64,000 nucleotides of DNA from Solirubrobacteraceae bacterium (GCA_035693425.1 DASSGR010000195.1:10032-74031), one strand, 5' to 3'; counted from the first letter of the stretch, positions 1-64,000 are shown. Numbers and translations are program-made. Notes: a model not told the origin generated them from the letters alone.

Positions 1-218
1 TCGGCATCGGGCTGGGCGGCGCGGTGCTGCTTGACGCCGCGATCGTGCGCTCGGTGCTGGTGCCGTCCGTGATGCTGATGCTCGGCGATCTCAACTGGAA
101 GCTCCCGGCGTTCCTCGACCGCATCCTCCCGCGGGTCAACATCGAGGGCAGCGTCGAGCGCATCCCCGCTCGCGACGAGCAGCTGCACGGGCCGGTTCCC
201 GAGCCCGCCCGCGGATAG
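1..218 (+). CDS. MMPL/RND family membrane transporter, C-terminal fragment (5' end outside the window)
   Basis: Open frame from the window edge: GIGLGGAVLLDAAIVRSVLVPSVMLMLGDLNWKLP matches the typical MMPL last-TM 'DA.IVR..LVP.....G..NW..P' ending. Confidence 0.8.
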   Translation, partial: GIGLGGAVLLDAAIVRSVLVPSVMLMLGDLNWKLPAFLDRILPRVNIEGSVERIPARDEQLHGPVPEPARG

Positions 219-309
219 CTGCAATCCGATAACAGCCGCGCCTTTATTCCGGGTCGGCCGCCCGTCAGAATCGCCTCCTGACAGGCCGGTACGACTGGAG
301 GAGGAACCA

Positions 310-1335
310 GTGATCGTCGATTGCGCCCACTACTGCGACGGGCGGCGGCAACACGATGGACCGATGGATCTCGATCGGGCTGCGACGATCTATAAGGACG
401 ATCGCGGAGGATTCGTGTGGCTCGGCCTGTTCGAACCGAGCCTCGAGGAGCTTCAGAAGGTGCAGGCACGCTTCGGCCTGCACGACCTGGCTATCGAGGA
501 TGCGCAGAACCTGCACCTGCGGCCGAAGGTCGAGCAGTACAGCGACGGTGCGGTCTCGTTCGTCGTGATCCGGACCGCGCGCTACATCGACGAGACCGAC
601 GACGTCGAGTTCGGAGAGGTGAGCGTGTTCATCGGCAGCCAGTTCGTGATCACCGTGCGCCAGGGAGGAGCCAGCGAGCTGCACGAGGCCCGCACCCGCC
701 TCGAGCAGCGTCCCGACCTGCTCGCGGAGGGCTCCAACTCGGCGCTGTGGGCGATCATGGACAAGGTCGTCGACGACTACCTGCCGGTCGTGCAGTCCCT
801 GGATACCGACGTCTCAGAGCTCGAGGAAACGGTGTTCGGCGGGTCCGTGGCCCCGAGCGAGCGGATCTACAAGCTTCGGCGAGAGGCGACCGAGTTCCAC
901 CGTGCGGTGCACCCCCTCCTGGCGCCGGTCGACGCGATCGCTCGCGGCACTTTGCTCGACGCCAGCCCCAAGCTGCGCCCGTTCTTTCGCGACATCAACG
1001 ACCACCTGAAGCTGACTGCGGAGGAGATCGGGTCACAACGCGAGCTGCTGGGCGTGATGCTCCAGGCGAACCTCGCGGTGATCTCGCTTCAGCAGAACGA
1101 GATCAGCGTCCGCCAGAACGAGACCTCCAAGCAGCTGACCGTGATCGCGACCGTGTTCCTGCCGCTGACCTTCATCACCGGGTTCTTCGGGATGAACTTC
1201 GAATGGCTGACCAGCCACGACCAGTCGGAGGCGACATTCCTGATCTGGGGCATCGGAACCCTGATCGTGTCGTTGATAGCGCTAGGGATCTTCTTCAAGC
1301 ACCGCGGCTGGTTCGGCTCCGAGGACGCCGGCTAG
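310..1335 (+). CDS. corA: CorA family Mg2+/Co2+ transporter
   Basis: GMN signature (FFGMNF) between two C-terminal TM helices; LHDLAIEDA...RPKVEQY; SD GGAGG at about 298-304. Confidence 0.93.
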   Translation: MIVDCAHYCDGRRQHDGPMDLDRAATIYKDDRGGFVWLGLFEPSLEELQKVQARFGLHDLAIEDAQNLHLRPKVEQYSDGAVSFVVIRTARYIDETDDVEFGEVSVFIGSQFVITVRQGGASELHEARTRLEQRPDLLAEGSNSALWAIMDKVVDDYLPVVQSLDTDVSELEETVFGGSVAPSERIYKLRREATEFHRAVHPLLAPVDAIARGTLLDASPKLRPFFRDINDHLKLTAEEIGSQRELLGVMLQANLAVISLQQNEISVRQNETSKQLTVIATVFLPLTFITGFFGMNFEWLTSHDQSEATFLIWGIGTLIVSLIALGIFFKHRGWFGSEDAG

Positions 1336-2120
1336 CTGAGCGATATCTCCTCGCCTGGCGCGACCGGTCGCAGGCGATCGGTCAGCCCGGCGTGCGCGAA
1401 TTCGCGCTCCACATCGGCCGCGCTCGACGTGAAGTGCGCCCACCCGTCCTGATGGATCGGCGCGATCGGCGCGTCGCCGAGCTCGCGCGCCGCCTCGACG
1501 GCCGTCTGCGCGGTCAGCGTCAGATGCGCATTGCCCCAGGCCTCGGGGACCTGCGCGCCGCCAATGAACAGCACCACGGCGTCAAACGGGCCGTGATCTG
1601 CCGCGATGCTCCGCACCACGTCCACCGAAGCGTTGTCGCCGCTCACATACAAGCTGGGCAGTCCATCGCCATTCAGCACGAAGCCGATCACCGGCCCGTT
1701 CTTGGAAGCAACCTCGGGCGGTCCGTGGTCGGCCCGCACGGCCGTGACGCTGACGGATCCGCCGCCGTCCGGGCGATCAACCGTCACCACATCGCCCGGC
1801 TCCATGCCGACGGCGTTGCCGCCGAGCCGCTCCGCCCCCGCGCCGGTCGTCAGCACTCGTCCTGCGCGTGTGAGCATCTCGCGGCCGGAGTGGTCGAGGT
1901 TGTCGGAGTGGTGGTCATGGGAGACCAGCACGGCGTCGACCGGCATCACATCCTCCACCGCCACAGCCGGGCCGGCGAGCTTTCTGAGCACGATGTTGGT
2001 GCCGGGCCGCGGGTAATCGCCCGGCGGATCGAACGTCGGGTCGGTGAGCAGCCGCAAGCCACCGTAGGCGATCAGCGCCGTCGGCCCGCCCACCAGCCGG
2101 AGTGTCAGCGCCTCAGCCAT
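1332..2120 (-). CDS. MBL-fold metallo-hydrolase (Lactamase_B_2/3-like)
   Basis: LLTDPTFD, VLVSHDHHSDNLD, LYVSGDN, PIHQDGWAHF motifs. Confidence 0.85.
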   Translation of the reverse strand: MAEALTLRLVGGPTALIAYGGLRLLTDPTFDPPGDYPRPGTNIVLRKLAGPAVAVEDVMPVDAVLVSHDHHSDNLDHSGREMLTRAGRVLTTGAGAERLGGNAVGMEPGDVVTVDRPDGGGSVSVTAVRADHGPPEVASKNGPVIGFVLNGDGLPSLYVSGDNASVDVVRSIAADHGPFDAVVLFIGGAQVPEAWGNAHLTLTAQTAVEAARELGDAPIAPIHQDGWAHFTSSAADVEREFAHAGLTDRLRPVAPGEEISLS

Positions 2121-2199
2121 CGACCCGGCAGCCTAATGGCTCGGGATCTTCGCCTCCTCTTAGAGACCCTTCACCTGACTCTCGCAAGCGGATGGTCCA

Positions 2200-2667
2200 A
2201 TGCCGCCCATGACCACTCAAGCGCCCCCTCACCATCTCGACCGGTCGACAACGCTCCCGGCGCACGAGCAGCCGACCGCCGCGATCGAGCCCGGCACCGA
2301 CGAAACGATCGTCGACTCGCTGCCGCTACTCGATCACCGTTCGCGCAGCCGCGCGATCAGTCCGCGGCTGGCGGCTCGCGGGCGCTACCTGGCACTGCAG
2401 GACGGCGAGGAGACTCGGCTGATCCGCCTGGAGACCAACATCACGCACCTGGGCCGGGGACTGACCTCCGACCTGCGCTTCGAACACCAGCACGTGTCGC
2501 GCACGCATGCGCTCGTCGTCCGCCACGGCCGCGTGGTCCGCGTCCTGGACAACCGCAGCACGGCCGGCACGTTCGTCAACGGACGGCGCGTTGTCGCGAC
2601 CAATATCCAGAACGGGGACGTGATCCGGGTCGGCCCCGTTGTGCTGCAGTACGTGGAGATCAGATGA
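2200..2667 (+). CDS. FHA domain-containing protein
   Basis: LGRG...HVSRTHA...DNRSTAGTFVNG...NGDVIRVG (FHA G-R and S-x-x-H motifs). Confidence 0.85.
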   Translation: MPPMTTQAPPHHLDRSTTLPAHEQPTAAIEPGTDETIVDSLPLLDHRSRSRAISPRLAARGRYLALQDGEETRLIRLETNITHLGRGLTSDLRFEHQHVSRTHALVVRHGRVVRVLDNRSTAGTFVNGRRVVATNIQNGDVIRVGPVVLQYVEIR

Positions 2668-2688
2668 CGCCCCGGCGGCGCTGCGTGG

Positions 2689-4569
2689 TCAGCCCTCGAC
2701 CCGCTCCTCGGTCACGTCTCGCGCAACCAGCGCCGCGTAGAGCCCGTTGCGCTCCATCAGCTCCTCGTGAGTGCCGCGCTCGGCGATCTGCCCGCGGTCT
2801 AAAACCACTATCTGATCGGCGTCGCGGACGGTCGAGAGGCGATGCGCAATGGTAATCGTCGTGCGCCCCTGAGCGAGCCGCTCGAGCTCGGCTTGTAGCG
2901 CGGCTTCAGTCTGGGTGTCGAGCGAGCTGGTGGCCTCATCGAGCACGAGCACCGGCGGGTTCCGCAGGATGGTGCGCGCGATCGCCATGCGCTGCTTCTC
3001 GCCGCCCGAGAAGCGGTAGCCGCGTTCGCCGACGATCGTGTCATAGCCCTCGGGAAGCGACTCGATCAGTGCCGAGATCCGGGCCGTGCGCACGGCCTCG
3101 TCGATCTCCTCGTCGGTTGCGTCGGGCCGGGCGAAGCGGAGGTTCTCGCGCACGCTCGCGTGGAACAGGTAAGTCTCCTGCGAGACCACGCCGACGGTCG
3201 CCGCGAGCGACTCGAGGCTCGCGTCGCGCACGTCGACCCCGTCGATCGTGACCCGCCCCTGCTGTGGCTCGTAGAGCCGCGCCACCAGGTAGCCGAGCGT
3301 CGTCTTGCCCGCTCCGGTCTCGCCGACGATCGCGGTTCGCGTGCCGGCCGGCACGACCAGCTCGATGTCGTGCAACGTCCAGGACGCGTCCTCGTCGGCT
3401 CCGTAGCGGAACGAGACGTCCTCGAAGCGGACCTCGCCGAGCACCTCGCTGGGTCGAAGCTGCACGGGGTTGGGCTTCTCGACGATGTCGACGGGCAGGT
3501 CGAGGTACTCGAAGATGCGGTCGAACAGGGCCAGCGACGCCTCGACGTCGGCGCCGGTCGAGAGCAGGCTCTGGATCGGGAACAGCAGCCGCGTCTGCAG
3601 CTGCGTGAAGGCGACAACCGTGCCGATCGAGATCGCGGTGCCGCCGCGAACGAAGCTCTGCCCGGCGATCCAGTAGACCAGCGCAGGCTGGATCGCAAAC
3701 ACCATCTGGATCGTCGACATCATCCAGCGGCCCGCCATCCGCGAGCGCACCTCGATATCGGCGATATCGCCCGAGTCGCCGGTGAAGCGCTCGGCCAGGT
3801 CGCGGCCCCGGCCCATCGTCTTCCCGAGCATGATCCCCGAGACCGACAGCGACTCCGACACCAGCGCCGACAGATCCGCCAGGCGCTTCTGGCGCTCGGT
3901 CGTGATGCGTCGCCGGACCTGCCCGACCCGGCGGGTCAGGTACACGAACGCGGGGACGAAGATCAGCGACAGCGCCGCCAGACGCCAGTCGAGCAGCACC
4001 ATGGCGACGAGCGTCGCGATCACCGTGGTCACGTTCTGGGCAATCGAGGTCGCCGTCGTCGTCACCACGCTGTCGATGCCACCGATGTCGTTGGCGATGC
4101 GCGACTGGACCTCGCCGGTCCGCGTCCGCGTGAAGAACGCCAGCGACATCCGCTGCAGGTGGCGGTACACCGCCGCCCGCAGGTCGTGCATCACGCGCTG
4201 GCCGATCACGTTGGAGATGTAGGTCTGCCAGACGGTGATCGCGGCGGTGGCGATCGAGATCCCGATCATCCCCAGCACAAGCTCGGTCAGCAGTGCGCCG
4301 TTGCGCTCGGGCAGCGCCGTGTCGAGCACCGCGCGCAGCAGGAACGGCGAGATGATGCCCAACCCCGACGAAAACACGATCAGGCCGATGACCGCCGCAA
4401 GCCGGACCCGGTAGGGCGCGAACAGCGCCATGATCCGGTGGGGATCGCGCTTGCGCTCAGGATCCATCAGCGGCGGCGGCTCGCCGCGCCGCCTGCCGCC
4501 GCGTCCTGAGCCGCCGTCGCCACTGGCGGCGCGCAGCCCGTGCATGTCGCGAAATGAGCTCATCTGCAT
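2689..4569 (-). CDS. ABC exporter, fused permease/ATPase (ABC-B half transporter)
   Basis: 6 TM N-terminal half; Walker A GETGAGKT, signature FSGGEKQR, Walker B LVLDEAT, IAHRLST. Confidence 0.93.
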   Translation of the reverse strand: MQMSSFRDMHGLRAASGDGGSGRGGRRRGEPPPLMDPERKRDPHRIMALFAPYRVRLAAVIGLIVFSSGLGIISPFLLRAVLDTALPERNGALLTELVLGMIGISIATAAITVWQTYISNVIGQRVMHDLRAAVYRHLQRMSLAFFTRTRTGEVQSRIANDIGGIDSVVTTTATSIAQNVTTVIATLVAMVLLDWRLAALSLIFVPAFVYLTRRVGQVRRRITTERQKRLADLSALVSESLSVSGIMLGKTMGRGRDLAERFTGDSGDIADIEVRSRMAGRWMMSTIQMVFAIQPALVYWIAGQSFVRGGTAISIGTVVAFTQLQTRLLFPIQSLLSTGADVEASLALFDRIFEYLDLPVDIVEKPNPVQLRPSEVLGEVRFEDVSFRYGADEDASWTLHDIELVVPAGTRTAIVGETGAGKTTLGYLVARLYEPQQGRVTIDGVDVRDASLESLAATVGVVSQETYLFHASVRENLRFARPDATDEEIDEAVRTARISALIESLPEGYDTIVGERGYRFSGGEKQRMAIARTILRNPPVLVLDEATSSLDTQTEAALQAELERLAQGRTTITIAHRLSTVRDADQIVVLDRGQIAERGTHEELMERNGLYAALVARDVTEERVEG

Positions 4570-4579
4570 CCATGATGAC

Positions 4580-5254
4580 TCATGCGTCGCGGCTTCCCAC
4601 CGAGCGGCCCTCTCCGGTCGCCGCCGAGGCGGCCGCGAGGATCATGCCCATGTACCAGTCGGCCACCTGGTCGCGCCGCACCTGAGGGTGCTCCAGCCAC
4701 CAGTTCGCCAGCGATTCGCCGGCCCCGACGATCGCATGGGCGGTCGCCTCCACCGACATGTCGGGAACGTGTCCCTGCGCTCGCGTGGCGCCCGCGAGCA
4801 CGGCCATGATCCACTCGGCGATCCGGCCGCGAAGCACAGCAACCTCGTCGACAACCGGGCCCATCGACGTGAGCTCGCCGAACAGCACCTGCCAGCCGTC
4901 GCGGTGCTCCTCGATGAACGCGAGGAACTCCAGGATCCCGGCGCGCAGGCGCACGGAAGGCTGGTCGTCGGGCGTCGTCGCCCCCGCCAGCCGGTCGAGT
5001 AGCTCACGCCCGGTGCGATCGACGTACGCTACGTACAGGCCGTCCTTGGAGCCGAAATATGCGTACAGCATCGGCTTTGACACATCCGCCAGGCCGGCGA
5101 TCTCGTCCATCGACGCGGCGTGGTAGCCACGTGCGAACACCTGGCCGGCGGCGTCGAGGATCGACCGCTCGCGGTCTCTCCTCGGCATACCTCGCGTGCC
5201 GGCCTTGCGGGGCCGGTGGTGGCGGCTACGAGATTTTGCTCGGGATGAGGTCAA
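4580..5254 (-). CDS. TetR/AcrR family transcriptional regulator (start may be the ATG at 5188)
   Basis: ILDAAGQVFARGYHAASMDEIAGLADVSKPMLYAYFGSKDGLY HTH. Confidence 0.9.
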   Translation of the reverse strand: MTSSRAKSRSRHHRPRKAGTRGMPRRDRERSILDAAGQVFARGYHAASMDEIAGLADVSKPMLYAYFGSKDGLYVAYVDRTGRELLDRLAGATTPDDQPSVRLRAGILEFLAFIEEHRDGWQVLFGELTSMGPVVDEVAVLRGRIAEWIMAVLAGATRAQGHVPDMSVEATAHAIVGAGESLANWWLEHPQVRRDQVADWYMGMILAAASAATGEGRSVGSRDA

Positions 5255-5285
5255 GACGTGTTTGGAAACCTACTGAAATGTATAT

Positions 5286-5297
5286 TACTCCTGAGTA
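5286..5297. promoter_or_regulatory. Palindrome TACTC-CT-GAGTA next to an AT-rich -10-like TATATT; candidate TetR operator for the desaturase operon
   Basis: Perfect 5-2-5 inverted repeat ending 1 bp before the ATG at 5299, in the TetR/reductase divergent gap. Confidence 0.5.
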
Positions 5298-5298
5298 G

Positions 5299-6399
5299 AT
5301 GCCGGAACGAGGCGCACCCCCCAACGTCCATCCGATCCAGCGACGTGTGCTGAAGGCACTCAGCTCGCTGAGCTCTCCCCTGCTCCCGGACGACTACCTG
5401 GAGCTCGTCAACCCCTTGTGGTCGACTCGCGAGCTGCGCGGGCGCGTCAAGCACGTCAAGCGCGAGACGCCCGATGCGGCGACGATCTCGATCAAGCCCG
5501 GGTACCGCTGGCCCGGCCATCAGCCCGGCCAGTTCCTGCGGATCGGCGTCGACATCGACGGCGTCCGTCACTGGCGTGCCTATTCGCTGACTTCGGACCC
5601 GTATCAGCCCGACGGGTTGATCAGCGTCACGGTCAAGAACGTCGACGAGGGGCAGGTGTCGCCGTTCCTGGTCCACAAGGCAAAGCCGGGAACGATCGTG
5701 TCGCTGGGCGGCGTCGAGGGCGACTTCGTGCTTCCCGAGGAGACCCCGAGAAAGCTGCTGTTCATCACGGCCGGCAGCGGCATCACTCCGATCATGGGCA
5801 TGCTGCGCCACCTCGACCGCGCCGACGAGATTCGCGACGTCGTGATCCTGCACTCCGCGCGCAAGTCCGACGAGGTGATCTTCGGCGATGAGCTGCGGTC
5901 GCTCGCGCGCCGGCACGAAGGCTTCAAGCTGCACGAGCAGTTGACCGGCGACAACGGACGAATGACTCCGGCCGACCTGGAGCAGCTGTGCGCCGACTGG
6001 CGCGAGCGCGAGGCCTACATCTCGGGTCCCAGCGACATGCTCGACGCGTTTACCGAGCACTGGGACCAGCACGGAGACTGCGCCTGCCTGCACATGGAGC
6101 GCTTCCAGCCGAAACTCGGCCTGGGCGAAAGCGGCGAGGGCGAAGGCGGGCCGATCAAGTTCTGCAAGTCCGACTGCGAGACCGAGTCAGACGGCAGCGT
6201 CCCGATCCTCGTCGCCGGCGAGGAGGCGGGACTGGACCTGCCGTACGGGTGCCGTGAGGGCATCTGCCACACGTGCGTTGGCGAGCTTCGTTCCGGACGT
6301 GTCCGGGACCTTCGCAACGGGAAGGTGTACGGCCAGGAAGGCGAGGTGATCCGGACGTGCATCAGCGCCCCCGAGGGACCGGTCGAGATCGACCTCTGA
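5299..6399 (+). CDS. Ferredoxin reductase (FAD/NAD + [2Fe-2S]), electron-transfer partner of acyl-CoA desaturase (Rv3230c-like)
   Basis: RAYSLTS, AGSGITP, YISGP, GCREGICHTC...C; adjacent to the desaturase. Confidence 0.9.
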   Translation: MPERGAPPNVHPIQRRVLKALSSLSSPLLPDDYLELVNPLWSTRELRGRVKHVKRETPDAATISIKPGYRWPGHQPGQFLRIGVDIDGVRHWRAYSLTSDPYQPDGLISVTVKNVDEGQVSPFLVHKAKPGTIVSLGGVEGDFVLPEETPRKLLFITAGSGITPIMGMLRHLDRADEIRDVVILHSARKSDEVIFGDELRSLARRHEGFKLHEQLTGDNGRMTPADLEQLCADWREREAYISGPSDMLDAFTEHWDQHGDCACLHMERFQPKLGLGESGEGEGGPIKFCKSDCETESDGSVPILVAGEEAGLDLPYGCREGICHTCVGELRSGRVRDLRNGKVYGQEGEVIRTCISAPEGPVEIDL

Positions 6400-6429
6400 G
6401 CAACCCGAAAACGACTTAGGAGAAGGCAC

Positions 6430-7800
6430 ATGGCGACCGTCAATCAGGATGGCCACCGATCGAACGGCAGCGCGCCCGTCGATACGCCGGATAACCCGCT
6501 GCATCGTCTGACGCCCGAGCAGATCGAGGAGATCGGGCGCGAGTTCGACGAGCTTCACGAGCAGGTCAAGGCCGACCTCGGAGACCGCGACGCGCGCTAC
6601 ATCCGATCGATCATCGGGCTCCAGCGGCGACTGGCGCTGCTCGGCCGCGCGGAGCTGGTGGCGTCCCGCTGGCGCATCCCCTGGATCGTCGGAGCCTCGA
6701 CGCTCGGCCTGGCGAAGATCCTCGAGAACATGGAGATCGGCCACAACGTCCTGCACGGGCAGTGGGACTGGATGAACGACCCGGTGATCAACTCCAAGGC
6801 GTGGGATTGGGACACCGCCTCCACCGCCGAGGCGTGGCGCCACTCCCACAACTTCATCCACCACACCTACACCAACATCTTGGGCAAGGACCGCGACCTC
6901 GGCTACGAGATCATGCGGATCGACCCCAGCCAGAAGTGGCACCCCGTCTATCTCGCGCAGCCGTTCTACAACGTCCTGTTGGCGTTCCTGTTCGAGTGGG
7001 GCGTCGCCGTCCACGACCTCGACCTCGAGGCGATCCGCAAGGGCGAGAAGAGCAAGGAGGAGTTGCTCAAGGAGCTCAAGGGGATCGGCGGCAAGGCCCG
7101 TACCCAGATCGTCAAGGACTACATCGCGTGGCCGTTCATCAGCGGGCTCGTGATGACACTCGTCGACGCCGGCGTGCTCAGCTACAAGGCGCGCTCTGAG
7201 AGCCCCGCCAAGCGCGCCGCCAAGCGCACAGTGGCGAAGGTCGCGTGGCGTCACGGAGGCCCCCGCGCCCGTCAGGCGATCCTGAAGCGGCTGATCGAGC
7301 GGCGCTCGTTCCGCGAGCCGTTCGTCCGCACCCTGCAGGCCAACGCGCTCGCCAACGTGATCCGCAACGTGTGGTCCTACGCGATCATCTTCTGCGGCCA
7401 CTTCCCCGACCAGACGTACACGTTCACCCAGGAGGAGACCGACGAGGAGACGCGCGGTGCCTGGTACGTGCGCCAGCTGACCGGCGCGGCGAACATCGAC
7501 GGCGGGCCGCTGTTCCACGTGCTCAGCGGAAACCTCGGCTACCAGGTCGAGCACCATCTGTTCCCGGACATGCCCAGCACGCGCTACGGCGAGATCGCGC
7601 CCAAGGTTCGGGAGATCTGCGTGCGCTACGGACTGCCGTACAACTCCGGGCCGTTCCACCAGCAGCTCGGGATGGTGCAGCGCACGATCATCCGGTTGGC
7701 GTTCCCGGGTGGCAAGGAGCGGCCGAAGCCGGGCGCATACGACGGCCCGCTCGTGCGCGGCAAAGGCGAGCACGAGGCGCCGATGGTCACCAAGAGCTAG
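6430..7800 (+). CDS. Membrane acyl-CoA (stearoyl-CoA 9) desaturase, DesA3-like
   Basis: His boxes GHNVLHGQWDW, WRHSHNFIHHTYTN, QVEHHLFP. Confidence 0.92.
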   Translation: MATVNQDGHRSNGSAPVDTPDNPLHRLTPEQIEEIGREFDELHEQVKADLGDRDARYIRSIIGLQRRLALLGRAELVASRWRIPWIVGASTLGLAKILENMEIGHNVLHGQWDWMNDPVINSKAWDWDTASTAEAWRHSHNFIHHTYTNILGKDRDLGYEIMRIDPSQKWHPVYLAQPFYNVLLAFLFEWGVAVHDLDLEAIRKGEKSKEELLKELKGIGGKARTQIVKDYIAWPFISGLVMTLVDAGVLSYKARSESPAKRAAKRTVAKVAWRHGGPRARQAILKRLIERRSFREPFVRTLQANALANVIRNVWSYAIIFCGHFPDQTYTFTQEETDEETRGAWYVRQLTGAANIDGGPLFHVLSGNLGYQVEHHLFPDMPSTRYGEIAPKVREICVRYGLPYNSGPFHQQLGMVQRTIIRLAFPGGKERPKPGAYDGPLVRGKGEHEAPMVTKS

Positions 7801-7888
7801 CGCCCGCTGCTGCACCGACCGCCAAGGCCCGTCCAGCTCCCCGGGACGCGCCTTGAAGAAGTAGCAAGCCGCGCCGATCACCCAGGGG

Positions 7889-9967
7889 ATGGCTATCCAC
7901 GCGGCCACGCCAGGCCACGCCACGCCGCAACGTCCCAGCCGCGCGTTCGCGGTCGCGCAGGTGGCCGCCCTGGTCGGCGCCGCCGCGACGATCGCCCTGA
8001 CGGCGCACTCCATGCGCTGGAGCGTGTGGCCGCTGCTGGTGATCGCCGCGCTGACCGTGGCCAGCGACCTGACGACGTTGGATGCCGGCATGACCCGGCT
8101 GAAGGTGTCCGGAGCGGCGCCCGGGCTGATGCTCGCGATCGTGGTCCTGGGGGGCGGGCCGGCGGCCCTGATCGGGGTTGGCGTGATGGTGGTCCGGTGG
8201 CTCGTGTCCTCACCGCGCCGCCCGGTGCACTACCTGCGCAACGACGCGGCGAGCTATGCATGGCTGCTGCTGGCGACCGCGTACGGCCTCAGTGTTGCCA
8301 CGCGCGCGACGCACCTGAACCGCTGGGCGCTCGGCTACTGCCTGCTCGTGTTCGTGGCGTTCCTTTGGGCGCTGGCCCTGCACTTCCTGTGGACCGCGGC
8401 GTACCGGTGCTATGTCGAGCGCAGGCGCTTGAGCGAGGCCGTGCGCGAGGCGCTGCTTCCGCTGATGAGCGCGCAGCTGTTCTCGGGCCCGCTGACGATG
8501 GTCTCGGTCTACGTCGTGCTGCGCACGGGGACCGTCGGCTTGGCCGTCACCGGCGTGATGATCGTGATCTTCCAGTACCTCGTCGGGGAGCTGCTGACGT
8601 CCAAGCGCCGGGGCTACCGGCTTGCGCAGATCGCCACCACCGACGAGCTCACCGGCGTGGCCAACCGCGAGCGCTTCCAGGCTCGGCTCGAGCAGGAGAT
8701 CGGGCTCGCGCGAGACTCGGGTGGCAGCTTCTCGGTGATGCTGCTCGACCTCGACCACTTCAAGGAGATCAACGACACGCTCGGCCACCACTACGGCGAT
8801 CAGCTGCTGCGCGAGCTGGGCCCGCGACTGGCGCGCGCGGTCGGGCCAGACGGGCTGGTGGCGCGGCTCGGAGGCGACGAGTTCGCCGTGTTCGGAGGCG
8901 AGCGGACCGACGACCCGGATCGCCTGCACCGGATCGCGATCGCACTGATCGACGAGGTGCAGCGGCCGTTTGCCGTCGAGCAGATGATCCTTCAGATCGG
9001 GGCCAGCCTCGGGATCGCGCGCTTCCCGCACGACGGTGATGACTCGGGGGCACTGCTGCGCGGCGCCGACGTCGCGATGTACGCGGCCAAGGAGGCGCGC
9101 GCGGGCCACAAGCTCTACGCCGCCGAGCTCGACCGCCACTCCCGCGACCGCCTGACCGTGCTCTCAGACCTGCGCCATGCGCTCGACAGCGACGAGATCC
9201 TGATCCACTACCAGCCGATCGTCGACGCGCACACGGGCGCCGTGGTCAGCGCCGAGGCGCTGGCCCGCTGGCAGCACCCCGAGCTCGGGATGATCCCCCC
9301 GGGCTCGTTCATCCCGGTGGCCGAGCAGACCGGGCTGATCGGCCCGCTGACGTGGGTGGTGCTCGAGGGTGCGCTCGCGCAATGTGGCGCCTGGCACCGC
9401 GCCGGCTACGACCTGTCGGTCGCGGTCAACCTCTCGGTCCGCAACCTGCTCGACCAGGATCTCCCGCGCCAGATCGAGGAGCGCCTGACGCGCCACGACC
9501 TCCCCGCGCGCGCGCTGCGCGTCGAGATCACCGAGAGCATGATCATGGCCGACCCCGACCGCTCGCTGCAGACGGTGCTGGCGCTGAGTGCGCTCGGCGT
9601 GCACGTGTCGATCGACGACTTCGGCACCGGCTACTCGTCGCTGTCGATGCTCAAGCGGCTCCCCGTCGACGAGCTGAAGATCGACCGGTCGTTCGTCTCG
9701 CCGATGATGCACGACGAGAGCGACCTGATCATCGTTCGCTCCACGATCCATCTCGGGCACGACCTCGGGATGAAAGTGATCGCCGAGGGCGTCGAGGACC
9801 AAGGCACGCTCGAGCGGCTTGCGTCGCTGGGGTGTGACCTGATCCAGGGCTATCACGTGAGCCGCCCTGTGCCGGCAGACGCCTTCACGCAGTGGCTGAT
9901 CGATCGGTTAGGGTCGCCCGGAGATGGCGAGGGCGAGGCTGGGCAACCGCTCCAAGCGGGCACGTAA
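7889..9967 (+). CDS. Membrane-anchored diguanylate cyclase/phosphodiesterase (GGDEF + EAL)
   Basis: Multi-TM N-terminus; RLGGDEF; AEALARW, EITES, DDFGTGYSSL, KIDRSF, AEGVE, QGY. Confidence 0.93.
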   Translation: MAIHAATPGHATPQRPSRAFAVAQVAALVGAAATIALTAHSMRWSVWPLLVIAALTVASDLTTLDAGMTRLKVSGAAPGLMLAIVVLGGGPAALIGVGVMVVRWLVSSPRRPVHYLRNDAASYAWLLLATAYGLSVATRATHLNRWALGYCLLVFVAFLWALALHFLWTAAYRCYVERRRLSEAVREALLPLMSAQLFSGPLTMVSVYVVLRTGTVGLAVTGVMIVIFQYLVGELLTSKRRGYRLAQIATTDELTGVANRERFQARLEQEIGLARDSGGSFSVMLLDLDHFKEINDTLGHHYGDQLLRELGPRLARAVGPDGLVARLGGDEFAVFGGERTDDPDRLHRIAIALIDEVQRPFAVEQMILQIGASLGIARFPHDGDDSGALLRGADVAMYAAKEARAGHKLYAAELDRHSRDRLTVLSDLRHALDSDEILIHYQPIVDAHTGAVVSAEALARWQHPELGMIPPGSFIPVAEQTGLIGPLTWVVLEGALAQCGAWHRAGYDLSVAVNLSVRNLLDQDLPRQIEERLTRHDLPARALRVEITESMIMADPDRSLQTVLALSALGVHVSIDDFGTGYSSLSMLKRLPVDELKIDRSFVSPMMHDESDLIIVRSTIHLGHDLGMKVIAEGVEDQGTLERLASLGCDLIQGYHVSRPVPADAFTQWLIDRLGSPGDGEGEAGQPLQAGT

Positions 9968-10565
9968 GGCGCGGCCGGTCAAGGCGTACCGGGCGTTCGA
10001 TCCGCGCCGCGTCGGATCGCTGGAGACCGACGCCTGGGTGACGTATTACCGCCGCGAGTGGCTGCGGTTCCTGCGGGCGGCCGTCGGGCTAACCCGCCAC
10101 ACGTTCGGCCTGCCGTGGCACGAGACGCTGTACGGCTCCTGGCTCGTGCTCCGCGCCAACCAGCTGTGGGCGCCGTTTCCCGACAACGACCCGGACGGCG
10201 CGCGCCGGACGATGCAGCGCTTCTACGCGCTGGTCAAGCGCCGTCACGGAGAGGCATACGACCCAGCCGCTGCCGCGAGGCTCGAGGTCGAGTGGTGGCG
10301 CGTGCATCGCGAGCATCAGCACGCAGGGGACGACGACGGCGACCGGCCGCTCGTCGACGCGCTCGCGGCGCTGTACGCCTACGTGTACGGCGCGCCGGAG
10401 GCGGATGTGCGCATCGCGGCCGAGCAGCGGGCGCTGGCGATGCGCTACTCGGACCAGTGGGTCCAGGAGGGCCGCGACCTCGCCAGCCCGCTGATCGACG
10501 AAGAGCGCGCGGCGCTGGTGCGCTCTTACGCCGGGCTGCTGGCCGGCGTGCATCGCATCGGATAA
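9924..10565 (+). CDS. Conserved hypothetical all-helical protein (start uncertain, overlaps the previous gene)
   Basis: GC3-biased ORF with internally repeated 'E..(A)W..(Y)...(R/H)' segments (LETDAWVTYYRREW; LEVEWWRVHRE). Confidence 0.65.
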   Translation: MARARLGNRSKRARKARPVKAYRAFDPRRVGSLETDAWVTYYRREWLRFLRAAVGLTRHTFGLPWHETLYGSWLVLRANQLWAPFPDNDPDGARRTMQRFYALVKRRHGEAYDPAAAARLEVEWWRVHREHQHAGDDDGDRPLVDALAALYAYVYGAPEADVRIAAEQRALAMRYSDQWVQEGRDLASPLIDEERAALVRSYAGLLAGVHRIG

Positions 10566-10591
10566 TTCGTCGGGCAGCGAATCATCGCTGC
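10565..10591. promoter_or_regulatory. Overlapping inverted repeats ATTCG-N8-CGAAT (10565-10582) and GCAGCGA-N4-TCGCTGC (10574-10591) upstream of the ArsR gene
   Basis: Read directly from the sequence, 15-40 bp before the ATG at 10606. Confidence 0.45.
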
Positions 10592-10605
10592 GCTACCGTG
10601 GTGGT

Positions 10606-11355
10606 ATGCGCGGAGATGCCGATATCGCCCGCGTCGGCGCGCTGGTCGCCGACCCCGCGCGGGCCCGGGTACTGCTCGCGCTCGGCGACGGCCGCGCGCT
10701 GCCGGCGACGGTGCTGGCCGGCGAGGCAGGGGTCGCGGCGTCGACCGCGAGCGCCCACCTCGGAAAGCTCGTCAAGGGCGGACTGCTGGTCGTCGAGCGC
10801 CACGGCCGCCATCGCTACTTCAGGATCGCCGGGCCCGAGGTCGCCGACCTGATCGAGGCGCTTGCGCGATTGTCGCCGGCGGCGCCGGTTCGCTCCCTGC
10901 GCCAGGGCACTCAGGCGCAGGCCGTGAGGTTCGCGCGCACCTGCTACGACCATCTGGCCGGCGTGCTTGGGACGCAACTTATGTCTGCGTTGCTGGAGCG
11001 CGACCTGCTGACCGGCGGCGACGGAGTGTTCGAACCGGCCGCGGCGGCCGCGGACCGGCTGTCGTCGCCCGGCTTCGACGTGGATTACCGGTTGACCGCG
11101 GAGGGGGTGCAGGAGTTGGGCGAGTTCGGGATCGACTTCGATGCGCTGCCGCGGCGGCGTCCGCTGATCCGCTACTGCGTCGACTGGAGCGAGCAGCGCC
11201 ACCATCTCGCCGGGTCATTAGGCGCGGCATTGGCCGCGCGCATGTTCGAGCTGGGGTGGTTGAGCCGGGCCCACAACAACCGGGCGGTGCACGTCTCAGA
11301 GGATGGTCGCGAGGGCCTGAAGCAGCGCTTCGGCGTCGAGCTGAGCGAGCCGTAA
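10606..11355 (+). CDS. ArsR/SmtB family winged-helix regulator (ARTCYDHLAG subfamily)
   Basis: LVADPARARVLLAL, STASAHLGKL, GRHRYFRIA, ARTCYDHLAG, CVDWSEQRHHLAG. Confidence 0.88.
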   Translation: MRGDADIARVGALVADPARARVLLALGDGRALPATVLAGEAGVAASTASAHLGKLVKGGLLVVERHGRHRYFRIAGPEVADLIEALARLSPAAPVRSLRQGTQAQAVRFARTCYDHLAGVLGTQLMSALLERDLLTGGDGVFEPAAAAADRLSSPGFDVDYRLTAEGVQELGEFGIDFDALPRRRPLIRYCVDWSEQRHHLAGSLGAALAARMFELGWLSRAHNNRAVHVSEDGREGLKQRFGVELSEP

Positions 11356-11365
11356 CCGGCCGCTG

Positions 11366-11518
11366 CTACTTACGGTCGTAGGGGAGCATCGGCGGCAGCA
11401 GCAGCGAGTAAACGCGCACCGGACGCTCAGGCTCGAACCGCTTCTCCGAGGGCACACGCGGTGAGCGCTTGGCCCTGGGTGGAGCCGCCGAGCTGCGTAG
11501 ATGAAGGAACTTGAACAT
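11366..11518 (-). CDS. Small hypothetical protein, 50 aa (MFKFLHLRSSAAPPRAKRSPRVPSEKRFEPERPVRVYSLLLPPMLPYDRK), absent from the ORF track
   Basis: ATG 11518 to TAG 11366 fills an otherwise empty 285 bp gap; candidate promoter upstream. Confidence 0.5.
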   Translation of the reverse strand: MFKFLHLRSSAAPPRAKRSPRVPSEKRFEPERPVRVYSLLLPPMLPYDRK

Positions 11519-11556
11519 GTTTTCGTGCCGGCTTGCCCGTTCCGGCTAAACAAGGT

Positions 11557-11581
11557 TTACCCTGCAATTGGGCGCGTAACC
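11557..11581 (-). promoter_or_regulatory. Candidate SigB/SigF-type promoter GGTTAC-N13-GGGTAA
   Basis: Resembles the Gram-positive general-stress consensus (GTTT-N-GGGTAW); 38 nt upstream of the small ORF. Confidence 0.45.
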
Positions 11582-11639
11582 ACTTTTTGGTCTATTTGCA
11601 ACGCGTCTCGCGCGGAGCCTCGCGAGGCCCGTGCAGGTT

Positions 11640-12764
11640 TCAGGCGGCGAGCTGCTGGTCGCGGGCGCCGGTCGTCGCCGGTGCCGGACGCCCGTCGGCC
11701 GCCTTCACCGCGGCGAGCGCGCGACCCTGAGCCGGCACCGTCTTGCGCAGGCGTACGAAGCTGGCCGTACCGCCGATCGTCGGCACCCACAACGCGATCG
11801 CGTGGTACATGACCACGGCAGCGGCCGCGGGCTCGGCAGGCAGTCCGTACAGCACGAGCGCGCCGAGCAAGCCGCCCTCCAGCACTCCGATCGCGCCCGG
11901 GATCGGCACGAGGTTCGCCAAGTAGCCAACCTGATAGCCGACGACTAGCGCGAGCACCGGAACGCTCGCCCCGACAGCGCGCAGGCACGCCCACAACACG
12001 GCGATGTCGAACAGGAGGTAGCCGATCGATCCCAGCACCCGCCAGTCGCGCTCGATCACGACGGCCGTCGTGTCGCGCACCCAGGAGGCGACGCGGACGA
12101 TGAGCGAGCCGATCGGGCCCGGCTCAGGTCCGACCCGCCGGGCGAGCAACGGCGTCACGCAGAAGGCGCCGAGGGCCAGCGCCGTCGCCGTCGCCGGGAC
12201 CAGGCCGTACAGGGGACCGGCGTGATGTGTGCCGATGCCGGCCCACACGCCCAGACCGGCAATGACCATCACGGCGCCGTTGACCGCGCTGGTCAGCAGG
12301 AAGATCACCGCGGAGCGGTTGACGATCCGCGACCATGAGAAGCCCCACGCGCGCATCGCCCAGGCGCCGACCGCAAGGCCGCCCGCGCCGCCCACGGGGA
12401 CGACTGCTCCGAACGCCTGCTCGGCCCACGCGAGCCGGCGTACATCACGCGCACGCGCGTTGCGGATGACCAGCCTGACGACGGCCACATAGCCCAGGCA
12501 CGAAGCGATCTCGAGCCCCACGGCCAGCACCAGCCAGCCCGCCTGCGCGTGCGCGACCCGGTCGAGCACGTCGCGCAGGTCGGGCACCGCAAGCCCGATC
12601 GCAAGGAGCATCACGCCCAGCGCGACTGTCCAGATGACGCCGTTGCGCAGGCGGTGCGCGTCGCCTTCGGCGCTGCTGTTGCTCTCGTCCGGGTGCCCCT
12701 CCGGCGGATGGTGCGCGGGCTCAACCTTCCCCGGAATCCTCTTCTTGTCCGAGATCGGTTGCAC
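11640..12764 (-). CDS. Lysylphosphatidylglycerol synthase TM/flippase-like (YbhN/UPF0104) membrane protein
   Basis: Multi-TM; GGAGGLA, NLVPIPGAIGVLEGG, YHAIALWVP; GTG 12764 lies 7 nt after TACAAT (leaderless); ORF track start is 12785. Confidence 0.82.
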   Translation of the reverse strand: MQPISDKKRIPGKVEPAHHPPEGHPDESNSSAEGDAHRLRNGVIWTVALGVMLLAIGLAVPDLRDVLDRVAHAQAGWLVLAVGLEIASCLGYVAVVRLVIRNARARDVRRLAWAEQAFGAVVPVGGAGGLAVGAWAMRAWGFSWSRIVNRSAVIFLLTSAVNGAVMVIAGLGVWAGIGTHHAGPLYGLVPATATALALGAFCVTPLLARRVGPEPGPIGSLIVRVASWVRDTTAVVIERDWRVLGSIGYLLFDIAVLWACLRAVGASVPVLALVVGYQVGYLANLVPIPGAIGVLEGGLLGALVLYGLPAEPAAAAVVMYHAIALWVPTIGGTASFVRLRKTVPAQGRALAAVKAADGRPAPATTGARDQQLAA

Positions 12765-12817
12765 ACAGAGGATTGTACAGGACAATCGTGCGCGGCACTA
12801 ATTATTGTGTGTGCAAC
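12758..12817. promoter_or_regulatory. Nested inverted repeats GTTGCACACA...TGTGTGCAAC (10 bp arms) and GATTGT-N5-ACAATC overlapping a TACAAT -10
   Basis: Arms at 12758-12767/12808-12817 and 12771-12776/12782-12787. Confidence 0.45.
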
Positions 12818-12821
12818 TAGC

Positions 12822-14054
12822 TCACGGCGTCAACCGCACAGGCAGCTTCTTGTGCTGGTTGATGAACGCCGACTCGGCCATCGTCGGCCGACCGTCCAGC
12901 TCCATCGCCGGGTAGCGCTTGAGCGTCTCCTCGAACATGGTGTTGAGCTCGAGGCGGGCCAGCGCCGTTCCCAGGCAGAAGTGCCGGCCGCCGGCGCCGA
13001 ACGCCTGATGCTCGGGGTTGCGGCGGACGTCGAACCTGTCGGGGTCCTCGTAGCGCGACTCGTCGCGATTCGACGAGGCGTACCACATGACCACCTTGTC
13101 GCCCTTGCGGATCGGGACTCCGGCGAGCTCGGCGTCGCACGTCGCGGTCCGGCGGAAATGCGCGAACGCGGGGAACATCCGCAACGACTCCTCAACGGCG
13201 CTGGGGATCAGAGACGGATCGTCGAGCAGGATCTGACGCTGATCGGGATGCTGCATCAGCGCCAGCATCCCGCTGCAGTACGTCGCCTTGGTGCTGTCGT
13301 TGCCGGCCGCGACGAGCAGGAAGAAGCCCATCACGATCTCATGCTCCTCGAGCCGCTGACCGTCGATCTCGGCGTGCACGAGCACGCTCGTCAGGTCCTC
13401 GGTGGGATGCTCGCGGCGCGCGGCGATCATCCGGCGGCAGCGCTCGAAGATCTCCGGGATGTCCTTCTGGGCGACGCTCTCGATGCCGCCCGGGTTCAGG
13501 TCGGGATCGCCGGCGCCCAGCGCGGAGTTCATCAGCGCCGCCCACGCAGCATCGTCCTCGGGCGGGATGCCCATGAAGCTCCCGATCACGCGCGACACGA
13601 CGGGCTGCGCAACATCGCTCACCAGGTCGCAGGTCTCGCGCCCCTCGAGCCGGTCGAGCACGTCGACGACGATCTTGCGGATCGCGGGCTCGTGTGCGGC
13701 GATGCGCTTGGGCGTGAAGCCGGCCTGGAACAGCATCTTGAGGCGATCGTGTTTTGGCGGGTCCATGCCGATGAACATCGCCCGCACGAGCTCGACCGGA
13801 AAGCCCTCGGTGACGGCAGTGACGCCGCCGAGCTCGGACGAGTACGTCTTGAAGTCGCGGCTGACCGCGTGGATGTCGTCGGCGCGGGTGACCGACCAGA
13901 AGCCCTTCTCCCTGGGGTACTCGGTGACCCCGTCCGTCCAGTGCACCGGGCACTCGCCGCGCAGCCGGCGGAACAGATCGTGCGGCGGTCCGTCGAGCCA
14001 ATGCTCGCGCTCGCCGACGCGGACGTCATCAAGGTCGCTCCTAGTCGATGTCAC
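12822..14054 (-). CDS. Cytochrome P450 (CYP124/125/142-like)
   Basis: MDPPKH, AGNDST, EESLR, heme motif FGAGGRHFCLG; GTG 14054 preceded by AAGGAGG. Confidence 0.93.
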   Translation of the reverse strand: MTSTRSDLDDVRVGEREHWLDGPPHDLFRRLRGECPVHWTDGVTEYPREKGFWSVTRADDIHAVSRDFKTYSSELGGVTAVTEGFPVELVRAMFIGMDPPKHDRLKMLFQAGFTPKRIAAHEPAIRKIVVDVLDRLEGRETCDLVSDVAQPVVSRVIGSFMGIPPEDDAAWAALMNSALGAGDPDLNPGGIESVAQKDIPEIFERCRRMIAARREHPTEDLTSVLVHAEIDGQRLEEHEIVMGFFLLVAAGNDSTKATYCSGMLALMQHPDQRQILLDDPSLIPSAVEESLRMFPAFAHFRRTATCDAELAGVPIRKGDKVVMWYASSNRDESRYEDPDRFDVRRNPEHQAFGAGGRHFCLGTALARLELNTMFEETLKRYPAMELDGRPTMAESAFINQHKKLPVRLTP

Positions 14055-14183
14055 CGGTCCTCCAGCCTCCTTATTTGATTCAGTGCCCACCACGCGCGCG
14101 TCATTTGCGCCTCGCGATCCTACTGGCTCAGACTCCCTAGGCTCCCGACAAACCCCATCGTCGGAGTAGAGGAGACGCTCGCC

Positions 14184-15290
14184 TTGAAGATGCGCGCCGC
14201 GGTGCTCGAGGAGTTCGGAAAGCCGCTCAACGTCACGGAGATCGAGCTCGGCGAACCGCGTGCCGGCGAGGTGCTCGTCCGGCTGGAGGCGTGCGGCGTG
14301 TGCCACACCGACATGTACACCGCCTCCGGAGCCGACCCGTCCGGGTACGCGCCGGCGGTGCTCGGGCACGAGGGCTGCGGGATCGTCGAGCGGCTGGGCG
14401 ACGGCGTGACCAGCGTCGCGCCCGGCGATCGCGTGGTGACGCTGTTCTCGCCGCAGTGCCGGGAGTGCCAACACTGCCGCAGCCCGAAGACGAACCTGTG
14501 CCTGGCGATCCGCGAGCAGCAGAATCTCGGCCATCTGCCCGACGGCACGACCCGCCTGTCGCGCGACGGTGAGCCGATCCGCCACTTCATGGGCACGAGC
14601 ACGTTCGCGGAGTACACGGTGATGCCCGAGATCGCGCTCGCCAAGATCCCGGCGGAGGCCCCGCCGGACCGCGCCGCGCCATTCGCATGCGGGCTGTCGA
14701 CCGGGATGGGGGCGGCGATCAACACCGCCAAGGTCGAGCCGGGCTCGACCTGCGTGGTGTTCGGCGCCGGCCTGGTGGGACTCGGAGCGGTGGCCGGATG
14801 CCGCCTGCAAGGGGCCGATCGGATCATCTGCGTGGACCTGTCGCCCGAGCGCCTGGAGCTCGCGCGCGGCCAGGGCGCGACGGACGTCTGGACGGGCGGC
14901 GACGACACGGTGGCCCGGGTGCTCGAGGAGACCGGCGGCTTCGGCGCCGACTACACGTTCGAGGCCACCGGTCTGGTCTCGGTGATGCGCCAGGCGGTCG
15001 AGTCGGCGCGCATGGGCTGGGGTCTGTGCACGGTCGCCGGCGTCGCCGGCAAGGGCGAGGTGCTCGAGGTGGTTCCGCGATATCTGATCACCGGCCGGCG
15101 CGTGTGTGGCAGCTCGTTCGGCGGCGTCAAGGGGCGCGACCAGGTCCCCCAGTTCGTGCAGCTCTACCTGGACGGCAAGCTCGGCGTCGACCCGCTGATC
15201 TCCCACCGGATCACGCTCGACGACGTGAACCACGGGTTCGAGCTGATGGAGCACCAGGACGGGATCCGCAGCGTGATCCAGTACGGCTGA
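14184..15290 (+). CDS. Zinc-dependent class III alcohol / S-(hydroxymethyl)-thiol (formaldehyde) dehydrogenase, FrmA/AdhC-like
   Basis: GVCHTD, LGHEG, C-C-C-C structural Zn, KTNLC.AIR, LPDGTTR, MGTSTF.EYTV, GSSFGGVKGR. Confidence 0.85.
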   Translation: MKMRAAVLEEFGKPLNVTEIELGEPRAGEVLVRLEACGVCHTDMYTASGADPSGYAPAVLGHEGCGIVERLGDGVTSVAPGDRVVTLFSPQCRECQHCRSPKTNLCLAIREQQNLGHLPDGTTRLSRDGEPIRHFMGTSTFAEYTVMPEIALAKIPAEAPPDRAAPFACGLSTGMGAAINTAKVEPGSTCVVFGAGLVGLGAVAGCRLQGADRIICVDLSPERLELARGQGATDVWTGGDDTVARVLEETGGFGADYTFEATGLVSVMRQAVESARMGWGLCTVAGVAGKGEVLEVVPRYLITGRRVCGSSFGGVKGRDQVPQFVQLYLDGKLGVDPLISHRITLDDVNHGFELMEHQDGIRSVIQYG

Positions 15291-15331
15291 TCGATCTCAC
15301 GAAACCGGGACGGCCACGCGTTCATCCGTCC

Positions 15332-16261
15332 ATGCAGATCGCCGGCGGATGGCGCACGCAGTTCGTCGCGCTGTCGGCGATCTGGGGATCGAGCTTCTTG
15401 TTCATCAAGGTGCTCGACCGCCACTGGGCGCCGACCTGGGTCGCGCTCGGCCGCGTCGCGCTGGGGGCCGCCACGCTGGTCGTGCTGCTGTACGCCCGCG
15501 GCGAGCGGTTGCGGGTGCCGCGCGCGGCGTGGCCGCACATCCTGATCGCGGCGCTGTTCTTGAACGCGATCCCGTTCACGCTGTTCGCCTACGGCGAGCG
15601 CCACGTGTCGTCGGTCGTGGCCGGTCTGTGGAACGCAAGCGCGCCACTGTGGGTGCTCGCGTTCGTCCTGCTCGTGTTCGGCGACGAGCAACCGACCGCC
15701 GCACGCGCAGCGGGCCTAGCGTTCGGGTTCGCGGGCGTCGTGCTCCTGCTCGGGCCGTGGCGGGGACTGGGCGGCGGCGAGGCGGTCGGCCATCTCGCCT
15801 GCGCGGGCGCCGCAGTCTGCTACGGCGTCGGCTTCCCCTACGCGCGCCGCTATGTCGCAAGTCGACCCGAGAGCGGCGTGGTCCTCGCCGCCGCCCAGTT
15901 GCTCTGCGCGACCGCCGTGCTGGCCCTGTTCACGCCGTTCACCGCAGTCCCCACGCTTCACATCGGCGCGGGCGGCGTGCTCGGGATCCTCGTGCTGGGC
16001 ATCCTCGGCAGCGGCGTCGCGTACGTGCTCAACTACGCGATCCTCCGCGCGGCCGGCGCGACCACGGCCGCGACCGTCACGTATCTCGTGCCGGTGTTCT
16101 CGACCGTCCTTGGTGCGGTCGTACTGAGCGAGACCGTGCACTGGAACCAGCCCGTCGGCGCTGTGCTGCTGCTCACCGGGATCGCGGTCTCGCAGGGGCG
16201 CCTGAGAGCCGTCCGCGCGCGCAGGCTGCGCTCCAGTCCGGCGCGCTCGAGCCCGCGCTAG
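15332..16261 (+). CDS. DMT/EamA family transporter
   Basis: 10 TM; IWGSSFLFIK, FAYGE, LGSGVAYVLNY, YLVPVFSTVLG...LSE. Confidence 0.9.
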   Translation: MQIAGGWRTQFVALSAIWGSSFLFIKVLDRHWAPTWVALGRVALGAATLVVLLYARGERLRVPRAAWPHILIAALFLNAIPFTLFAYGERHVSSVVAGLWNASAPLWVLAFVLLVFGDEQPTAARAAGLAFGFAGVVLLLGPWRGLGGGEAVGHLACAGAAVCYGVGFPYARRYVASRPESGVVLAAAQLLCATAVLALFTPFTAVPTLHIGAGGVLGILVLGILGSGVAYVLNYAILRAAGATTAATVTYLVPVFSTVLGAVVLSETVHWNQPVGAVLLLTGIAVSQGRLRAVRARRLRSSPARSSPR

Positions 16262-17148
16262 CGGATCGGCAGCTCGGTCGTCAGCGGCGCGTGCTCCTCG
16301 CGCGCGATCTCCAACGCCTCCTCGAGACCGCGCCGGGCCGCACGGTCCACCACGCGCTGGGCGAACATCCGCGTGTGCAGCGCGAACGCGACCGAGCGCG
16401 GGGCGACCACGATCCGCGAGCGCAGGCCGACGCCGCGCTCGATCGCCTCGATCCCGACCTCGAGCGGTGACACGCCGGTGAATGGCCCCTTGTTGAAGAA
16501 CCGCAGCGCGGCCGCCGACCTGGTGCCAAAGCCGCGACTGACCATGTCGGTGTCGAGCTCACCGAAGTAGGCCACGCCGACGCGCGCGCCGCTCGGGCCA
16601 AGCTCGATGCGAAGCGTGTTGGCCAGCGCCTCGACCCCGGCCTTCGCGGCGCTGTAGGCGCCCATCAGCGGTGGCTGCACGGCCGCCGCGAGCGACGCGA
16701 TCGCCAGCGCATAGCCCCGGTCGTGGGAGATGTGGGGCGCCGCGGCCCGCAACGTGTTGTAGACGCCGATCAGGTTCACGTCGATCGTCCGCTGGAAGAT
16801 CTCAGGATCCCCGCCCGCGATCGGCGTGAGCGCGGCGACTCCCGCGTTTGCGATCACCACATCCAGCCCGCCCAGCCGGGTGACCGCTGCGTCGACAGCT
16901 GCCTCGACCTGCCGGCGGTCGCGGACGTCGCACGTCACCGCGAGCGAGTCACAGCAGTCGGCCGCCACCTGCGCCAGGAGGTCGGGTTCGATCCCGGCAA
17001 GCACGACCTTGCAGCCACGTCCGTGGAGCCGCTTGGCAGTCGCCGCGCCGATCCCGCGGGCGGCGCCGGTGATCAGGACCCGCTGACCGGGCAGCGCCTG
17101 GAGCGCCTTGGAGGGAGCGGTGTAGTACATCCGGCCCAGCGGCCACAC
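16258..17148 (-). CDS. Short-chain dehydrogenase/reductase (start may be about 17130)
   Basis: TGAARGIG, NAG, YSAAK. Confidence 0.9.
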   Translation of the reverse strand: MWPLGRMYYTAPSKALQALPGQRVLITGAARGIGAATAKRLHGRGCKVVLAGIEPDLLAQVAADCCDSLAVTCDVRDRRQVEAAVDAAVTRLGGLDVVIANAGVAALTPIAGGDPEIFQRTIDVNLIGVYNTLRAAAPHISHDRGYALAIASLAAAVQPPLMGAYSAAKAGVEALANTLRIELGPSGARVGVAYFGELDTDMVSRGFGTRSAAALRFFNKGPFTGVSPLEVGIEAIERGVGLRSRIVVAPRSVAFALHTRMFAQRVVDRAARRGLEEALEIAREEHAPLTTELPIR

Positions 17149-17180
17149 GAGCCGACCCTAACGCCTGTCGGTGCGCGCCG

Positions 17181-19448
17181 CTAGCTTGGGCTGAGCCAGC
17201 CGTCGAACGACGGACTCGCCCAGCCGCCGCCCGAGTCCGCCGGCGCCGCGCCAAGCGGCTTGCCGCCGTAGACGACGCTCCCGTTGGCGTTCTGGTAGGT
17301 CAGCCACGGGATCGTCGGCTGCTGGTCGACGCCCGGCTTGCTCCAGTCGCAGACCCCGGTCGGGAACGCTTGCTCAAGCGCCGCCCACTCCTGGTCGGTG
17401 AACGTGATCGGGTAGTAGTCGGCCTGGCGCAACGGCTTGAGCGTGCAGCGCTGCGTGTCGGTGGCGATGCTCTCCCCCGCGACCGTGGCCGGCGTCCCGA
17501 AGCGCGTCTGGACGAGCGGCTGCTGGCACACGGGTCCGACGCCGGGCACGGACACCTGGTCGATGCCGGGGATGTCCGAGCACTGATCGTGCACGTCGGC
17601 GGGGCGGTCTTTCGCGACCTTGTCAGCGAGCGACTCCGAGCGGTGGTCGGCGTCGACGGCGCTCAGCCAGCGGTCCATCGCCATCAACGCCTCGGTCGTG
17701 TAGTTGGGGTCGCCGATCAGCGGCGTCTCTCCGAACCAGATCACGTCGTTTGTGGGGAAGTGGCCCTCGACCTTCTCCAGCCGCGCGCGGATCGCCCACG
17801 AGCGGTAGGCGTCGTGGAACGCGCCGGGGTCGGGTCCACGCAGGTCGATGATCGCGACGCCGGTGAGGTTGTTGGTCTCGTTGATGCCGCCGCTGCGGTA
17901 CACGTTGGTGAGCGCCGGCTCGGTCGCGTCGCTGCGCTGCGCGGTCGGATTGAGGTCGATGTCGGCGCCACCGATCTTCTGGTTGAGGTCGACGAACTGG
18001 GCGGGCGTGATCGATCCGCCCGTCAGCGCGCCCAGCCCGAACTGGACGCCCACGTCGGAGATCGGCAGGCCCGCGAAGCCGTGGCCGAGCTGCTTCTCGA
18101 CCGGGCCCCAGTCGCTCGGCCGCCGCGGGCCCAGCACGTTGATCATGTCGTCGGCGAGCGTGCAGCGGACGCCGCCGGGGTTGGTCTGGGCGTTGTAGAG
18201 CTGGCTGCTCGACACGCCGGCGCAGCCACCCGACGGGTTGGCCAGGGCGTTCCAGTAGACGCTGTCGAAGATCACGGCGTTGGCGTGGTTGGGGTGCCCT
18301 TCGACGGCGGCGATCTGCGTCGGGGTCCACACGACCCCCGTGCCCCACTCCTGCGGATTCTCGAAGTACTGGCGGTCGAGGTGGTAGGCGGCGAGCTGCT
18401 GGCCGGTCGACCACGCATCGGGGAACGAGCACTGCGGCATGATCCCCTGGTAGATCCCGGGGTAGGCGTTGGCGACCTGCTGCTGGACCAGCGAGCCGCC
18501 CGAGCAGCCGGTGCCGATCGTGTAGCGCAGCGTGCCGTAGTGCTCGATCAGGTGCTCCTTGGCCATGATCTGCGACTCGGCCTCGGTCGCCAGGTTGCAG
18601 TTGTGCCCGGCGTTGTCGAGCGCGGTCGACATCACCGCAAACCCGAGTCCCAGCGCGGTCGACGGGCTCGACCCGAGGTCGACGCCGGAGACGCCGACGG
18701 TGTCGGAGGTGACGCTCGGCGCGGTCCCGGACTCGTGGTCGATGCCGCAGCTGGCGCCGTGCGTGATCAGCAGCTTGTGGTTGAACTGAGGCTGCGGGTT
18801 CCACGCCGCCCACGGCTTGCCCGGCTGAAACAGCGTCGCGATCTGGTACTGGTCGCGATCCTCGTACCCGGTCTCGATGCGGATGATGAACGGGACCGTC
18901 GTCCCGGTCTGGGTCGTGGTCGTCGCCATGTCCGACGGCGGGTTGCTCGGGTCGTACGGCTCATATCCGCCCGTGACCGAGGACTTGTATTCGTAGGCGT
19001 AGGTCGTGGGCGCGTTGCACTGCGGATCGCTGGACCCGTTCTGGCAGACCCACGGCTGCAGCTGGGGGCCGGAGAACACCGGTCCGCCGATCGGGTGGTT
19101 GACGATCGTCTCGTCGGCCGTGTCATGACCCGGGATCGCCGCGCTCAGCGTGTTCGATCCGTTCGCAAGGCCCGTGAGCAGCCCCTCGTAGAGCCCGTTG
19201 GGTCGCAGTGCGAACTGATGTGTGACGTTTCGCGACCCCAAGGTCATCTCGACGTCGCTCGGTTTGACACCGCCTGGCAGCTGCACGGAGACCAGCGCAT
19301 CGCCTCCCGAGATCAGGTCGGCGCGGTTCGACAGCACCTGGATCGCGGCCGGGTCGGTGCTCCCCGCAGCGTGCGCGGACCCCGTCACCTGGGTCACGGC
19401 GCCGCACACGAGCACAGCGGCGATTATCGGTCGCAGACGTTGGCGCAT
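17181..19448 (-). CDS. Secreted DUF6351-like alpha/beta-hydrolase (tannase-related)
   Basis: Signal peptide (MRQR...AHA), LSNRADLISGGDALV, GCSGGS nucleophile elbow, FPTGVCDWSKPG. Confidence 0.75.
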   Translation of the reverse strand: MRQRLRPIIAAVLVCGAVTQVTGSAHAAGSTDPAAIQVLSNRADLISGGDALVSVQLPGGVKPSDVEMTLGSRNVTHQFALRPNGLYEGLLTGLANGSNTLSAAIPGHDTADETIVNHPIGGPVFSGPQLQPWVCQNGSSDPQCNAPTTYAYEYKSSVTGGYEPYDPSNPPSDMATTTTQTGTTVPFIIRIETGYEDRDQYQIATLFQPGKPWAAWNPQPQFNHKLLITHGASCGIDHESGTAPSVTSDTVGVSGVDLGSSPSTALGLGFAVMSTALDNAGHNCNLATEAESQIMAKEHLIEHYGTLRYTIGTGCSGGSLVQQQVANAYPGIYQGIMPQCSFPDAWSTGQQLAAYHLDRQYFENPQEWGTGVVWTPTQIAAVEGHPNHANAVIFDSVYWNALANPSGGCAGVSSSQLYNAQTNPGGVRCTLADDMINVLGPRRPSDWGPVEKQLGHGFAGLPISDVGVQFGLGALTGGSITPAQFVDLNQKIGGADIDLNPTAQRSDATEPALTNVYRSGGINETNNLTGVAIIDLRGPDPGAFHDAYRSWAIRARLEKVEGHFPTNDVIWFGETPLIGDPNYTTEALMAMDRWLSAVDADHRSESLADKVAKDRPADVHDQCSDIPGIDQVSVPGVGPVCQQPLVQTRFGTPATVAGESIATDTQRCTLKPLRQADYYPITFTDQEWAALEQAFPTGVCDWSKPGVDQQPTIPWLTYQNANGSVVYGGKPLGAAPADSGGGWASPSFDGWLSPS

Positions 19449-19517
19449 GGCCTCCCCCGGCGCAGTTAAACAGAACCGTTCAAGGCGTGCGCCGGTTCCC
19501 GCTGCGAGACTTCATCC

Positions 19518-20483
19518 GTGGACGAAGAGCAGCTCGACGCCCACCTCGACACCGTGCTGATCGGCGGCCGCGAACGCCGCGAGATCGTGATCGCCGATTA
19601 CGACCCGGAATGGCCTCGCCGCTTCGAAGCCGAGCGCGAGCGGATCGGGGCGGCGCTCGGCGGCGGCGCCCTTCGCATCGAGCACATCGGCTCGACATCG
19701 GTACCGGGACTCGCGGCCAAGCCAATCGTCGACGTGCTGGTGGCGGTGTCACACGTCAGCGACGAATCGTCGTACGGCCCCGCGCTCGAGCGCGCCGGCT
19801 ACGAACTGCGCGTCCGCGAGCCCGAGCATCGGATGTACCGCACGCCGGCGCGAGACGTGCATGTGCACGTGTGGAACGAAGGCGACCCCGAGGTCGATCG
19901 CCATCTCGTGTTCCGCGATCGCCTGCGAGCGTCGCCCGACGACCGCAGCGAGTACGAACGCCTCAAGCGCTCCCTCGCCCAGCGCGATTGGAGCGACGTC
20001 AACCACTACGCCGACTCCAAGGGTCCGCTGATCGCGGCGATCCTCAACCGCGTCAAGCGATCTCACATTCGTCGCGCGCGATCTTCCGACGCGGACGCGG
20101 TCGCGGGCCTGCTTGGCCACCTCGGATACCCGACCGACGTTCACGCCGCCTCCGCGCAGCTTGGCCGTCTGCTCGATCGCGACGACGCCGGCGTGCTCGT
20201 ATATGACGACGGCGGCGGGCCGGTCGGCCTGATCACCTACCACGTCTTCGACCTGATCTACCGACCCCGGCCGCATTGCCGGATCACGGCGCTCGCCGTG
20301 AGCGCACAACGGCGACGGGAGGGCATCGCCCGGGCCCTCCTGGATGCAGTGCAAGCAATCGCTCGCGAGCGCGCCTGCTTTCGCATCGAGCTGACCACCC
20401 GGCCTGATCGCGCCGACGCGCTGCGCTTCTATGAGGCGTGCGGGTTCGCGGAGCGGCCGCGCCGCCTGGTCAAGCCGCTGTGA
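19518..20483 (+). CDS. GrpB/UPF0157 (nucleotidyltransferase-fold) domain fused to a GNAT acetyltransferase
   Basis: IEHIGSTSVPGLAAKPIVD...Y..SK in the N-half; LAVSAQRRREGIARALL...FYEACGF in the C-half; single frame. Confidence 0.82.
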   Translation: MDEEQLDAHLDTVLIGGRERREIVIADYDPEWPRRFEAERERIGAALGGGALRIEHIGSTSVPGLAAKPIVDVLVAVSHVSDESSYGPALERAGYELRVREPEHRMYRTPARDVHVHVWNEGDPEVDRHLVFRDRLRASPDDRSEYERLKRSLAQRDWSDVNHYADSKGPLIAAILNRVKRSHIRRARSSDADAVAGLLGHLGYPTDVHAASAQLGRLLDRDDAGVLVYDDGGGPVGLITYHVFDLIYRPRPHCRITALAVSAQRRREGIARALLDAVQAIARERACFRIELTTRPDRADALRFYEACGFAERPRRLVKPL

Positions 20484-21136
20484 CCGCATTCGCCGAGCTG
20501 GCCGCAGCGCCCGACGCGACGATCGACCTGCTGGCCCTGGCGATGGCCGCGGAGTTCCGCGAGGTCGACGACGCCACGGCGATGGCGACCCTCGACACGC
20601 TCGGCGCCGACCTGTCGGCCGCGGCGCAGCGGACGACCGGCTCACCGGAGGGAGTGACCGCCGCATGCACGGAGGTCCTCGGCGGCGTCCATGGGTTCGA
20701 GGGCGACCGGGAGCACTACGACGACCCGCAGAACTCGATGCTCGACGTCGTGCTGGAGCGGCGGCGAGGACTGCCGATCCTGCTGTCGGTCGTCTACATC
20801 GAGGCGGCCCGCCGCGCGGGAATCGCGCTGGCGGGCGTCGGCCTGCCCGGCCACTTCGTCGTGGGGCACTTCGGCGCGGACCCGCCGCTGCTGCTCGATC
20901 CCTTCGGCGGTGGCGCCACCATCGACTCGCAGCTCCCAGTCGGCTCAGTGCAGCCGTGGACCGCTCACGAGATCGCGATGCGGATGCTCAACAACCTCGT
21001 CTCCTCCTACCAGCGGCGCGGCGACCTGACCGGCGCGATCCGCGCAGCGCAGCTGCGGTTGCTGCTGCCCGCCCCCGAAGCACTGCGCGACAGGGTTGCG
21101 ACCGAGCTTCGGACGCTTCAGGCGCGCCTGAACTGA
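20480..21136 (+). CDS. SirB1/Transglut_core2 family protein
   Basis: YDDPQNSMLDVVLERRRGLPILLSVVY, GVGLPGHFVV, DPFGGG, RMLNNL; GTGA overlap with the previous gene. Confidence 0.85.
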   Translation: MTAFAELAAAPDATIDLLALAMAAEFREVDDATAMATLDTLGADLSAAAQRTTGSPEGVTAACTEVLGGVHGFEGDREHYDDPQNSMLDVVLERRRGLPILLSVVYIEAARRAGIALAGVGLPGHFVVGHFGADPPLLLDPFGGGATIDSQLPVGSVQPWTAHEIAMRMLNNLVSSYQRRGDLTGAIRAAQLRLLLPAPEALRDRVATELRTLQARLN

Positions 21137-21140
21137 ACGC

Positions 21141-22499
21141 TCACGCCGCCCCTCCCCCGGCCGCGGCGGCGATGAACCGCAGCCCGTTGATGCCGGGGAC
21201 GAAGAAGTACTCGCCGCCCCTGACGGTCACGACCCGCGACAGCGGGCCGACGAAGAACGGAGGGCTTCCAGGAACGGTCATCTTGTTGGGCTGCGTGCCG
21301 TCCTGGGGCCCGAGCATCAGATCCTGGTCCTCGCCGAGGCCGAACGTGTTGCCGGCGTTCAGCCACTGCGACTGGATGAACTCGAACTGCCGGGCGATGC
21401 TCGCCTGCAGGCAGGCGAAGATCACGCCGCGGTCCTGGCCGTCGTCCGGGGCGCCCGGCGGCAGCGGTGGCCCGTAGGGGATCCCTCGGCGGATCAGCCG
21501 GTGGCGGTTGACCAGCTTGCCGTCGAACGGGAGGCTGCGGCGCGGATTGGCGCGGCGCACGTGGGCGCCGATCGGACAACGCAGCCCGTCGGGGTCGTTG
21601 CCATAGTCGAACGCGTTGTTGCGCTGCCCGTCCGCGGCGAGCGCGGCGTCGGCGGAAGCAGGCGACAGCGAGACCGGCGTGCCGTCCCGCCAGCGCCCCA
21701 CGATCTTGGCGGCGAGTAGCTCTTCGCCACCCGGATACAGGGCGGCGGACTCCGCAAGCCGCTGCCTGAACGCCACAACGTCCTGGCGAAGCTTGCGGTA
21801 GACCATGTACGAGCCGTTGATGCTGAGCTCCACGGGCGGCGGCGCAGCGGGCAGCACGCCCTCTTCGTCCGTGTAGCCGAGGATGAACTCCCCGGCGCGG
21901 ATCGGGCGCCAGTCGCCGTTGCCCGACGGGGCGCCCTGTCCGGGAGTGGGGACGATCGTGCTGCCCTCGATCGACGGCTGCGCGAAGCCGTCGGCATAGC
22001 CGAAGTGCTCGACCCCGTCGGGCAGCGCCGCGCCGACGTCCTCGTGGACGAGCGTCAGGCCGCCATTGGCCTCGATGGCGGCGCGAACCCGCGCGTCGTG
22101 CGCGTCCATCGCTTCCGGGTTCTTGGCGCTGATCATCACCAGCGCGTGGATGTCGGGACCGCCGAGTCCGCCCTCCCAGTGGGACGGGTCGCTGGCGCCG
22201 TAGTCGCCGAGCAGGTTTGCGCGGGCCGCCATCCCCTGGCGAAACTCCTCCGGGAAGCCCGCCAGCGACGCGTCGGGTAGTTGGAGCGCGCGCAGGCCCG
22301 AGTAGCTGAAGGCGACGTTGACGCCCGAATCTGGCTTGTCGTCCCATGGTGCCGCGGTCAGCACGTCCGCCGTCGTCTCGGCGACCCACGCCGCCGCTTG
22401 GGCGACATCGCCGACCCGTAGGAACAGGTAGCGGGCGAACGGCAGCCGGTAGCCGCGCACGACGAACCCCTGGATGCGCGCCAGGTCAAGGGTGGTCAT
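21141..22499 (-). CDS. Dye-decolorizing (DyP-type) heme peroxidase
   Basis: EHFGYADG (GxxDG), NGSYMVYRKLRQDV, HVRRANPR (proximal His), IRRGIPYG (distal Arg), QFEFIQSQW. Confidence 0.92.
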   Translation of the reverse strand: MTTLDLARIQGFVVRGYRLPFARYLFLRVGDVAQAAAWVAETTADVLTAAPWDDKPDSGVNVAFSYSGLRALQLPDASLAGFPEEFRQGMAARANLLGDYGASDPSHWEGGLGGPDIHALVMISAKNPEAMDAHDARVRAAIEANGGLTLVHEDVGAALPDGVEHFGYADGFAQPSIEGSTIVPTPGQGAPSGNGDWRPIRAGEFILGYTDEEGVLPAAPPPVELSINGSYMVYRKLRQDVVAFRQRLAESAALYPGGEELLAAKIVGRWRDGTPVSLSPASADAALAADGQRNNAFDYGNDPDGLRCPIGAHVRRANPRRSLPFDGKLVNRHRLIRRGIPYGPPLPPGAPDDGQDRGVIFACLQASIARQFEFIQSQWLNAGNTFGLGEDQDLMLGPQDGTQPNKMTVPGSPPFFVGPLSRVVTVRGGEYFFVPGINGLRFIAAAAGGGAA

Positions 22500-23044
22500 T
22501 GGCCGAACCGCTCTTTGAAAGTCGCCTGCAGGGCGTCGGCGCCCATCCCCTGCGCCGACAACGCGAAGTCGATCACGTCGCGCCGCACCGCCAGGCTGCG
22601 CTTGACCTGCTCCACGGTGCGATCGCCGTAGGCGGCGAAGAACAGCGCGCTCTCGATCTGGTGGCGTCGCATGTACGCCGCAAACGCGGCCGGGTCGTCG
22701 CGGCCCGGATATCCCTCGCAGTGATCCCAGATCGCGTCCGCGGCCTCGCCGAGGCCCGTGCGCAGGCCCTCGAGATACGGCGCCACCGGCCCGTCGAAGT
22801 TGCTGGTGAACAGCAGGCGCCCGAGCGAGAGGCGATCGCGGCGCTGGCGCGGTCCCTCGTACACGACATCGCCGATCACGACCCACCTGGCGAAGTGCGT
22901 TCCGGGCACGCGCGCGAGCGGACTGTCGTCGCCGCCCTGCAGCAGGTCCAGGTAACGCGCCAGCAGCGTCTCGTGCCCATCACGGATCGGGGTCAGCACG
23001 GTGAGTCCGTACGCCTGCCCGGACGTGTTGCGGGCGTCGTTCAC
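22496..23044 (-). CDS. Hypothetical DyP-associated protein (HFARW / LLFTSNFDG family)
   Basis: ATGA overlap with DyP; paralogous to 23041-23592. Confidence 0.75.
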   Translation of the reverse strand: MNDARNTSGQAYGLTVLTPIRDGHETLLARYLDLLQGGDDSPLARVPGTHFARWVVIGDVVYEGPRQRRDRLSLGRLLFTSNFDGPVAPYLEGLRTGLGEAADAIWDHCEGYPGRDDPAAFAAYMRRHQIESALFFAAYGDRTVEQVKRSLAVRRDVIDFALSAQGMGADALQATFKERFGQ

Positions 23045-23592
23045 AGGTCTCGCTGCACGCTCGTGAGAAACGACTCGTACTCGGCCTTGAACGCCTCGGG
23101 ACCGAGCGTGGCCGCGCGCCGCCGCAGCCGCTCCAGCGCTTCCTCAACCCGCTGCGCCGACACGATCTCGGTCGTCGTCGCGCCGGGGTACGCCGACCAG
23201 TAGTGGTTGGCGACGAACTCGTTGCGGCGGATGTACTGCTTGAACGGCTCGACGGGGAGCGGGCCGGGGAAGCCGAACGAGGTCCCCCAGATCGCCTTCA
23301 TCCGCAGCGCCACGACCTCCGAGAAAGCGTCGATGTACTGGTCCCAGGTCCCGTTGAAGTTGCTCTCGAACAGCAGGTAGGTGTACTGCAGGCGCTCGCC
23401 CTCGCCCTGGTCGGGGAAGCGCTCGATCAGCGCCCAGCGGGCGTAGTGAATGAACGAGAGCGTCTGGAGCTTCTTGAGCGTCTCGGTGATGTTGCGCCCC
23501 GCCCAGAAGACCAGCCACAGCAGCAGCGGACCGCCGGGCCGCACCGGTGTGACCACGGTGATCGCCGTCGCCTTCCCCTCGACGTTTGCCAC
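23041..23592 (-). CDS. Hypothetical DyP-associated protein (HYARW / LLFESNFNG family)
   Basis: GTGA overlap with the next gene; same motif order as its neighbour. Confidence 0.75.
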   Translation of the reverse strand: MANVEGKATAITVVTPVRPGGPLLLWLVFWAGRNITETLKKLQTLSFIHYARWALIERFPDQGEGERLQYTYLLFESNFNGTWDQYIDAFSEVVALRMKAIWGTSFGFPGPLPVEPFKQYIRRNEFVANHYWSAYPGATTTEIVSAQRVEEALERLRRRAATLGPEAFKAEYESFLTSVQRDL

Positions 23593-23668
23593 CGGCGTAC
23601 CCTATCCGGCCCACTCGACCCGGTGGGCGGGATGATGAACGCGCCCGCGATGGCGGGCGCTCAACCGT

Positions 23669-23884
23669 CTACCCGGCGCCTACCGGGACCCGCGCGAGAG
23701 TCTCGCGGCCAACCCGCTGCAGGTCGCGCAGGTACGAAAGGTGCGCGGCCCACATAACGCTGTCGTCGGCCTCGTCGGCCAGACGGATCGTGTCGCAGTG
23801 AGCGTCTAAGAGCTCGTACACGAGGTCGGTCAGCAGCTCCGTCGTGGCTGCGGTCCCGGTTGAGTTCGGGTTCAACATGCTCAT
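23669..23884 (-). CDS. Small helical hypothetical protein (71 aa, LLTDLVYELLDAH...HLSYLRDLQRVGRE)
   Basis: ATG 23884 with SD AAGAGGGGG; protein-like composition. Confidence 0.7.
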   Translation of the reverse strand: MSMLNPNSTGTAATTELLTDLVYELLDAHCDTIRLADEADDSVMWAAHLSYLRDLQRVGRETLARVPVGAG

Positions 23885-23894
23885 ACCCCCTCTT

Positions 23895-23923
23895 GGGACG
23901 AGGCACAGAATGAACCTCGTCCC
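23895..23923 (-). promoter_or_regulatory. Hairpin GGGACGAGG-N11-CCTCGTCCC directly 5' of the SD of the 71 aa gene
   Basis: Perfect 9 bp stem. Confidence 0.45.
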
Positions 23924-24126
23924 GGACAGTTCCTTGTCGCCAGAGAATGTTCCTACACGACCAACGAACGAGCCAAGCAGAAATGTTGCGGTTTGGTAGG
24001 TTTTTTGGCCCATTGGGGCAGGGCTGGCCATCGGTGTCCGAAACGGGCTTGCCGGCGTGTAAATCGACCCACTCGATGGTGGTCCGCTGCCACTTTGGGT
24101 CAAAAGCAGCGCTCAGCGCAGCTTTT

Positions 24127-24159
24127 CCCCACTCGACGATCAGCGAGGATCGAGTGGGG
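24127..24159. terminator. Hairpin CCCCACTCGA-N13-TCGAGTGGGG downstream of the aldo-keto reductase; possible terminator
   Basis: 10 bp perfect stem 16 bp after the AKR stop; no U-tract on the minus strand. Confidence 0.4.
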
Positions 24160-24175
24160 CCGTTTTCCCGCCGCC

Positions 24176-25198
24176 CTACCGCCGGCGCGCCGCCGGCTCG
24201 AGGTCCGGGTTCTGCCAGCCGCCGTCGGCCGGGTTGAGGTTGACGCCCGGTGGGACGATCTCGTCGATCCGGTCCAGGACCTCGTCGGACAGCTCGACAT
24301 CGGCCCCGGTGAGCTGGGACTCGAGCTGCTCCATCGTCCGCGGCCCGATGATCGCGGCCGTTACCGCCGGGTGGCGGATGACGAACGCGAGCGCCATCTC
24401 GATCAGGCTGATCCCGGCCTCATCGGCGAGCTTGGCCAGCGCGTCGGCCGCCTCGAGCTTGCGCTGGTTGCCCGGGATCGACATGTCGTAGCGCCCGGGG
24501 ATCCGCTCCGCGCGGTGTGACGTCGGCACATCCTCGCCGAGGCGGTAGCGCCCGGTCAGCCACCCGCCGGCCAGCGGGCTCCACGGGATCACGCCCATCC
24601 GGTGGCGCCTGCACGTTGGCAGCACGTCGTTCTCGACCCCGCGCACGAGGATCGAGTACGGCGGCTGCTCGCACACGAAACGCTCGCGCCCGCGTTCGCG
24701 TGCGACCCACTGCGCCTCGACGATCCGGCTGGGCGGGAACGTCGAGGAACCGATGTAGCGGACCTTGCCGGCACGGACCAGGTCGGTGAGCGCGCCGAGC
24801 GTCTCGTCGATGTCGGTGTCGGACTCGGGGCGGTGGATCTGGTAGAGGTCGATCCAGTCGGTGCGCAGCCGGCGCAGGCTGTTCTCGACCTCCCGCACGA
24901 TCCAGCGCCGGGAGTTGCCGAACTCGTTGGGGTCGTCCCCCATCGTGCCGTGGACCTTGGTGGCGAGGATGACGTTGTCGCGCCGGCCGCCGGCCAGCGC
25001 CTTGCCGACGATCTCCTCGGATTCCCCGCGCGCGTAGACGTCCGCTGTGTCGATGAAGTTGATCCCCGCATCGAGCGCGCGATGGATGATCGCGATGCCC
25101 TCGTCGTGGTCGGGGTTGCCCCAGGCGCCGAACATCATCGCGCCGAGGCACAGTGGGCTGACTTTGACTCCAGTGGTACCGAGCTCTCGAAGGTTCAT
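24176..25198 (-). CDS. Aldo/keto reductase
   Basis: LCLGAMMFG, FIDTADVY, ATK, SLRRLRTDWIDLYQIH, GKVRYIGSS, WSPLAGG, IIGPRT. Confidence 0.93.
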   Translation of the reverse strand: MNLRELGTTGVKVSPLCLGAMMFGAWGNPDHDEGIAIIHRALDAGINFIDTADVYARGESEEIVGKALAGGRRDNVILATKVHGTMGDDPNEFGNSRRWIVREVENSLRRLRTDWIDLYQIHRPESDTDIDETLGALTDLVRAGKVRYIGSSTFPPSRIVEAQWVARERGRERFVCEQPPYSILVRGVENDVLPTCRRHRMGVIPWSPLAGGWLTGRYRLGEDVPTSHRAERIPGRYDMSIPGNQRKLEAADALAKLADEAGISLIEMALAFVIRHPAVTAAIIGPRTMEQLESQLTGADVELSDEVLDRIDEIVPPGVNLNPADGGWQNPDLEPAARRR

Positions 25199-25229
25199 GC
25201 CCGCCACCGTAGCGCGCGGGCTCTTGCAC

Positions 25230-26099
25230 TCAGTCCCCGGCGGCGAGCAGCCCGTCGAGCACGCGCCCGTAGGCACCGACCGTGAGCGACAGGTGCCCCT
25301 CGTCGGGCAGCAGCTGGGCCTTCGCGCCGGCGACGTGGTCGGCCAGCCAACGGCCATGGTCGAAGGGCACCATCCGGTCCTGGCCGCCCTGCCAGATCGT
25401 TACCGGCCGGTCGATCTGCTCGAGCGAGAACCCCCAGTCGTGGATGATCGCCAGGTCGTCGTCCAACCATCCCCAGATGCCCCTGGACACGGCCAGCCTG
25501 ACGGCGTCGGACACGTACTGGGCGAACTCGCCCGTCAGCGAGGCGACATCGACCGGCGAGACCAGATCTCCGAACGCCTGGTGGATCTGCTCGGGGGTGA
25601 CACGGCGGAAATCGGCCGCCATGTGGTCGAGGAACCCGATCAGCTGTCCCGATTCGGCGGCCGCGAACTCCTGGAGGTTCTCCTCGCCCATCCCCGCAAG
25701 CCAGTCGAGGCCCTCCGCGTCGCGCGGCGCGACGCTGGCGAGCGTCGCCGCCGCGATCACCCGATCGCTCAGCAGCGCCGCGCACGCCAGCGCGTGCGGG
25801 CCGCCGCCGGACCAGCCGATGGTGTAGAAGCGGCCGATCCCGAGCTGGTCGGCGATCGCGCTCACGTCCGCGGCGCAATCGGCGACCGTACGCCCCGGTC
25901 GGCGGTGGCTGTTGGCGTACCCGGGCCGCGAGTAGGCGAGATGGCGGATGCCGCGGGCGGCGCCGTCCGCGACCATCGGCTCGAACAGGACCCCGGCACT
26001 GGGCGTGCCGGTGTGGAAGATCACGACGGAATCGGCCTCGTCCGGGCCGCCTTGCTCAATCTCGATCCTGCGGCCCCCGACCTCGAGGGTGTCGCGCAC
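25230..26099 (-). CDS. Alpha/beta-fold hydrolase
   Basis: HTGTP, YSRPGY, GWSGGG nucleophile elbow, WQGGQD, EGHLS; GTG overlaps the ferredoxin stop. Confidence 0.88.
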   Translation of the reverse strand: MRDTLEVGGRRIEIEQGGPDEADSVVIFHTGTPSAGVLFEPMVADGAARGIRHLAYSRPGYANSHRRPGRTVADCAADVSAIADQLGIGRFYTIGWSGGGPHALACAALLSDRVIAAATLASVAPRDAEGLDWLAGMGEENLQEFAAAESGQLIGFLDHMAADFRRVTPEQIHQAFGDLVSPVDVASLTGEFAQYVSDAVRLAVSRGIWGWLDDDLAIIHDWGFSLEQIDRPVTIWQGGQDRMVPFDHGRWLADHVAGAKAQLLPDEGHLSLTVGAYGRVLDGLLAAGD

Positions 26100-26362
26100 T
26101 ACGCGTTCGCGAAGTAGTCGGCGTTGATCTTGGTGAAGTGCTTCCACTCGTCCGGCAGCTGATCCTCGGCGAAGATCGCGTCCACCGGACAGGCCTCGAC
26201 GCAAGCGTCGCAGTCGATGCACTCTTCGGGATCGATGTAGAGCTGGTTCACGTCGGCGAAGCCGGGCTCGTCTTCTGTCGGATGAATGCAGTCGACCGGG
26301 CAGACCTCAACGCAGGAGAGGTCCTTGAGGTCGATGCATGGTTCGGCGATCACATACGTCAT
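26099..26362 (-). CDS. fdxA: 7Fe ([3Fe-4S]/[4Fe-4S]) ferredoxin, FdxA/FdxC type
   Basis: MTYVIAEPCIDLKDLSCVEVCPVDCIH...PEECIDCDACVEACPVDAIF; ATGA overlap with glxD. Confidence 0.9.
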   Translation of the reverse strand: MTYVIAEPCIDLKDLSCVEVCPVDCIHPTEDEPGFADVNQLYIDPEECIDCDACVEACPVDAIFAEDQLPDEWKHFTKINADYFANA

Positions 26363-27699
26363 GTAGCGCTGATCGTACCCGGTATCCAACTGGTACCGGC
26401 AAGCGGCACGCGGGCCATCGCCGCCGCCTCGATCGTGAGCGCCACGAGATCCTCGGGTTCGAGGTTATGGACGTGGGACTTGCCGCACGCGCGCGCCAGG
26501 GTCTGGGCTTCGAGCGTCAGCGTCCGCAGGTAATTGGCCAGCCGCCGGCCGCCCACCGCGGGATCCAGGCGGGTCGCGAGCTCCGGGTCCTGGGTGGAGA
26601 TACCCGCGGGATCCAGGCCCGCCTGATAGTCGTCGTAGTAGCCGGCGGCCGATCCGATCGCGCGGTAGCCGTCGTCGTGCTCGGGCGCGTTGTCGCCGAG
26701 CGCAATCAGCGCGGCAACCCCGATGGACACCGCATCGGCGCCGAGCGCGAGTGCCTTCGCGACGTCGGCGCCGGTGCGGATTCCCCCGGACACAATCAGC
26801 TGCACCTCGCGGTGCATTCCCAGGTCGACCAACGACTCGACGGCCTGCGGGATCGCCGCGAGGATCGGGATCCCCACGTGCTCGATGAACACCTCCTGGG
26901 TCGCGGCCGTGCCGCCCTGCATGCCGTCGAGCACGATCGCGTCGGCGCCCGCCTTCACCGCCAGCGCGACGTCGAAGTAGGTACGCGACGCACCGATCTT
27001 GACGTAGATCGGGATCCGCCAGTCGGTGATCTCTCGCAGCTCCTCGATCTTGATCTCGAGATCGTCGGGACCCGTCCAGTCCGGGTGCCGGCAGGCGCTG
27101 CGCTGGTCGATGCCCTTGGGCAGATCGCGCATCTCGGCCACGCGGTCGGAGATCTTGTGCCCGAGCAGCATGCCGCCGCCGCCCGGCTTGGCGCCCTGAC
27201 CGACCACCACCTCGATCGCGTCGGCGCGCCGCAGGTCGTCCGGGTTCATGCCATAGCGCGACGGGAGCAGCTGGTACACCAGCACCTTGGAGTGCTCGCG
27301 CTCCTCGGGGGTCATCCCGCCGTCGCCGGTCGTGGTGCTGGTACCGACCTCCGTCGCTCCGCGCCCCAGCGCCTCCTTGGCCTGCGCCGACAGCGCGCCG
27401 AAGCTCATTCCCGCGATCGTGATCGGGATGTCGAGGTGGATCGGCTCGCGTGCGAACCTGGTGCCGATCGTCACGTCGGTGTCGCAACGCTCCCGGTAGC
27501 CCTCCAGTGGATACCGCGACACGCTCGCCCCCAGGAACAGCAGGTCGTCGAAGTGGGGCACGGCCCGCTTGGCGCCGAACCCCTTGATCGAGTACAGCCC
27601 CTCGCGCGCCGCTCGCTGGATCTCGGCGATCGTGTTGCGGTCAAACGTGGCCGACTCGCGCAGCCCTGGATGCCAGCCGTTACGGGCAGCGGCGGACAT
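26359..27699 (-). CDS. mgsC: FMN-binding glutamate-synthase-like protein, GlxD / N-methylglutamate synthase subunit C
   Basis: IAGMSFGALS, TGDGG, GQGAKPGGGG, SACRHPDWTGPDDL, DGMQGGT; the GltB Cys cluster is replaced by YDDYQAGLDPAGISTQDP, as in the GlxD lineage. Confidence 0.85.
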   Translation of the reverse strand: MSAAARNGWHPGLRESATFDRNTIAEIQRAAREGLYSIKGFGAKRAVPHFDDLLFLGASVSRYPLEGYRERCDTDVTIGTRFAREPIHLDIPITIAGMSFGALSAQAKEALGRGATEVGTSTTTGDGGMTPEEREHSKVLVYQLLPSRYGMNPDDLRRADAIEVVVGQGAKPGGGGMLLGHKISDRVAEMRDLPKGIDQRSACRHPDWTGPDDLEIKIEELREITDWRIPIYVKIGASRTYFDVALAVKAGADAIVLDGMQGGTAATQEVFIEHVGIPILAAIPQAVESLVDLGMHREVQLIVSGGIRTGADVAKALALGADAVSIGVAALIALGDNAPEHDDGYRAIGSAAGYYDDYQAGLDPAGISTQDPELATRLDPAVGGRRLANYLRTLTLEAQTLARACGKSHVHNLEPEDLVALTIEAAAMARVPLAGTSWIPGTISAT

Positions 27700-28415
27700 C
27701 AGTAGACCGCCACGTTCTCGACGTGGAAGTTGTAGAGCCGCCTGGCGGATCCATAGCGGCGGAACTCGGCGGGCGCGACGTCGTCGATCCCGGCGCGCTG
27801 GAGCAGCTCGCCCACCTGCGTGAGGTGCTCGTCGCCCATCTCCTTCTCGATGCAGTCGGCGCCCAGAGCGGCGACCGAGCCGCGCACGTACAGCCGCGCC
27901 TCGTACAGCGAATCGCCGAGCGCGTCGCCCGCGTCGCCACAAACCAGCAGCGCCCCGCGCTGCGCCATAAACGCCGCCATGTGACCGACGGATCCGCGCA
28001 CGACGATGTCGGCGCCTTTGAGCGAGATACCGCAGCGGGCCGAGGCGTCGCCGCGGATCACGAGCAATCCTCCGCGCGCAGTGGCACCAGCAGACTGGGA
28101 GGCGCTGCCATCGACGACGACTGCCCCCGACATCATGTTCTCGGCCACGCCGACGCCGCAGTTGCCGTGCACGCGGATCGTCGCCTGCTTGTTCATGCCG
28201 GCGCAGTAGTAGCCCACGTGACCCTCGATCTCGACCTCGTACGGCGCGTCGAGCCCGACCGCGATCGCATGCCTCCCGCCAGGGTTGCGCACGACCACGC
28301 GACCGCCGGGTCGGTCGGGGTCGACCTGGTGCAGGCGCTGATTGAGATCGCGAACGGAATCGGTCGCAAGGTCGAACGACAGGACCGCGTCCTGGGTGAC
28401 GTCGGCGGTGGCCAT
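27699..28415 (-). CDS. mgsB: GXGXG beta-helix protein, GlxC / N-methylglutamate synthase subunit B
   Basis: GHVGYYCAGMN, GVAENMMSG, SQSAGATARGG, RCGISLKG, GDSLYEA. Confidence 0.87.
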   Translation of the reverse strand: MATADVTQDAVLSFDLATDSVRDLNQRLHQVDPDRPGGRVVVRNPGGRHAIAVGLDAPYEVEIEGHVGYYCAGMNKQATIRVHGNCGVGVAENMMSGAVVVDGSASQSAGATARGGLLVIRGDASARCGISLKGADIVVRGSVGHMAAFMAQRGALLVCGDAGDALGDSLYEARLYVRGSVAALGADCIEKEMGDEHLTQVGELLQRAGIDDVAPAEFRRYGSARRLYNFHVENVAVY

Positions 28416-29323
28416 CAGGCGACCGAGGCCAGACCCCAGCTGTAGACGTGCCCCGGCGCCGGCTCCCAGGTGACTGCGTCCTCCGCGCCCGGTAGGACTG
28501 CGATTGCGCGATATTCCGAGGCCATCGCCACCCACTCGTCGGTCTCGGCCATCACGGCGGGCTTGCATGCGATCGGATCGCGCAGAACCGCGAACCCGTC
28601 CGCGGTCCCAACCGCAAACGTGTAAAAGCCATCGAGGTCATCGAGGCAGCCTTCGAGCGCCTGCTCGAGCGACGCTCCCTCGCGCAGGCGCCAGGTCAGG
28701 TAGCCCGCCGCGACCTCCGAATCATTGTCTGTCTGAAACCGGATCCCCTCGCGCTGGAGCGTGCGCCGCAACCGGTTGTGGTTGGACAGCGAGCCGTTGT
28801 GGACCAGGCACAGGTCCAGCCCGGTCGAGAACGGATGCGAGTGCTCGGTGGTGACGCGGCTCTCGGTGGCCATCCGGGTGTGACCGAGCGCGTGGCTTCC
28901 CTCGATCTCGGCCAGCTTGAAGGCACTGACGAACTCCCTGGGCGGGCCGGCCTCCTTGAAGATTTCGATCGTCTGTCCCGCGCTCATCAGCGTCAGCTCA
29001 GGATGGTGCTCGGCGAGCCACGCCTGGGCATCGGGGGCCTGCGCGTCGATTACGAACGTGCAGTGGCTCGCGCGGACGCTGGGCAGCGATGCGCCCCCGA
29101 ACTGCCGCTCGAGCTCGGCTCCGAGCATCTCCCAGTTGGGGTCGTGCGAAGCGGAGTGCAGCGACACCTTGCAGCAGCCGATCGGCGCCGGATCCCGGTA
29201 GAACGCCACCCCGGCGCTGTCGGGTCCGCGATCCGACAGCTGCAGGAGCATCTCCGACAGATGCCGGCCAAGCTGCTCTCGCAGTGCCGGTGACTTTGTG
29301 AAAAGCCCAGCTATGCCGCACAT
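28415..29323 (-). CDS. mgsA: Class II (Ntn) glutamine amidotransferase, GlxB / N-methylglutamate synthase subunit A
   Basis: MCGIAG N-terminal Cys, RGPDSAG, GHTRMATES, HNGSLSN, TDNDSEV, RDPIACKP. Confidence 0.87.
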   Translation of the reverse strand: MCGIAGLFTKSPALREQLGRHLSEMLLQLSDRGPDSAGVAFYRDPAPIGCCKVSLHSASHDPNWEMLGAELERQFGGASLPSVRASHCTFVIDAQAPDAQAWLAEHHPELTLMSAGQTIEIFKEAGPPREFVSAFKLAEIEGSHALGHTRMATESRVTTEHSHPFSTGLDLCLVHNGSLSNHNRLRRTLQREGIRFQTDNDSEVAAGYLTWRLREGASLEQALEGCLDDLDGFYTFAVGTADGFAVLRDPIACKPAVMAETDEWVAMASEYRAIAVLPGAEDAVTWEPAPGHVYSWGLASVA

Positions 29324-29377
29324 GCGAGCCACATTAGACAGTTGGGGAAATGGCTCCAATGGCGCACACGCGCACAC
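29324..29377 (-). promoter_or_regulatory. Leaderless-type promoter TTGGAG-N17-TAATGT-N7-ATG with an upstream tandem GTGTGCGC repeat
   Basis: -35 at 29354-29359, -10 at 29331-29336, repeat at 29362-29377; no SD. Confidence 0.55.
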
Positions 29378-29442
29378 TTTCGAGCCCGAATGTGGTCGGT
29401 GGTACTACAGCCTGAGAATCGCCTCGGACCTGAGCGAGCCGC

Positions 29443-31278
29443 TCAATCCGCCGGCGGCGCCCACGCGCCGAGCCGCTTTTGGGCCCGGCGCACCACGTGG
29501 AGCGCCTCCTTCAGATCCGCGCGCGCGATCGGCGGCAGGGCGCCCGGATCGATCAGGTTGTCGGGGGCGCCGCCCTCGGCGATCTGTGCGGCGTGGTGCT
29601 CGAACCGCAGGCGCGTGATCACCGACCAGGCCTCGCTGAGCCCGTCGGCGACGTCACGCTCCAGTCCCCCCACGTTCGCGACAGCCTCGATCCGGTCAAG
29701 CGTCGGCGAGATCGTGACCCCGTGCGCCAGCGCGTGGAAGCGCACCAGGTTGACGAGCGGGATGATCCCTCCGCGCTTGATGTCCAGGCGATCGGGCGGA
29801 TCGCCTTCGCGGCCGGTCGCCAGCTGACCGCGGAACCCCAGCGCCACCGGGTACCCGTTGGCGGTCCTGGCCATCAGGCGCATGAACTGTGGGTGCCGGC
29901 GCGCGTCGCGAATGTAGTCGGTGAGCTCGGAGACGAGCAGCAGGCCGCCCGCCGCTGGCCGGAAGTCGAACGCGACCGATGCGCGGATCAGGTGCGATTC
30001 GTCGGGCTCGGTGAGGCACTCGGCGAACGTGCGTAACCAGGCGCCCTTGGACATGCGCCACAGCCGCTTGCCGGCGAGTACGCCGTTGTTGTCGACGCCG
30101 ATTCCGCTCCTGGCCAGGCCGTCGTTGACGTCGGATCCGAGCCGCTCGAAGTAGGCGTCGACCGCCTCTTCCTCGCCGGGCTCGGGGTTGGCGTATGCGA
30201 GCGCGTTGTCCTGGTCGGATGCCAGCGTGAACTCGCGCCGCGCGGCGCTGCCCAGATCAAGCCAGGCCCAGGCGAGCGGGGCGGGTCCCTCGCGCCAGAT
30301 CGAGAAGTCGACCAGCCGCGCGACGATCGTGTCGTGCTGAAGGCTCAGCACCCGCCCGAGCTCGCGCGCGGGCACGCCGGCCCGCACCAGCAGCAGGAAC
30401 AGCCTGGGCAGCTCTTGCGTCGCGCGCACGAGCGCGTCCTCGTCGGCGGCCCCCAGGATCATGTGCCGCAGCGCGATCGGACTGCGCGCGTCGAGCCCCA
30501 GGAGGTCGCTCGCCGACACGATGCCGCAGACCCCGCTCGCATCGGTCACCGCCAGGTGCTCGGCGCCGGCCGCGACCATGTCGACGGCCGCCTCCACGGC
30601 GAGCTGCGCGACCGGGACGGTCGGGACGGGAGTGCGCGCGATCTCTCGGACCGGCGCGTCCAGGGCGACGTCGCCGCTTGTCACCGAGGCGCGCACGTCG
30701 GCGTCGGTGAGGATGCCGAGCCGATCGTCGTCGAGCCGGACGAGCAGGGCCGAGGTTGAGTCCTGGCCGAGGCGGCCGGCGGCCTGGCGCAGCGGCTCAT
30801 CGGCGTCGCAGAAGGTCGCCGCCCGCATGATCGCCGACACCGGCGTGGTCCCGACGTCGCGCAGCGCATGCACCGTGTGGCCGGCGCCGGTCAGCCGCTT
30901 TCGCATCGACGCCGCCACGTAGGTCGCGCCGGCGACCGTTCCCAGCAGCCGCCGCGACGCGTCAGCCGAGAACAGCAGGCATCGCGAGGGCTCCCGCGCG
31001 CGTACCGTGAACGCGGGCGCCATCCCCGTCAGCAGCGACGGATGCCCGAAGCATTCGCCCGGTTCGAGCACCTGGATGACCTCGCCCTCGTGAACGATGT
31101 CCATCGAGCCGTCGAGGATCACCCACAGTCCCAGCGCGGGAGCCCCGTCCTCGACCAGGGCGATATCGCCCGTATCGAAGGCGTGCTCCTGGGCCCCCTC
31201 GAGCGCCGCGCGGACGTCCTCCGGATCGATCCCATCGAACGGCGGGTGGCGCGCCAGGAGTGTGTAAAAGTTCTCCAT
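29443..31278 (-). CDS. cNMP-binding + CBS pair + DUF294/DUF294_C putative nucleotidyltransferase (catalytic motif intact)
   Basis: GECFGHPSLL (cNMP-like), CBS LGILTDADVR, LGSAARREFTLASDQDNAL, VAFDFR, LDIKRGGIIPLV. Confidence 0.88.
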   Translation of the reverse strand: MENFYTLLARHPPFDGIDPEDVRAALEGAQEHAFDTGDIALVEDGAPALGLWVILDGSMDIVHEGEVIQVLEPGECFGHPSLLTGMAPAFTVRAREPSRCLLFSADASRRLLGTVAGATYVAASMRKRLTGAGHTVHALRDVGTTPVSAIMRAATFCDADEPLRQAAGRLGQDSTSALLVRLDDDRLGILTDADVRASVTSGDVALDAPVREIARTPVPTVPVAQLAVEAAVDMVAAGAEHLAVTDASGVCGIVSASDLLGLDARSPIALRHMILGAADEDALVRATQELPRLFLLLVRAGVPARELGRVLSLQHDTIVARLVDFSIWREGPAPLAWAWLDLGSAARREFTLASDQDNALAYANPEPGEEEAVDAYFERLGSDVNDGLARSGIGVDNNGVLAGKRLWRMSKGAWLRTFAECLTEPDESHLIRASVAFDFRPAAGGLLLVSELTDYIRDARRHPQFMRLMARTANGYPVALGFRGQLATGREGDPPDRLDIKRGGIIPLVNLVRFHALAHGVTISPTLDRIEAVANVGGLERDVADGLSEAWSVITRLRFEHHAAQIAEGGAPDNLIDPGALPPIARADLKEALHVVRRAQKRLGAWAPPAD

Positions 31279-31372
31279 GTCGGAGGCCGCAATTGTGTTC
31301 GCATCGCGTCTGTGACGCGCTCCGGCGACATGCGAGCCTAGTGCTCCTCAGCACAACGTACCTGGAGGGAGC

Positions 31373-32956
31373 ATGGCCGACACTCCTGGCCCGCAGTACG
31401 ACGACGAGCTCGTCTACGAGTCCGCTGGGCTACCCAAGACCACCAACTGGTGGGGCGCATTCGTAATCGGCCTCGCGGGGACAATCCTCGTCACCGGAAT
31501 CGCGCCGGTGATGGTCACCGAGCTGGGGGCTGCATCCGTACCCGTGATCGTCGTGATCACGATCAGCGGCTACATCGTGTGCCTGTTGCTGGCCGAGCTG
31601 TCGGCGATGATGCCCGACCGCTCCGGCGGGCTGCCCGCCTACGCCTATCCGGCCTACAAGGACAAATGGCCGCGGTTTGCCGAACACGTCAACGGGTTCT
31701 CGGCATGGGCCTACTGGCTGGGATGGTTCCCGGTCGCCCCGCTGAACATGATCCTGGCGTCGTTCTACATCGTCGACCGCTTCAAGCTCAACGCCACCGC
31801 CGGAATCACGCCGATCCACACCTTCATCGCTTGGTGGACGCTGGGCATCGCGATTGTCGGCATCCTGCTCCTCGCGATTCCCGCGGTGAGGGGGCTGCGG
31901 TTCGGGACGGCTTTCGCCACAACGCTCGCGCTGCTGTCGATGATCCCGCTGACGTTCCTGGCGATCGCCTGGATCTTCCACCCGTCAGTCGTGGACTTCG
32001 GCCAGCTGTGGCACTTCCGCCACACCGACGGCAGCGGGTTCTTCACCTCGCTCTTCGGTCACAACTGGCTGACCTTGTACATAGCCTTCTCGTTCCTGTT
32101 GACGTGGAACGTGATCGCGATGGAGGCCGCCGCCTGCTACATCGGCGAGACCAAGAACCCCGACCGCGACGCGAAGATCGCGATGAACCTCGAAGGCCTG
32201 TACGGCCTATTCATCTACACGATGATCCCCGTCGCGTTCATCATCGTGCTCGGCCTTTCTGCACTGGGCAACCCCGCGCTCGTCGATCCCCAGACGATCT
32301 TCGTCCATTACGCCGCGGACGTGTTCGGGGCCGGGACCGGAAGCAACATCCTCGAGTGGCTGATCGCGATCATGCTGATCCTGGCCTTGATCCTGTCGGC
32401 GCTGAACGCGATCACCGGGACGGCTCGCTCGCTTCACCAGATGTCGACCGACGGGCAGTTCCCGCGCTTCTTCCAGCGGGTCAACAATCATGGCGTGCCG
32501 AACCGGGCGATGTGGTTCAACGTGGTTTGCTCGATCCTTGTGGTGTTCATGGGCGGCGCCGTCGAGATCTACACGTTCTCGAACGTCGGCTACCTGGCTG
32601 CCTTCATCCCGGTGCTGGTCGGCTACTACCTGCTGCGAAAGCACCGTCCGAACGTCCGGCGGCCGTTCAGGCTGCCCGAGTGGATGAAGTACGTGGCGCT
32701 GGCGATCGCGGGTGTCTACGCGATCATCTACTTCTACGGCGGGCCGACGTACGCCTCATGTACATGTAACGCGGCCGGTCGCAAGACGTTGCCCTACTAC
32801 TTCATCGGCTGGGTGGTGCTCCTGTCCTACCTGGGCTTCTACTGGTATCGCAAGCGGGTGGAGGACAAGCGCGCCGCTCCGGTCGAGGCTGCCGCAGCCG
32901 GTACGGCCGGAGCGGGGACAATCACGGCGAGCACGGCCGAGGGCGCCAGTCCGTGA
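31373..32956 (+). CDS. APC family amino acid/amine permease
   Basis: About 12 TM; AELSAMMPDRSGG, YIGETKNPDRD, RPFRLP; SD GGAGG. Confidence 0.9.
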   Translation: MADTPGPQYDDELVYESAGLPKTTNWWGAFVIGLAGTILVTGIAPVMVTELGAASVPVIVVITISGYIVCLLLAELSAMMPDRSGGLPAYAYPAYKDKWPRFAEHVNGFSAWAYWLGWFPVAPLNMILASFYIVDRFKLNATAGITPIHTFIAWWTLGIAIVGILLLAIPAVRGLRFGTAFATTLALLSMIPLTFLAIAWIFHPSVVDFGQLWHFRHTDGSGFFTSLFGHNWLTLYIAFSFLLTWNVIAMEAAACYIGETKNPDRDAKIAMNLEGLYGLFIYTMIPVAFIIVLGLSALGNPALVDPQTIFVHYAADVFGAGTGSNILEWLIAIMLILALILSALNAITGTARSLHQMSTDGQFPRFFQRVNNHGVPNRAMWFNVVCSILVVFMGGAVEIYTFSNVGYLAAFIPVLVGYYLLRKHRPNVRRPFRLPEWMKYVALAIAGVYAIIYFYGGPTYASCTCNAAGRKTLPYYFIGWVVLLSYLGFYWYRKRVEDKRAAPVEAAAAGTAGAGTITASTAEGASP

Positions 32957-33447
32957 CGGTGACAGCCGCGGCGGTGCGCAACCCGCAGCCGGAGGCAACC
33001 CAGCGGTTCGAGCGGATCCTGCTCGCGTCCGAGGGACGCCAGATCCCGGCCGCGGCGATCTCGAAGGTGATCGAGCTCGCCGCCCCCGGAGCGTTCGTGC
33101 ACGTGTTCACGATTGCGCGCGTGCACGGCGTGGCTTTCGGGCTCCCGAGCCCCGGACTGCTGCCGACCAAGCAGGAGTGGGCCGAGCAGCGCGACATCGT
33201 CGCCCAGGCGATCCGGCGGCTGCGCCGCAAGGGCCTGCAGGCCGACGGCCACGTTCTCGGAACCCGCAACGCCTTCAAGAAGATCATCAAGGAAGCCGCC
33301 GAGCATGACTGCCAGGCGATCGTGATGTCAGCCGACCCCGACCGCAACCGCGTGGTCGGGAACCTGCTCTGGACCCAGGAGCCCCAGCGGGTGCGCCGGC
33401 GCGCGAAGCTGCCTGTGTTCCTGGTGCTGGAGGACGACCAGTTGTAA
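32953..33447 (+). CDS. Universal stress protein (USP) family
   Basis: RILLASEG, II.EA.EHDCQAIVM, LPVFLV; GTGA overlap with the permease. Confidence 0.8.
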   Translation: MTVTAAAVRNPQPEATQRFERILLASEGRQIPAAAISKVIELAAPGAFVHVFTIARVHGVAFGLPSPGLLPTKQEWAEQRDIVAQAIRRLRRKGLQADGHVLGTRNAFKKIIKEAAEHDCQAIVMSADPDRNRVVGNLLWTQEPQRVRRRAKLPVFLVLEDDQL

Positions 33448-33479
33448 GTGCCTGCGCCGCTGCCGCTCGGCGCGTGCAC

Positions 33480-35261
33480 TCAAGGCCGGCCGTGCAGCCG
33501 CGCCAGCTTGATCGCGAGCTCGAGCGACAGCAGGTCGTCCTCGTCGAGGCGCAGGCCGGTCAGCTCCTCGATCCTGCCCAGCCGCTGTCGCAGGGTGTTG
33601 GGGTGGATGAACAGGGCACGCGCACTTTCGATCACGCTGCGGCGCTCGGCCAGGTAGCGCTCAAGCGTGTCGAGCAGGGCGGTGCGTCGCTTGCGGTCGT
33701 AGTCGATCAGCCTGTCGACCGCCGCCCGCATCCGGTCATAGGGCGCGTCCTCGGCGGCGATGTGGACGAGGTATCGGTAGGCGCCAACCTGTGAGTAGGC
33801 GATCGCGCCGCCCTGCCCCAGCAGCGCCCGGCCGATCGTCGCCGCGTCTACAGCCTCGCGGTACGCGCGCGAGGCGTTGGCCGGGCCTTCGTGAACGTCG
33901 CTGATGCCGATCGCGGCGTTGCCGCCCTCGCCGAGCTCGCGGCACTCGCGCATCAGCTCCTCGATCCTCTGCACCTGGCGCGCGCGCAGCGCGAGCACGG
34001 CTCGGACCGGACCGGGACCGGCGTCGATCGCGTTGTCGGGGGTGAGACCCGCCAGCTCGCGACCCAGCACTTCGGCCGCAGCGCGCCACTCACCCGACCC
34101 CTGCTCCTGGGCCGCCGCAGGCTCGGCGTACACCATCAGGTACGGCCCGTCGAGGTCGCAGCGCACCTCGGCGGCCTTGGCGGCCGCGAACGTGGTCGCG
34201 CCCGCCGCAAGCGCCTCGAACAGGTCCTTGACGATGTTCGCGTTGGTGAGGCCCTCGATCAGCTCAGCGCGCTTGAACGCGATCGCGGTCAGGTGAGCGA
34301 TCGCGCGCACCAACTCGGTGTCCTCGTCGGTGAACGGACGCGCGGCCGGGGCTCCCGCGCACAGCAGGCCGACTCGCTCGCCGCCCGCCGTCAACGGAGC
34401 GACCAGCAGGTCGGCCACATCTAGCTCTGGCCACAGCGTTCGCGCGGGAGGACGCTCGCCGCCGCCGTCGATCGCCGCGAGCAACAGGCCTGTTGCCGAC
34501 ATCGCCGGCCCGGGCAACTCCGTCTCCGGGTCGCGAGCTACCGGCGCCAGCGTCGCGGCCGCCGAGTCCACTCGGTAGAGCTGGCACACGGCGGCTCCCA
34601 GCAGGAGCCGGGTCCCGGCCACCACGACCTGTCCCAGGTCGGTTGCGTTCGTCGCCGCCGAGACCTCCCGCGCCAGTCCCGAAAGCCGCGTGAGACTGTC
34701 GACGCGACGGCGCTGCTGGTCGTACAGCTGTGCGTTCTCGATCGCGCCGCTGACCAGCGACGCGATGTGCACCAGCAGCTTCAGCGTGTCCTCGGTGAAT
34801 TCGTGCGGCGCCTTGGTGTGGAGCACGATCACCCCGATCGTGTCGCCCGCGCGCGCGAGGATCGGGACCGCCACCATCGATTGGAAGCGCTCCTCCTCGA
34901 GCTCGGGGATGTACTTCATGCGCGGGTCGTCCATCGCCTTGTCGCGGATGAACTCCGGGGTTCGGTGGCGCGCGACCCATCCGGTCAGTCCCTCGTCCAG
35001 CCCCATCTGCACCGTGCCGACGGCGTCGGCGAACACCGGAGACGCCGCCCGGACCGTGAGGCGGTCGCCCTCGAGCAGATAGATGAAGCAGGCGTGGCAA
35101 CCCGTCGCCTCGGTCGCCAGGTCGACGACGCCCTGGAGCATCGGCAGCAGCTCGAGCGACGACGAGACCAGCCTGATCACGCCGTAGAGCGTTTGATTTT
35201 CCTCCCGCAGCGCTCGCAGCTCCGAGCTACGAGGCGCCGCCGGTCCAGCGCTCACTGACAC
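33480..35261 (-). CDS. GAF-GAF-PucR/CdaR family transcriptional regulator
   Basis: GLTGWVARHR, SMVAVPI, C-terminal LLDTLERYL...ARALFIHPNTLRQRLGRIEELTG; GTG 35261 with AGGAGG. Confidence 0.88.
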   Translation of the reverse strand: MSVSAGPAAPRSSELRALREENQTLYGVIRLVSSSLELLPMLQGVVDLATEATGCHACFIYLLEGDRLTVRAASPVFADAVGTVQMGLDEGLTGWVARHRTPEFIRDKAMDDPRMKYIPELEEERFQSMVAVPILARAGDTIGVIVLHTKAPHEFTEDTLKLLVHIASLVSGAIENAQLYDQQRRRVDSLTRLSGLAREVSAATNATDLGQVVVAGTRLLLGAAVCQLYRVDSAAATLAPVARDPETELPGPAMSATGLLLAAIDGGGERPPARTLWPELDVADLLVAPLTAGGERVGLLCAGAPAARPFTDEDTELVRAIAHLTAIAFKRAELIEGLTNANIVKDLFEALAAGATTFAAAKAAEVRCDLDGPYLMVYAEPAAAQEQGSGEWRAAAEVLGRELAGLTPDNAIDAGPGPVRAVLALRARQVQRIEELMRECRELGEGGNAAIGISDVHEGPANASRAYREAVDAATIGRALLGQGGAIAYSQVGAYRYLVHIAAEDAPYDRMRAAVDRLIDYDRKRRTALLDTLERYLAERRSVIESARALFIHPNTLRQRLGRIEELTGLRLDEDDLLSLELAIKLARLHGRP

Positions 35262-35273
35262 CCGGCACCTCCT

Positions 35274-35357
35274 ATGTGCGCAACGCACATGCTAATGGCC
35301 CTCAAGGGGTGGCGACGGCCATTGGCAGGCCCTACCCATACCTATATACATGGCGCC
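35274..35357 (+). promoter_or_regulatory. Divergent control region: ATGTGCG-N3-CGCACAT and AATGGCC-N16-GGCCATT palindromes plus TTGGCA-N17-TATACA-N7-ATG
   Basis: Palindromes at 35274-35290 and 35294-35323; promoter geometry identical to that of mgsA. Confidence 0.55.
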
Positions 35358-36746
35358 ATGGCAACCACAGAGCAGGCGCAAACCACGCCCGAAAGTGCCG
35401 CCGACGAGGTTCGCCGCGTCGTCAGCGAGCAGGGCATCCAGTTCCTCTTCGCACAGTTCGTCGACATGCACGGCAAGCCGAGCGCCAAGCTCGTGCCCGC
35501 CCATCACATCGACGACCTGCTGACCGACGGAGCCGGGTTCGCCGGCTTTGCCGCCGGCGACATCGGCCAGGGGCCGCACGACCCCGACATGATCGCGATC
35601 CCCGACCCCCGCAGCCTGACGATCCTGCCGTGGAAACCCAGCGTGGCGCGGTTCGCGTGCGACGTCACGGTCGAGGGCGAGCCGTGGCCGTTCTGCCCGC
35701 GTACGATCCTGCGCAACGCGCTTGCCCGCGCCAAGGAGCTCGGCTTCGAGCCCCGGATCGGCGCGGAGCTCGAGTACTTCCTGCTGCGCCGGACCGAGGA
35801 CGGCGGGATCGAGCCCGCTGACCCACTCGACACGCTCGACCTCCCCTGCTACGACATGCGCGCGCTCACGCGCAACCTCGACTTCGTCTCGCTGGTGTCG
35901 CAGTCCGTCACGTCGATGGGGTGGGACAACTACGCGACCGACCACGAGGACGCCAACGGGCAGTTCGAGCAGAACTTCCAGTTCGACGACGCGCTGACGA
36001 CCTGTGACCGGGCGATCTTCTTCCGCTACATGGTCGAGTCGCTGGCGCAGGAACGCGGCCTGCTCGCGACGTTCATGCCGAAGCCGTTTGCGAACCTAAC
36101 CGGCAACGGTTGCCACTTCCACTTCAGCCTGTGGCGCGACGGCGAGAACCTGTTCGATTGCGACCCCGCTGACGACCCGCGCAGGCTGGGGCTGTCGCCG
36201 CTGGCGTACAACTTCATCGGAGGGCTCAAGGCCCACGCGAAGGCGTACATCGCGGTGACCGCGCCGACGGTCAACTCCTACAAGCGCCTGGTGGTGGGCG
36301 CACCGAACAGCGGCGCGACGTGGGCGCCCGCCTACATCAGCTACGGCTACAACAACCGCACGCAGATGCTCCGGATCCCCGACGCTGGGCGGATCGAGGA
36401 CCGCACGGTCGACGGCTCATGCAATCCGTACCTGGCGGCGACGGCGATGCTCGCCGCGGGCCTCGACGGGATCGAGCGCGAGCTCGACGCAGGCGAGCCC
36501 AACTCCGCCAACCTGTACGAGCTCTCTGCCGAGGAGCGAGAGGCGGCGGGCATCGACCTGCTGCCGGCGAACCTGCTCGACGCCACCCGCGAGCTCGAGA
36601 AGGACGACGTGTTGCGCAAGGCGCTGGGCAAGACGCGGGACGGCGACTACGTCGACTACTTCATCAAGGTCAAGCGCGGCGAGTGGCAGGCGGCGCACGA
36701 GCAGATCACGCAGTGGGAGCTCGACCGCTACCTGTCGCTGTTCTAA
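35358..36746 (+). CDS. gmaS: Type III glutamine synthetase-like protein, GlnT / gamma-glutamylmethylamide synthetase
   Basis: AKLVP...GAGFAGFA (GlnT signature), DHEDANGQFE, TFMPKPF...GNGCHFH, YNNRTQMLRIP, IEDR..DGSCNPYL; neighbours glxBCD. Confidence 0.82.
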   Translation: MATTEQAQTTPESAADEVRRVVSEQGIQFLFAQFVDMHGKPSAKLVPAHHIDDLLTDGAGFAGFAAGDIGQGPHDPDMIAIPDPRSLTILPWKPSVARFACDVTVEGEPWPFCPRTILRNALARAKELGFEPRIGAELEYFLLRRTEDGGIEPADPLDTLDLPCYDMRALTRNLDFVSLVSQSVTSMGWDNYATDHEDANGQFEQNFQFDDALTTCDRAIFFRYMVESLAQERGLLATFMPKPFANLTGNGCHFHFSLWRDGENLFDCDPADDPRRLGLSPLAYNFIGGLKAHAKAYIAVTAPTVNSYKRLVVGAPNSGATWAPAYISYGYNNRTQMLRIPDAGRIEDRTVDGSCNPYLAATAMLAAGLDGIERELDAGEPNSANLYELSAEEREAAGIDLLPANLLDATRELEKDDVLRKALGKTRDGDYVDYFIKVKRGEWQAAHEQITQWELDRYLSLF

Positions 36747-36752
36747 CGATTT

Positions 36753-37433
36753 CTAGGTAACGCCGAAGCGACGCGCGCTGGCCAGCCAGCTGTCCGCTCG
36801 CAGCAGCGAGCCGACGGTCTGCGGCTGCGTCGCGTTGAGGCGACTGGCCAGGGCGATGAACGCCTGCGCCGTGCAGAGCGCGTCGGCGAGTGCGTGGTGC
36901 GGCGCCTCGCCCGACTGACCGAGGAGTTTGAGCAACGTGGCGAGCGACAGCCGGGGCGGGGCGATCCCGTCGCGCCACTGCAGGAACAGCCGACCGAGAA
37001 TCTCGGTATCGACCGCGGCCGGGAGCCGCACCCGCAGTTGCGAGAACAGCGGCGCCAGGAACGTCCGCTCCACCGCTGCGGTGTGAAACACCGGGACGCG
37101 GCCGCTCAGCATCTCGAGCAACAGCTCGACGGCTTGCTCGAGCGGCGGCGCGTCGGCGAGGTCGACGACTCGCAGCTTGTGCATCAGCACGGCGTCGTGC
37201 TCGGATCGCCGTGCCGTTCGCACCAGCGTGTAGCGGCTGTCGCCGAGGATCAGGCGCCCGTCCTCGATCGGCACCGCGCCGATCGCGATGATCTCGTCCT
37301 TGGCGGGGTCCAGCCCGGTCAGCTCGAGGTCGATCGCGCACCAGCTCGCCTGTCGCCACGGCGTCTTGGAGTCTGGCCGGCCGACCGTCGCAAACGCCGC
37401 CGCGGCCTCGGAGCGAGGCGCGCGCAGCCTCAC
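36753..37433 (-). CDS. DEDDh 3'-5' exonuclease family protein (DnaQ-like, DUF294-associated type)
   Basis: AIDLELTGLDP (ExoI), VFHTAAVE (degenerate ExoII), HHALADA (ExoIII); GTGA overlap with the upstream gene. Confidence 0.87.
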   Translation of the reverse strand: MRLRAPRSEAAAAFATVGRPDSKTPWRQASWCAIDLELTGLDPAKDEIIAIGAVPIEDGRLILGDSRYTLVRTARRSEHDAVLMHKLRVVDLADAPPLEQAVELLLEMLSGRVPVFHTAAVERTFLAPLFSQLRVRLPAAVDTEILGRLFLQWRDGIAPPRLSLATLLKLLGQSGEAPHHALADALCTAQAFIALASRLNATQPQTVGSLLRADSWLASARRFGVT

Positions 37434-39127
37434 CCGCTCAGCCTTCGCTGCACGGCTGTCACGGCGCGGAACACGTCGCGCAGATAATCGCGCGTCAGCG
37501 GGCTGATGGCGACGGTCTGGATGCGGTCGTCGGGCGCTGCGCCCTGCGCAAGCTGCCGCATGTGATGGTCGATTCGCAGCTCGAGCGCGAGTTCGAATGC
37601 ATCCACCAGCGTCTGCGCGTCGCCGTCGTCGAGCACGCCGGCGGCACCGGCGACCCGCAACTTGTCCGGTGTCGAGCCCTCCACCACCCCGGCGGCTGCG
37701 CCAGCCCAGCGCGCGAGCTCGACGATCGGGATCACCGCCGCGCGCCGGATGTCGAGGATGTCGCTGCGCGTGCCGTCGAGCTCGAGCACGCGATCTGCGT
37801 CAAATCCAGTCGGCGGGCTGTAGTCGAGCGCGCGTCGGAGCAGCGCGCCCACCACGCGGTCGTGCTCGTCGCCCTCGGCGACGGGCAATGGATCCCGAGG
37901 CGTACCCCACAGCACGCGGCGCTCGACCAGCACGGTCAGCGAAAGCTCGTCGGCGCCGTCTGCCGCCAGCCACTGTGGCCCGCTGCGGGCAACGATCGCG
38001 GCCGCCAGACCGCAGCTCGTCAGCGCTGCAGAGACCGCCTCGATCCACCCGTCGGGCGGAGGCTCGCTGCATACGACCGCGCCCTGCGCGCGCGACGCCG
38101 GCGTGAACTCGCGGCGAGCCTGGCTGCCTACCGCGACCCACACCAAGCCGTCGTCGGGCAGCTGCATCGACGATCCCGCGAGCTCGATCGCGCGAACGGT
38201 CAGGGCGTCCACGAGCGCGGACAGCACGCGCGCGACCTCCACCGCACGCAGGTTCGCGGCATGAAGGTCCGACACGATCTCGGGGAGCCTTCCGGCCACC
38301 GTCGCCAGCGACTCGACGCTCTGCGCGCGCGCGATCGCGCGCCGCGCGCCGAACCAGGAGCGCGGCTGCACCGCGAACAGGTCGAGATCCTCGATCACGC
38401 CGACGAGCTGGCCGCGCTCGTTGACGACCGGGGCGTGGCGAATCCCGCGCTCGAGCAGCTCGAACAGAACCTCGCCGCCCAGCCTCCCCGGCGTCACAGA
38501 GAACGCGGGGTTCGTCATCACCCCCGCCACCGGAGCGCTCAGCGGTACTCCGGCGGCGACGATCCGGGTGCGGATGTCGCGGTCGGTGACGATCCCGAAG
38601 CCGCCGCCCCGCAGGTCGACAATCGCCGCGTTGGCTCCCGCCGCCGTCATCTGCCGGGCGACCTCGCGGATGCTGGTCATCGGCTCGCACCTGATCGTCG
38701 GCGCGCGCAGCAGGGTGGCGACCGGCTGGTGGGCGGGCTCGTGAACGCCGACGCGCAGCTCCCTGCTGCGTGCACGCTCGAGCAGTGGACGCGCGACCGC
38801 CGCGGCGATCCGATAGCAGAGCGTGTCCTCCGCTGCGCGCGCCTCGAATCCGGGCGGCAGTCCTGACAGCATCGCGGCGTGCCCGAACGCGTCTCCGGGA
38901 CCCAGGATGTCCAGGAGGCGGCCGTCGTGGACGATGTCGACGGCGCCGGAGTGGATCACGCGCAGGAACGTAACCGGGCCTCCATCCTCTGAGAGGATCA
39001 CCTCCCCGGCCGTGTAGAACTCGAGCTGGGTGTCGGCGACCAGCTCGCCGAGCTCCTCGGGCGCGAGCCCCGTAAACGGCGGACGCAGCGCCAGGAACCG
39101 CGCGATCTCGCTGAGGCCGGCTTCCAT
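37430..39127 (-). CDS. Second cNMP-CBS-DUF294 protein with a degenerate nucleotidyltransferase site
   Basis: GDAFGHAAML, CBS FGIVTDRDIR, VGSQARREFTPASRAQG (DQD lost), LDIRRAAVIPIV. Confidence 0.82.
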   Translation of the reverse strand: MEAGLSEIARFLALRPPFTGLAPEELGELVADTQLEFYTAGEVILSEDGGPVTFLRVIHSGAVDIVHDGRLLDILGPGDAFGHAAMLSGLPPGFEARAAEDTLCYRIAAAVARPLLERARSRELRVGVHEPAHQPVATLLRAPTIRCEPMTSIREVARQMTAAGANAAIVDLRGGGFGIVTDRDIRTRIVAAGVPLSAPVAGVMTNPAFSVTPGRLGGEVLFELLERGIRHAPVVNERGQLVGVIEDLDLFAVQPRSWFGARRAIARAQSVESLATVAGRLPEIVSDLHAANLRAVEVARVLSALVDALTVRAIELAGSSMQLPDDGLVWVAVGSQARREFTPASRAQGAVVCSEPPPDGWIEAVSAALTSCGLAAAIVARSGPQWLAADGADELSLTVLVERRVLWGTPRDPLPVAEGDEHDRVVGALLRRALDYSPPTGFDADRVLELDGTRSDILDIRRAAVIPIVELARWAGAAAGVVEGSTPDKLRVAGAAGVLDDGDAQTLVDAFELALELRIDHHMRQLAQGAAPDDRIQTVAISPLTRDYLRDVFRAVTAVQRRLSG

Positions 39128-39197
39128 CCTTCAAAGCTACAGCCCGTGCGTGGGTCTGTACGAATTCGTGCGAAGGCCCGCGGCAAGTGTCGCGACA

Positions 39198-39815
39198 CTA
39201 GGCGAGCAGGCCCAGGCGCTGTCCGCGCTGCACCGCCTCGGTGCGGTTGCGCACGCCGAGCTTTCGGTACACCGAGCTCGTGTGCTCCTTGATGGTGTGC
39301 TTGGACAGGTGAAGCTGCTCGGCGATCTCCGGGTTGGTCGCGCCCGAGGCCATCAACGACAGCACCGCGCGCTCGCGGTCGGTCAGGCCGAGCGCACCCT
39401 GCCGGTCCTGTCGCCCGAACACCATCTTGCCCATGCCCACGGCGCGCACCGCCGCGGCGATCCGCGCGGCCGACCAGTCCTTGTACGCGAATCCGGACGC
39501 GCCCGCAGCGCGCGCGGCGTGCGGCGAGATCTCCCCCGCGCCCGAGAACAGCAGCACCCGGGTGCTCGGGTCCGTCGCACGAATCCGCTCACAGACCTCG
39601 GCGCCGGACTCCTCGCCGATGAACAGGTCCACGAGCGCCACGTGCGGGCGATATCGAGACGCCATCGCCAACGCCTCGTCGCCCGAGTGTGCGCTGACGC
39701 AACGCTCGACCCACGGCTGCTGCGTGAGCATCAGGCGAAAGCCCCAGTGCACGACATCATGATCGTCGACGACCAGCACGCGCAGGCGCTCGGGGCTGCG
39801 GGTCTCGTCAGCCAT
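39198..39815 (-). CDS. NarL/LuxR family response regulator
   Basis: VLVVDDH, LVD phospho-Asp, LTDRERAVL...TNPEIAEQLHLSKHTIKEH. Confidence 0.92.
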   Translation of the reverse strand: MADETRSPERLRVLVVDDHDVVHWGFRLMLTQQPWVERCVSAHSGDEALAMASRYRPHVALVDLFIGEESGAEVCERIRATDPSTRVLLFSGAGEISPHAARAAGASGFAYKDWSAARIAAAVRAVGMGKMVFGRQDRQGALGLTDRERAVLSLMASGATNPEIAEQLHLSKHTIKEHTSSVYRKLGVRNRTEAVQRGQRLGLLA

Positions 39816-40932
39816 CGTGCGGGACCACGAGGCGAACCTTCCACGTGCCCGGCTCCCGCTCGCCGAACTCGATCACCCCGCCGCTGTGCAATGCCTCGAG
39901 CGCGGCGAGCCGCAGACCCATCCCGGGCCGCCGCTGACGTCCGTTGACGCCGTCGTTTGAGACTTCCAGGACGAACGCGCCGTCGTGCCGGCCGACCCGG
40001 ACCTCGACCTTGGTGGGGGTGGCGTGCTTGTGCGCGTTGCGCACGGCCTCGGCCAGCACCGACTGGGCCAGCGGCTCGAGCGCCTGCGGGACCCCCTCAT
40101 CGGGTGCCTGCTCAAGCGTGAGTCCCAGCTCAGGATGCATCCGCGCGAGTCGTTTGACCTCCTCGGTGAACGTCGTCTGCGTCGCGCGGGGCGCCCGGCC
40201 CAGAGGCCGCTGCAGCGCCGTGCGCAGGTCCACCAGCGCCGCCTGCGTCTCTGAGGCACATCGCTTGCGCGCGTCGCCGGGCAGGTCGCCCTCGCCGTCA
40301 AGTGCCATCGACACGCCGAACAGACGCTGGATCACGCCCTCGTGGATCTCGCGTGCCAGATCGATCCGCTGCTCGAGCTGTCGCGCGGTCTCGGCCTGAG
40401 TTGCGACGATCCGCGCGACCGACGCCAGCGCTGCCGTCTTTCCCAGCGTCCACAGCAGGTACCGGTCGGCGTCTGAGAGCTCGGCCGCGGGCATCAGGCG
40501 ATCGGCCAGCATCACGCCGACCGCCCATCCGGCGGCGGTCATCGGCGCGCATATGAGACGCACCGGCTCCGGGAACAGACCCGCGTACTCGGAGGGGAAC
40601 TGGTCGCTGACGTCGCCAGCGATTTCGACCACGCGATCCTCGCGAAGTGCGCGCGCCGCGATCGGCGCCGACTCGACGGTCACGTAGGCCTCGGCGAACT
40701 GCTCGAGGTCCAGTCCGAAGGCGCCCGCCGCGCGGACGCGGCGCCGGGCCGGGTCGTAGCGAAAGATGATCGCCCGGCGCATCCGGGCCAGGCGGCACAC
40801 CGCCTCGCACAAGCGGTCATAGACGGCGTCGCCGCTAGAGGTTGGGCCCTCGGACTGAGACAGCACGCCCACGAACAGCTCGAGGGCCTCGATCCCCACG
40901 GTGCTGCGACCCGGTTCGGTGGATCCCTCCAT
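39808..40932 (-). CDS. Cytoplasmic GAF sensor histidine kinase (HisKA_3 type)
   Basis: GAF; AREIHEGVIQRLF H-box, EAVRNAHKHA N-box, SNDG and GMGL G-boxes; no TM. Confidence 0.82.
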   Translation of the reverse strand: MEGSTEPGRSTVGIEALELFVGVLSQSEGPTSSGDAVYDRLCEAVCRLARMRRAIIFRYDPARRRVRAAGAFGLDLEQFAEAYVTVESAPIAARALREDRVVEIAGDVSDQFPSEYAGLFPEPVRLICAPMTAAGWAVGVMLADRLMPAAELSDADRYLLWTLGKTAALASVARIVATQAETARQLEQRIDLAREIHEGVIQRLFGVSMALDGEGDLPGDARKRCASETQAALVDLRTALQRPLGRAPRATQTTFTEEVKRLARMHPELGLTLEQAPDEGVPQALEPLAQSVLAEAVRNAHKHATPTKVEVRVGRHDGAFVLEVSNDGVNGRQRRPGMGLRLAALEALHSGGVIEFGEREPGTWKVRLVVPHDG

Positions 40933-40978
40933 CGCCGCTACCGGGACCGGGACGTACGGGTTGGTTGAGCCGGGCGGG

Positions 40979-41212
40979 CTAGGAGACCCGCGCGTACATC
41001 AGGCCCAGCCTCAGGGCCTGGAATGGCGCCAGGTACACGCGCCAGCTGTGATCGCAGCTCTTGCAACGGCATTCGACAGACGGATCGTAGCCGTCGAGTG
41101 CCGCTTCCCACTCGACGTCGTCGCCGTGCAGGCAGAACGGGCAGGCCAGCGACGCGTTGACGAGCACGTCGGGGTCGTCTGGACGAAATCGGGCTGTATC
41201 AGCCAGCATCAA
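40979..41212 (-). CDS. Small CxxC...CxxC (zinc-ribbon-like) hypothetical protein
   Basis: CPFC and C.CKSC pairs in 77 aa; co-oriented upstream of the kinase. Confidence 0.7.
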   Translation of the reverse strand: MMLADTARFRPDDPDVLVNASLACPFCLHGDDVEWEAALDGYDPSVECRCKSCDHSWRVYLAPFQALRLGLMYARVS

Positions 41213-41354
41213 CGCTCAGCATGCCCCGAGCCCGAGGGCCTCACAAGGGGCCCGCCCGGACAACCCCCCGGGTGGGGGGCAGGGCGATGGCAGCTGGACA
41301 GGTTCGGGGCCTCCACGCCGTCATCGGAGGGTCGCATGTGTAAGCCTTGGCGGT

Positions 41355-42500
41355 GTGAACATCCTGATCTACGGCGACACCGTGACCTCGCCGGCGATGC
41401 GCCACGAGGTGCCGATCTCGATCGGCGATCCCTTCCTGTACCTGGAGACCGACGGCCGCCGCGCAGTGCTCACCAACGCGCTCGAGGACGAGCGGATCGC
41501 ACGGGACGCTCCAGAGCTCGATCGGATGCTCGAGGACCAGCTGGGCCGCGACGAGCTGCTCGGATCCGGCCTGTCGCGCGGCGAGATCGAACGTGAGGTG
41601 TGCGTGCGCGCTGTCGACCGGTTCGGGATCACGCAGGCCCTGGTTCCTCCCGATTTTCCGATCGCCCTGGCGGATCGTCTGCGCGAAGGCGGCGTTTCGC
41701 TGGCACCCGACGAGGATGTCTTCATCGACCGCCGCCGGCACAAGTCGGCCGCCGAGATGAAGGGCATCCGCCGTGCCGCCGACGCCGCGGTGGCGGCGAT
41801 GGGCGCGGCCGCGGTGATGCTCCGTGAGGCCGAGATCGATGGCGATCGCCTGATCTGGTCGGGGGAGCTTTTAACCGCCGAGGCCGTACGCGAACGCCTG
41901 CGTGAGGTATGCGCCCGCGCAGGCGCGCCGGCGCCGCCCGACATCATGGTCAAGGCGATGGGCCCCAACCCGGCCGGCGGGCACGATCCGGGCGCCGGTC
42001 CGCTCCCTCCACACGTGCCGATCGAGATCGACCTGTGGCCGCGCGACGAGAGCACCGGCTGCTGGGCGGACATGACCAGGGCGTTCGTGCGGGGCGACAT
42101 CAGCGATCCGATCGCCGAGATCCACGCCCTGGTGCTGGACGCCCACGAGCGCGTATGCGGCGCCGCCAGGCCCGGCGCTCTCTGCGTGGACCTGTACGGG
42201 ATCGCGTGCGACGTGTTCGAGGCGGCCGGTCACCCCACCGGACGTACCAAGGCGCCCGGCGAGATCCTGCGTGAGGGGTTCTTCTTCGGGCTGGGCCACG
42301 GCGTCGGGCTCGAGGTCCACGAGGACCCGTCGCTCGGTCGCAGCGGGCGGGCGTCCCTGATCGCCGGCGACGTGATCGCCGTCGAGCCCGGGACCAGCGT
42401 CAGGGAGCTCGGGGGCACTCGCGTCGAGGACCTGCTGCTGGTGACCGACGACGGCAACGAGCGCCTGACCGGCTCGTTCCCCTACGGCCTCGTGCCGTAA
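41355..42500 (+). CDS. Xaa-Pro aminopeptidase (M24 family)
   Basis: IDLWP...WADMTR, HG-like FGLGHGVGLEVHE, AVEPG, GTRVEDLL. Confidence 0.9.
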   Translation: MNILIYGDTVTSPAMRHEVPISIGDPFLYLETDGRRAVLTNALEDERIARDAPELDRMLEDQLGRDELLGSGLSRGEIEREVCVRAVDRFGITQALVPPDFPIALADRLREGGVSLAPDEDVFIDRRRHKSAAEMKGIRRAADAAVAAMGAAAVMLREAEIDGDRLIWSGELLTAEAVRERLREVCARAGAPAPPDIMVKAMGPNPAGGHDPGAGPLPPHVPIEIDLWPRDESTGCWADMTRAFVRGDISDPIAEIHALVLDAHERVCGAARPGALCVDLYGIACDVFEAAGHPTGRTKAPGEILREGFFFGLGHGVGLEVHEDPSLGRSGRASLIAGDVIAVEPGTSVRELGGTRVEDLLLVTDDGNERLTGSFPYGLVP

Positions 42501-43613
42501 TCAGGAGGCGAACGCCTCGGCGCGCGCGATCGGCCGCTTGCCCCAGCGGCTTCTGGTGGCGAAGTCCAGCAGCCGGTCGAGATAGTCGCGAAGCTCGGTG
42601 ACGTGAATGCCGACCGGGTCCAGCCGCGACCGCGTGGCGGCGTTATCGAACACCGCCTTGATCGAGAAGTACGGGAAGTACGCACGGCTGCCTTCCAGCG
42701 CCTGGCCCTCGCGGGAGTCGGGATCGATCTTGAACTCGTCTGGCGGCAGCACCTTGGGCACGGGTCGCCGGAAGTAGCCGCTAGCCATCTGGGCGATCTC
42801 GCCGATCGTGCTGGCCTTGGCGCCGGCGGTCAGGTGATAGGTCTCGCCGATTCCGCCGGGACCCTCGCACAGCTCGTAGATCCCGTCGGCCACGTAGTCG
42901 ACCGAAACGACGTCGACGGGCGCCGACGCCACCGCCGGCACCGACTCGAACATGCCGCGCGCGAACGCGCGCAGAGGCCAGTAGAGGACGTTGAAGGCCG
43001 ACGTCCAGCCGTTGCGCTGGTCGCCCACGACGATGCTCGGGCGCATGATCGTCACGGGAAGGTCCGGATGCGAGTGCACCAGCTTCTCGGCCTCGAACTT
43101 GGATTGCTCGTAGGAGTTGTTGAACCCTTGGCCGAGGTCAAGATCTGATTCGCAGAAGTGGCCGTCGTGGGTGCCGGCCACGTACGCGGTGGAGACGTGG
43201 CCGTAGCGCTCCAGCCCGCCGTGCTCCTGGGCCAGCTCCGCGAACTCGAGCATCCGCCTCGTTCCCTCGAGATTGATCTCGCGCGCCTCCGCCAGCGGCA
43301 GCGCAAACGACACGGACGCGGCACAGTGCAAGATCGTCGAGACCTTCTCCGCCATCGCCCGGCTGCGCTCTTGTCCCAGCCCCAGGCCGGATGCGGTGAG
43401 CTCGCCGGCCACGGCGGTCACGCGCTTGGCGTAGCGCTTCGCGCGTAAGCCGAACAGGTTTGAGAGCACCCCGTCGATGCGTTGCCGGGCACCCTCGTCG
43501 TCGTCCGCGCGCACGAGCGCGAACACGTGCCTGTCGCCGCGCTCGAGGTAGCGAGCGAGCACTTCCATGCCGACGAAGCCGGTGGCGCCGGTGATCAGGA
43601 CCGCGCGCTTCAC
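42501..43613 (-). CDS. Thioester-reductase / fatty acyl-CoA reductase-like SDR (NAD_binding_4)
   Basis: TGATGFVG, HCAASVSF, INLEGT, YEQSKFEAE, RPSIV, VVSVDYVA. Confidence 0.85.
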   Translation of the reverse strand: MKRAVLITGATGFVGMEVLARYLERGDRHVFALVRADDDEGARQRIDGVLSNLFGLRAKRYAKRVTAVAGELTASGLGLGQERSRAMAEKVSTILHCAASVSFALPLAEAREINLEGTRRMLEFAELAQEHGGLERYGHVSTAYVAGTHDGHFCESDLDLGQGFNNSYEQSKFEAEKLVHSHPDLPVTIMRPSIVVGDQRNGWTSAFNVLYWPLRAFARGMFESVPAVASAPVDVVSVDYVADGIYELCEGPGGIGETYHLTAGAKASTIGEIAQMASGYFRRPVPKVLPPDEFKIDPDSREGQALEGSRAYFPYFSIKAVFDNAATRSRLDPVGIHVTELRDYLDRLLDFATRSRWGKRPIARAEAFAS

Positions 43614-44653
43614 GGTGCTCCCCACTCCACTACGGTGGCGCCCCACGTGAAGCCGGCGCCGAACGCGCCGAGCAGCACCCTGCGACCAGGCTCAAGCCGT
43701 CCCTCCGCCTCGCTGTAGGCGAGCGCCAAAGGGATCGTCGCGGCGGATGTGTTCCCGTATTGGCCGATACAGTCAACTACCCGTTCTGGCGGAATGTTGA
43801 GCTTCTCGCCCACAGCGCTGAGGATGCGCCCGTTCGCCTGGTGATAAACGAACAGATCGATGTCGGCGAGGTCCAGGCTCGCGGCGCGAGCCGCCTGGAG
43901 GGTCGAAAGCGTCAGCCTCGCGACGGCCTCGCGGAAGGTCTCGTGGCCCTGCATCCGGATTTTCCCGTCGGGACGCGGGACGAAAATGTGGTCGGCACCG
44001 GCGCCGTCGGAGCCCAGCACGATCGGGCCGATCCGACCCGGATAGCCCATCGCGCGCAGCACCACCGCCCCGGCGCCGTCGGCGAACACCGCCGCCGTGG
44101 AGCGGTCCTCGGGATCGGTGATCCGCGACATGAAGTCTGCGCCGATCACAAGCGCGCAATCGCAGCGCCCCGACTCGATCTGGCCCACACCGACCGCCAA
44201 CGCCGACAGAAATCCGGTGCAGGCCGCACCGATGTCGAACGCCCCGGCGCGCCGCGCACCCAGGCCGTGGGCGACCAGCGGGGCGGCGTTGGGCATCACC
44301 TCGTCGGGGGTGGTGGTCGCCACGAGCACGAGCTCAACATCCGCCGCAGCGACCCCGGCACGCTCGAGCGCGAGCGAGCCGGCATCGATCGCATGCGTCG
44401 CCAGCCGCTCCTGCGGGGCGGCGATGTGGCGGGAGTGGATCCCGGTGCGGCGGACGATCCAATCGTCGGTGACGCCGATCCGCGACGCGATCTCGGCGTT
44501 CCCGACAACGGACCGGGGGAGGCTGACGGCGACCGACGACATCGCTGCGCCCACCCTCGCCGGAGGCTGAATCGGCTCGTGCGAGCGTGGATCGGCGCTG
44601 GGGGTCGTGATCGTCACTGCAGTAAAGCTCGCCCAGGCATGGGGAGATGCCAA
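43610..44653 (-). CDS. fabH: 3-oxoacyl-ACP synthase III (start uncertain)
   Basis: Catalytic C-H-N: AACTGF, YHQANGRI, GNTSAA; FGAGFTWG. Confidence 0.9.
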   Translation of the reverse strand: MASPHAWASFTAVTITTPSADPRSHEPIQPPARVGAAMSSVAVSLPRSVVGNAEIASRIGVTDDWIVRRTGIHSRHIAAPQERLATHAIDAGSLALERAGVAAADVELVLVATTTPDEVMPNAAPLVAHGLGARRAGAFDIGAACTGFLSALAVGVGQIESGRCDCALVIGADFMSRITDPEDRSTAAVFADGAGAVVLRAMGYPGRIGPIVLGSDGAGADHIFVPRPDGKIRMQGHETFREAVARLTLSTLQAARAASLDLADIDLFVYHQANGRILSAVGEKLNIPPERVVDCIGQYGNTSAATIPLALAYSEAEGRLEPGRRVLLGAFGAGFTWGATVVEWGAP

Positions 44654-44713
44654 CGATGGCGCTTCGCAAACCCGACAGACGGGGGGTTACCCGCGTGCGC
44701 GCGTAACGCGGCG

Positions 44714-45229
44714 TTAACCAGGGTTGTATTGCCCGCCCGGGCCGGCCGCGAGCTCGTCGATCAGCGCCGCGAGCCGCATCAGCAGGTCGGGCGCGAGCTC
44801 CCGCTCCACCTCGGGCAGGGACGCGTAGAACGCGCGCTGGCGGCCACGGAGCCATCCATCCTGGTTCCCGAGGGCGCCGCGCCCGAAGTCGGTGAGCGTG
44901 ACCGTGACGCCGCGCCGGTCGTGCGACGAGCGCTCGCGCATGATGATCCCGCGGCGCTCGAGCGCGTCGAGGATCCGAGTCGCCGTCGACGCCGTGATTC
45001 CAGCCTCCACCGCGAGATCGCTGACGCGGGCCTCCTCGCGCGTCGCCAGCGCCTGCAGCAGCGCGTACTGCGAGAGCGTCAGCGTGCCGTTGCCGCCCGA
45101 CTGCTGGGCGGTAGTTCCGCGGGCGCGGCGAACAGCCTGGGCGAACGCGTCGAACGCCGCGAGGAACGCGTCGCCGTCTTCGTTGATCGGCTGAAGCGCC
45201 AGCGGTTGCGCTTGCCCGGACCCATCCAT
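44714..45229 (-). CDS. MarR family regulator
   Basis: LTLSQYALL, TASTATRILDALERRGII.R...DRRGVTVTLT. Confidence 0.88.
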   Translation of the reverse strand: MDGSGQAQPLALQPINEDGDAFLAAFDAFAQAVRRARGTTAQQSGGNGTLTLSQYALLQALATREEARVSDLAVEAGITASTATRILDALERRGIIMRERSSHDRRGVTVTLTDFGRGALGNQDGWLRGRQRAFYASLPEVERELAPDLLMRLAALIDELAAGPGGQYNPG

Positions 45230-45258
45230 GAGAATCAGATTATCAGTTAAGCGTGGCT

Positions 45259-45273
45259 TGCCAATGATTGGCA
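45259..45273. promoter_or_regulatory. Perfect palindrome TGCCAAT-G-ATTGGCA; candidate MarR operator between the divergent marR and usp genes
   Basis: 7-1-7 inverted repeat in a 70 bp AT-richer gap. Confidence 0.6.
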
Positions 45274-45299
45274 TGCTAAGCTTCTCGGAGAGGCAAGCA

Positions 45300-45824
45300 A
45301 TGTTCCGCAACATCCTTGTCAGCGTCGATGGCTCCGTCCACGCGGAGCGCGCCCTTTCGGAGGCGATCGACATCGCGGTCGCCGACCGGGCGCGGCTCAC
45401 GATCCTGACCGCGATTCCGAGGTCGCCCACCTGGATGTGCGCTTCGCTGGCGGTGCCCGCGCCGCCGCCGCTCGACCGCGAGCTCGAGCGCGAGTCCCAG
45501 CAGGTCCTGCGAGCCGCTGAGCGCCGCGTGCCCGACTCGGTGCCCGTCACCACGATCCTCACGCGCAAGCCGATCCGAGACGCCATCCAGAAGCGGATCA
45601 AGGAGGGCAACCACGACCTGCTCGTGATCGGTTCGCGCGGCCGCGGGGCGCTGACCTCGTCGCTGCTGGGAAGCGTCAGCCACCACGCGCTCAACCACAG
45701 CCCGATCCCGGTGCTGGTCGTGCACGCCGACAAGACCGAGCTTTCGGAGCCGCGCTCGCCGCAGCCCGAGCGCGACAAGCCGGTGGCGTCGACGGATCCG
45801 CCCGGCGCGGTCGCTCCGGCCTAG
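45300..45824 (+). CDS. Universal stress protein (USP)
   Basis: ILVSVDGS, DLLVIGSRGRG...LLGSVSHHAL. Confidence 0.92.
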   Translation: MFRNILVSVDGSVHAERALSEAIDIAVADRARLTILTAIPRSPTWMCASLAVPAPPPLDRELERESQQVLRAAERRVPDSVPVTTILTRKPIRDAIQKRIKEGNHDLLVIGSRGRGALTSSLLGSVSHHALNHSPIPVLVVHADKTELSEPRSPQPERDKPVASTDPPGAVAPA

Positions 45825-45851
45825 CTCAGCGCCCGTCCTACCATCAAGAGC

Positions 45852-46892
45852 ATGCGGCTCTCCGTGCTCGACCAGTCCCCGATCTCCGAGGGGTCGACCG
45901 GCGCCGAGGCCCTGCGCAACACGATCGACCTCGCGCAGCTCGCCGACAGCCTCGGCTATCACCGCTACTGGGTGGCCGAGCACCACGGCGGGCCGATGCT
46001 GGCGAGCGCCAGCCCCGAGGCACTGATCGGCCCGATCGCGGCGACCACCAGCGAGATCCGCGTGGGCAGCGGCGGCGTGATGCTCCCCCACTACAGCCCG
46101 TTGAAGGTCGCCGAGACGTTCACGATCCTGGCGGCGCTGTTCCCGGGCCGCATCGACCTCGGACTGGGGCGGGCCGCGGGCACCGATCCGATGACCACGT
46201 ACGCGCTGCAGCGCGACCGCCGCCAGGCCGCACCCGACGACTTCCCGCAGCAGCTCGCTGAGCTGCTGGCGTATTTCGGGGATTCCCTTCCCGAGGACCA
46301 TCCGTTCGCGCGGCTCGCGGGCACGCTTCCGGGTTTGCCAGAGCTTCCAACGCCATGGTTGCTGGGCTCGTCGCTGCAGAGCGCGATCTGGGCCGGCCAG
46401 CTCGGGCTGCCCTACGCGTTCGCCGACTTCATCAACCCGGGCGGCGCCGAGATCGCTGCCGAGTATCGGGCGCGCTTCGTCGCGACCGACGACTCGCCGC
46501 TGCCACGGACTGCGGTCGCCGCGTGGATCCTGTGCGCCGACACGACCGAGGAAGCCCAGCGGCTCGCATCCTCGAGCCGGATGACGATGACGCTGCTTCG
46601 GCGAGGGGAGCTGATTGCTGTACCGCCGCCTGAGACGGCGCTCGAGTTCCTCGCGCGTGAGGGCAAGACGGTCGACAACGCGGTGCCGGGACGCCGGGCG
46701 ATCATCGGCTCGCCGGAGAAGGTCCGCTTGGGGGTCGAGGCGCTTGCGGTCGCGTACGGCGCCGAGGAGGTGATCGCGGTGACGATCACCCACGACCATC
46801 AGGCCCGCCGGCATTCCTACGAGCTGCTCGCCGAGGCGATGGGGCTCGAGCCGCGGGACGTTCTCACGTCCGCCCCGGGCGAGACGTTTTAA
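45852..46892 (+). CDS. LLM-class flavin-dependent oxidoreductase (luciferase-like, YhbW type)
   Basis: LSVLDQSP, YWVAEHH, RVGSGGVMLPHYSPLKVAE, GRIDLGLGRA, WLLGSS. Confidence 0.92.
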   Translation: MRLSVLDQSPISEGSTGAEALRNTIDLAQLADSLGYHRYWVAEHHGGPMLASASPEALIGPIAATTSEIRVGSGGVMLPHYSPLKVAETFTILAALFPGRIDLGLGRAAGTDPMTTYALQRDRRQAAPDDFPQQLAELLAYFGDSLPEDHPFARLAGTLPGLPELPTPWLLGSSLQSAIWAGQLGLPYAFADFINPGGAEIAAEYRARFVATDDSPLPRTAVAAWILCADTTEEAQRLASSSRMTMTLLRRGELIAVPPPETALEFLAREGKTVDNAVPGRRAIIGSPEKVRLGVEALAVAYGAEEVIAVTITHDHQARRHSYELLAEAMGLEPRDVLTSAPGETF

Positions 46893-46897
46893 CAGAC

Positions 46898-47395
46898 ATG
46901 ACGAACCTGATCTACACAACGATTGACAGTCCGATCGGCGAGCTGCTGCTCGTCGGCGACGGCGAGCGGCTGCACCGGCTGTCGATGCAGGGCGGCCGCC
47001 GGCCGACCCCGATCGACCCGCGCTGGGAGCGGCGCGACGACGCGTTCGTCGAGGTCCGCTCGCAGCTCGCCGAGTACTTCGACGGACGGCGGCAGGAGTT
47101 CGACGTGCCGTTGGGACTGGCGGGCAATGAGTTCGAGCTGCGCGTGTGGGAGGCGCTGTGCCGGATCCCCTACGGCGAGACCGTCAGCTACGGCGAGATC
47201 GCGCGGGAGATCGGCGCGCCCACCGCCGCTCGCGCCGTCGGCCTTGCCAACGGCCGCAACCCGGTCGCCGTGATCGTGCCGTGCCACCGCGTGATCGGCG
47301 CGGACGGGGGTTTGACCGGCTACGGAGGCGGGCTCGAGCGCAAGCGCTTGCTCCTGGACCTCGAGTCCGGAGTCCTCCCGCTCACCACCGTCTAG
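46898..47395 (+). CDS. ogt: Methylated-DNA--protein-cysteine methyltransferase
   Basis: IPYGETVSYGEIA, ARAVGLANGRNP, active site IVPCHRVIG. Confidence 0.95.
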   Translation: MTNLIYTTIDSPIGELLLVGDGERLHRLSMQGGRRPTPIDPRWERRDDAFVEVRSQLAEYFDGRRQEFDVPLGLAGNEFELRVWEALCRIPYGETVSYGEIAREIGAPTAARAVGLANGRNPVAVIVPCHRVIGADGGLTGYGGGLERKRLLLDLESGVLPLTTV

Positions 47396-47411
47396 CCCCT
47401 CTGGACAAGGC

Positions 47412-47450
47412 GGGGCGAGAAACGCGTCATATATCGACGTTTCTCGCCCC
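47412..47450. terminator. 13 bp stem hairpin GGGGCGAGAAACG-N13-CGTTTCTCGCCCC after ogt; probable terminator
   Basis: Perfect inverted repeat 16 bp after the ogt stop. Confidence 0.55.
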
Positions 47451-47456
47451 ACCCTC

Positions 47457-47508
47457 TTGTGCTTCGGGATTCGAAGCGCTACCGTGCGCTTCGGAACCCG
47501 AAGCACAA
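47457..47508. promoter_or_regulatory. 52 bp near-perfect palindrome made of two GCTTCG-N5-CGAAGC units flanking TACCGT (-10-like)
   Basis: Arms match at 21/23 positions; 15 bp upstream of the ATG at 47524. Confidence 0.6.
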
Positions 47509-47523
47509 TCCCGGAGAACCCCC

Positions 47524-48090
47524 ATGCAACGCCTCGCGCCGCTGGACCCGCCCTACGACCCCGACGTCGCGCGAACCCTCAGCCGGATGATGCCCCCCGG
47601 CCAGGAGCCGCTGAAGCTGTTCCGGACGATCGCGCACAACCGCCACATCCTCGACAAGCTCCGCAGCACCGGCTCCTACCTGCTCAACTTCGGCACGCTT
47701 GACCCGGCCGATCGCGAGCTCGTGATCCAGCGAACTTGCGCTCGCTGCGCCTGCGAATACGAATGGGGTGTCCATGCCGCCGTGTTCGGCCCCCAGGTCG
47801 GCCTCAACGGCGCCAAGCTCGCCGCCACTGTGACCGCGCCCCCCGATGACGACGCTGCGCCGTGGACCGCGCGGGAGGCGCTGCTGGTCGCGCTCGTCGA
47901 CGAGCTCCATGACACCAGCACGGTCTCCGACCACACCTGGATCGCGCTGACCCGGCACTACGACGAGGCCCAGCTCGTCGAGCTGATCGCGCTCGCCGGC
48001 CAGTACCACGCGGTCTCGTTCATGGCCAACGCGTTCGGCGTCGAGCACGAGGACGCCGCGGAGCGATTCCCCGCAGCGAAGGCGGCTTAA
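47524..48090 (+). CDS. Carboxymuconolactone decarboxylase/AhpD-like family protein
   Basis: RELVIQRTCARCACEYEWGVH, LVDELHDT, QLVELIALAGQY. Confidence 0.85.
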   Translation: MQRLAPLDPPYDPDVARTLSRMMPPGQEPLKLFRTIAHNRHILDKLRSTGSYLLNFGTLDPADRELVIQRTCARCACEYEWGVHAAVFGPQVGLNGAKLAATVTAPPDDDAAPWTAREALLVALVDELHDTSTVSDHTWIALTRHYDEAQLVELIALAGQYHAVSFMANAFGVEHEDAAERFPAAKAA

Positions 48091-48539
48091 GAGCCCTTCA
48101 GCTCCTTCACGGCAGCGGCGACAAACCCCTCGGCCAGCCCGTCGCCGACGCCGCCGACCGGCAAGAACCGCGGCACGTCGAGGCTGGCCGACAGGTCGAG
48201 CCGCACGACGGTGGGGCCTGTGTCCTCCACGAGCCAGGTCACCTCGAACTGCTCCGGACCCGAATGCGCGTCCAGCACCTTCGTCAGCCTGACCTGGCGC
48301 GCCCCGTCGCTTGCGACCGACATCACGAGATTGAAGTCCTTGACCAACGGCCCGCGCGCGACATGAAGCTTGGTCCGGACGCGGGTCGGATTCCCGGCGT
48401 CACTCCTCGCGAGGACCTCGACCTCCCGGACCACGTCCGGATGCCACTCCGGATACCGGTCGACTGCCTCGAGCAGGGCCACGCACTGGTCCACTGGCGC
48501 GTCGACGGCTGAGTACGCGGACCCGTGGAGCTCCTTCAT
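48087..48539 (-). CDS. SRPBCC/polyketide cyclase (START-like) family protein
   Basis: VDAPVDQC...VDRYPEWHPDVVREVEVL. Confidence 0.75.
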   Translation of the reverse strand: MKELHGSAYSAVDAPVDQCVALLEAVDRYPEWHPDVVREVEVLARSDAGNPTRVRTKLHVARGPLVKDFNLVMSVASDGARQVRLTKVLDAHSGPEQFEVTWLVEDTGPTVVRLDLSASLDVPRFLPVGGVGDGLAEGFVAAAVKELKGS

Positions 48540-48570
48540 CGGCGCCCATCATACGCGCGGGCGCCGGCGC

Positions 48571-49020
48571 TCAGCCCTGCCCGCCGGCGAGCCCCTTGCT
48601 CCGCAGCTCCTCCAGCGCCGAGTCGCTCTTGCCGAGCCCGTCGAGACCCATTCCGTCCAGCACCTCGGGGGTCTTGCTGAACTGGATGTCGCGGTAGTCG
48701 ACGATCTGGATGTGGTTGCCCCAGGGGTCGTTGAAGTCCAGCGAGCCCGACGGGCGCACCGGCACGCCTGCCTCGTGGAGGGCGTGGCGCACCGCCTCCT
48801 TGTCGTCGACCACCAGCCCGAAGTGGCGGGCCTCGTCGGGGCTCTGCTCGCGTCCGGCCGACAGCGCGATGAACTGGTCGCCCATGTCGACGAACGCCAT
48901 CCGCGAGCCGTGCCGGCCGCGCAACTCGATGTCGAACATCCGCCCATACCACGCAAGCGCGTCCTCGATGTCGCCGACCTCGAGCGCGACGTGATTGATG
49001 CCGACCAGGCGGGTCATCAC
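48571..49020 (-). CDS. VOC/glyoxalase family protein
   Basis: GINHVALEV.DIE.AL.WY, HFGLVV, DPWGNHIQIV. Confidence 0.88.
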   Translation of the reverse strand: MMTRLVGINHVALEVGDIEDALAWYGRMFDIELRGRHGSRMAFVDMGDQFIALSAGREQSPDEARHFGLVVDDKEAVRHALHEAGVPVRPSGSLDFNDPWGNHIQIVDYRDIQFSKTPEVLDGMGLDGLGKSDSALEELRSKGLAGGQG

Positions 49021-49361
49021 GCGGCCCGTCCGGCGGCGCGGCGCTCGATGATTCGGTTGTAGTTGAGCCGCATCAGCTCGATCACGTCGTCGACGTCGGA
49101 CTGATCCTCGATCCGGCGCGCGGCCGGACCCTCCTTGTCTGGGAACACCGGGTGGTGGACGACGCGGCCCTCATCGAACAGGCGGTGCCAGACGTCCTTC
49201 GGAAAGAAGAAATGCGCGGCGTGGTCGCCGTGCAAGTGCCCGACCTCGCGCGGGCCGACCTTGAAGGCGAACTCTCCGCGGCGGCCGTAGCCGGCTTCGA
49301 CGCCCTCCCAGGACGTGACCTCTGCGGTGATCTGCTGGCTGGCTGTCTGTGAGCTTGTCAT
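49017..49361 (-). CDS. Luciferase-like/DUF5519 family hypothetical protein
   Basis: FKVGPREVGHLHG, DVIELMRLNY; ATG 49361 with AAGGAG. Confidence 0.7.
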   Translation of the reverse strand: MTSSQTASQQITAEVTSWEGVEAGYGRRGEFAFKVGPREVGHLHGDHAAHFFFPKDVWHRLFDEGRVVHHPVFPDKEGPAARRIEDQSDVDDVIELMRLNYNRIIERRAAGRAA

Positions 49362-49485
49362 CGCGTGCTCCTTCATTGTCCAGGCGATCTTTTCCACGCG
49401 ATCAATGCTGGAGAAGTGTCCGCCCGGTTTCCAGACGCACTTAGTCCTAGGCCCAACGACCGAGCCGGGCGGCACCGGGAGCGCG

Positions 49486-50115
49486 CTACGAGAGCCAGTG
49501 CCAGCCGTCGGTGACCTGCTTGACCGAAGCGAGGTTGTCGCTGTAGGCGCTGGGAAGCGCCGAGTACGTGATCGTGTAGATCGTGCCGCTCTTGGCCACA
49601 AACACTTGGTACTGGTGGAGCAGGCGGTGCTTGTCGGGCAGGCTGAGGTAGTCGATCGCTCTGGCGGGCTGCCCATCGACCGTCAGCGACTGAATCTGCG
49701 AGAAATCGTGTGCCTGCGGCTCGGCGCGCTTGACCCCGGCGATCTCTAAGCCCGCGATCGTGTCGATCCTCGTCTGCCCTCCGCTCGGCTCGGCGACGAC
49801 GTTGATGTTCGTCGCGAAGCCACCGTGCGAGGGAGCGGCCGCCAGGTACTGGATCTTGATCGGTGCCTGGACGCTACTCCGCGCGTTGACGAAGCCGTCG
49901 GGGATCACCGTCGCAAACTGCCCGTCGGCGCTTTTGACCGTGCCCGGCGGCGCTGTCGTGGTCGTCGTCGCCGTGCCGGTGGTGGTTGCCGGCGACTGTG
50001 AGCTCGTGCTCGACGAGGATGAGCTCGTGTGCAACAGCGTCGTCTTGCTGCCGCACCCGGCGATCGCCGAGGCACTCAGGATCAGGGCTGCCAGGCGCCT
50101 CGCGCGCATCGGCAT
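49486..50115 (-). CDS. Lipoprotein with Ser/Thr-rich linker and a PsbP/DcrB-like domain
   Basis: Lipobox AIAG-C; SSSSSSTSSQSPATTTGTATTTTT linker; FATNINV, TIYTITYS. Confidence 0.72.
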   Translation of the reverse strand: MPMRARRLAALILSASAIAGCGSKTTLLHTSSSSSSTSSQSPATTTGTATTTTTAPPGTVKSADGQFATVIPDGFVNARSSVQAPIKIQYLAAAPSHGGFATNINVVAEPSGGQTRIDTIAGLEIAGVKRAEPQAHDFSQIQSLTVDGQPARAIDYLSLPDKHRLLHQYQVFVAKSGTIYTITYSALPSAYSDNLASVKQVTDGWHWLS

Positions 50116-50178
50116 GGAGGCTAACCGCTCGGCGACGGTTCGGCGCTTGCAATCCGTCCGGACCCCCACCTAGCTTGG

Positions 50179-50194
50179 CGGAACACGTGTTCGA
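50179..50194. promoter_or_regulatory. LexA SOS box (GAAC-N4-GTTC): CGGAACACGTGTTCGA, just after the -10-like TAGCTT
   Basis: Core GAAC-ACGT-GTTC at 50181-50192, 30 bp upstream of the helicase ATG. Confidence 0.75.
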
Positions 50195-50222
50195 CACGAC
50201 AGCCGCCACCGCCACCGAGACA

Positions 50223-52238
50223 ATGCCGTGGCTCGATCAGCTCAACCCCGAACAGCGCGCGGCCGCGACCCACCCCGGCGGCCCGCTGTTGATCCTCGCT
50301 GGAGCGGGCACCGGCAAGACGACGACGTTGTGCTCGCGAGTTGCCTGGCTGGTGACCGAGGGCGTGGCGCCGGAGCGGATCCTGCTGCTGACCTTCACGC
50401 GGCGCGCGGCGCGGGAGATGCTCCAACGTGCGCGTTCACTGGCTCCGATCCCGTCCGGCTCGCGCGGCGTGGTCGGCGGCACGTTTCACTCGGTCGCCCA
50501 CCGATTCGTGCGCATGCACGCCGCCTCGCTCGGCCTGGCGCCCGGATTCGCCGTGCTCGACGCCGGCGACGCCGCCGACCTGCTCGATCTGATCCGCGAG
50601 GAGCACGGCCATGCCCAGCGCCAGCGCCGGTTTCCCAAGAAGAGCACGCTGCTGGACATCTACTCGCGAACCGTCAACGCGCAACGAACGCTGTCGGAGG
50701 TCGTCGCCGAGAGCTTTCCGTGGTGCGAGGACCACGTCGAGGACATCGCGTCGCTGCTCAAGGCCTATACCGCCCGCAAGCGCGCGCTCGGCGTGATCGA
50801 CCTCGACGACCTGCTGCTGTACTGGCGCGCGCTGGCCGCCGACGAGGTGATCGGGCCCGCGATCGATGACGGCTTCGACCACGTTCTGGTCGACGAGTAC
50901 CAGGACGTCAACGGGCTGCAGGTTGAGATCCTGCTCGGCCTGCGCAGCCGCTGCCGCGAGGTCACCGCCGTCGGCGACGACCTCCAGGCGATCTACGGGT
51001 GGCGCTCGGCGTCGCCCCAGCACATCCTGGAATTCGCCGACCACTTTCCCGAGGCCACCCTGGTCACCCTCGAGCGCAACTACCGCTCGAGCCAGCCGAT
51101 CCTCGACACCGCCAACGTGCTGGCGGCGCAGGCGTCTCGGTCGTATCGCAAGCAGCTGCGCACCGAGCTCGAGCACGGCGCTCGCCCGGAGCTGATCTTC
51201 TGCCGCGACGAGTCCGCGCAGGCCGGCGAGGTGTGCGAGCGGGTGCTGCAGGCTCGCGAGCAGGGGATGGAGCTGCGCTCGCAGGCGGTGCTGATGCGCG
51301 CCTCCCATGACAGCGACCTGCTCGAGCTCGAGCTCACCCGACGCCAGATCCCGTTCGTCAAGTACGGCGGCCTGCGTTACCTCGAGGCCGCACACGTAAA
51401 GGACCTGATCGCCCTGTTTCGCCTGGTCGACAATCCGGCCAACGAGCTGTCGTGGTTCCGCGTCCTGCAGCTGCTCGAAGGGGTAGGCCCGGTGACGGCG
51501 CGCCGCGTGCTCGACTCGCTGATCGCAGGCCAGTCGGGCGGCGCCGACGGCCTGGCGGGCTGGGCTCGCGCCCGCGAGCACCTGCCCGGCTCGGTCCGCG
51601 AATCCGCCGACAGCGTGATCCAAGCCCTCCGCACCGCGCGCGGACCGGTCGCGACCGGCGTCGGCGCCGAGGCGCTGCGCGACGCGCTGGCGCCGCTGGT
51701 CACCGCTCGCTACCCCGACGGCGCCGTCCGGCTCGCCGACCTCGAGCAGCTGGTGGCGGCAGCGCGCGAGGCTCCGGACCTCGGTCACTTCGCCGCTGAG
51801 CTTGCGCTCGACCCGCCGCAGTCCAGTTCGGATTTGGCGGGACCGCCCCACCTAGACGAGGATTACCTCGTGCTGTCAACGATCCACTCCGCCAAGGGAC
51901 TCGAATGGGGCGCGGTGCACGTGCTTTCCCTGTACGACGGCAACTTCCCGGCGTGCATGTCGGCGGGCACCAGCGAGAGCATCGAGGAGGAGCGCCGGCT
52001 GCTGTACGTCGCGATGACTCGCGCGCGCCGCCGCCTGTACCTGCATGTGCCGGTGCGCTACTACCACCGGCCGCGGGGAATCGACGACGCGCATGGGTAC
52101 GGCAAGCCTTCACGGTTCTTGACCGATGAGGTGCGGCGCACCTGTGAGCTGATCAGATCCGACGAGCGGATCGCTGCGGCACGAACCGATCACCCGCCGC
52201 GGAAGATCAGCGTGTCGGTCGACGCGCTGTTTCGGTAA
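50223..52238 (+). CDS. UvrD/PcrA/Rep family ATP-dependent DNA helicase
   Basis: LNPEQR, AGAGTGKT, TFHS, LVDEYQD, VGDDLQAIY, LERNYRS, STIHSAKGLEW, EERRLLYVAMTRA. Confidence 0.93.
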   Translation: MPWLDQLNPEQRAAATHPGGPLLILAGAGTGKTTTLCSRVAWLVTEGVAPERILLLTFTRRAAREMLQRARSLAPIPSGSRGVVGGTFHSVAHRFVRMHAASLGLAPGFAVLDAGDAADLLDLIREEHGHAQRQRRFPKKSTLLDIYSRTVNAQRTLSEVVAESFPWCEDHVEDIASLLKAYTARKRALGVIDLDDLLLYWRALAADEVIGPAIDDGFDHVLVDEYQDVNGLQVEILLGLRSRCREVTAVGDDLQAIYGWRSASPQHILEFADHFPEATLVTLERNYRSSQPILDTANVLAAQASRSYRKQLRTELEHGARPELIFCRDESAQAGEVCERVLQAREQGMELRSQAVLMRASHDSDLLELELTRRQIPFVKYGGLRYLEAAHVKDLIALFRLVDNPANELSWFRVLQLLEGVGPVTARRVLDSLIAGQSGGADGLAGWARAREHLPGSVRESADSVIQALRTARGPVATGVGAEALRDALAPLVTARYPDGAVRLADLEQLVAAAREAPDLGHFAAELALDPPQSSSDLAGPPHLDEDYLVLSTIHSAKGLEWGAVHVLSLYDGNFPACMSAGTSESIEEERRLLYVAMTRARRRLYLHVPVRYYHRPRGIDDAHGYGKPSRFLTDEVRRTCELIRSDERIAAARTDHPPRKISVSVDALFR

Positions 52239-53800
52239 TGGGCACGCGCCCTGCGGGGGGCAGCACCGACGTGGTGATCGTCGGCGCCGGCCACAACGGG
52301 CTGGTTGCGGCGACGATGCTGGCGCGCGCGGGCCGCTCGGTGCTCGTGCTCGAGCGGCGCGACCAGCTCGGCGGCGCGGCCGTGTCGGCGGCGCCGTTTC
52401 CCGGTGTCGGCGTGCGCGTGTCGCGCTACGCCTACCTGGTGAGCCTGTTCCCGGCGGCGCTGGGACGCGAGCTCGGGCTCGACGTGGAGCTGCGTCGCCG
52501 CCGGGTGGCGTCGTACACCCCGTGCGGGGACACGGGACTGCTCGTGGACCGCGACGATGCAACCACGCACGAGTCGATGACGCGCGCCACCGGCGATCCG
52601 AGCGCTTTCGCCGCCTGGCAGCGCTTCTACGCGAGCATCGCCGGCGTCGCGCCGCGTCTGTTCGCCACGCTGACCGAGCCGCTGCGCTCGCGCGAGGAGA
52701 TGCGGACGCTGGTCGACGACGCGGCGGTATGGCGGGTCCTGTTCGAGGAGCCGCTCGCAGCGACGCTCGAGCGAACGTTCTCCTCGGATCTGGTGCGCGG
52801 CGTCGTGCTCACCGACGCGACGATCGGCACGTTTGCGCCGGCCGACGACCCGCTGCTGCGCCAGAACCGCTGCTTCCTCTACCACGTGATCGGCAACGGG
52901 ACCGGCAGGTGGGACGTGCCCGTCGGCGGCATGGGCGCGCTGAGCGACGCGCTCGCCGTGGCCGCGCGGCGCGCCGGCGCGGAGATCCGCGCCGGTCCGG
53001 AGGCCGAGGTGACGTCGATCGCCACCGACGGCGTCTCGGCCGAGGTCACGTGCGCGGACGGCGCGCTCCATCACGCGACCGATCTGCTCGCCAACGTCGC
53101 GCCGGCGGTGCTGTCCAAGCTGCTCGGCCGCGTACCCGACGGGGAGCCGCCCGAGGGCTCGCAGCTGAAGATCAACATGCTGCTTCGCCGGTTGCCCCGG
53201 CTTCGCGATCCCCACGTCGCGCCGGCCGACGCGTTCGCCGGCACGTTTCACGTCAACGAGGGCTACGAGCAGCTGCAACTCGCTTACGAACAGGCCAACG
53301 CCGGAGCCATCCCCACGGTGCCGCCGTGCGAGCTCTACTGCCACTCGCTGACCGATCCGAGCATCCTCGACGCCCGGATGCAGGGCTACGGCGCGCACAC
53401 GCTGACCCTGTTCGGCCTGCACATGCGCGCGGGGCTCTTCTCAGGCCCCGACGCGAACGCGGCGAAGGCATGGGCGGTCGAGAGGACGCTGCGATCAGTC
53501 GACTCGGTGCTGGCCGAGCCGCTCGAGGACTGCCTGTGGCACGCCCAGAACGGGACCGAGTACCTCGAGGCCCTGACGCCGGTGGAGCTCGAAGCCGAGC
53601 TCGGCATGCCCGGTGGGCACATCTTCCATCGCGACCTGTCCTGGCCGTTCGCGCTGTCGGCCGAGGAGGAGGGCACGTGGGGCGTGGAGACCGAGGACCC
53701 GAACGTGTGGATCTGTGGCGCGGGCGCGCGCCGGGGCGGCGGCGTCAGCGGGATTCCCGGGCACAACGCCGCGCGGGCCGTGCTCGCCGCCCGCCGCTGA
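52238..53800 (+). CDS. Phytoene desaturase-like FAD-dependent oxidoreductase
   Basis: VGAGHNGLVAA...LERRDQLGGAA, GGMGALS, GHIFH, GGGVSGIPGHNAA; TAATG overlap with the helicase. Confidence 0.88.
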   Translation: MGTRPAGGSTDVVIVGAGHNGLVAATMLARAGRSVLVLERRDQLGGAAVSAAPFPGVGVRVSRYAYLVSLFPAALGRELGLDVELRRRRVASYTPCGDTGLLVDRDDATTHESMTRATGDPSAFAAWQRFYASIAGVAPRLFATLTEPLRSREEMRTLVDDAAVWRVLFEEPLAATLERTFSSDLVRGVVLTDATIGTFAPADDPLLRQNRCFLYHVIGNGTGRWDVPVGGMGALSDALAVAARRAGAEIRAGPEAEVTSIATDGVSAEVTCADGALHHATDLLANVAPAVLSKLLGRVPDGEPPEGSQLKINMLLRRLPRLRDPHVAPADAFAGTFHVNEGYEQLQLAYEQANAGAIPTVPPCELYCHSLTDPSILDARMQGYGAHTLTLFGLHMRAGLFSGPDANAAKAWAVERTLRSVDSVLAEPLEDCLWHAQNGTEYLEALTPVELEAELGMPGGHIFHRDLSWPFALSAEEEGTWGVETEDPNVWICGAGARRGGGVSGIPGHNAARAVLAARR

Positions 53801-53824
53801 CGAGGCCGCCCGCGCGAGCCAGCC

Positions 53825-53876
53825 TGTCGTCCAGACGTCGTATAATGACGACAGCAAGTCGCCAGGACTGACGACA
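53825..53876 (+). promoter_or_regulatory. TATAAT -10 (53841-53846) flanked by a TGTCGTC/GACGACA inverted repeat plus a third GACGACA (53870-53876); candidate antitoxin operators
   Basis: Read directly from the sequence. Confidence 0.6.
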
Positions 53877-53887
53877 CCTCAACCGCC

Positions 53888-54571
53888 ATGAGCGCCGTGC
53901 TCGACACGATCACCGACCTTTCCAAGCCCGCCGAGGCGGCGGCCGAGATCCAGCGGCTGAACGACCAGCTCGCGGGAGAGCGCACGATCCCGCCGGGGAT
54001 CGCGGCGGCTGTCAGGGAGATCGCCACCGGCATTCAGGAGACCAACCTGCGGCGCTGGGAGACGGTCGACCCCACCCACGCCGTGATCGTGCTGCGCTCT
54101 GCGGTGAGCGCGCAGCTTGCGGTCGAGGAGCCGGACTCGCCGGTCGCACGCGACCAGTTGCGGGTGGCGCTCGAGAGCATCCGGCAGTCGCTCGCCGCGA
54201 TCGCCGAACGCGAGCCGGTCAGCGCCGAGCGCACGCCGAAGCAGATCGTGCAGTGGCTGGCGGCGCACACCGAGGTCCCGCAGACGCGGCTCGCCGAGCT
54301 GCTCGGCGTCAGCGCGCGCCAGCTCCAGCGATGGCTGTCGACGACGCAGAGCTCGCAGCCCGAGGGCAACGACGCGCGCCGGGTCCGGCTGATCGCCAGG
54401 ATCGTCAACCAGCTGCGGTTCGCGCTGACGCCCGCTGGCACCGTCGAATGGTTCCGCTGGACTCGGTCCGACCTCGGCTCGCGCGCGCCGATCGAGCTGC
54501 TCGACGATCCGATGGAGGAGCCGCGGCTGCTGATGATCGCCGGCGCGATGCGCAGCACGCTGGCGTTCTGA
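53888..54571 (+). CDS. Xre/MbcA/ParS-like antitoxin with central HTH and an extra N-terminal helical region
   Basis: PQTRLAELLGVSARQLQRW HTH; WFRWTRSDLGSRAPIELL C-terminal DUF2384-like segment; upstream of RES. Confidence 0.75.
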   Translation: MSAVLDTITDLSKPAEAAAEIQRLNDQLAGERTIPPGIAAAVREIATGIQETNLRRWETVDPTHAVIVLRSAVSAQLAVEEPDSPVARDQLRVALESIRQSLAAIAEREPVSAERTPKQIVQWLAAHTEVPQTRLAELLGVSARQLQRWLSTTQSSQPEGNDARRVRLIARIVNQLRFALTPAGTVEWFRWTRSDLGSRAPIELLDDPMEEPRLLMIAGAMRSTLAF

Positions 54572-54577
54572 CCCGCT

Positions 54578-55171
54578 GTGGTCTGCTACCGCTTTGCCGC
54601 ATACGCGACGCCGCTTCGCACGGTGCCCGCCTGGCAGCCGGCCCGCTTCAGCCGCGGCGTCGAGGATGAGCCGACCCAGTACCTGGCGCTGCATCCGTTG
54701 GGGCCGCTTGCCGAGCTGATGCGCAATGCCGAGCTGCGTTCACCCGAGCAGGTGCGCGTGATCAGCACGCGCACGTGGGCACTCGAGGTGCCGATCGACG
54801 ACCTCCCCGAGATCACGTTCGCCAACGCAGAGCGGTTCGGCGTCACCGCCGAGCAACTGGTCGGCGACGACTACGGACCATGCCAGGAGCTAGCGGTGAG
54901 ACTACGTGCGGACGTCGAGGGGCTGATCGTGCCCAGCGCGGCGCTGCCCGGCACCCGCAACGTGGTCCTGTTCGGACCGCGCGTCGCCGCGCCGTACCTG
55001 ACGCACCCCGTCAGCACGCTCGACGTCCCAGCCAGCATCACCGCCGACGGCGCACGGCCGCCGACGTCGCTGGGGACGGTCGTCCGCTTCGCGGGCGACA
55101 CGCACGCAGCACTCGACGCCTGGCGCAGCGGAATCGACTTCCGCTTCGCCGAGCCTGAATGGTCGCTGTGA
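54578..55171 (+). CDS. RES domain toxin (NAD+ phosphorylase/ADP-ribosyltransferase-like)
   Basis: R (CYRF), ARF...YLA...LAE (E), GLIVPSAA (S), NVVLF. Confidence 0.78.
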   Translation: MVCYRFAAYATPLRTVPAWQPARFSRGVEDEPTQYLALHPLGPLAELMRNAELRSPEQVRVISTRTWALEVPIDDLPEITFANAERFGVTAEQLVGDDYGPCQELAVRLRADVEGLIVPSAALPGTRNVVLFGPRVAAPYLTHPVSTLDVPASITADGARPPTSLGTVVRFAGDTHAALDAWRSGIDFRFAEPEWSL

Positions 55172-55190
55172 TCGGTCCCGAAGCCTGTAG

Positions 55191-55448
55191 CTATGGGTCT
55201 GGCAGCGGAGCCTGGCCGTTGTCGTCCGAGGGTCGAAGCAGGTCGAGCGGATCGATCTCGATCCTCCCGGCCATCCGCTCGAGGCTGCGCAGCGTCAGGT
55301 TGCGCTCGCCTCTCTCGACTCCGCCCATATACGTCCTGTGAACACCCATGATCTCGGCAAAGTTTTCCTGGCTGAGATCGTGCGCCTTCCGGTAAGCCCG
55401 GAGATTGCGGCCAAGGGCCCGCTGAAGCTCGCCCTCCATAAGTGACAC
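55191..55448 (-). CDS. XRE family HTH regulator (C-protein/HipB-like)
   Basis: LGRNLRAYR...LSQENFAEIMGVHRTYMGGVERGERNLTL. Confidence 0.85.
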   Translation of the reverse strand: MSLMEGELQRALGRNLRAYRKAHDLSQENFAEIMGVHRTYMGGVERGERNLTLRSLERMAGRIEIDPLDLLRPSDDNGQAPLPDP

Positions 55449-55543
55449 CCTCGCGTCACGCTACTGCAGATTCCACAGACTCATAGATATCGCAATCCGA
55501 CACCGATCGGGACTTTTTCGTACGTCCTGTTGGCTGCGAACGA

Positions 55544-56305
55544 CTACGCCCGTGCGACGAGGATCGAGGCGAGCGTCTCGCCGTCGCCGTCGACAATCCA
55601 CCGGCGCGACCCGTTGCGCACGATCCGCACCTCGCCGGGCTGGGCGGGAGTGCGGTATTCGATCTCGGCGTCGATCCGCTGCGGCTCGGGGCCGTCGAGC
55701 AGCTCCTCCTCGAGCGGCTGCCAGTAGGAAGCGTTGTTGACGTGGTCGGCGAGGTCGCATTCGGTCGCCCGAAAGCTCCAGTCGAACCCGTCGGCCGCGG
55801 CCGCGGTCACGTCGTCGGGTTGCGGATGCCGCAACCGCGCCGTCACCCGCCGCCCGGCGGCGCTGACGCCGTACGTCGCGAGTTCCTCGTCGGTGAGCGG
55901 CGTCGGGCGCCAGCGCTCTGGATCCAGGTGGACCCACAGCGACACCGCCTCGACGCACGGCTCGGGCTCCCCCACGCGGGTGACCGTCGTGCGGCGCTCG
56001 GCCCACATCCGCCCGAAGCCGCTGCAGAACGTCGCGATGTGAAAGCGCTCGGCGAAACGCGGGAAGCGCTGCACGCTGATCCGCGTGCGCCGCACCACCC
56101 AGACCGCCACTTGGGCCAGGCCCGCGTCCGCGACGTCGGCATACGCGACGTCCTGGAGCCATCGCGCGATCGCGTCTAGCCGAACGCGGCCCGAAGGCGC
56201 CGAGTCCGAGAATCCCGGGTCGACCTCGCGGCTGAAGATCCGACCGCCCCGCGCGGGAGCGACGAGCTCGGTGAACCCGTCGACGTGCACGCGCGCGTCA
56301 GGCAA
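55544..56305 (-). CDS. Acyl-ACP thioesterase (FatA/B-like double hotdog)
   Basis: RLDAIARWLQDVA, VWVVRRT, DLADHVNNASYW. Confidence 0.87.
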   Translation of the reverse strand: MPDARVHVDGFTELVAPARGGRIFSREVDPGFSDSAPSGRVRLDAIARWLQDVAYADVADAGLAQVAVWVVRRTRISVQRFPRFAERFHIATFCSGFGRMWAERRTTVTRVGEPEPCVEAVSLWVHLDPERWRPTPLTDEELATYGVSAAGRRVTARLRHPQPDDVTAAAADGFDWSFRATECDLADHVNNASYWQPLEEELLDGPEPQRIDAEIEYRTPAQPGEVRIVRNGSRRWIVDGDGETLASILVARA

Positions 56306-56951
56306 ACAGCCGGGGGTCGGCGGTAGCGACGCCGTGAATCCCGAGCGCTCGCAGCCGGTCGATCGCGGGGCGCTCGTTCACGGTCCAGGCGTACAGCAGG
56401 CCGCGTCTGTCGAGCACCTCCTCGAGCAGTCCACGGTCGACGAGCCGGTGCTGCGCCATCAACGCGTCCCAGCGCCGGCTTTCCAGCCCGGCGAGCACCT
56501 GCTCGCGCCAGTCGTTCCAGCGGCGGCTGAACCGGGCGACCCGGCCGCCGATCGAGATGCCGACCCGCGCGCGAGGCTCGAACGCGCGCACCCGGTCGAG
56601 CACGGCCGTCACCTGCGAGGAGATCAGGGTCCGTCCGAGCAGACCGGCGTCGCGGAGGCCGTCGAGCAGAGCCTGCTCGCAGCCGACGTGCTTGACGTCG
56701 ACGTTGAGTCCAAGGTCGGCGAAGCGAGGCTGCGATAGGTACGCCAGCGCGTCCGCGAGCCGCACGTTGCCGCCACGGCGGGCGTGCAGCACGGTGTGCG
56801 CGAGCAGCAGCTCGCCATGCCAGGCCCGCACGTCGAACTCGACGACGTCGACGCCGACGTCGTGCGCGGCGTCAAATGACGCCAGCGTGTTGCCCGGAGC
56901 GAGCGCGCTCGCACCGCCGTGCCCGATGCGCTCAAATGCAGGCAATACCAC
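56298..56951 (-). CDS. Glycerophosphodiester phosphodiesterase
   Basis: IGHGGASALAPGNTLASF, VEFDV, NVDVK, AWTVN, GVATADP; GTG 56951 with GAGGGA. Confidence 0.85.
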   Translation of the reverse strand: MVLPAFERIGHGGASALAPGNTLASFDAAHDVGVDVVEFDVRAWHGELLLAHTVLHARRGGNVRLADALAYLSQPRFADLGLNVDVKHVGCEQALLDGLRDAGLLGRTLISSQVTAVLDRVRAFEPRARVGISIGGRVARFSRRWNDWREQVLAGLESRRWDALMAQHRLVDRGLLEEVLDRRGLLYAWTVNERPAIDRLRALGIHGVATADPRLFA

Positions 56952-57057
56952 GAGTGGTCCCTCACGTAAGTGCGGTCGCACCGAGCGCTGCCAGGGGCGC
57001 CTCGAATGCGAGCGTATTTGCGTGAGGGGCCACTAAGACGATGCTACCGGGCAGCAG

Positions 57058-58191
57058 CTACCGGGTAGCAGCGACCACCCCCGCCGAAGCGCACGTCACA
57101 AGCGCCAGCTGCAGATCTTCCGGGTCGATGCCGCGCAGGGCCGGATGCTCGAGGTCGACCTGGACCTGCGCGTGGTCGGCAGGATCCTCGGGCAGCCCGA
57201 CGCTGCGGTAGCCGGTCCGGCATAGCTCCCGCCACAGGTCGCCGGTCGCCGCGAGCAGCCCGGAGCGCAACTCGCGCTCTCGCCGCGACAGGGTCTCGAG
57301 CTCGCGCGCCTCCTCGAATGGATCGATGCGCACCTGCGAGTCGCTGCCGATCGCGATCGGCACGCCGGCGGCGGCGTAGGTCATCGCGGGAAACACCCCG
57401 TCTCCGAGGTTGCCCTCGGTCAACGGGCACGAGACCACCGTAGTCCCCGACTCCGCCATCAGCCGCACGTCTTGCGCCGACACGTGGATTCCGTGAATCA
57501 CGCTCGCACGCGGTGCCAGAAAGCCGGTCTGATCGAGCAGCTCGATCGGCGAACAGCCGTGCTCGGCGCGGCACTCGTCGAGCTCGCGTCGCTGCTCGTG
57601 AGCATGCACGTGGCGCACGATCCCGTGGCGCTCGGAGTACTCGGCGATCGCTTCGAGCCAGCCACGCGGGACGGCGCGAACGCTGTGCGCCGCGACACCC
57701 ACGGAGACTCCATCGACGCCAGCAGCCCAGACCCGCAGCCCCTCGACGCGCTCAAGGAACGTCTCCACGTCGGGATCACAGAAGCGCCGCTGACCGGGAA
57801 GCGGCGGCAGGTCCTCGCCGTCCCAGCCCGCACGGTGGTACGCGGCGGGGAGCATCACGAGCTCCAGGCCCGCGGCGAGCCCCGCCTCCGCGACCGCCAG
57901 CGCCATCGCATTCACCTCGTCGTACGGAGTCCCGTCCGGCTGGTGGTGGACGTAGTGAAACTCCCCCACCGCGCCGTACCCCGCCCCCACTATCTCGCGA
58001 TACGTCGACTCGGCGGCGGCACGCATCGAGTCGGGGTCGAGCTCGCCGGCCAGCCGGTACATCTCGGTGCGCCAGGACCAGAAGTCGTCGCGATCGGGAG
58101 CCAGCCGCTCGGCACGTCCGCGCAGTCCCCGCTGGAACGCGTGCGAGTGGGCGTTGGGCATGGCGGCGACGCTGGCGCGCTGCGCCGTCAA
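57058..58191 (-). CDS. hutF: Formimidoylglutamate deiminase (N-terminally short)
   Basis: MPNAHSHAFQRGLRG, GEFHYVHH, HSVRAV, HAHEQ, CPLTEGNLGDG, GSDSQ. Confidence 0.88.
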   Translation of the reverse strand: MTAQRASVAAMPNAHSHAFQRGLRGRAERLAPDRDDFWSWRTEMYRLAGELDPDSMRAAAESTYREIVGAGYGAVGEFHYVHHQPDGTPYDEVNAMALAVAEAGLAAGLELVMLPAAYHRAGWDGEDLPPLPGQRRFCDPDVETFLERVEGLRVWAAGVDGVSVGVAAHSVRAVPRGWLEAIAEYSERHGIVRHVHAHEQRRELDECRAEHGCSPIELLDQTGFLAPRASVIHGIHVSAQDVRLMAESGTTVVSCPLTEGNLGDGVFPAMTYAAAGVPIAIGSDSQVRIDPFEEARELETLSRRERELRSGLLAATGDLWRELCRTGYRSVGLPEDPADHAQVQVDLEHPALRGIDPEDLQLALVTCASAGVVAATR

Positions 58192-59381
58192 CCGATCACC
58201 TCGATGTCGTCGATCGCGATCGCGACCACGCGCGCGGCGACGGCGGCGTCCTCGAGGCTGACGTGCTCCTGCGGGGAGTGGCTGACGCCCGTGGTGTTGC
58301 GAACCAGCACCATCGACGTAGGCAGCGTGTCGGCCAGCACGCCCGCATCGTGGCCGGCGAAGCACACGACCTGGGGCGCGCGGCCGGCAAGCAGCGCCTC
58401 GCCGGCCAGCGACAGGCGAGAGCGCAGGTCCTCGGAGAACGGCGTCGCATCGGAGTGCGACGCGATCCCAATCGTCAGTTCCACTCCCGAGCGTTCGGCG
58501 CGCTCGCGCGCGATCCGCGCGAACTCCGCCAGCCAGCGCTCGATCTCGCCGCCATCCAAAGCCCGCACGTCGACCCACATCTTCACGAGCGCGGGGATCG
58601 TGGTCGGGGCATTCGGCTCGATCAGCAGCCGCGACGTCGTCACGGTCACGCCGCGTGCGAGGTCCTCGGCCGCGACGATCAGCCTCGCCGCAGTGGCCAG
58701 CGCGTCCCGGCGCTCGTCCGGCGGCGTGGTGCCGGAGTGATCCGCGCGACCGCGAAGCTCGACCTCGAGACGGACGCGGGCCGCGAGCGCGCTGACGATC
58801 CCGACGGCGGTGCCGGCACGGGCCACGTCGGTGCTCTGGTCGATGTGGATCTCGAACAGGCCCGACAGCCGCGAGCGCCAGGCCGCCGCGTCGACCACGC
58901 CCCCAGGGTCGATACCCGCGCCGCGCATGGCATCGGCGACCGAGACCCCGTGGTCGTCGCGACGCGACAGGATCGCGGTCACGTCGAGCTTTCCGGCCAG
59001 CGCCTTGCTTCCGAACGTCGGCGTGTTGAAGCGCGCGCCTTCCTCGTCTGCGAACGAGATCACGGCGATCGGATGCGGCGAGGACGCGGCGATCTCAAAC
59101 CCGCACGCGACCCCTAGCGGCCCGTCGTAGCGACCGCCGCCGCGGACGCTGTCCAGATGCGAGCCGACTCCCCACCAGGGCGGCTCCGCCTCCGGACACG
59201 CCCACAGGTTCCCGGCCGGATCGCGCGCTACGCGCAACCCGGTCCGGACCGCCTGATCCTCGAACCAGGCCCTGCAGGCCGAGTCCTCCTCGGTCCACGC
59301 CAGCCGCGTCACGCCGTGCTGGCCGGTGCCGACCCCGTCCAGGCGCGCCAGGCGCGCGGCGATCCCCTGGGAGGTGATCAT
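58188..59381 (-). CDS. M20 Zn-dependent amidohydrolase (allantoate/N-carbamoyl amidohydrolase-like), probable N-formylglutamate hydrolase of this hut operon
   Basis: GSHLDSV..GGRYDG, DEEGARF, HSGTTP, AGHDA, SHSPQE; sits between hutI and hutF. Confidence 0.8.
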   Translation of the reverse strand: MITSQGIAARLARLDGVGTGQHGVTRLAWTEEDSACRAWFEDQAVRTGLRVARDPAGNLWACPEAEPPWWGVGSHLDSVRGGGRYDGPLGVACGFEIAASSPHPIAVISFADEEGARFNTPTFGSKALAGKLDVTAILSRRDDHGVSVADAMRGAGIDPGGVVDAAAWRSRLSGLFEIHIDQSTDVARAGTAVGIVSALAARVRLEVELRGRADHSGTTPPDERRDALATAARLIVAAEDLARGVTVTTSRLLIEPNAPTTIPALVKMWVDVRALDGGEIERWLAEFARIARERAERSGVELTIGIASHSDATPFSEDLRSRLSLAGEALLAGRAPQVVCFAGHDAGVLADTLPTSMVLVRNTTGVSHSPQEHVSLEDAAVAARVVAIAIDDIEVIG

Positions 59382-60612
59382 CGGACGCTCCGCACGAAAT
59401 CCGGCCGCACGTAGGCGAGCGAGCCGCCGACGATCACGACCGCCACGGGGTTTCGGCCGAGCTGGTAGGCGATGCGCTCGATCGGTCCGTCGAGCACGAC
59501 GACGTCGGCGCGCTTGCCGACCTCGAGCGATCCGGTCGTGTCGGACATCCGCAGCACCCAGGCGGCGTTCAAGGTGCAGGCCAGCAACGCCTCCAGCGAG
59601 GACCAGCGATACCGGCGGACCGCCAGCCCGATCACCAGCGGCAGCGACAGGACCGGGGAGGTGCCGGGGTTGAGGTCGGTACCGAGCACGCAGATCGCCC
59701 CGGCGTCGGCCAGCGCCCGCCCCGGGGCCAGGCGCTCGTCGCCGAGGAATTCGGCGCCGGGCAAGAGCACAGCGGCGGTCTCTGACCGGGCAAGCTCGGG
59801 CACTCCGTCGTCGGGCAGGCAGGCCAGGTGGTCGACCGAGCGCGCGCCCATCTCGATCGCGACCGGAACCGAACCGTTCCAGTTGAACTGCTCGACGTGT
59901 GCGCGCAGATCGAGCCCGTGCTCGGCGGCGAGCTCACCCATCCGGCGCAGGTCCTCGTTTCGGAAAGCCACGCTCTCCACGTAGATGTCAAGCGCACTGA
60001 CGTCACCGGCCGCCAGCACGTCAGGCAGCATCTCGGCGACCGAGCTCATCCACGAACCCGGGTCATATTCCTCGGGCACCGCGTGCGCGAGCAGCGCGGT
60101 CGATCGGGTCCGCTGCGTGACGCGCTCAGCTAACTCGGCCGCGAGCGCGACCGAGCGCACCTCGCCCTCGGGCGACAGGCCGTAGCCGCTCTTGCACTCG
60201 AACGTGGTGGTGCCGTGCGCGAGCATCTCGCGCGCCAGCCCCTGCGCCTGTGACAGCACCTGTTCGTCGCTGGCCTGCGCAAGCGATCGCGCTGACGAGC
60301 GGATCCCGCCGCCGGCGCGCGCGATCGTCTCATACGACTCGCCCGCGATCTTGAGCTCGTATTCGCGCTCGCGCCAGCCGGCGAACGGAAGGTGCGTATG
60401 GCAGTCGACGAAGCCCGGGATCACGGCGCATCCGGTCGCGTCGATCCGGACGTCGGCGGCCCCGGACTCCTCGAACCCCGCGATCGTCTCGCCTTCGATC
60501 CGAAGCGACCCGGGACCCGCCAGCTGCTCGTCGGCACAGTCGTGCCGGAGGTACTCGAGCCCATCGTTCTGGGGGCGCAGGACCTGCGCCGCGCCGTTGA
60601 TCGCGATCGTGC

Positions 60613-60616
<4 letters not shown>
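59378..60616 (-). CDS. hutI: Imidazolonepropionase
   Basis: [40 protein letters not shown]. Confidence 0.92.
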
Positions 60617-62249
<1,633 letters not shown>

Positions 62250-62253
<4 letters not shown>

Positions 62254-63215
62254 GGCTTGCCGAACCCCTGCTCGCGCAACCACCCGACCGTTCGCTCGAG
62301 CCCCACCTGCAGCCCGACCTGCGGCTCCCACCCCAGCACCTTCCGTGCTTTCTCGATCGAATAGGTCCCTCGTCGCAGCAGATAGCGCGCCGACGCCGGG
62401 TTGACCTCGTTGTCTCCCGGCTGCAGCCGCGCGACCCGCTGCACCACGGCCGCGGCCCCGAGCGCGACGCGGGTGGGCAGCAGCACCAGCCGTCGCCCGA
62501 CCAGCTCGGCGTACGGGGCGAAGAACTCGCGGTACGGCACGCCGATCCCGTCAGACAGCGTGAACACCTGGCCGGCGGCGTCCGTCGACATGCCCGCGAG
62601 CACCACGCCGTCGACCAGATTGTCGATGTACACGGGCGAGTGGATCCCGCGGCCCCAGCCGGGCAGCATGAACCGACGCTGGCGCATCAGCTCGGCCGGG
62701 ACGATCGCCCAGGCGCGCGAGCGCGGGCCGTAGACGTCGCCCGGGCGTACCACGGTGCACTCCACCTTCCCGTCGAGGTGCGCCTGCAGGACCACCTGCT
62801 CAGAGGCGATCTTCGAATCCGGGTACGGGATGAACGAGTTGTGCACCGGGTAGCCCTCGTCGACCCCGTCGGGGAATTCGAGCCCGAACACCGTGACCGA
62901 GGAGAAATGCACGAACCGCCGCGCGCCGGCGCGACGCGCCGCCTCGATCGCATTCGACGTACCGAGCACGTTGGAGCGCCACATCGCGTCGCGGCGCTCG
63001 AGGCGCAGCGTGACCGCGGCGGCGGTGTGAATCACCACCTCGCTGCCGGCCGCAAACTCCTGCCATGACCCCGGCACGGCCACGTCTCCGGCCACCACGT
63101 GCCGCTCCGGGTCGCCGACCAGGTCACAACCGCGCACCTCGTGACCGTCGGCCGCGTAGCGCTCGCAGAGCGCCCGGCCGATGAACCCGGATGCCCCGGT
63201 GATGAACACGCGCAT
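62250..63215 (-). CDS. NAD-dependent epimerase/dehydratase (3-beta-HSD-like extended SDR)
   Basis: [25 protein letters not shown]; ATGA overlap with hutU. Confidence 0.88.
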
Positions 63216-63233
63216 GCGCGCAGAATCTATGCC

Positions 63234-64000
63234 CTACGCGGGTACGACGTCGTGAATCCGGCCCCGCGCCTCGATCAGCCGCCCGCCGACGCGGCCGTGG
63301 CGCAGGGCGACGATCTCCGACATGATCGAAAGCGCGGTCTCGGCCGCCGTCAGCGCGCCGAGGTCGAGCCCGATCGGGGCCGCCACACGGTCCAGGAGGT
63401 TGGCGTCCAGGCCGGCGGCCAGCAACCGCTCGCGCCGTCGCGCCTGCGCCCTGCGGCTGCCCATCGCGCCGATGTAGAAGGCCTCGGAGTCCAGCGCGGC
63501 ACGCAGCGCCGCGTCGTCGAGCTTGGGATCGTGCGTCAGTACCGCGATCGCCGTCGCCGGGTCGATCGGGTCGAGCTGGGCGAAGCCCTCGTCCGGCCAC
63601 GCGACGATCACGCGCTCGGCGGCCGGGAACCGCGCGGTGGTCGCAAACCGCGCCCGCGGGTCGATCACGAACGGGCGCCAGCCGGCGATCTTGGCGACTT
63701 CGCAAAGCTGCGCGGCGAAGTCCACGGCGCCGACGACGAACAGGCGCGGCGGCGGCGCCACGACGTCGACGAACAGCTTCGACTCGCCGACCTCGTGCAG
63801 CTCCGAGCGCTCGGTCCACAACGCCTCGCGCGCGAGTCCGACGGCGGCCGAATCGAGGCCGGAATCGCCCAGCGTGCCCTCGGGCTCGCCGTCAGGCAGC
63901 ACCAGCATGCGCGCCCCGGTCGCCCGCGCGTCCTGCACGACGGTCACAAGCGCCGCCCGGGCGCCACTCTGCGCAAGCTCGGTGAAGCGCGCCTGCGCCT
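63234..64000 (-). CDS. XdhC/CoxF family molybdenum-hydroxylase maturation protein (5' end outside the window)
   Basis: LFVVGAVDFA, VLTHDPKLD, YIGAMGSRR, APIGLDLGA.TAAETALSI; frame stays open to the window edge. Confidence 0.88.
   Translation of the reverse strand, partial: AQARFTELAQSGARAALVTVVQDARATGARMLVLPDGEPEGTLGDSGLDSAAVGLAREALWTERSELHEVGESKLFVDVVAPPPRLFVVGAVDFAAQLCEVAKIAGWRPFVIDPRARFATTARFPAAERVIVAWPDEGFAQLDPIDPATAIAVLTHDPKLDDAALRAALDSEAFYIGAMGSRRAQARRRERLLAAGLDANLLDRVAAPIGLDLGALTAAETALSIMSEIVALRHGRVGGRLIEARGRIHDVVPA

Follow-up and report, generated by a model that had tools for sequence, protein, structure and literature searches.

The segment from 26359 to 40932 of the window (the whole 64,000-nucleotide stretch analyzed) is a conserved, putative amine-assimilation island of the Solirubrobacteraceae, with gmaS, mgsABC, an APC permease-USP gene pair and a GAF-PucR regulator, and inside it sit two cNMP-CBS-DUF294 proteins (copy 1 and copy 2) and a DEDDh exonuclease. 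As judged from its sequence, copy 2 is a catalytically dead pseudoenzyme retained by selection, and the exonuclease that accompanies it is probably still active. Overall, this is a variation on the already known DUF294-exonuclease module, which is widespread among bacteria. The first-pass annotation had proposed a nucleotidylation switch (writer, dead paralog and eraser) built into a methylamine-type cluster. All of its sequence observations were borne out, with one qualification on the third acid of copy 2. The interpretation is partly supported: the anatomy is real, and protein nucleotidylation, its substrate and the targets put forward are hypothetical.

The gene order HK-RR-copy2-exo-gmaS-PucR-USP-APC-copy1-mgsABC is common to the Solirubrobacteraceae in the synteny comparison. 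At least 10 genomes of the genus and dozens of public MAGs carry the block in synteny, hence the arrangement is not due to chance, and neighborhood analysis revealed that the linkage to the permease and gmaS is kept in related genomes. Two cNMP-CBS-CBS-DUF294 paralogs had been described as bracketing the permease, USP, regulator and gmaS, and profile matches indeed placed APC, USP, GAF-PucR and type III GS/GmaS genes between them; the two copies share 29% identity over their full length (E = 4e-62). The methylamine-type assignment stood in part: gmaS and mgsABC-like genes were found, but mgdABCD were not found in the window. With mgdABCD absent from the window and one SoxD/MgdB-like gene on another contig, the amine substrate is unproven. 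The anti-phage defense models of PADLOC gave no system match, only generic matches to the cNMP domain and the DEDDh protein.

The three mgs-like genes lie on the minus strand. The mgsC-like subunit (26359-27942), with a glutamate-synthase FMN domain (NCBIfam glutamate synthase large subunit domain, 4.4e-38), is syntenic in relatives with 76-94% identity, and the gene probably begins further downstream than its ORF. The mgsB-like subunit (27699-28568; GXGXG/FwdC-like, TIGR03122 domain, 1.6e-15) is also syntenic, and the mgsA-like class-II glutamine amidotransferase subunit (28415-29377; Pfam GATase_6/7) directly follows copy 1 in 62 of 75 loci. On the other side of copy 1, divergent from it across a 94-bp spacer, is the APC-family permease gene (31373-32956, plus strand; Pfam AA_permease_2, 4.8e-46), and the gene of a universal stress protein (USP; 32953-33447, plus strand; Pfam Usp) overlaps the permease stop by 4 nt. 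When the USP sequence was read by eye, the ATP motif G-2x-G-9x-G(S/T) was not found. The permease adjoins copy 1 in 66 of 71 loci, Gaiellales among them, and the USP is linked with it in 67 of 71. Copy 1 is tied above all to this pair, which, and not gmaS, makes up its most constant neighbors.

The gmaS gene (35355-36746, plus strand) codes for a type III glutamine-synthetase-like ligase of the GmaS/GlnT type, which scores 613.7 bits against TIGR03105, above the cut-off of 469.6 bits; the ORF is open from 35274, and its orthologs are called at 463 aa (gene calls in L131). Divergent from gmaS is a GAF-GAF-GGDEF_2-PucR HTH regulator (33480-35288, minus strand; Pfam), whose gene probably ends near 35243, because public gene calls (L131) give 587 aa. 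Located 70 bp upstream of copy 2, a NarL/LuxR-type response regulator (39198-39815, minus strand; Pfam Response_reg and GerE) adjoins copy 2 in most genomes of the genus and is missing at the active pair of genome G041. Its gene is overlapped by that of a GAF-HisKA_3-HATPase sensor kinase (39808-40932, minus strand; Pfam and synteny).

Copy 1 (29443-31278, minus strand; 611 aa) has the domains of an intact nucleotidyltransferase, namely cNMP_binding, a CBS pair, DUF294 (PF03445, positions 2-137 of 138) and DUF294_C (PF10335), all above the Pfam cut-off. Its catalytic motif is G343-x11-D355-Q-D357 (30208-30252, minus strand; LGSAARREFTLASDQD); the Pol-beta-type DQD reported earlier was confirmed at 30208-30216, and the later DFR Asp corresponds to D438 (AFDFR), the third carboxylate. 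G343, S344 and D355 are invariant among copy 1 orthologs, which carry DQD in 74 of 80 cases and DQE or DHE in 4, the pattern being unmatched in 2. The triad, G-x11-[DE]-x-[DE] plus a third carboxylate, was present in 81 of 89 distant DUF294 representatives. Among the domains of copy 1, conservation is highest in the transferase (0.75). When its AF2 model (pLDDT 81) was used in a Foldseek search, the top three matches were GlnE 1v4a (E = 2.5e-8), GlnE 3k7d (3.6e-8) and DrrA 6yx5 (9.1e-8); the predicted fold, a transferase plus a helical substrate-binding domain, is thus nearest to those of GlnE and DrrA, both of which AMPylate proteins. The Foldseek list for copy 1 contained no polymerase, CCA-adding or poly(A)-type enzyme and no cGAS/CD-NTase-like protein. 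With its G-x11-D-x-D motif and GlnE/DrrA-like predicted fold, copy 1 looks like the writer it had been taken for.

Copy 2 (37430-39127, minus strand; 565 aa), a predicted cNMP-CBS-DUF294-DUF294_C pseudoenzyme, has the same architecture, with four Pfam families above cut-off, but PF03445 matches only over positions 2-102 of 138, and the transferase core has two deletions relative to copy 1. The degenerate motif is G334-x11-R346-A-Q348 (38084-38128, minus strand; VGSQARREFTPASRAQ). Of the acids said to be lost, the DxD is indeed replaced, by RAQ (38084-38092), but the third acid position holds a near-invariant Glu, E402 (LVERR). None of the 12 genomic or 118 public orthologs (∼130 in total) has the DxD; its replacements vary (IAR, TAR, VAR, DRR, IPR and others), with Arg at the second Asp position in ∼79%. 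The G-S phosphate-binding motif is kept, and a Foldseek search with copy 2 returned no GlnE match among the top 50. The stem branch of copy 2 in the tree is long (0.88). More than 130 orthologs are full-length and intact, with many invariant residues, and dN/dS is 0.085 for copy 2 and 0.105 for its dead transferase domain. Purifying selection is strong, and strongest on the sensor domains: conservation is highest in the cNMP domain (0.78) and lowest in the transferase (0.57), the inverse of copy 1. The loss of DxD throughout the orthologs and the low dN/dS bear out the claim of a dead but selected paralog.

The exonuclease (exoA, 36753-37433, minus strand; Pfam RNase_T) is translationally coupled to copy 2, as noticed previously, its GTG start overlapping the TGA stop of copy 2 as GTGA. 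Exo I is DLE and Exo III is HHALADA; in Exo II a Glu stands for Asp (HTAAVE) in all Solirubrobacteraceae orthologs, and the Gaiellales homolog has Asp. The D-x-E, HTAxxE and H-x4-D motifs are conserved in every ortholog, whether the transferase partner is dead or live, and dN/dS is 0.17. By synteny and residue conservation the enzyme looks intact and always accompanies copy 2. The sole fused copy 2-exonuclease protein found lies on a frameshift-ridden contig.

This genome has a third DUF294 paralog, copy 3, on another contig, where it sits in an APC-GMC operon. In the tree copy 2 is sister to copy 3 and not to copy 1. The DUF294 and exonuclease trees are congruent, which shows that the pair was duplicated as a unit. 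In 4 of 12 genomes copy 3 is followed downstream by an exonuclease gene, exoB; this genome and 7 others have lost it. The losses in this genome are complementary: pair A combines a dead transferase with an apparently live exonuclease, and pair B (copy 3) has a live transferase and no exonuclease. Two genomes, G041 and G042, carry an active DUF294 (SDAD) at the syntenic exonuclease-gmaS position, and copy 2 descends from an active, exonuclease-coupled ancestor, having lost its metal-binding DxD as well as part of the core. In G007 and G014 the copy 2-exonuclease pair persists with neither copy 1 nor gmaS, and sister families have gmaS without any DUF294 (G035 and G036).

That one lineage retains the exonuclease beside a dead, strongly selected transferase indicates that DUF294 proteins serve the exonuclease in an essential role other than catalysis, and that the transferase and exonuclease activities can come from different gene pairs. 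The best explanation of the whole, which we hold tentatively and with somewhat less than even confidence, is that copy 2 is a subunit of the exonuclease, that the active paralogs nucleotidylate an amine-control target, and that the exonuclease reverses the modification. Copy 2 would be a non-catalytic, ligand-sensing and substrate-recognizing subunit. Copy 3 (by descent) and copy 1 (by position) would add a nucleotide to a target through which amine uptake or assimilation is controlled, most likely a protein because of the fold precedent. The exonuclease would hydrolyze the phosphodiester (R-O-P-5′-NMP + H2O -> R-OH + 5′-NMP), the usual chemistry of DEDDh enzymes except that the target replaces the penultimate nucleotide; we know of no precedent for a DEDDh enzyme that removes nucleotides from proteins. 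Across bacteria, DUF294 is linked to transporters of unrelated families (SSS, APC), which makes a conserved site on the transporter protein less likely. An adjacent exonuclease is missing at most Gaiellales copy 1 orthologs, so a writer does not always need an eraser of its own.

It is possible, if doubtful, that control is exerted on RNA: the exonuclease would be a 3′-5′ RNase with copy 2 as its ligand-gated subunit, and active DUF294 proteins would tail RNA 3′ ends (transporter mRNA, small RNA or tRNA), setting the expression of permease and assimilation genes post-transcriptionally. This would account for the linkage of the module with transporters of unrelated families, and the nearest sequence relatives of the exonuclease are proofreading or RNase-T-type nucleases. 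However, the structural neighbors of the transferase are protein AMPylators and not RNA-tailing enzymes or polymerases, and DUF294_C groups with the helper domains of GlnD and GlnE (PMC3710099). The favored reading can be extended, in a form that we consider unlikely, to make canonical DUF294 proteins bifunctional, both writers and targeting or sensor subunits of a new class of DEDDh de-nucleotidylase; copy 2 would be a natural separation-of-function allele, an eraser-adaptor only, with copies 3 and 1 as writers in a reversible cNMP- and adenylate-gated switch on amine uptake.

The Pol-beta fold includes producers of nucleotide signals (the cGAS/DncV class), and oligoribonuclease is an example of a DEDDh enzyme that breaks down dinucleotides. 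On these precedents an active DUF294 could make a linear or cyclic oligonucleotide second messenger, the exonuclease could degrade it, and copy 2, which retains the G-S motif, could be a non-synthesizing receptor or sensor. We consider this quite unlikely, since the predicted fold is GlnE/DrrA-like with no cGAS/CD-NTase-like matches, and no defense-system or CBASS signature was detected. Very unlikely is the version originally put forward, that copy 1 writes for the copy 2-exonuclease pair and that the targets are the tail of the divergent APC permease or GmaS. In its favor, the genes share a single conserved island, the Tyr in the NLYEL motif of GmaS matches in position the tyrosine that is adenylylated in GlnA, and a search for GlnE in this genome found none. 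Nevertheless, a tyrosine at that position is also found in non-adenylylated GS enzymes, and the sister relation of copies 2 and 3, the copy 2-exonuclease pairs of G007 and G014 and the gmaS genes of G035 and G036 all count against it. The lost DxD, core deletions and long stem branch might suggest that copy 2 is merely decaying and no longer has a function. This has a negligible probability and was ruled out by the selection analysis (dN/dS as above, dead domain included); the many full-length orthologs with invariant residues also speak against it.

Several known systems share parts of this arrangement. In GlnE, two homologous transferase domains have opposite roles (adenylylation and its removal), and the predicted transferase and helical domains of copy 1 are nearest to 1v4a and 3k7d, G-x11-D-x-D being common to both proteins. 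In contrast to the island, removal in GlnE is performed by the second transferase domain and not by an exonuclease, and both GlnE domains retain their acids; the proteins described here have no GlnE Pfam domain, and their sensor domains (cNMP, CBS) differ from those of GlnE and GlnD. The copy 1 model also resembles 6yx5, and Legionella DrrA/SidM with the de-AMPylase SidD follows the same logic of a writer and a separately encoded eraser. DrrA is a secreted effector that acts on host Rab1, and the SidD fold is PP2C-like, whereas the candidate eraser here is a DEDDh nuclease and the system a housekeeping regulator. With the N-methylglutamate clusters of methylotrophic Proteobacteria (gmaS-mgsABC-mgdABCD) the island shares a GmaS-type ligase and a three-subunit split glutamate-synthase-like set, but it has no mgdABCD in the window, and a block of sensor, transporter and modifier genes splits the cluster.

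DUF294-exonuclease pairs occur in many bacterial and archaeal phyla beside nutrient transporters, and mutant phenotypes have been reported: COG2905/RNase-T neighbors show cofitness with a symporter subunit (10.1101/072470), and deletion of PP_0353/PP_0354 gives mild growth phenotypes (10.64898/2026.09.07.749794). A dead copy 2 beside an intact exonuclease is a natural clue to the workings of this widespread regulatory gene pair, and provides a defined protein pair for interaction and substrate work; it also draws attention to a level of control, so far undescribed, over methylamine-type nitrogen assimilation in Actinomycetota that are abundant in soil. The COG2905 pairs of Pseudomonas aeruginosa (PA3233/PA3232, in the actP cluster) and P. 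putida KT2440 (PP_0354/PP_0353) have the same domain architecture and, as here, the transferase-then-exonuclease order beside a solute transporter. They differ in that here the exonuclease-coupled transferase is predicted to be dead and the active paralogs are elsewhere, in that the context is amine (gmaS/mgs, APC permease) instead of acetate or carboxylate (SSS/ActP), and in the two-component partner, which here is of the GAF-HisKA_3/NarL type.

The gene order was taken from the ORF listing and from Pfam/NCBIfam scans of the window, which bore out the arrangement claimed in the first-pass annotation. Genes resembling mgsC, mgsB and mgsA (26359-29377, minus strand) precede copy 1 (29443-31278, minus strand), the product of which carries cNMP_binding, CBS, DUF294 and DUF294_C domains. 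The APC permease (31373-32956, plus strand), the USP (32953-33447, plus strand) and a GAF-PucR regulator (33480-35288, minus strand) follow. The type III GS/GmaS gene (plus strand; it scores 613.7 bits with TIGR03105, for which the cut-off is 469.6) ends at 36746; its ORF opens at 35274, and its orthologs start at the position equivalent to 35355. Next come the DEDDh exonuclease, exoA (36753-37433, minus strand), copy 2 (37430-39127, minus strand; the same four domain matches as copy 1), a NarL-type response regulator (39198-39815, minus strand) and a GAF-HisKA_3 kinase (39808-40932, minus strand). The overlap described for copy 2 and exoA is real, the copy-2 stop and the GTG start of the exonuclease sharing GTGA.

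To learn how far this order is conserved, 80 public loci around copy-1 orthologs were analyzed, with the loci that had enough flank as denominators. Conserved linkage, the absence of which had been named beforehand as refuting the first-pass proposal, was found: the APC permease is adjacent to copy 1 in 66 of 71 loci and gmaS lies within 7 kb in 55 of 64, while the USP is a neighbor in 67/71 and mgsA is immediately downstream in 62/75. We conclude that these genes form a conserved island. In the Gaiellales orthologs (∼50% identity) APC-USP-copy 1 is kept while gmaS and mgs are rearranged, so that the permease-USP pair is the most constant partner of copy 1. An exonuclease adjoins these Gaiellales orthologs in just 1 of the 6 loci searched. 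Copy 2 and its exonuclease adjoin gmaS in most genomes, with insertions that sometimes part them, and are retained in two genomes, G007 and G014, that lack both copy 1 and gmaS. In G007 (L044, C9:170000-189999) the order is HK-RR-cupin-arginase family-C-N hydrolase-copy2-exo, a different nitrogen catabolic set that is agmatine/polyamine-like. Conversely, G035 and G036 carry gmaS and no DUF294. Copy 2-exo thus has no exclusive tie to copy 1 or to gmaS. Although mgsABC and gmaS are present, the window holds no mgdABCD, and the sole SoxD/MgdB-like gene of this genome is on another contig (C82:1443-1670); hence the steps after N-methylglutamate are unlinked or different.

Copy 1 and copy 2 share 29% identity end to end. 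The copy-1 motif, LGSAARREFTLASDQD, corresponds to G343-x11-D355-x-D357, and copy 2 has VGSQARREFTPASRAQ at the equivalent site; DQD (30208-30216) and RAQ (38084-38092) lie exactly where they had been placed. Copy 2 had been described as devoid of the catalytic acids. This holds for the DxD, but the third carboxylate (D438 in copy 1) is kept as a near-invariant Glu, E402. The transferase core of copy 2 has suffered two deletions, its Pfam DUF294 match ends at position 102 of 138, and no new conserved acid was seen near the degenerate motif across copy-2 orthologs. In 12 same-genus genomes SDQD is intact in all copy-1 orthologs, as is D-x-D in all orthologs of copy 3, a third DUF294 paralog, whereas the DxD is absent from every copy-2 ortholog, being replaced by IAR, DRR, IPR, VRR, TPQ, SAG, VPR, RAR or RAQ. 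It is likewise absent from 118/118 public proteins at least 69% identical to copy 2, ∼79% of which carry Arg in place of the second Asp. Loss of the triad is otherwise rare, since 81 of the 89 full-length DUF294 representatives (clustered at ≤50% identity) retain all three acids; in distant homologs the triad was read from alignment columns, because simple regular-expression calls miss many.

Against one 94%-identical metagenomic ortholog, copy 2 as a whole has a dN/dS of 0.085, its dead transferase domain 0.105 and its CBS pair 0.0, and the exonuclease has 0.17, values comparable to that of gmaS (0.098). Domain conservation is inverted: the transferase is the best conserved domain of copy 1 (0.75) but the worst of copy 2 (0.57), in which the cNMP domain ranks first (0.78). 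The low dN/dS of 0.085 and the conservation in orthologs rule out a decaying gene. Together with the general loss of the DxD and the rarity of triad loss elsewhere, these comparisons show that copy 2 is a conserved pseudoenzyme under selection. It always stands ahead of a predicted intact exonuclease.

All exonuclease orthologs keep Exo I (D-L-E) and Exo III (H-x4-D), and in all of them the Exo II Asp is a conservative Glu; these residues are kept whether the upstream DUF294 partner is dead or active. Only two RNase_T-family genes were found in this genome, the second, on another contig, being part of an open frame of 610 aa. A 753-aa copy2::exonuclease fusion (P0115; L133, ENA contig_89430) was rejected as Rosetta-stone evidence because the neighboring PucR and permease genes are fragmented, and is probably a frameshift or assembly indel artefact.

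Copy 3 (contig C211, in the region 10133-17739; L030) lies outside the window and has an intact SDVD. Its operon, APC permease-GMC oxidoreductase-copy 3 with an aldehyde dehydrogenase beside it, looks like one for the breakdown of choline or amino alcohols. Behind copy 3, relatives have an exonuclease, and our genome instead has a 248-aa protein whose match to NTP_transf_5 is weak and falls short of the cut-off. The exonuclease of the relatives, exoB, is 48-50% identical to exoA and follows copy 3 in 4 of the 12 same-genus genomes, being missing from our genome and 7 others. In a maximum-likelihood tree the copy-1 clade stands apart from a clade of copies 2 and 3, with copy 2 on a long stem (0.88). 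Two Solirubrobacteraceae MAGs, G041 and G042 (order DUF294-exo-gmaS-PucR-USP-APC-copy1-mgsA), have an active-motif DUF294 (SDAD) in the position of copy 2, and this protein clusters with copy 3 (support 98/95). The exonucleases branch in the same pattern as the DUF294 proteins, with exoB joining the G041-type exonuclease (92/92) and exoA separate, and hence the transferase-exonuclease pair was duplicated as a unit, with complementary loss thereafter. Our genome retains a dead transferase with a probably live exonuclease (copy 2 and exoA), and a predicted live transferase that has no exonuclease beside it (copy 3). The kinase and response regulator (39198-40932) accompany copy 2-exo across the genus; no homolog of either was found upstream of the SDAD protein in the 8.7 kb fetched from G041.

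The AlphaFold2 model of copy 1 (mean pLDDT 81) gave as its three best PDB matches the GlnE N-domain (1v4a), the GlnE C-domain (3k7d) and DrrA with Rab8a (6yx5), all protein AMPylators (E 2.5e-8 to 9e-8, 336-397 aligned columns). No polymerase or cGAS-type structure was among the 50 matches listed. The copy-2 model (pLDDT 74) is poorest where the active site used to be (residues 335-345), and just CBS and cNMP structures were in its best 50 matches. A PDB sequence search gave no solved DUF294 domain, only cNMP and CBS matches, and GlnE was not found in this genome. DUF294_C has been grouped with the GlnD/GlnE helper domains (PMC3710099). By sequence and model, copy 1 is an intact GlnE/DrrA-like enzyme, and its loci tie it to the permease-USP pair. 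A PADLOC scan revealed only generic domain matches, and a defence role was discarded.

The first-pass annotation had proposed copy 1 as writer of a nucleotidyl mark, copy 2 as dead adaptor and the exonuclease as eraser. Its observations are confirmed and its interpretation is partly supported. We propose that active DUF294 paralogs would write the mark and the exonuclease would remove it, with copy 2 as its putative sensor and targeting subunit. Removal is chemically plausible, because the hydrolysis of R-O-P-5′-NMP to R-OH and 5′-NMP is the normal DEDDh reaction; we know of no precedent on a protein substrate. That DUF294 enzymes instead tail RNA, which the exonuclease trims, we consider unlikely but worth keeping in mind, and a second-messenger role for the module is distinctly improbable. 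For the suggested targets of the mark, the permease tail and GmaS, we found no support beyond proximity. GmaS has Tyr417 in an NLYEL motif, but the equivalent tyrosine also occurs in glutamine synthetases without adenylylation, and therefore the residue does not discriminate and was set aside as a modification site.

All DUF294 paralogs examined, copies 1 and 2 included, have an invariant Gly-His (FGH) in the cNMP-binding domain. At this place in the phosphate-binding cassette, canonical binders of cAMP or cGMP carry Gly-Glu. Something other than a standard cyclic nucleotide may be the ligand.

The copy 2-exo arrangement varies a module that is already known, though uncharacterised, and its value is that of a natural separation-of-function case. 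DUF294 and dnaQ operons occur alongside nitrogen transporters in Bacilli (PMC3412718), and the actP cluster comprises PA3232-PA3235 (PMC9765439). A symporter subunit is cofit with COG2905/RNase-T neighbors, which the authors of that study speculated are needed for expression of the subunit (10.1101/072470). A 2026 preprint reported mild phenotypes for PP_0353/PP_0354 and termed their function unclear (10.64898/2026.09.07.749794). Our literature search found no solved function for DUF294, COG2905, PA3232/3233 or the actP-linked nucleotidyltransferase.

Elsewhere in the window (17181-20483), a tannase-like protein of 755 aa, which matches DUF6351 at 720 bits, adjoins a GrpB-GNAT acetyltransferase fusion, and neither appears to be related to the cluster.
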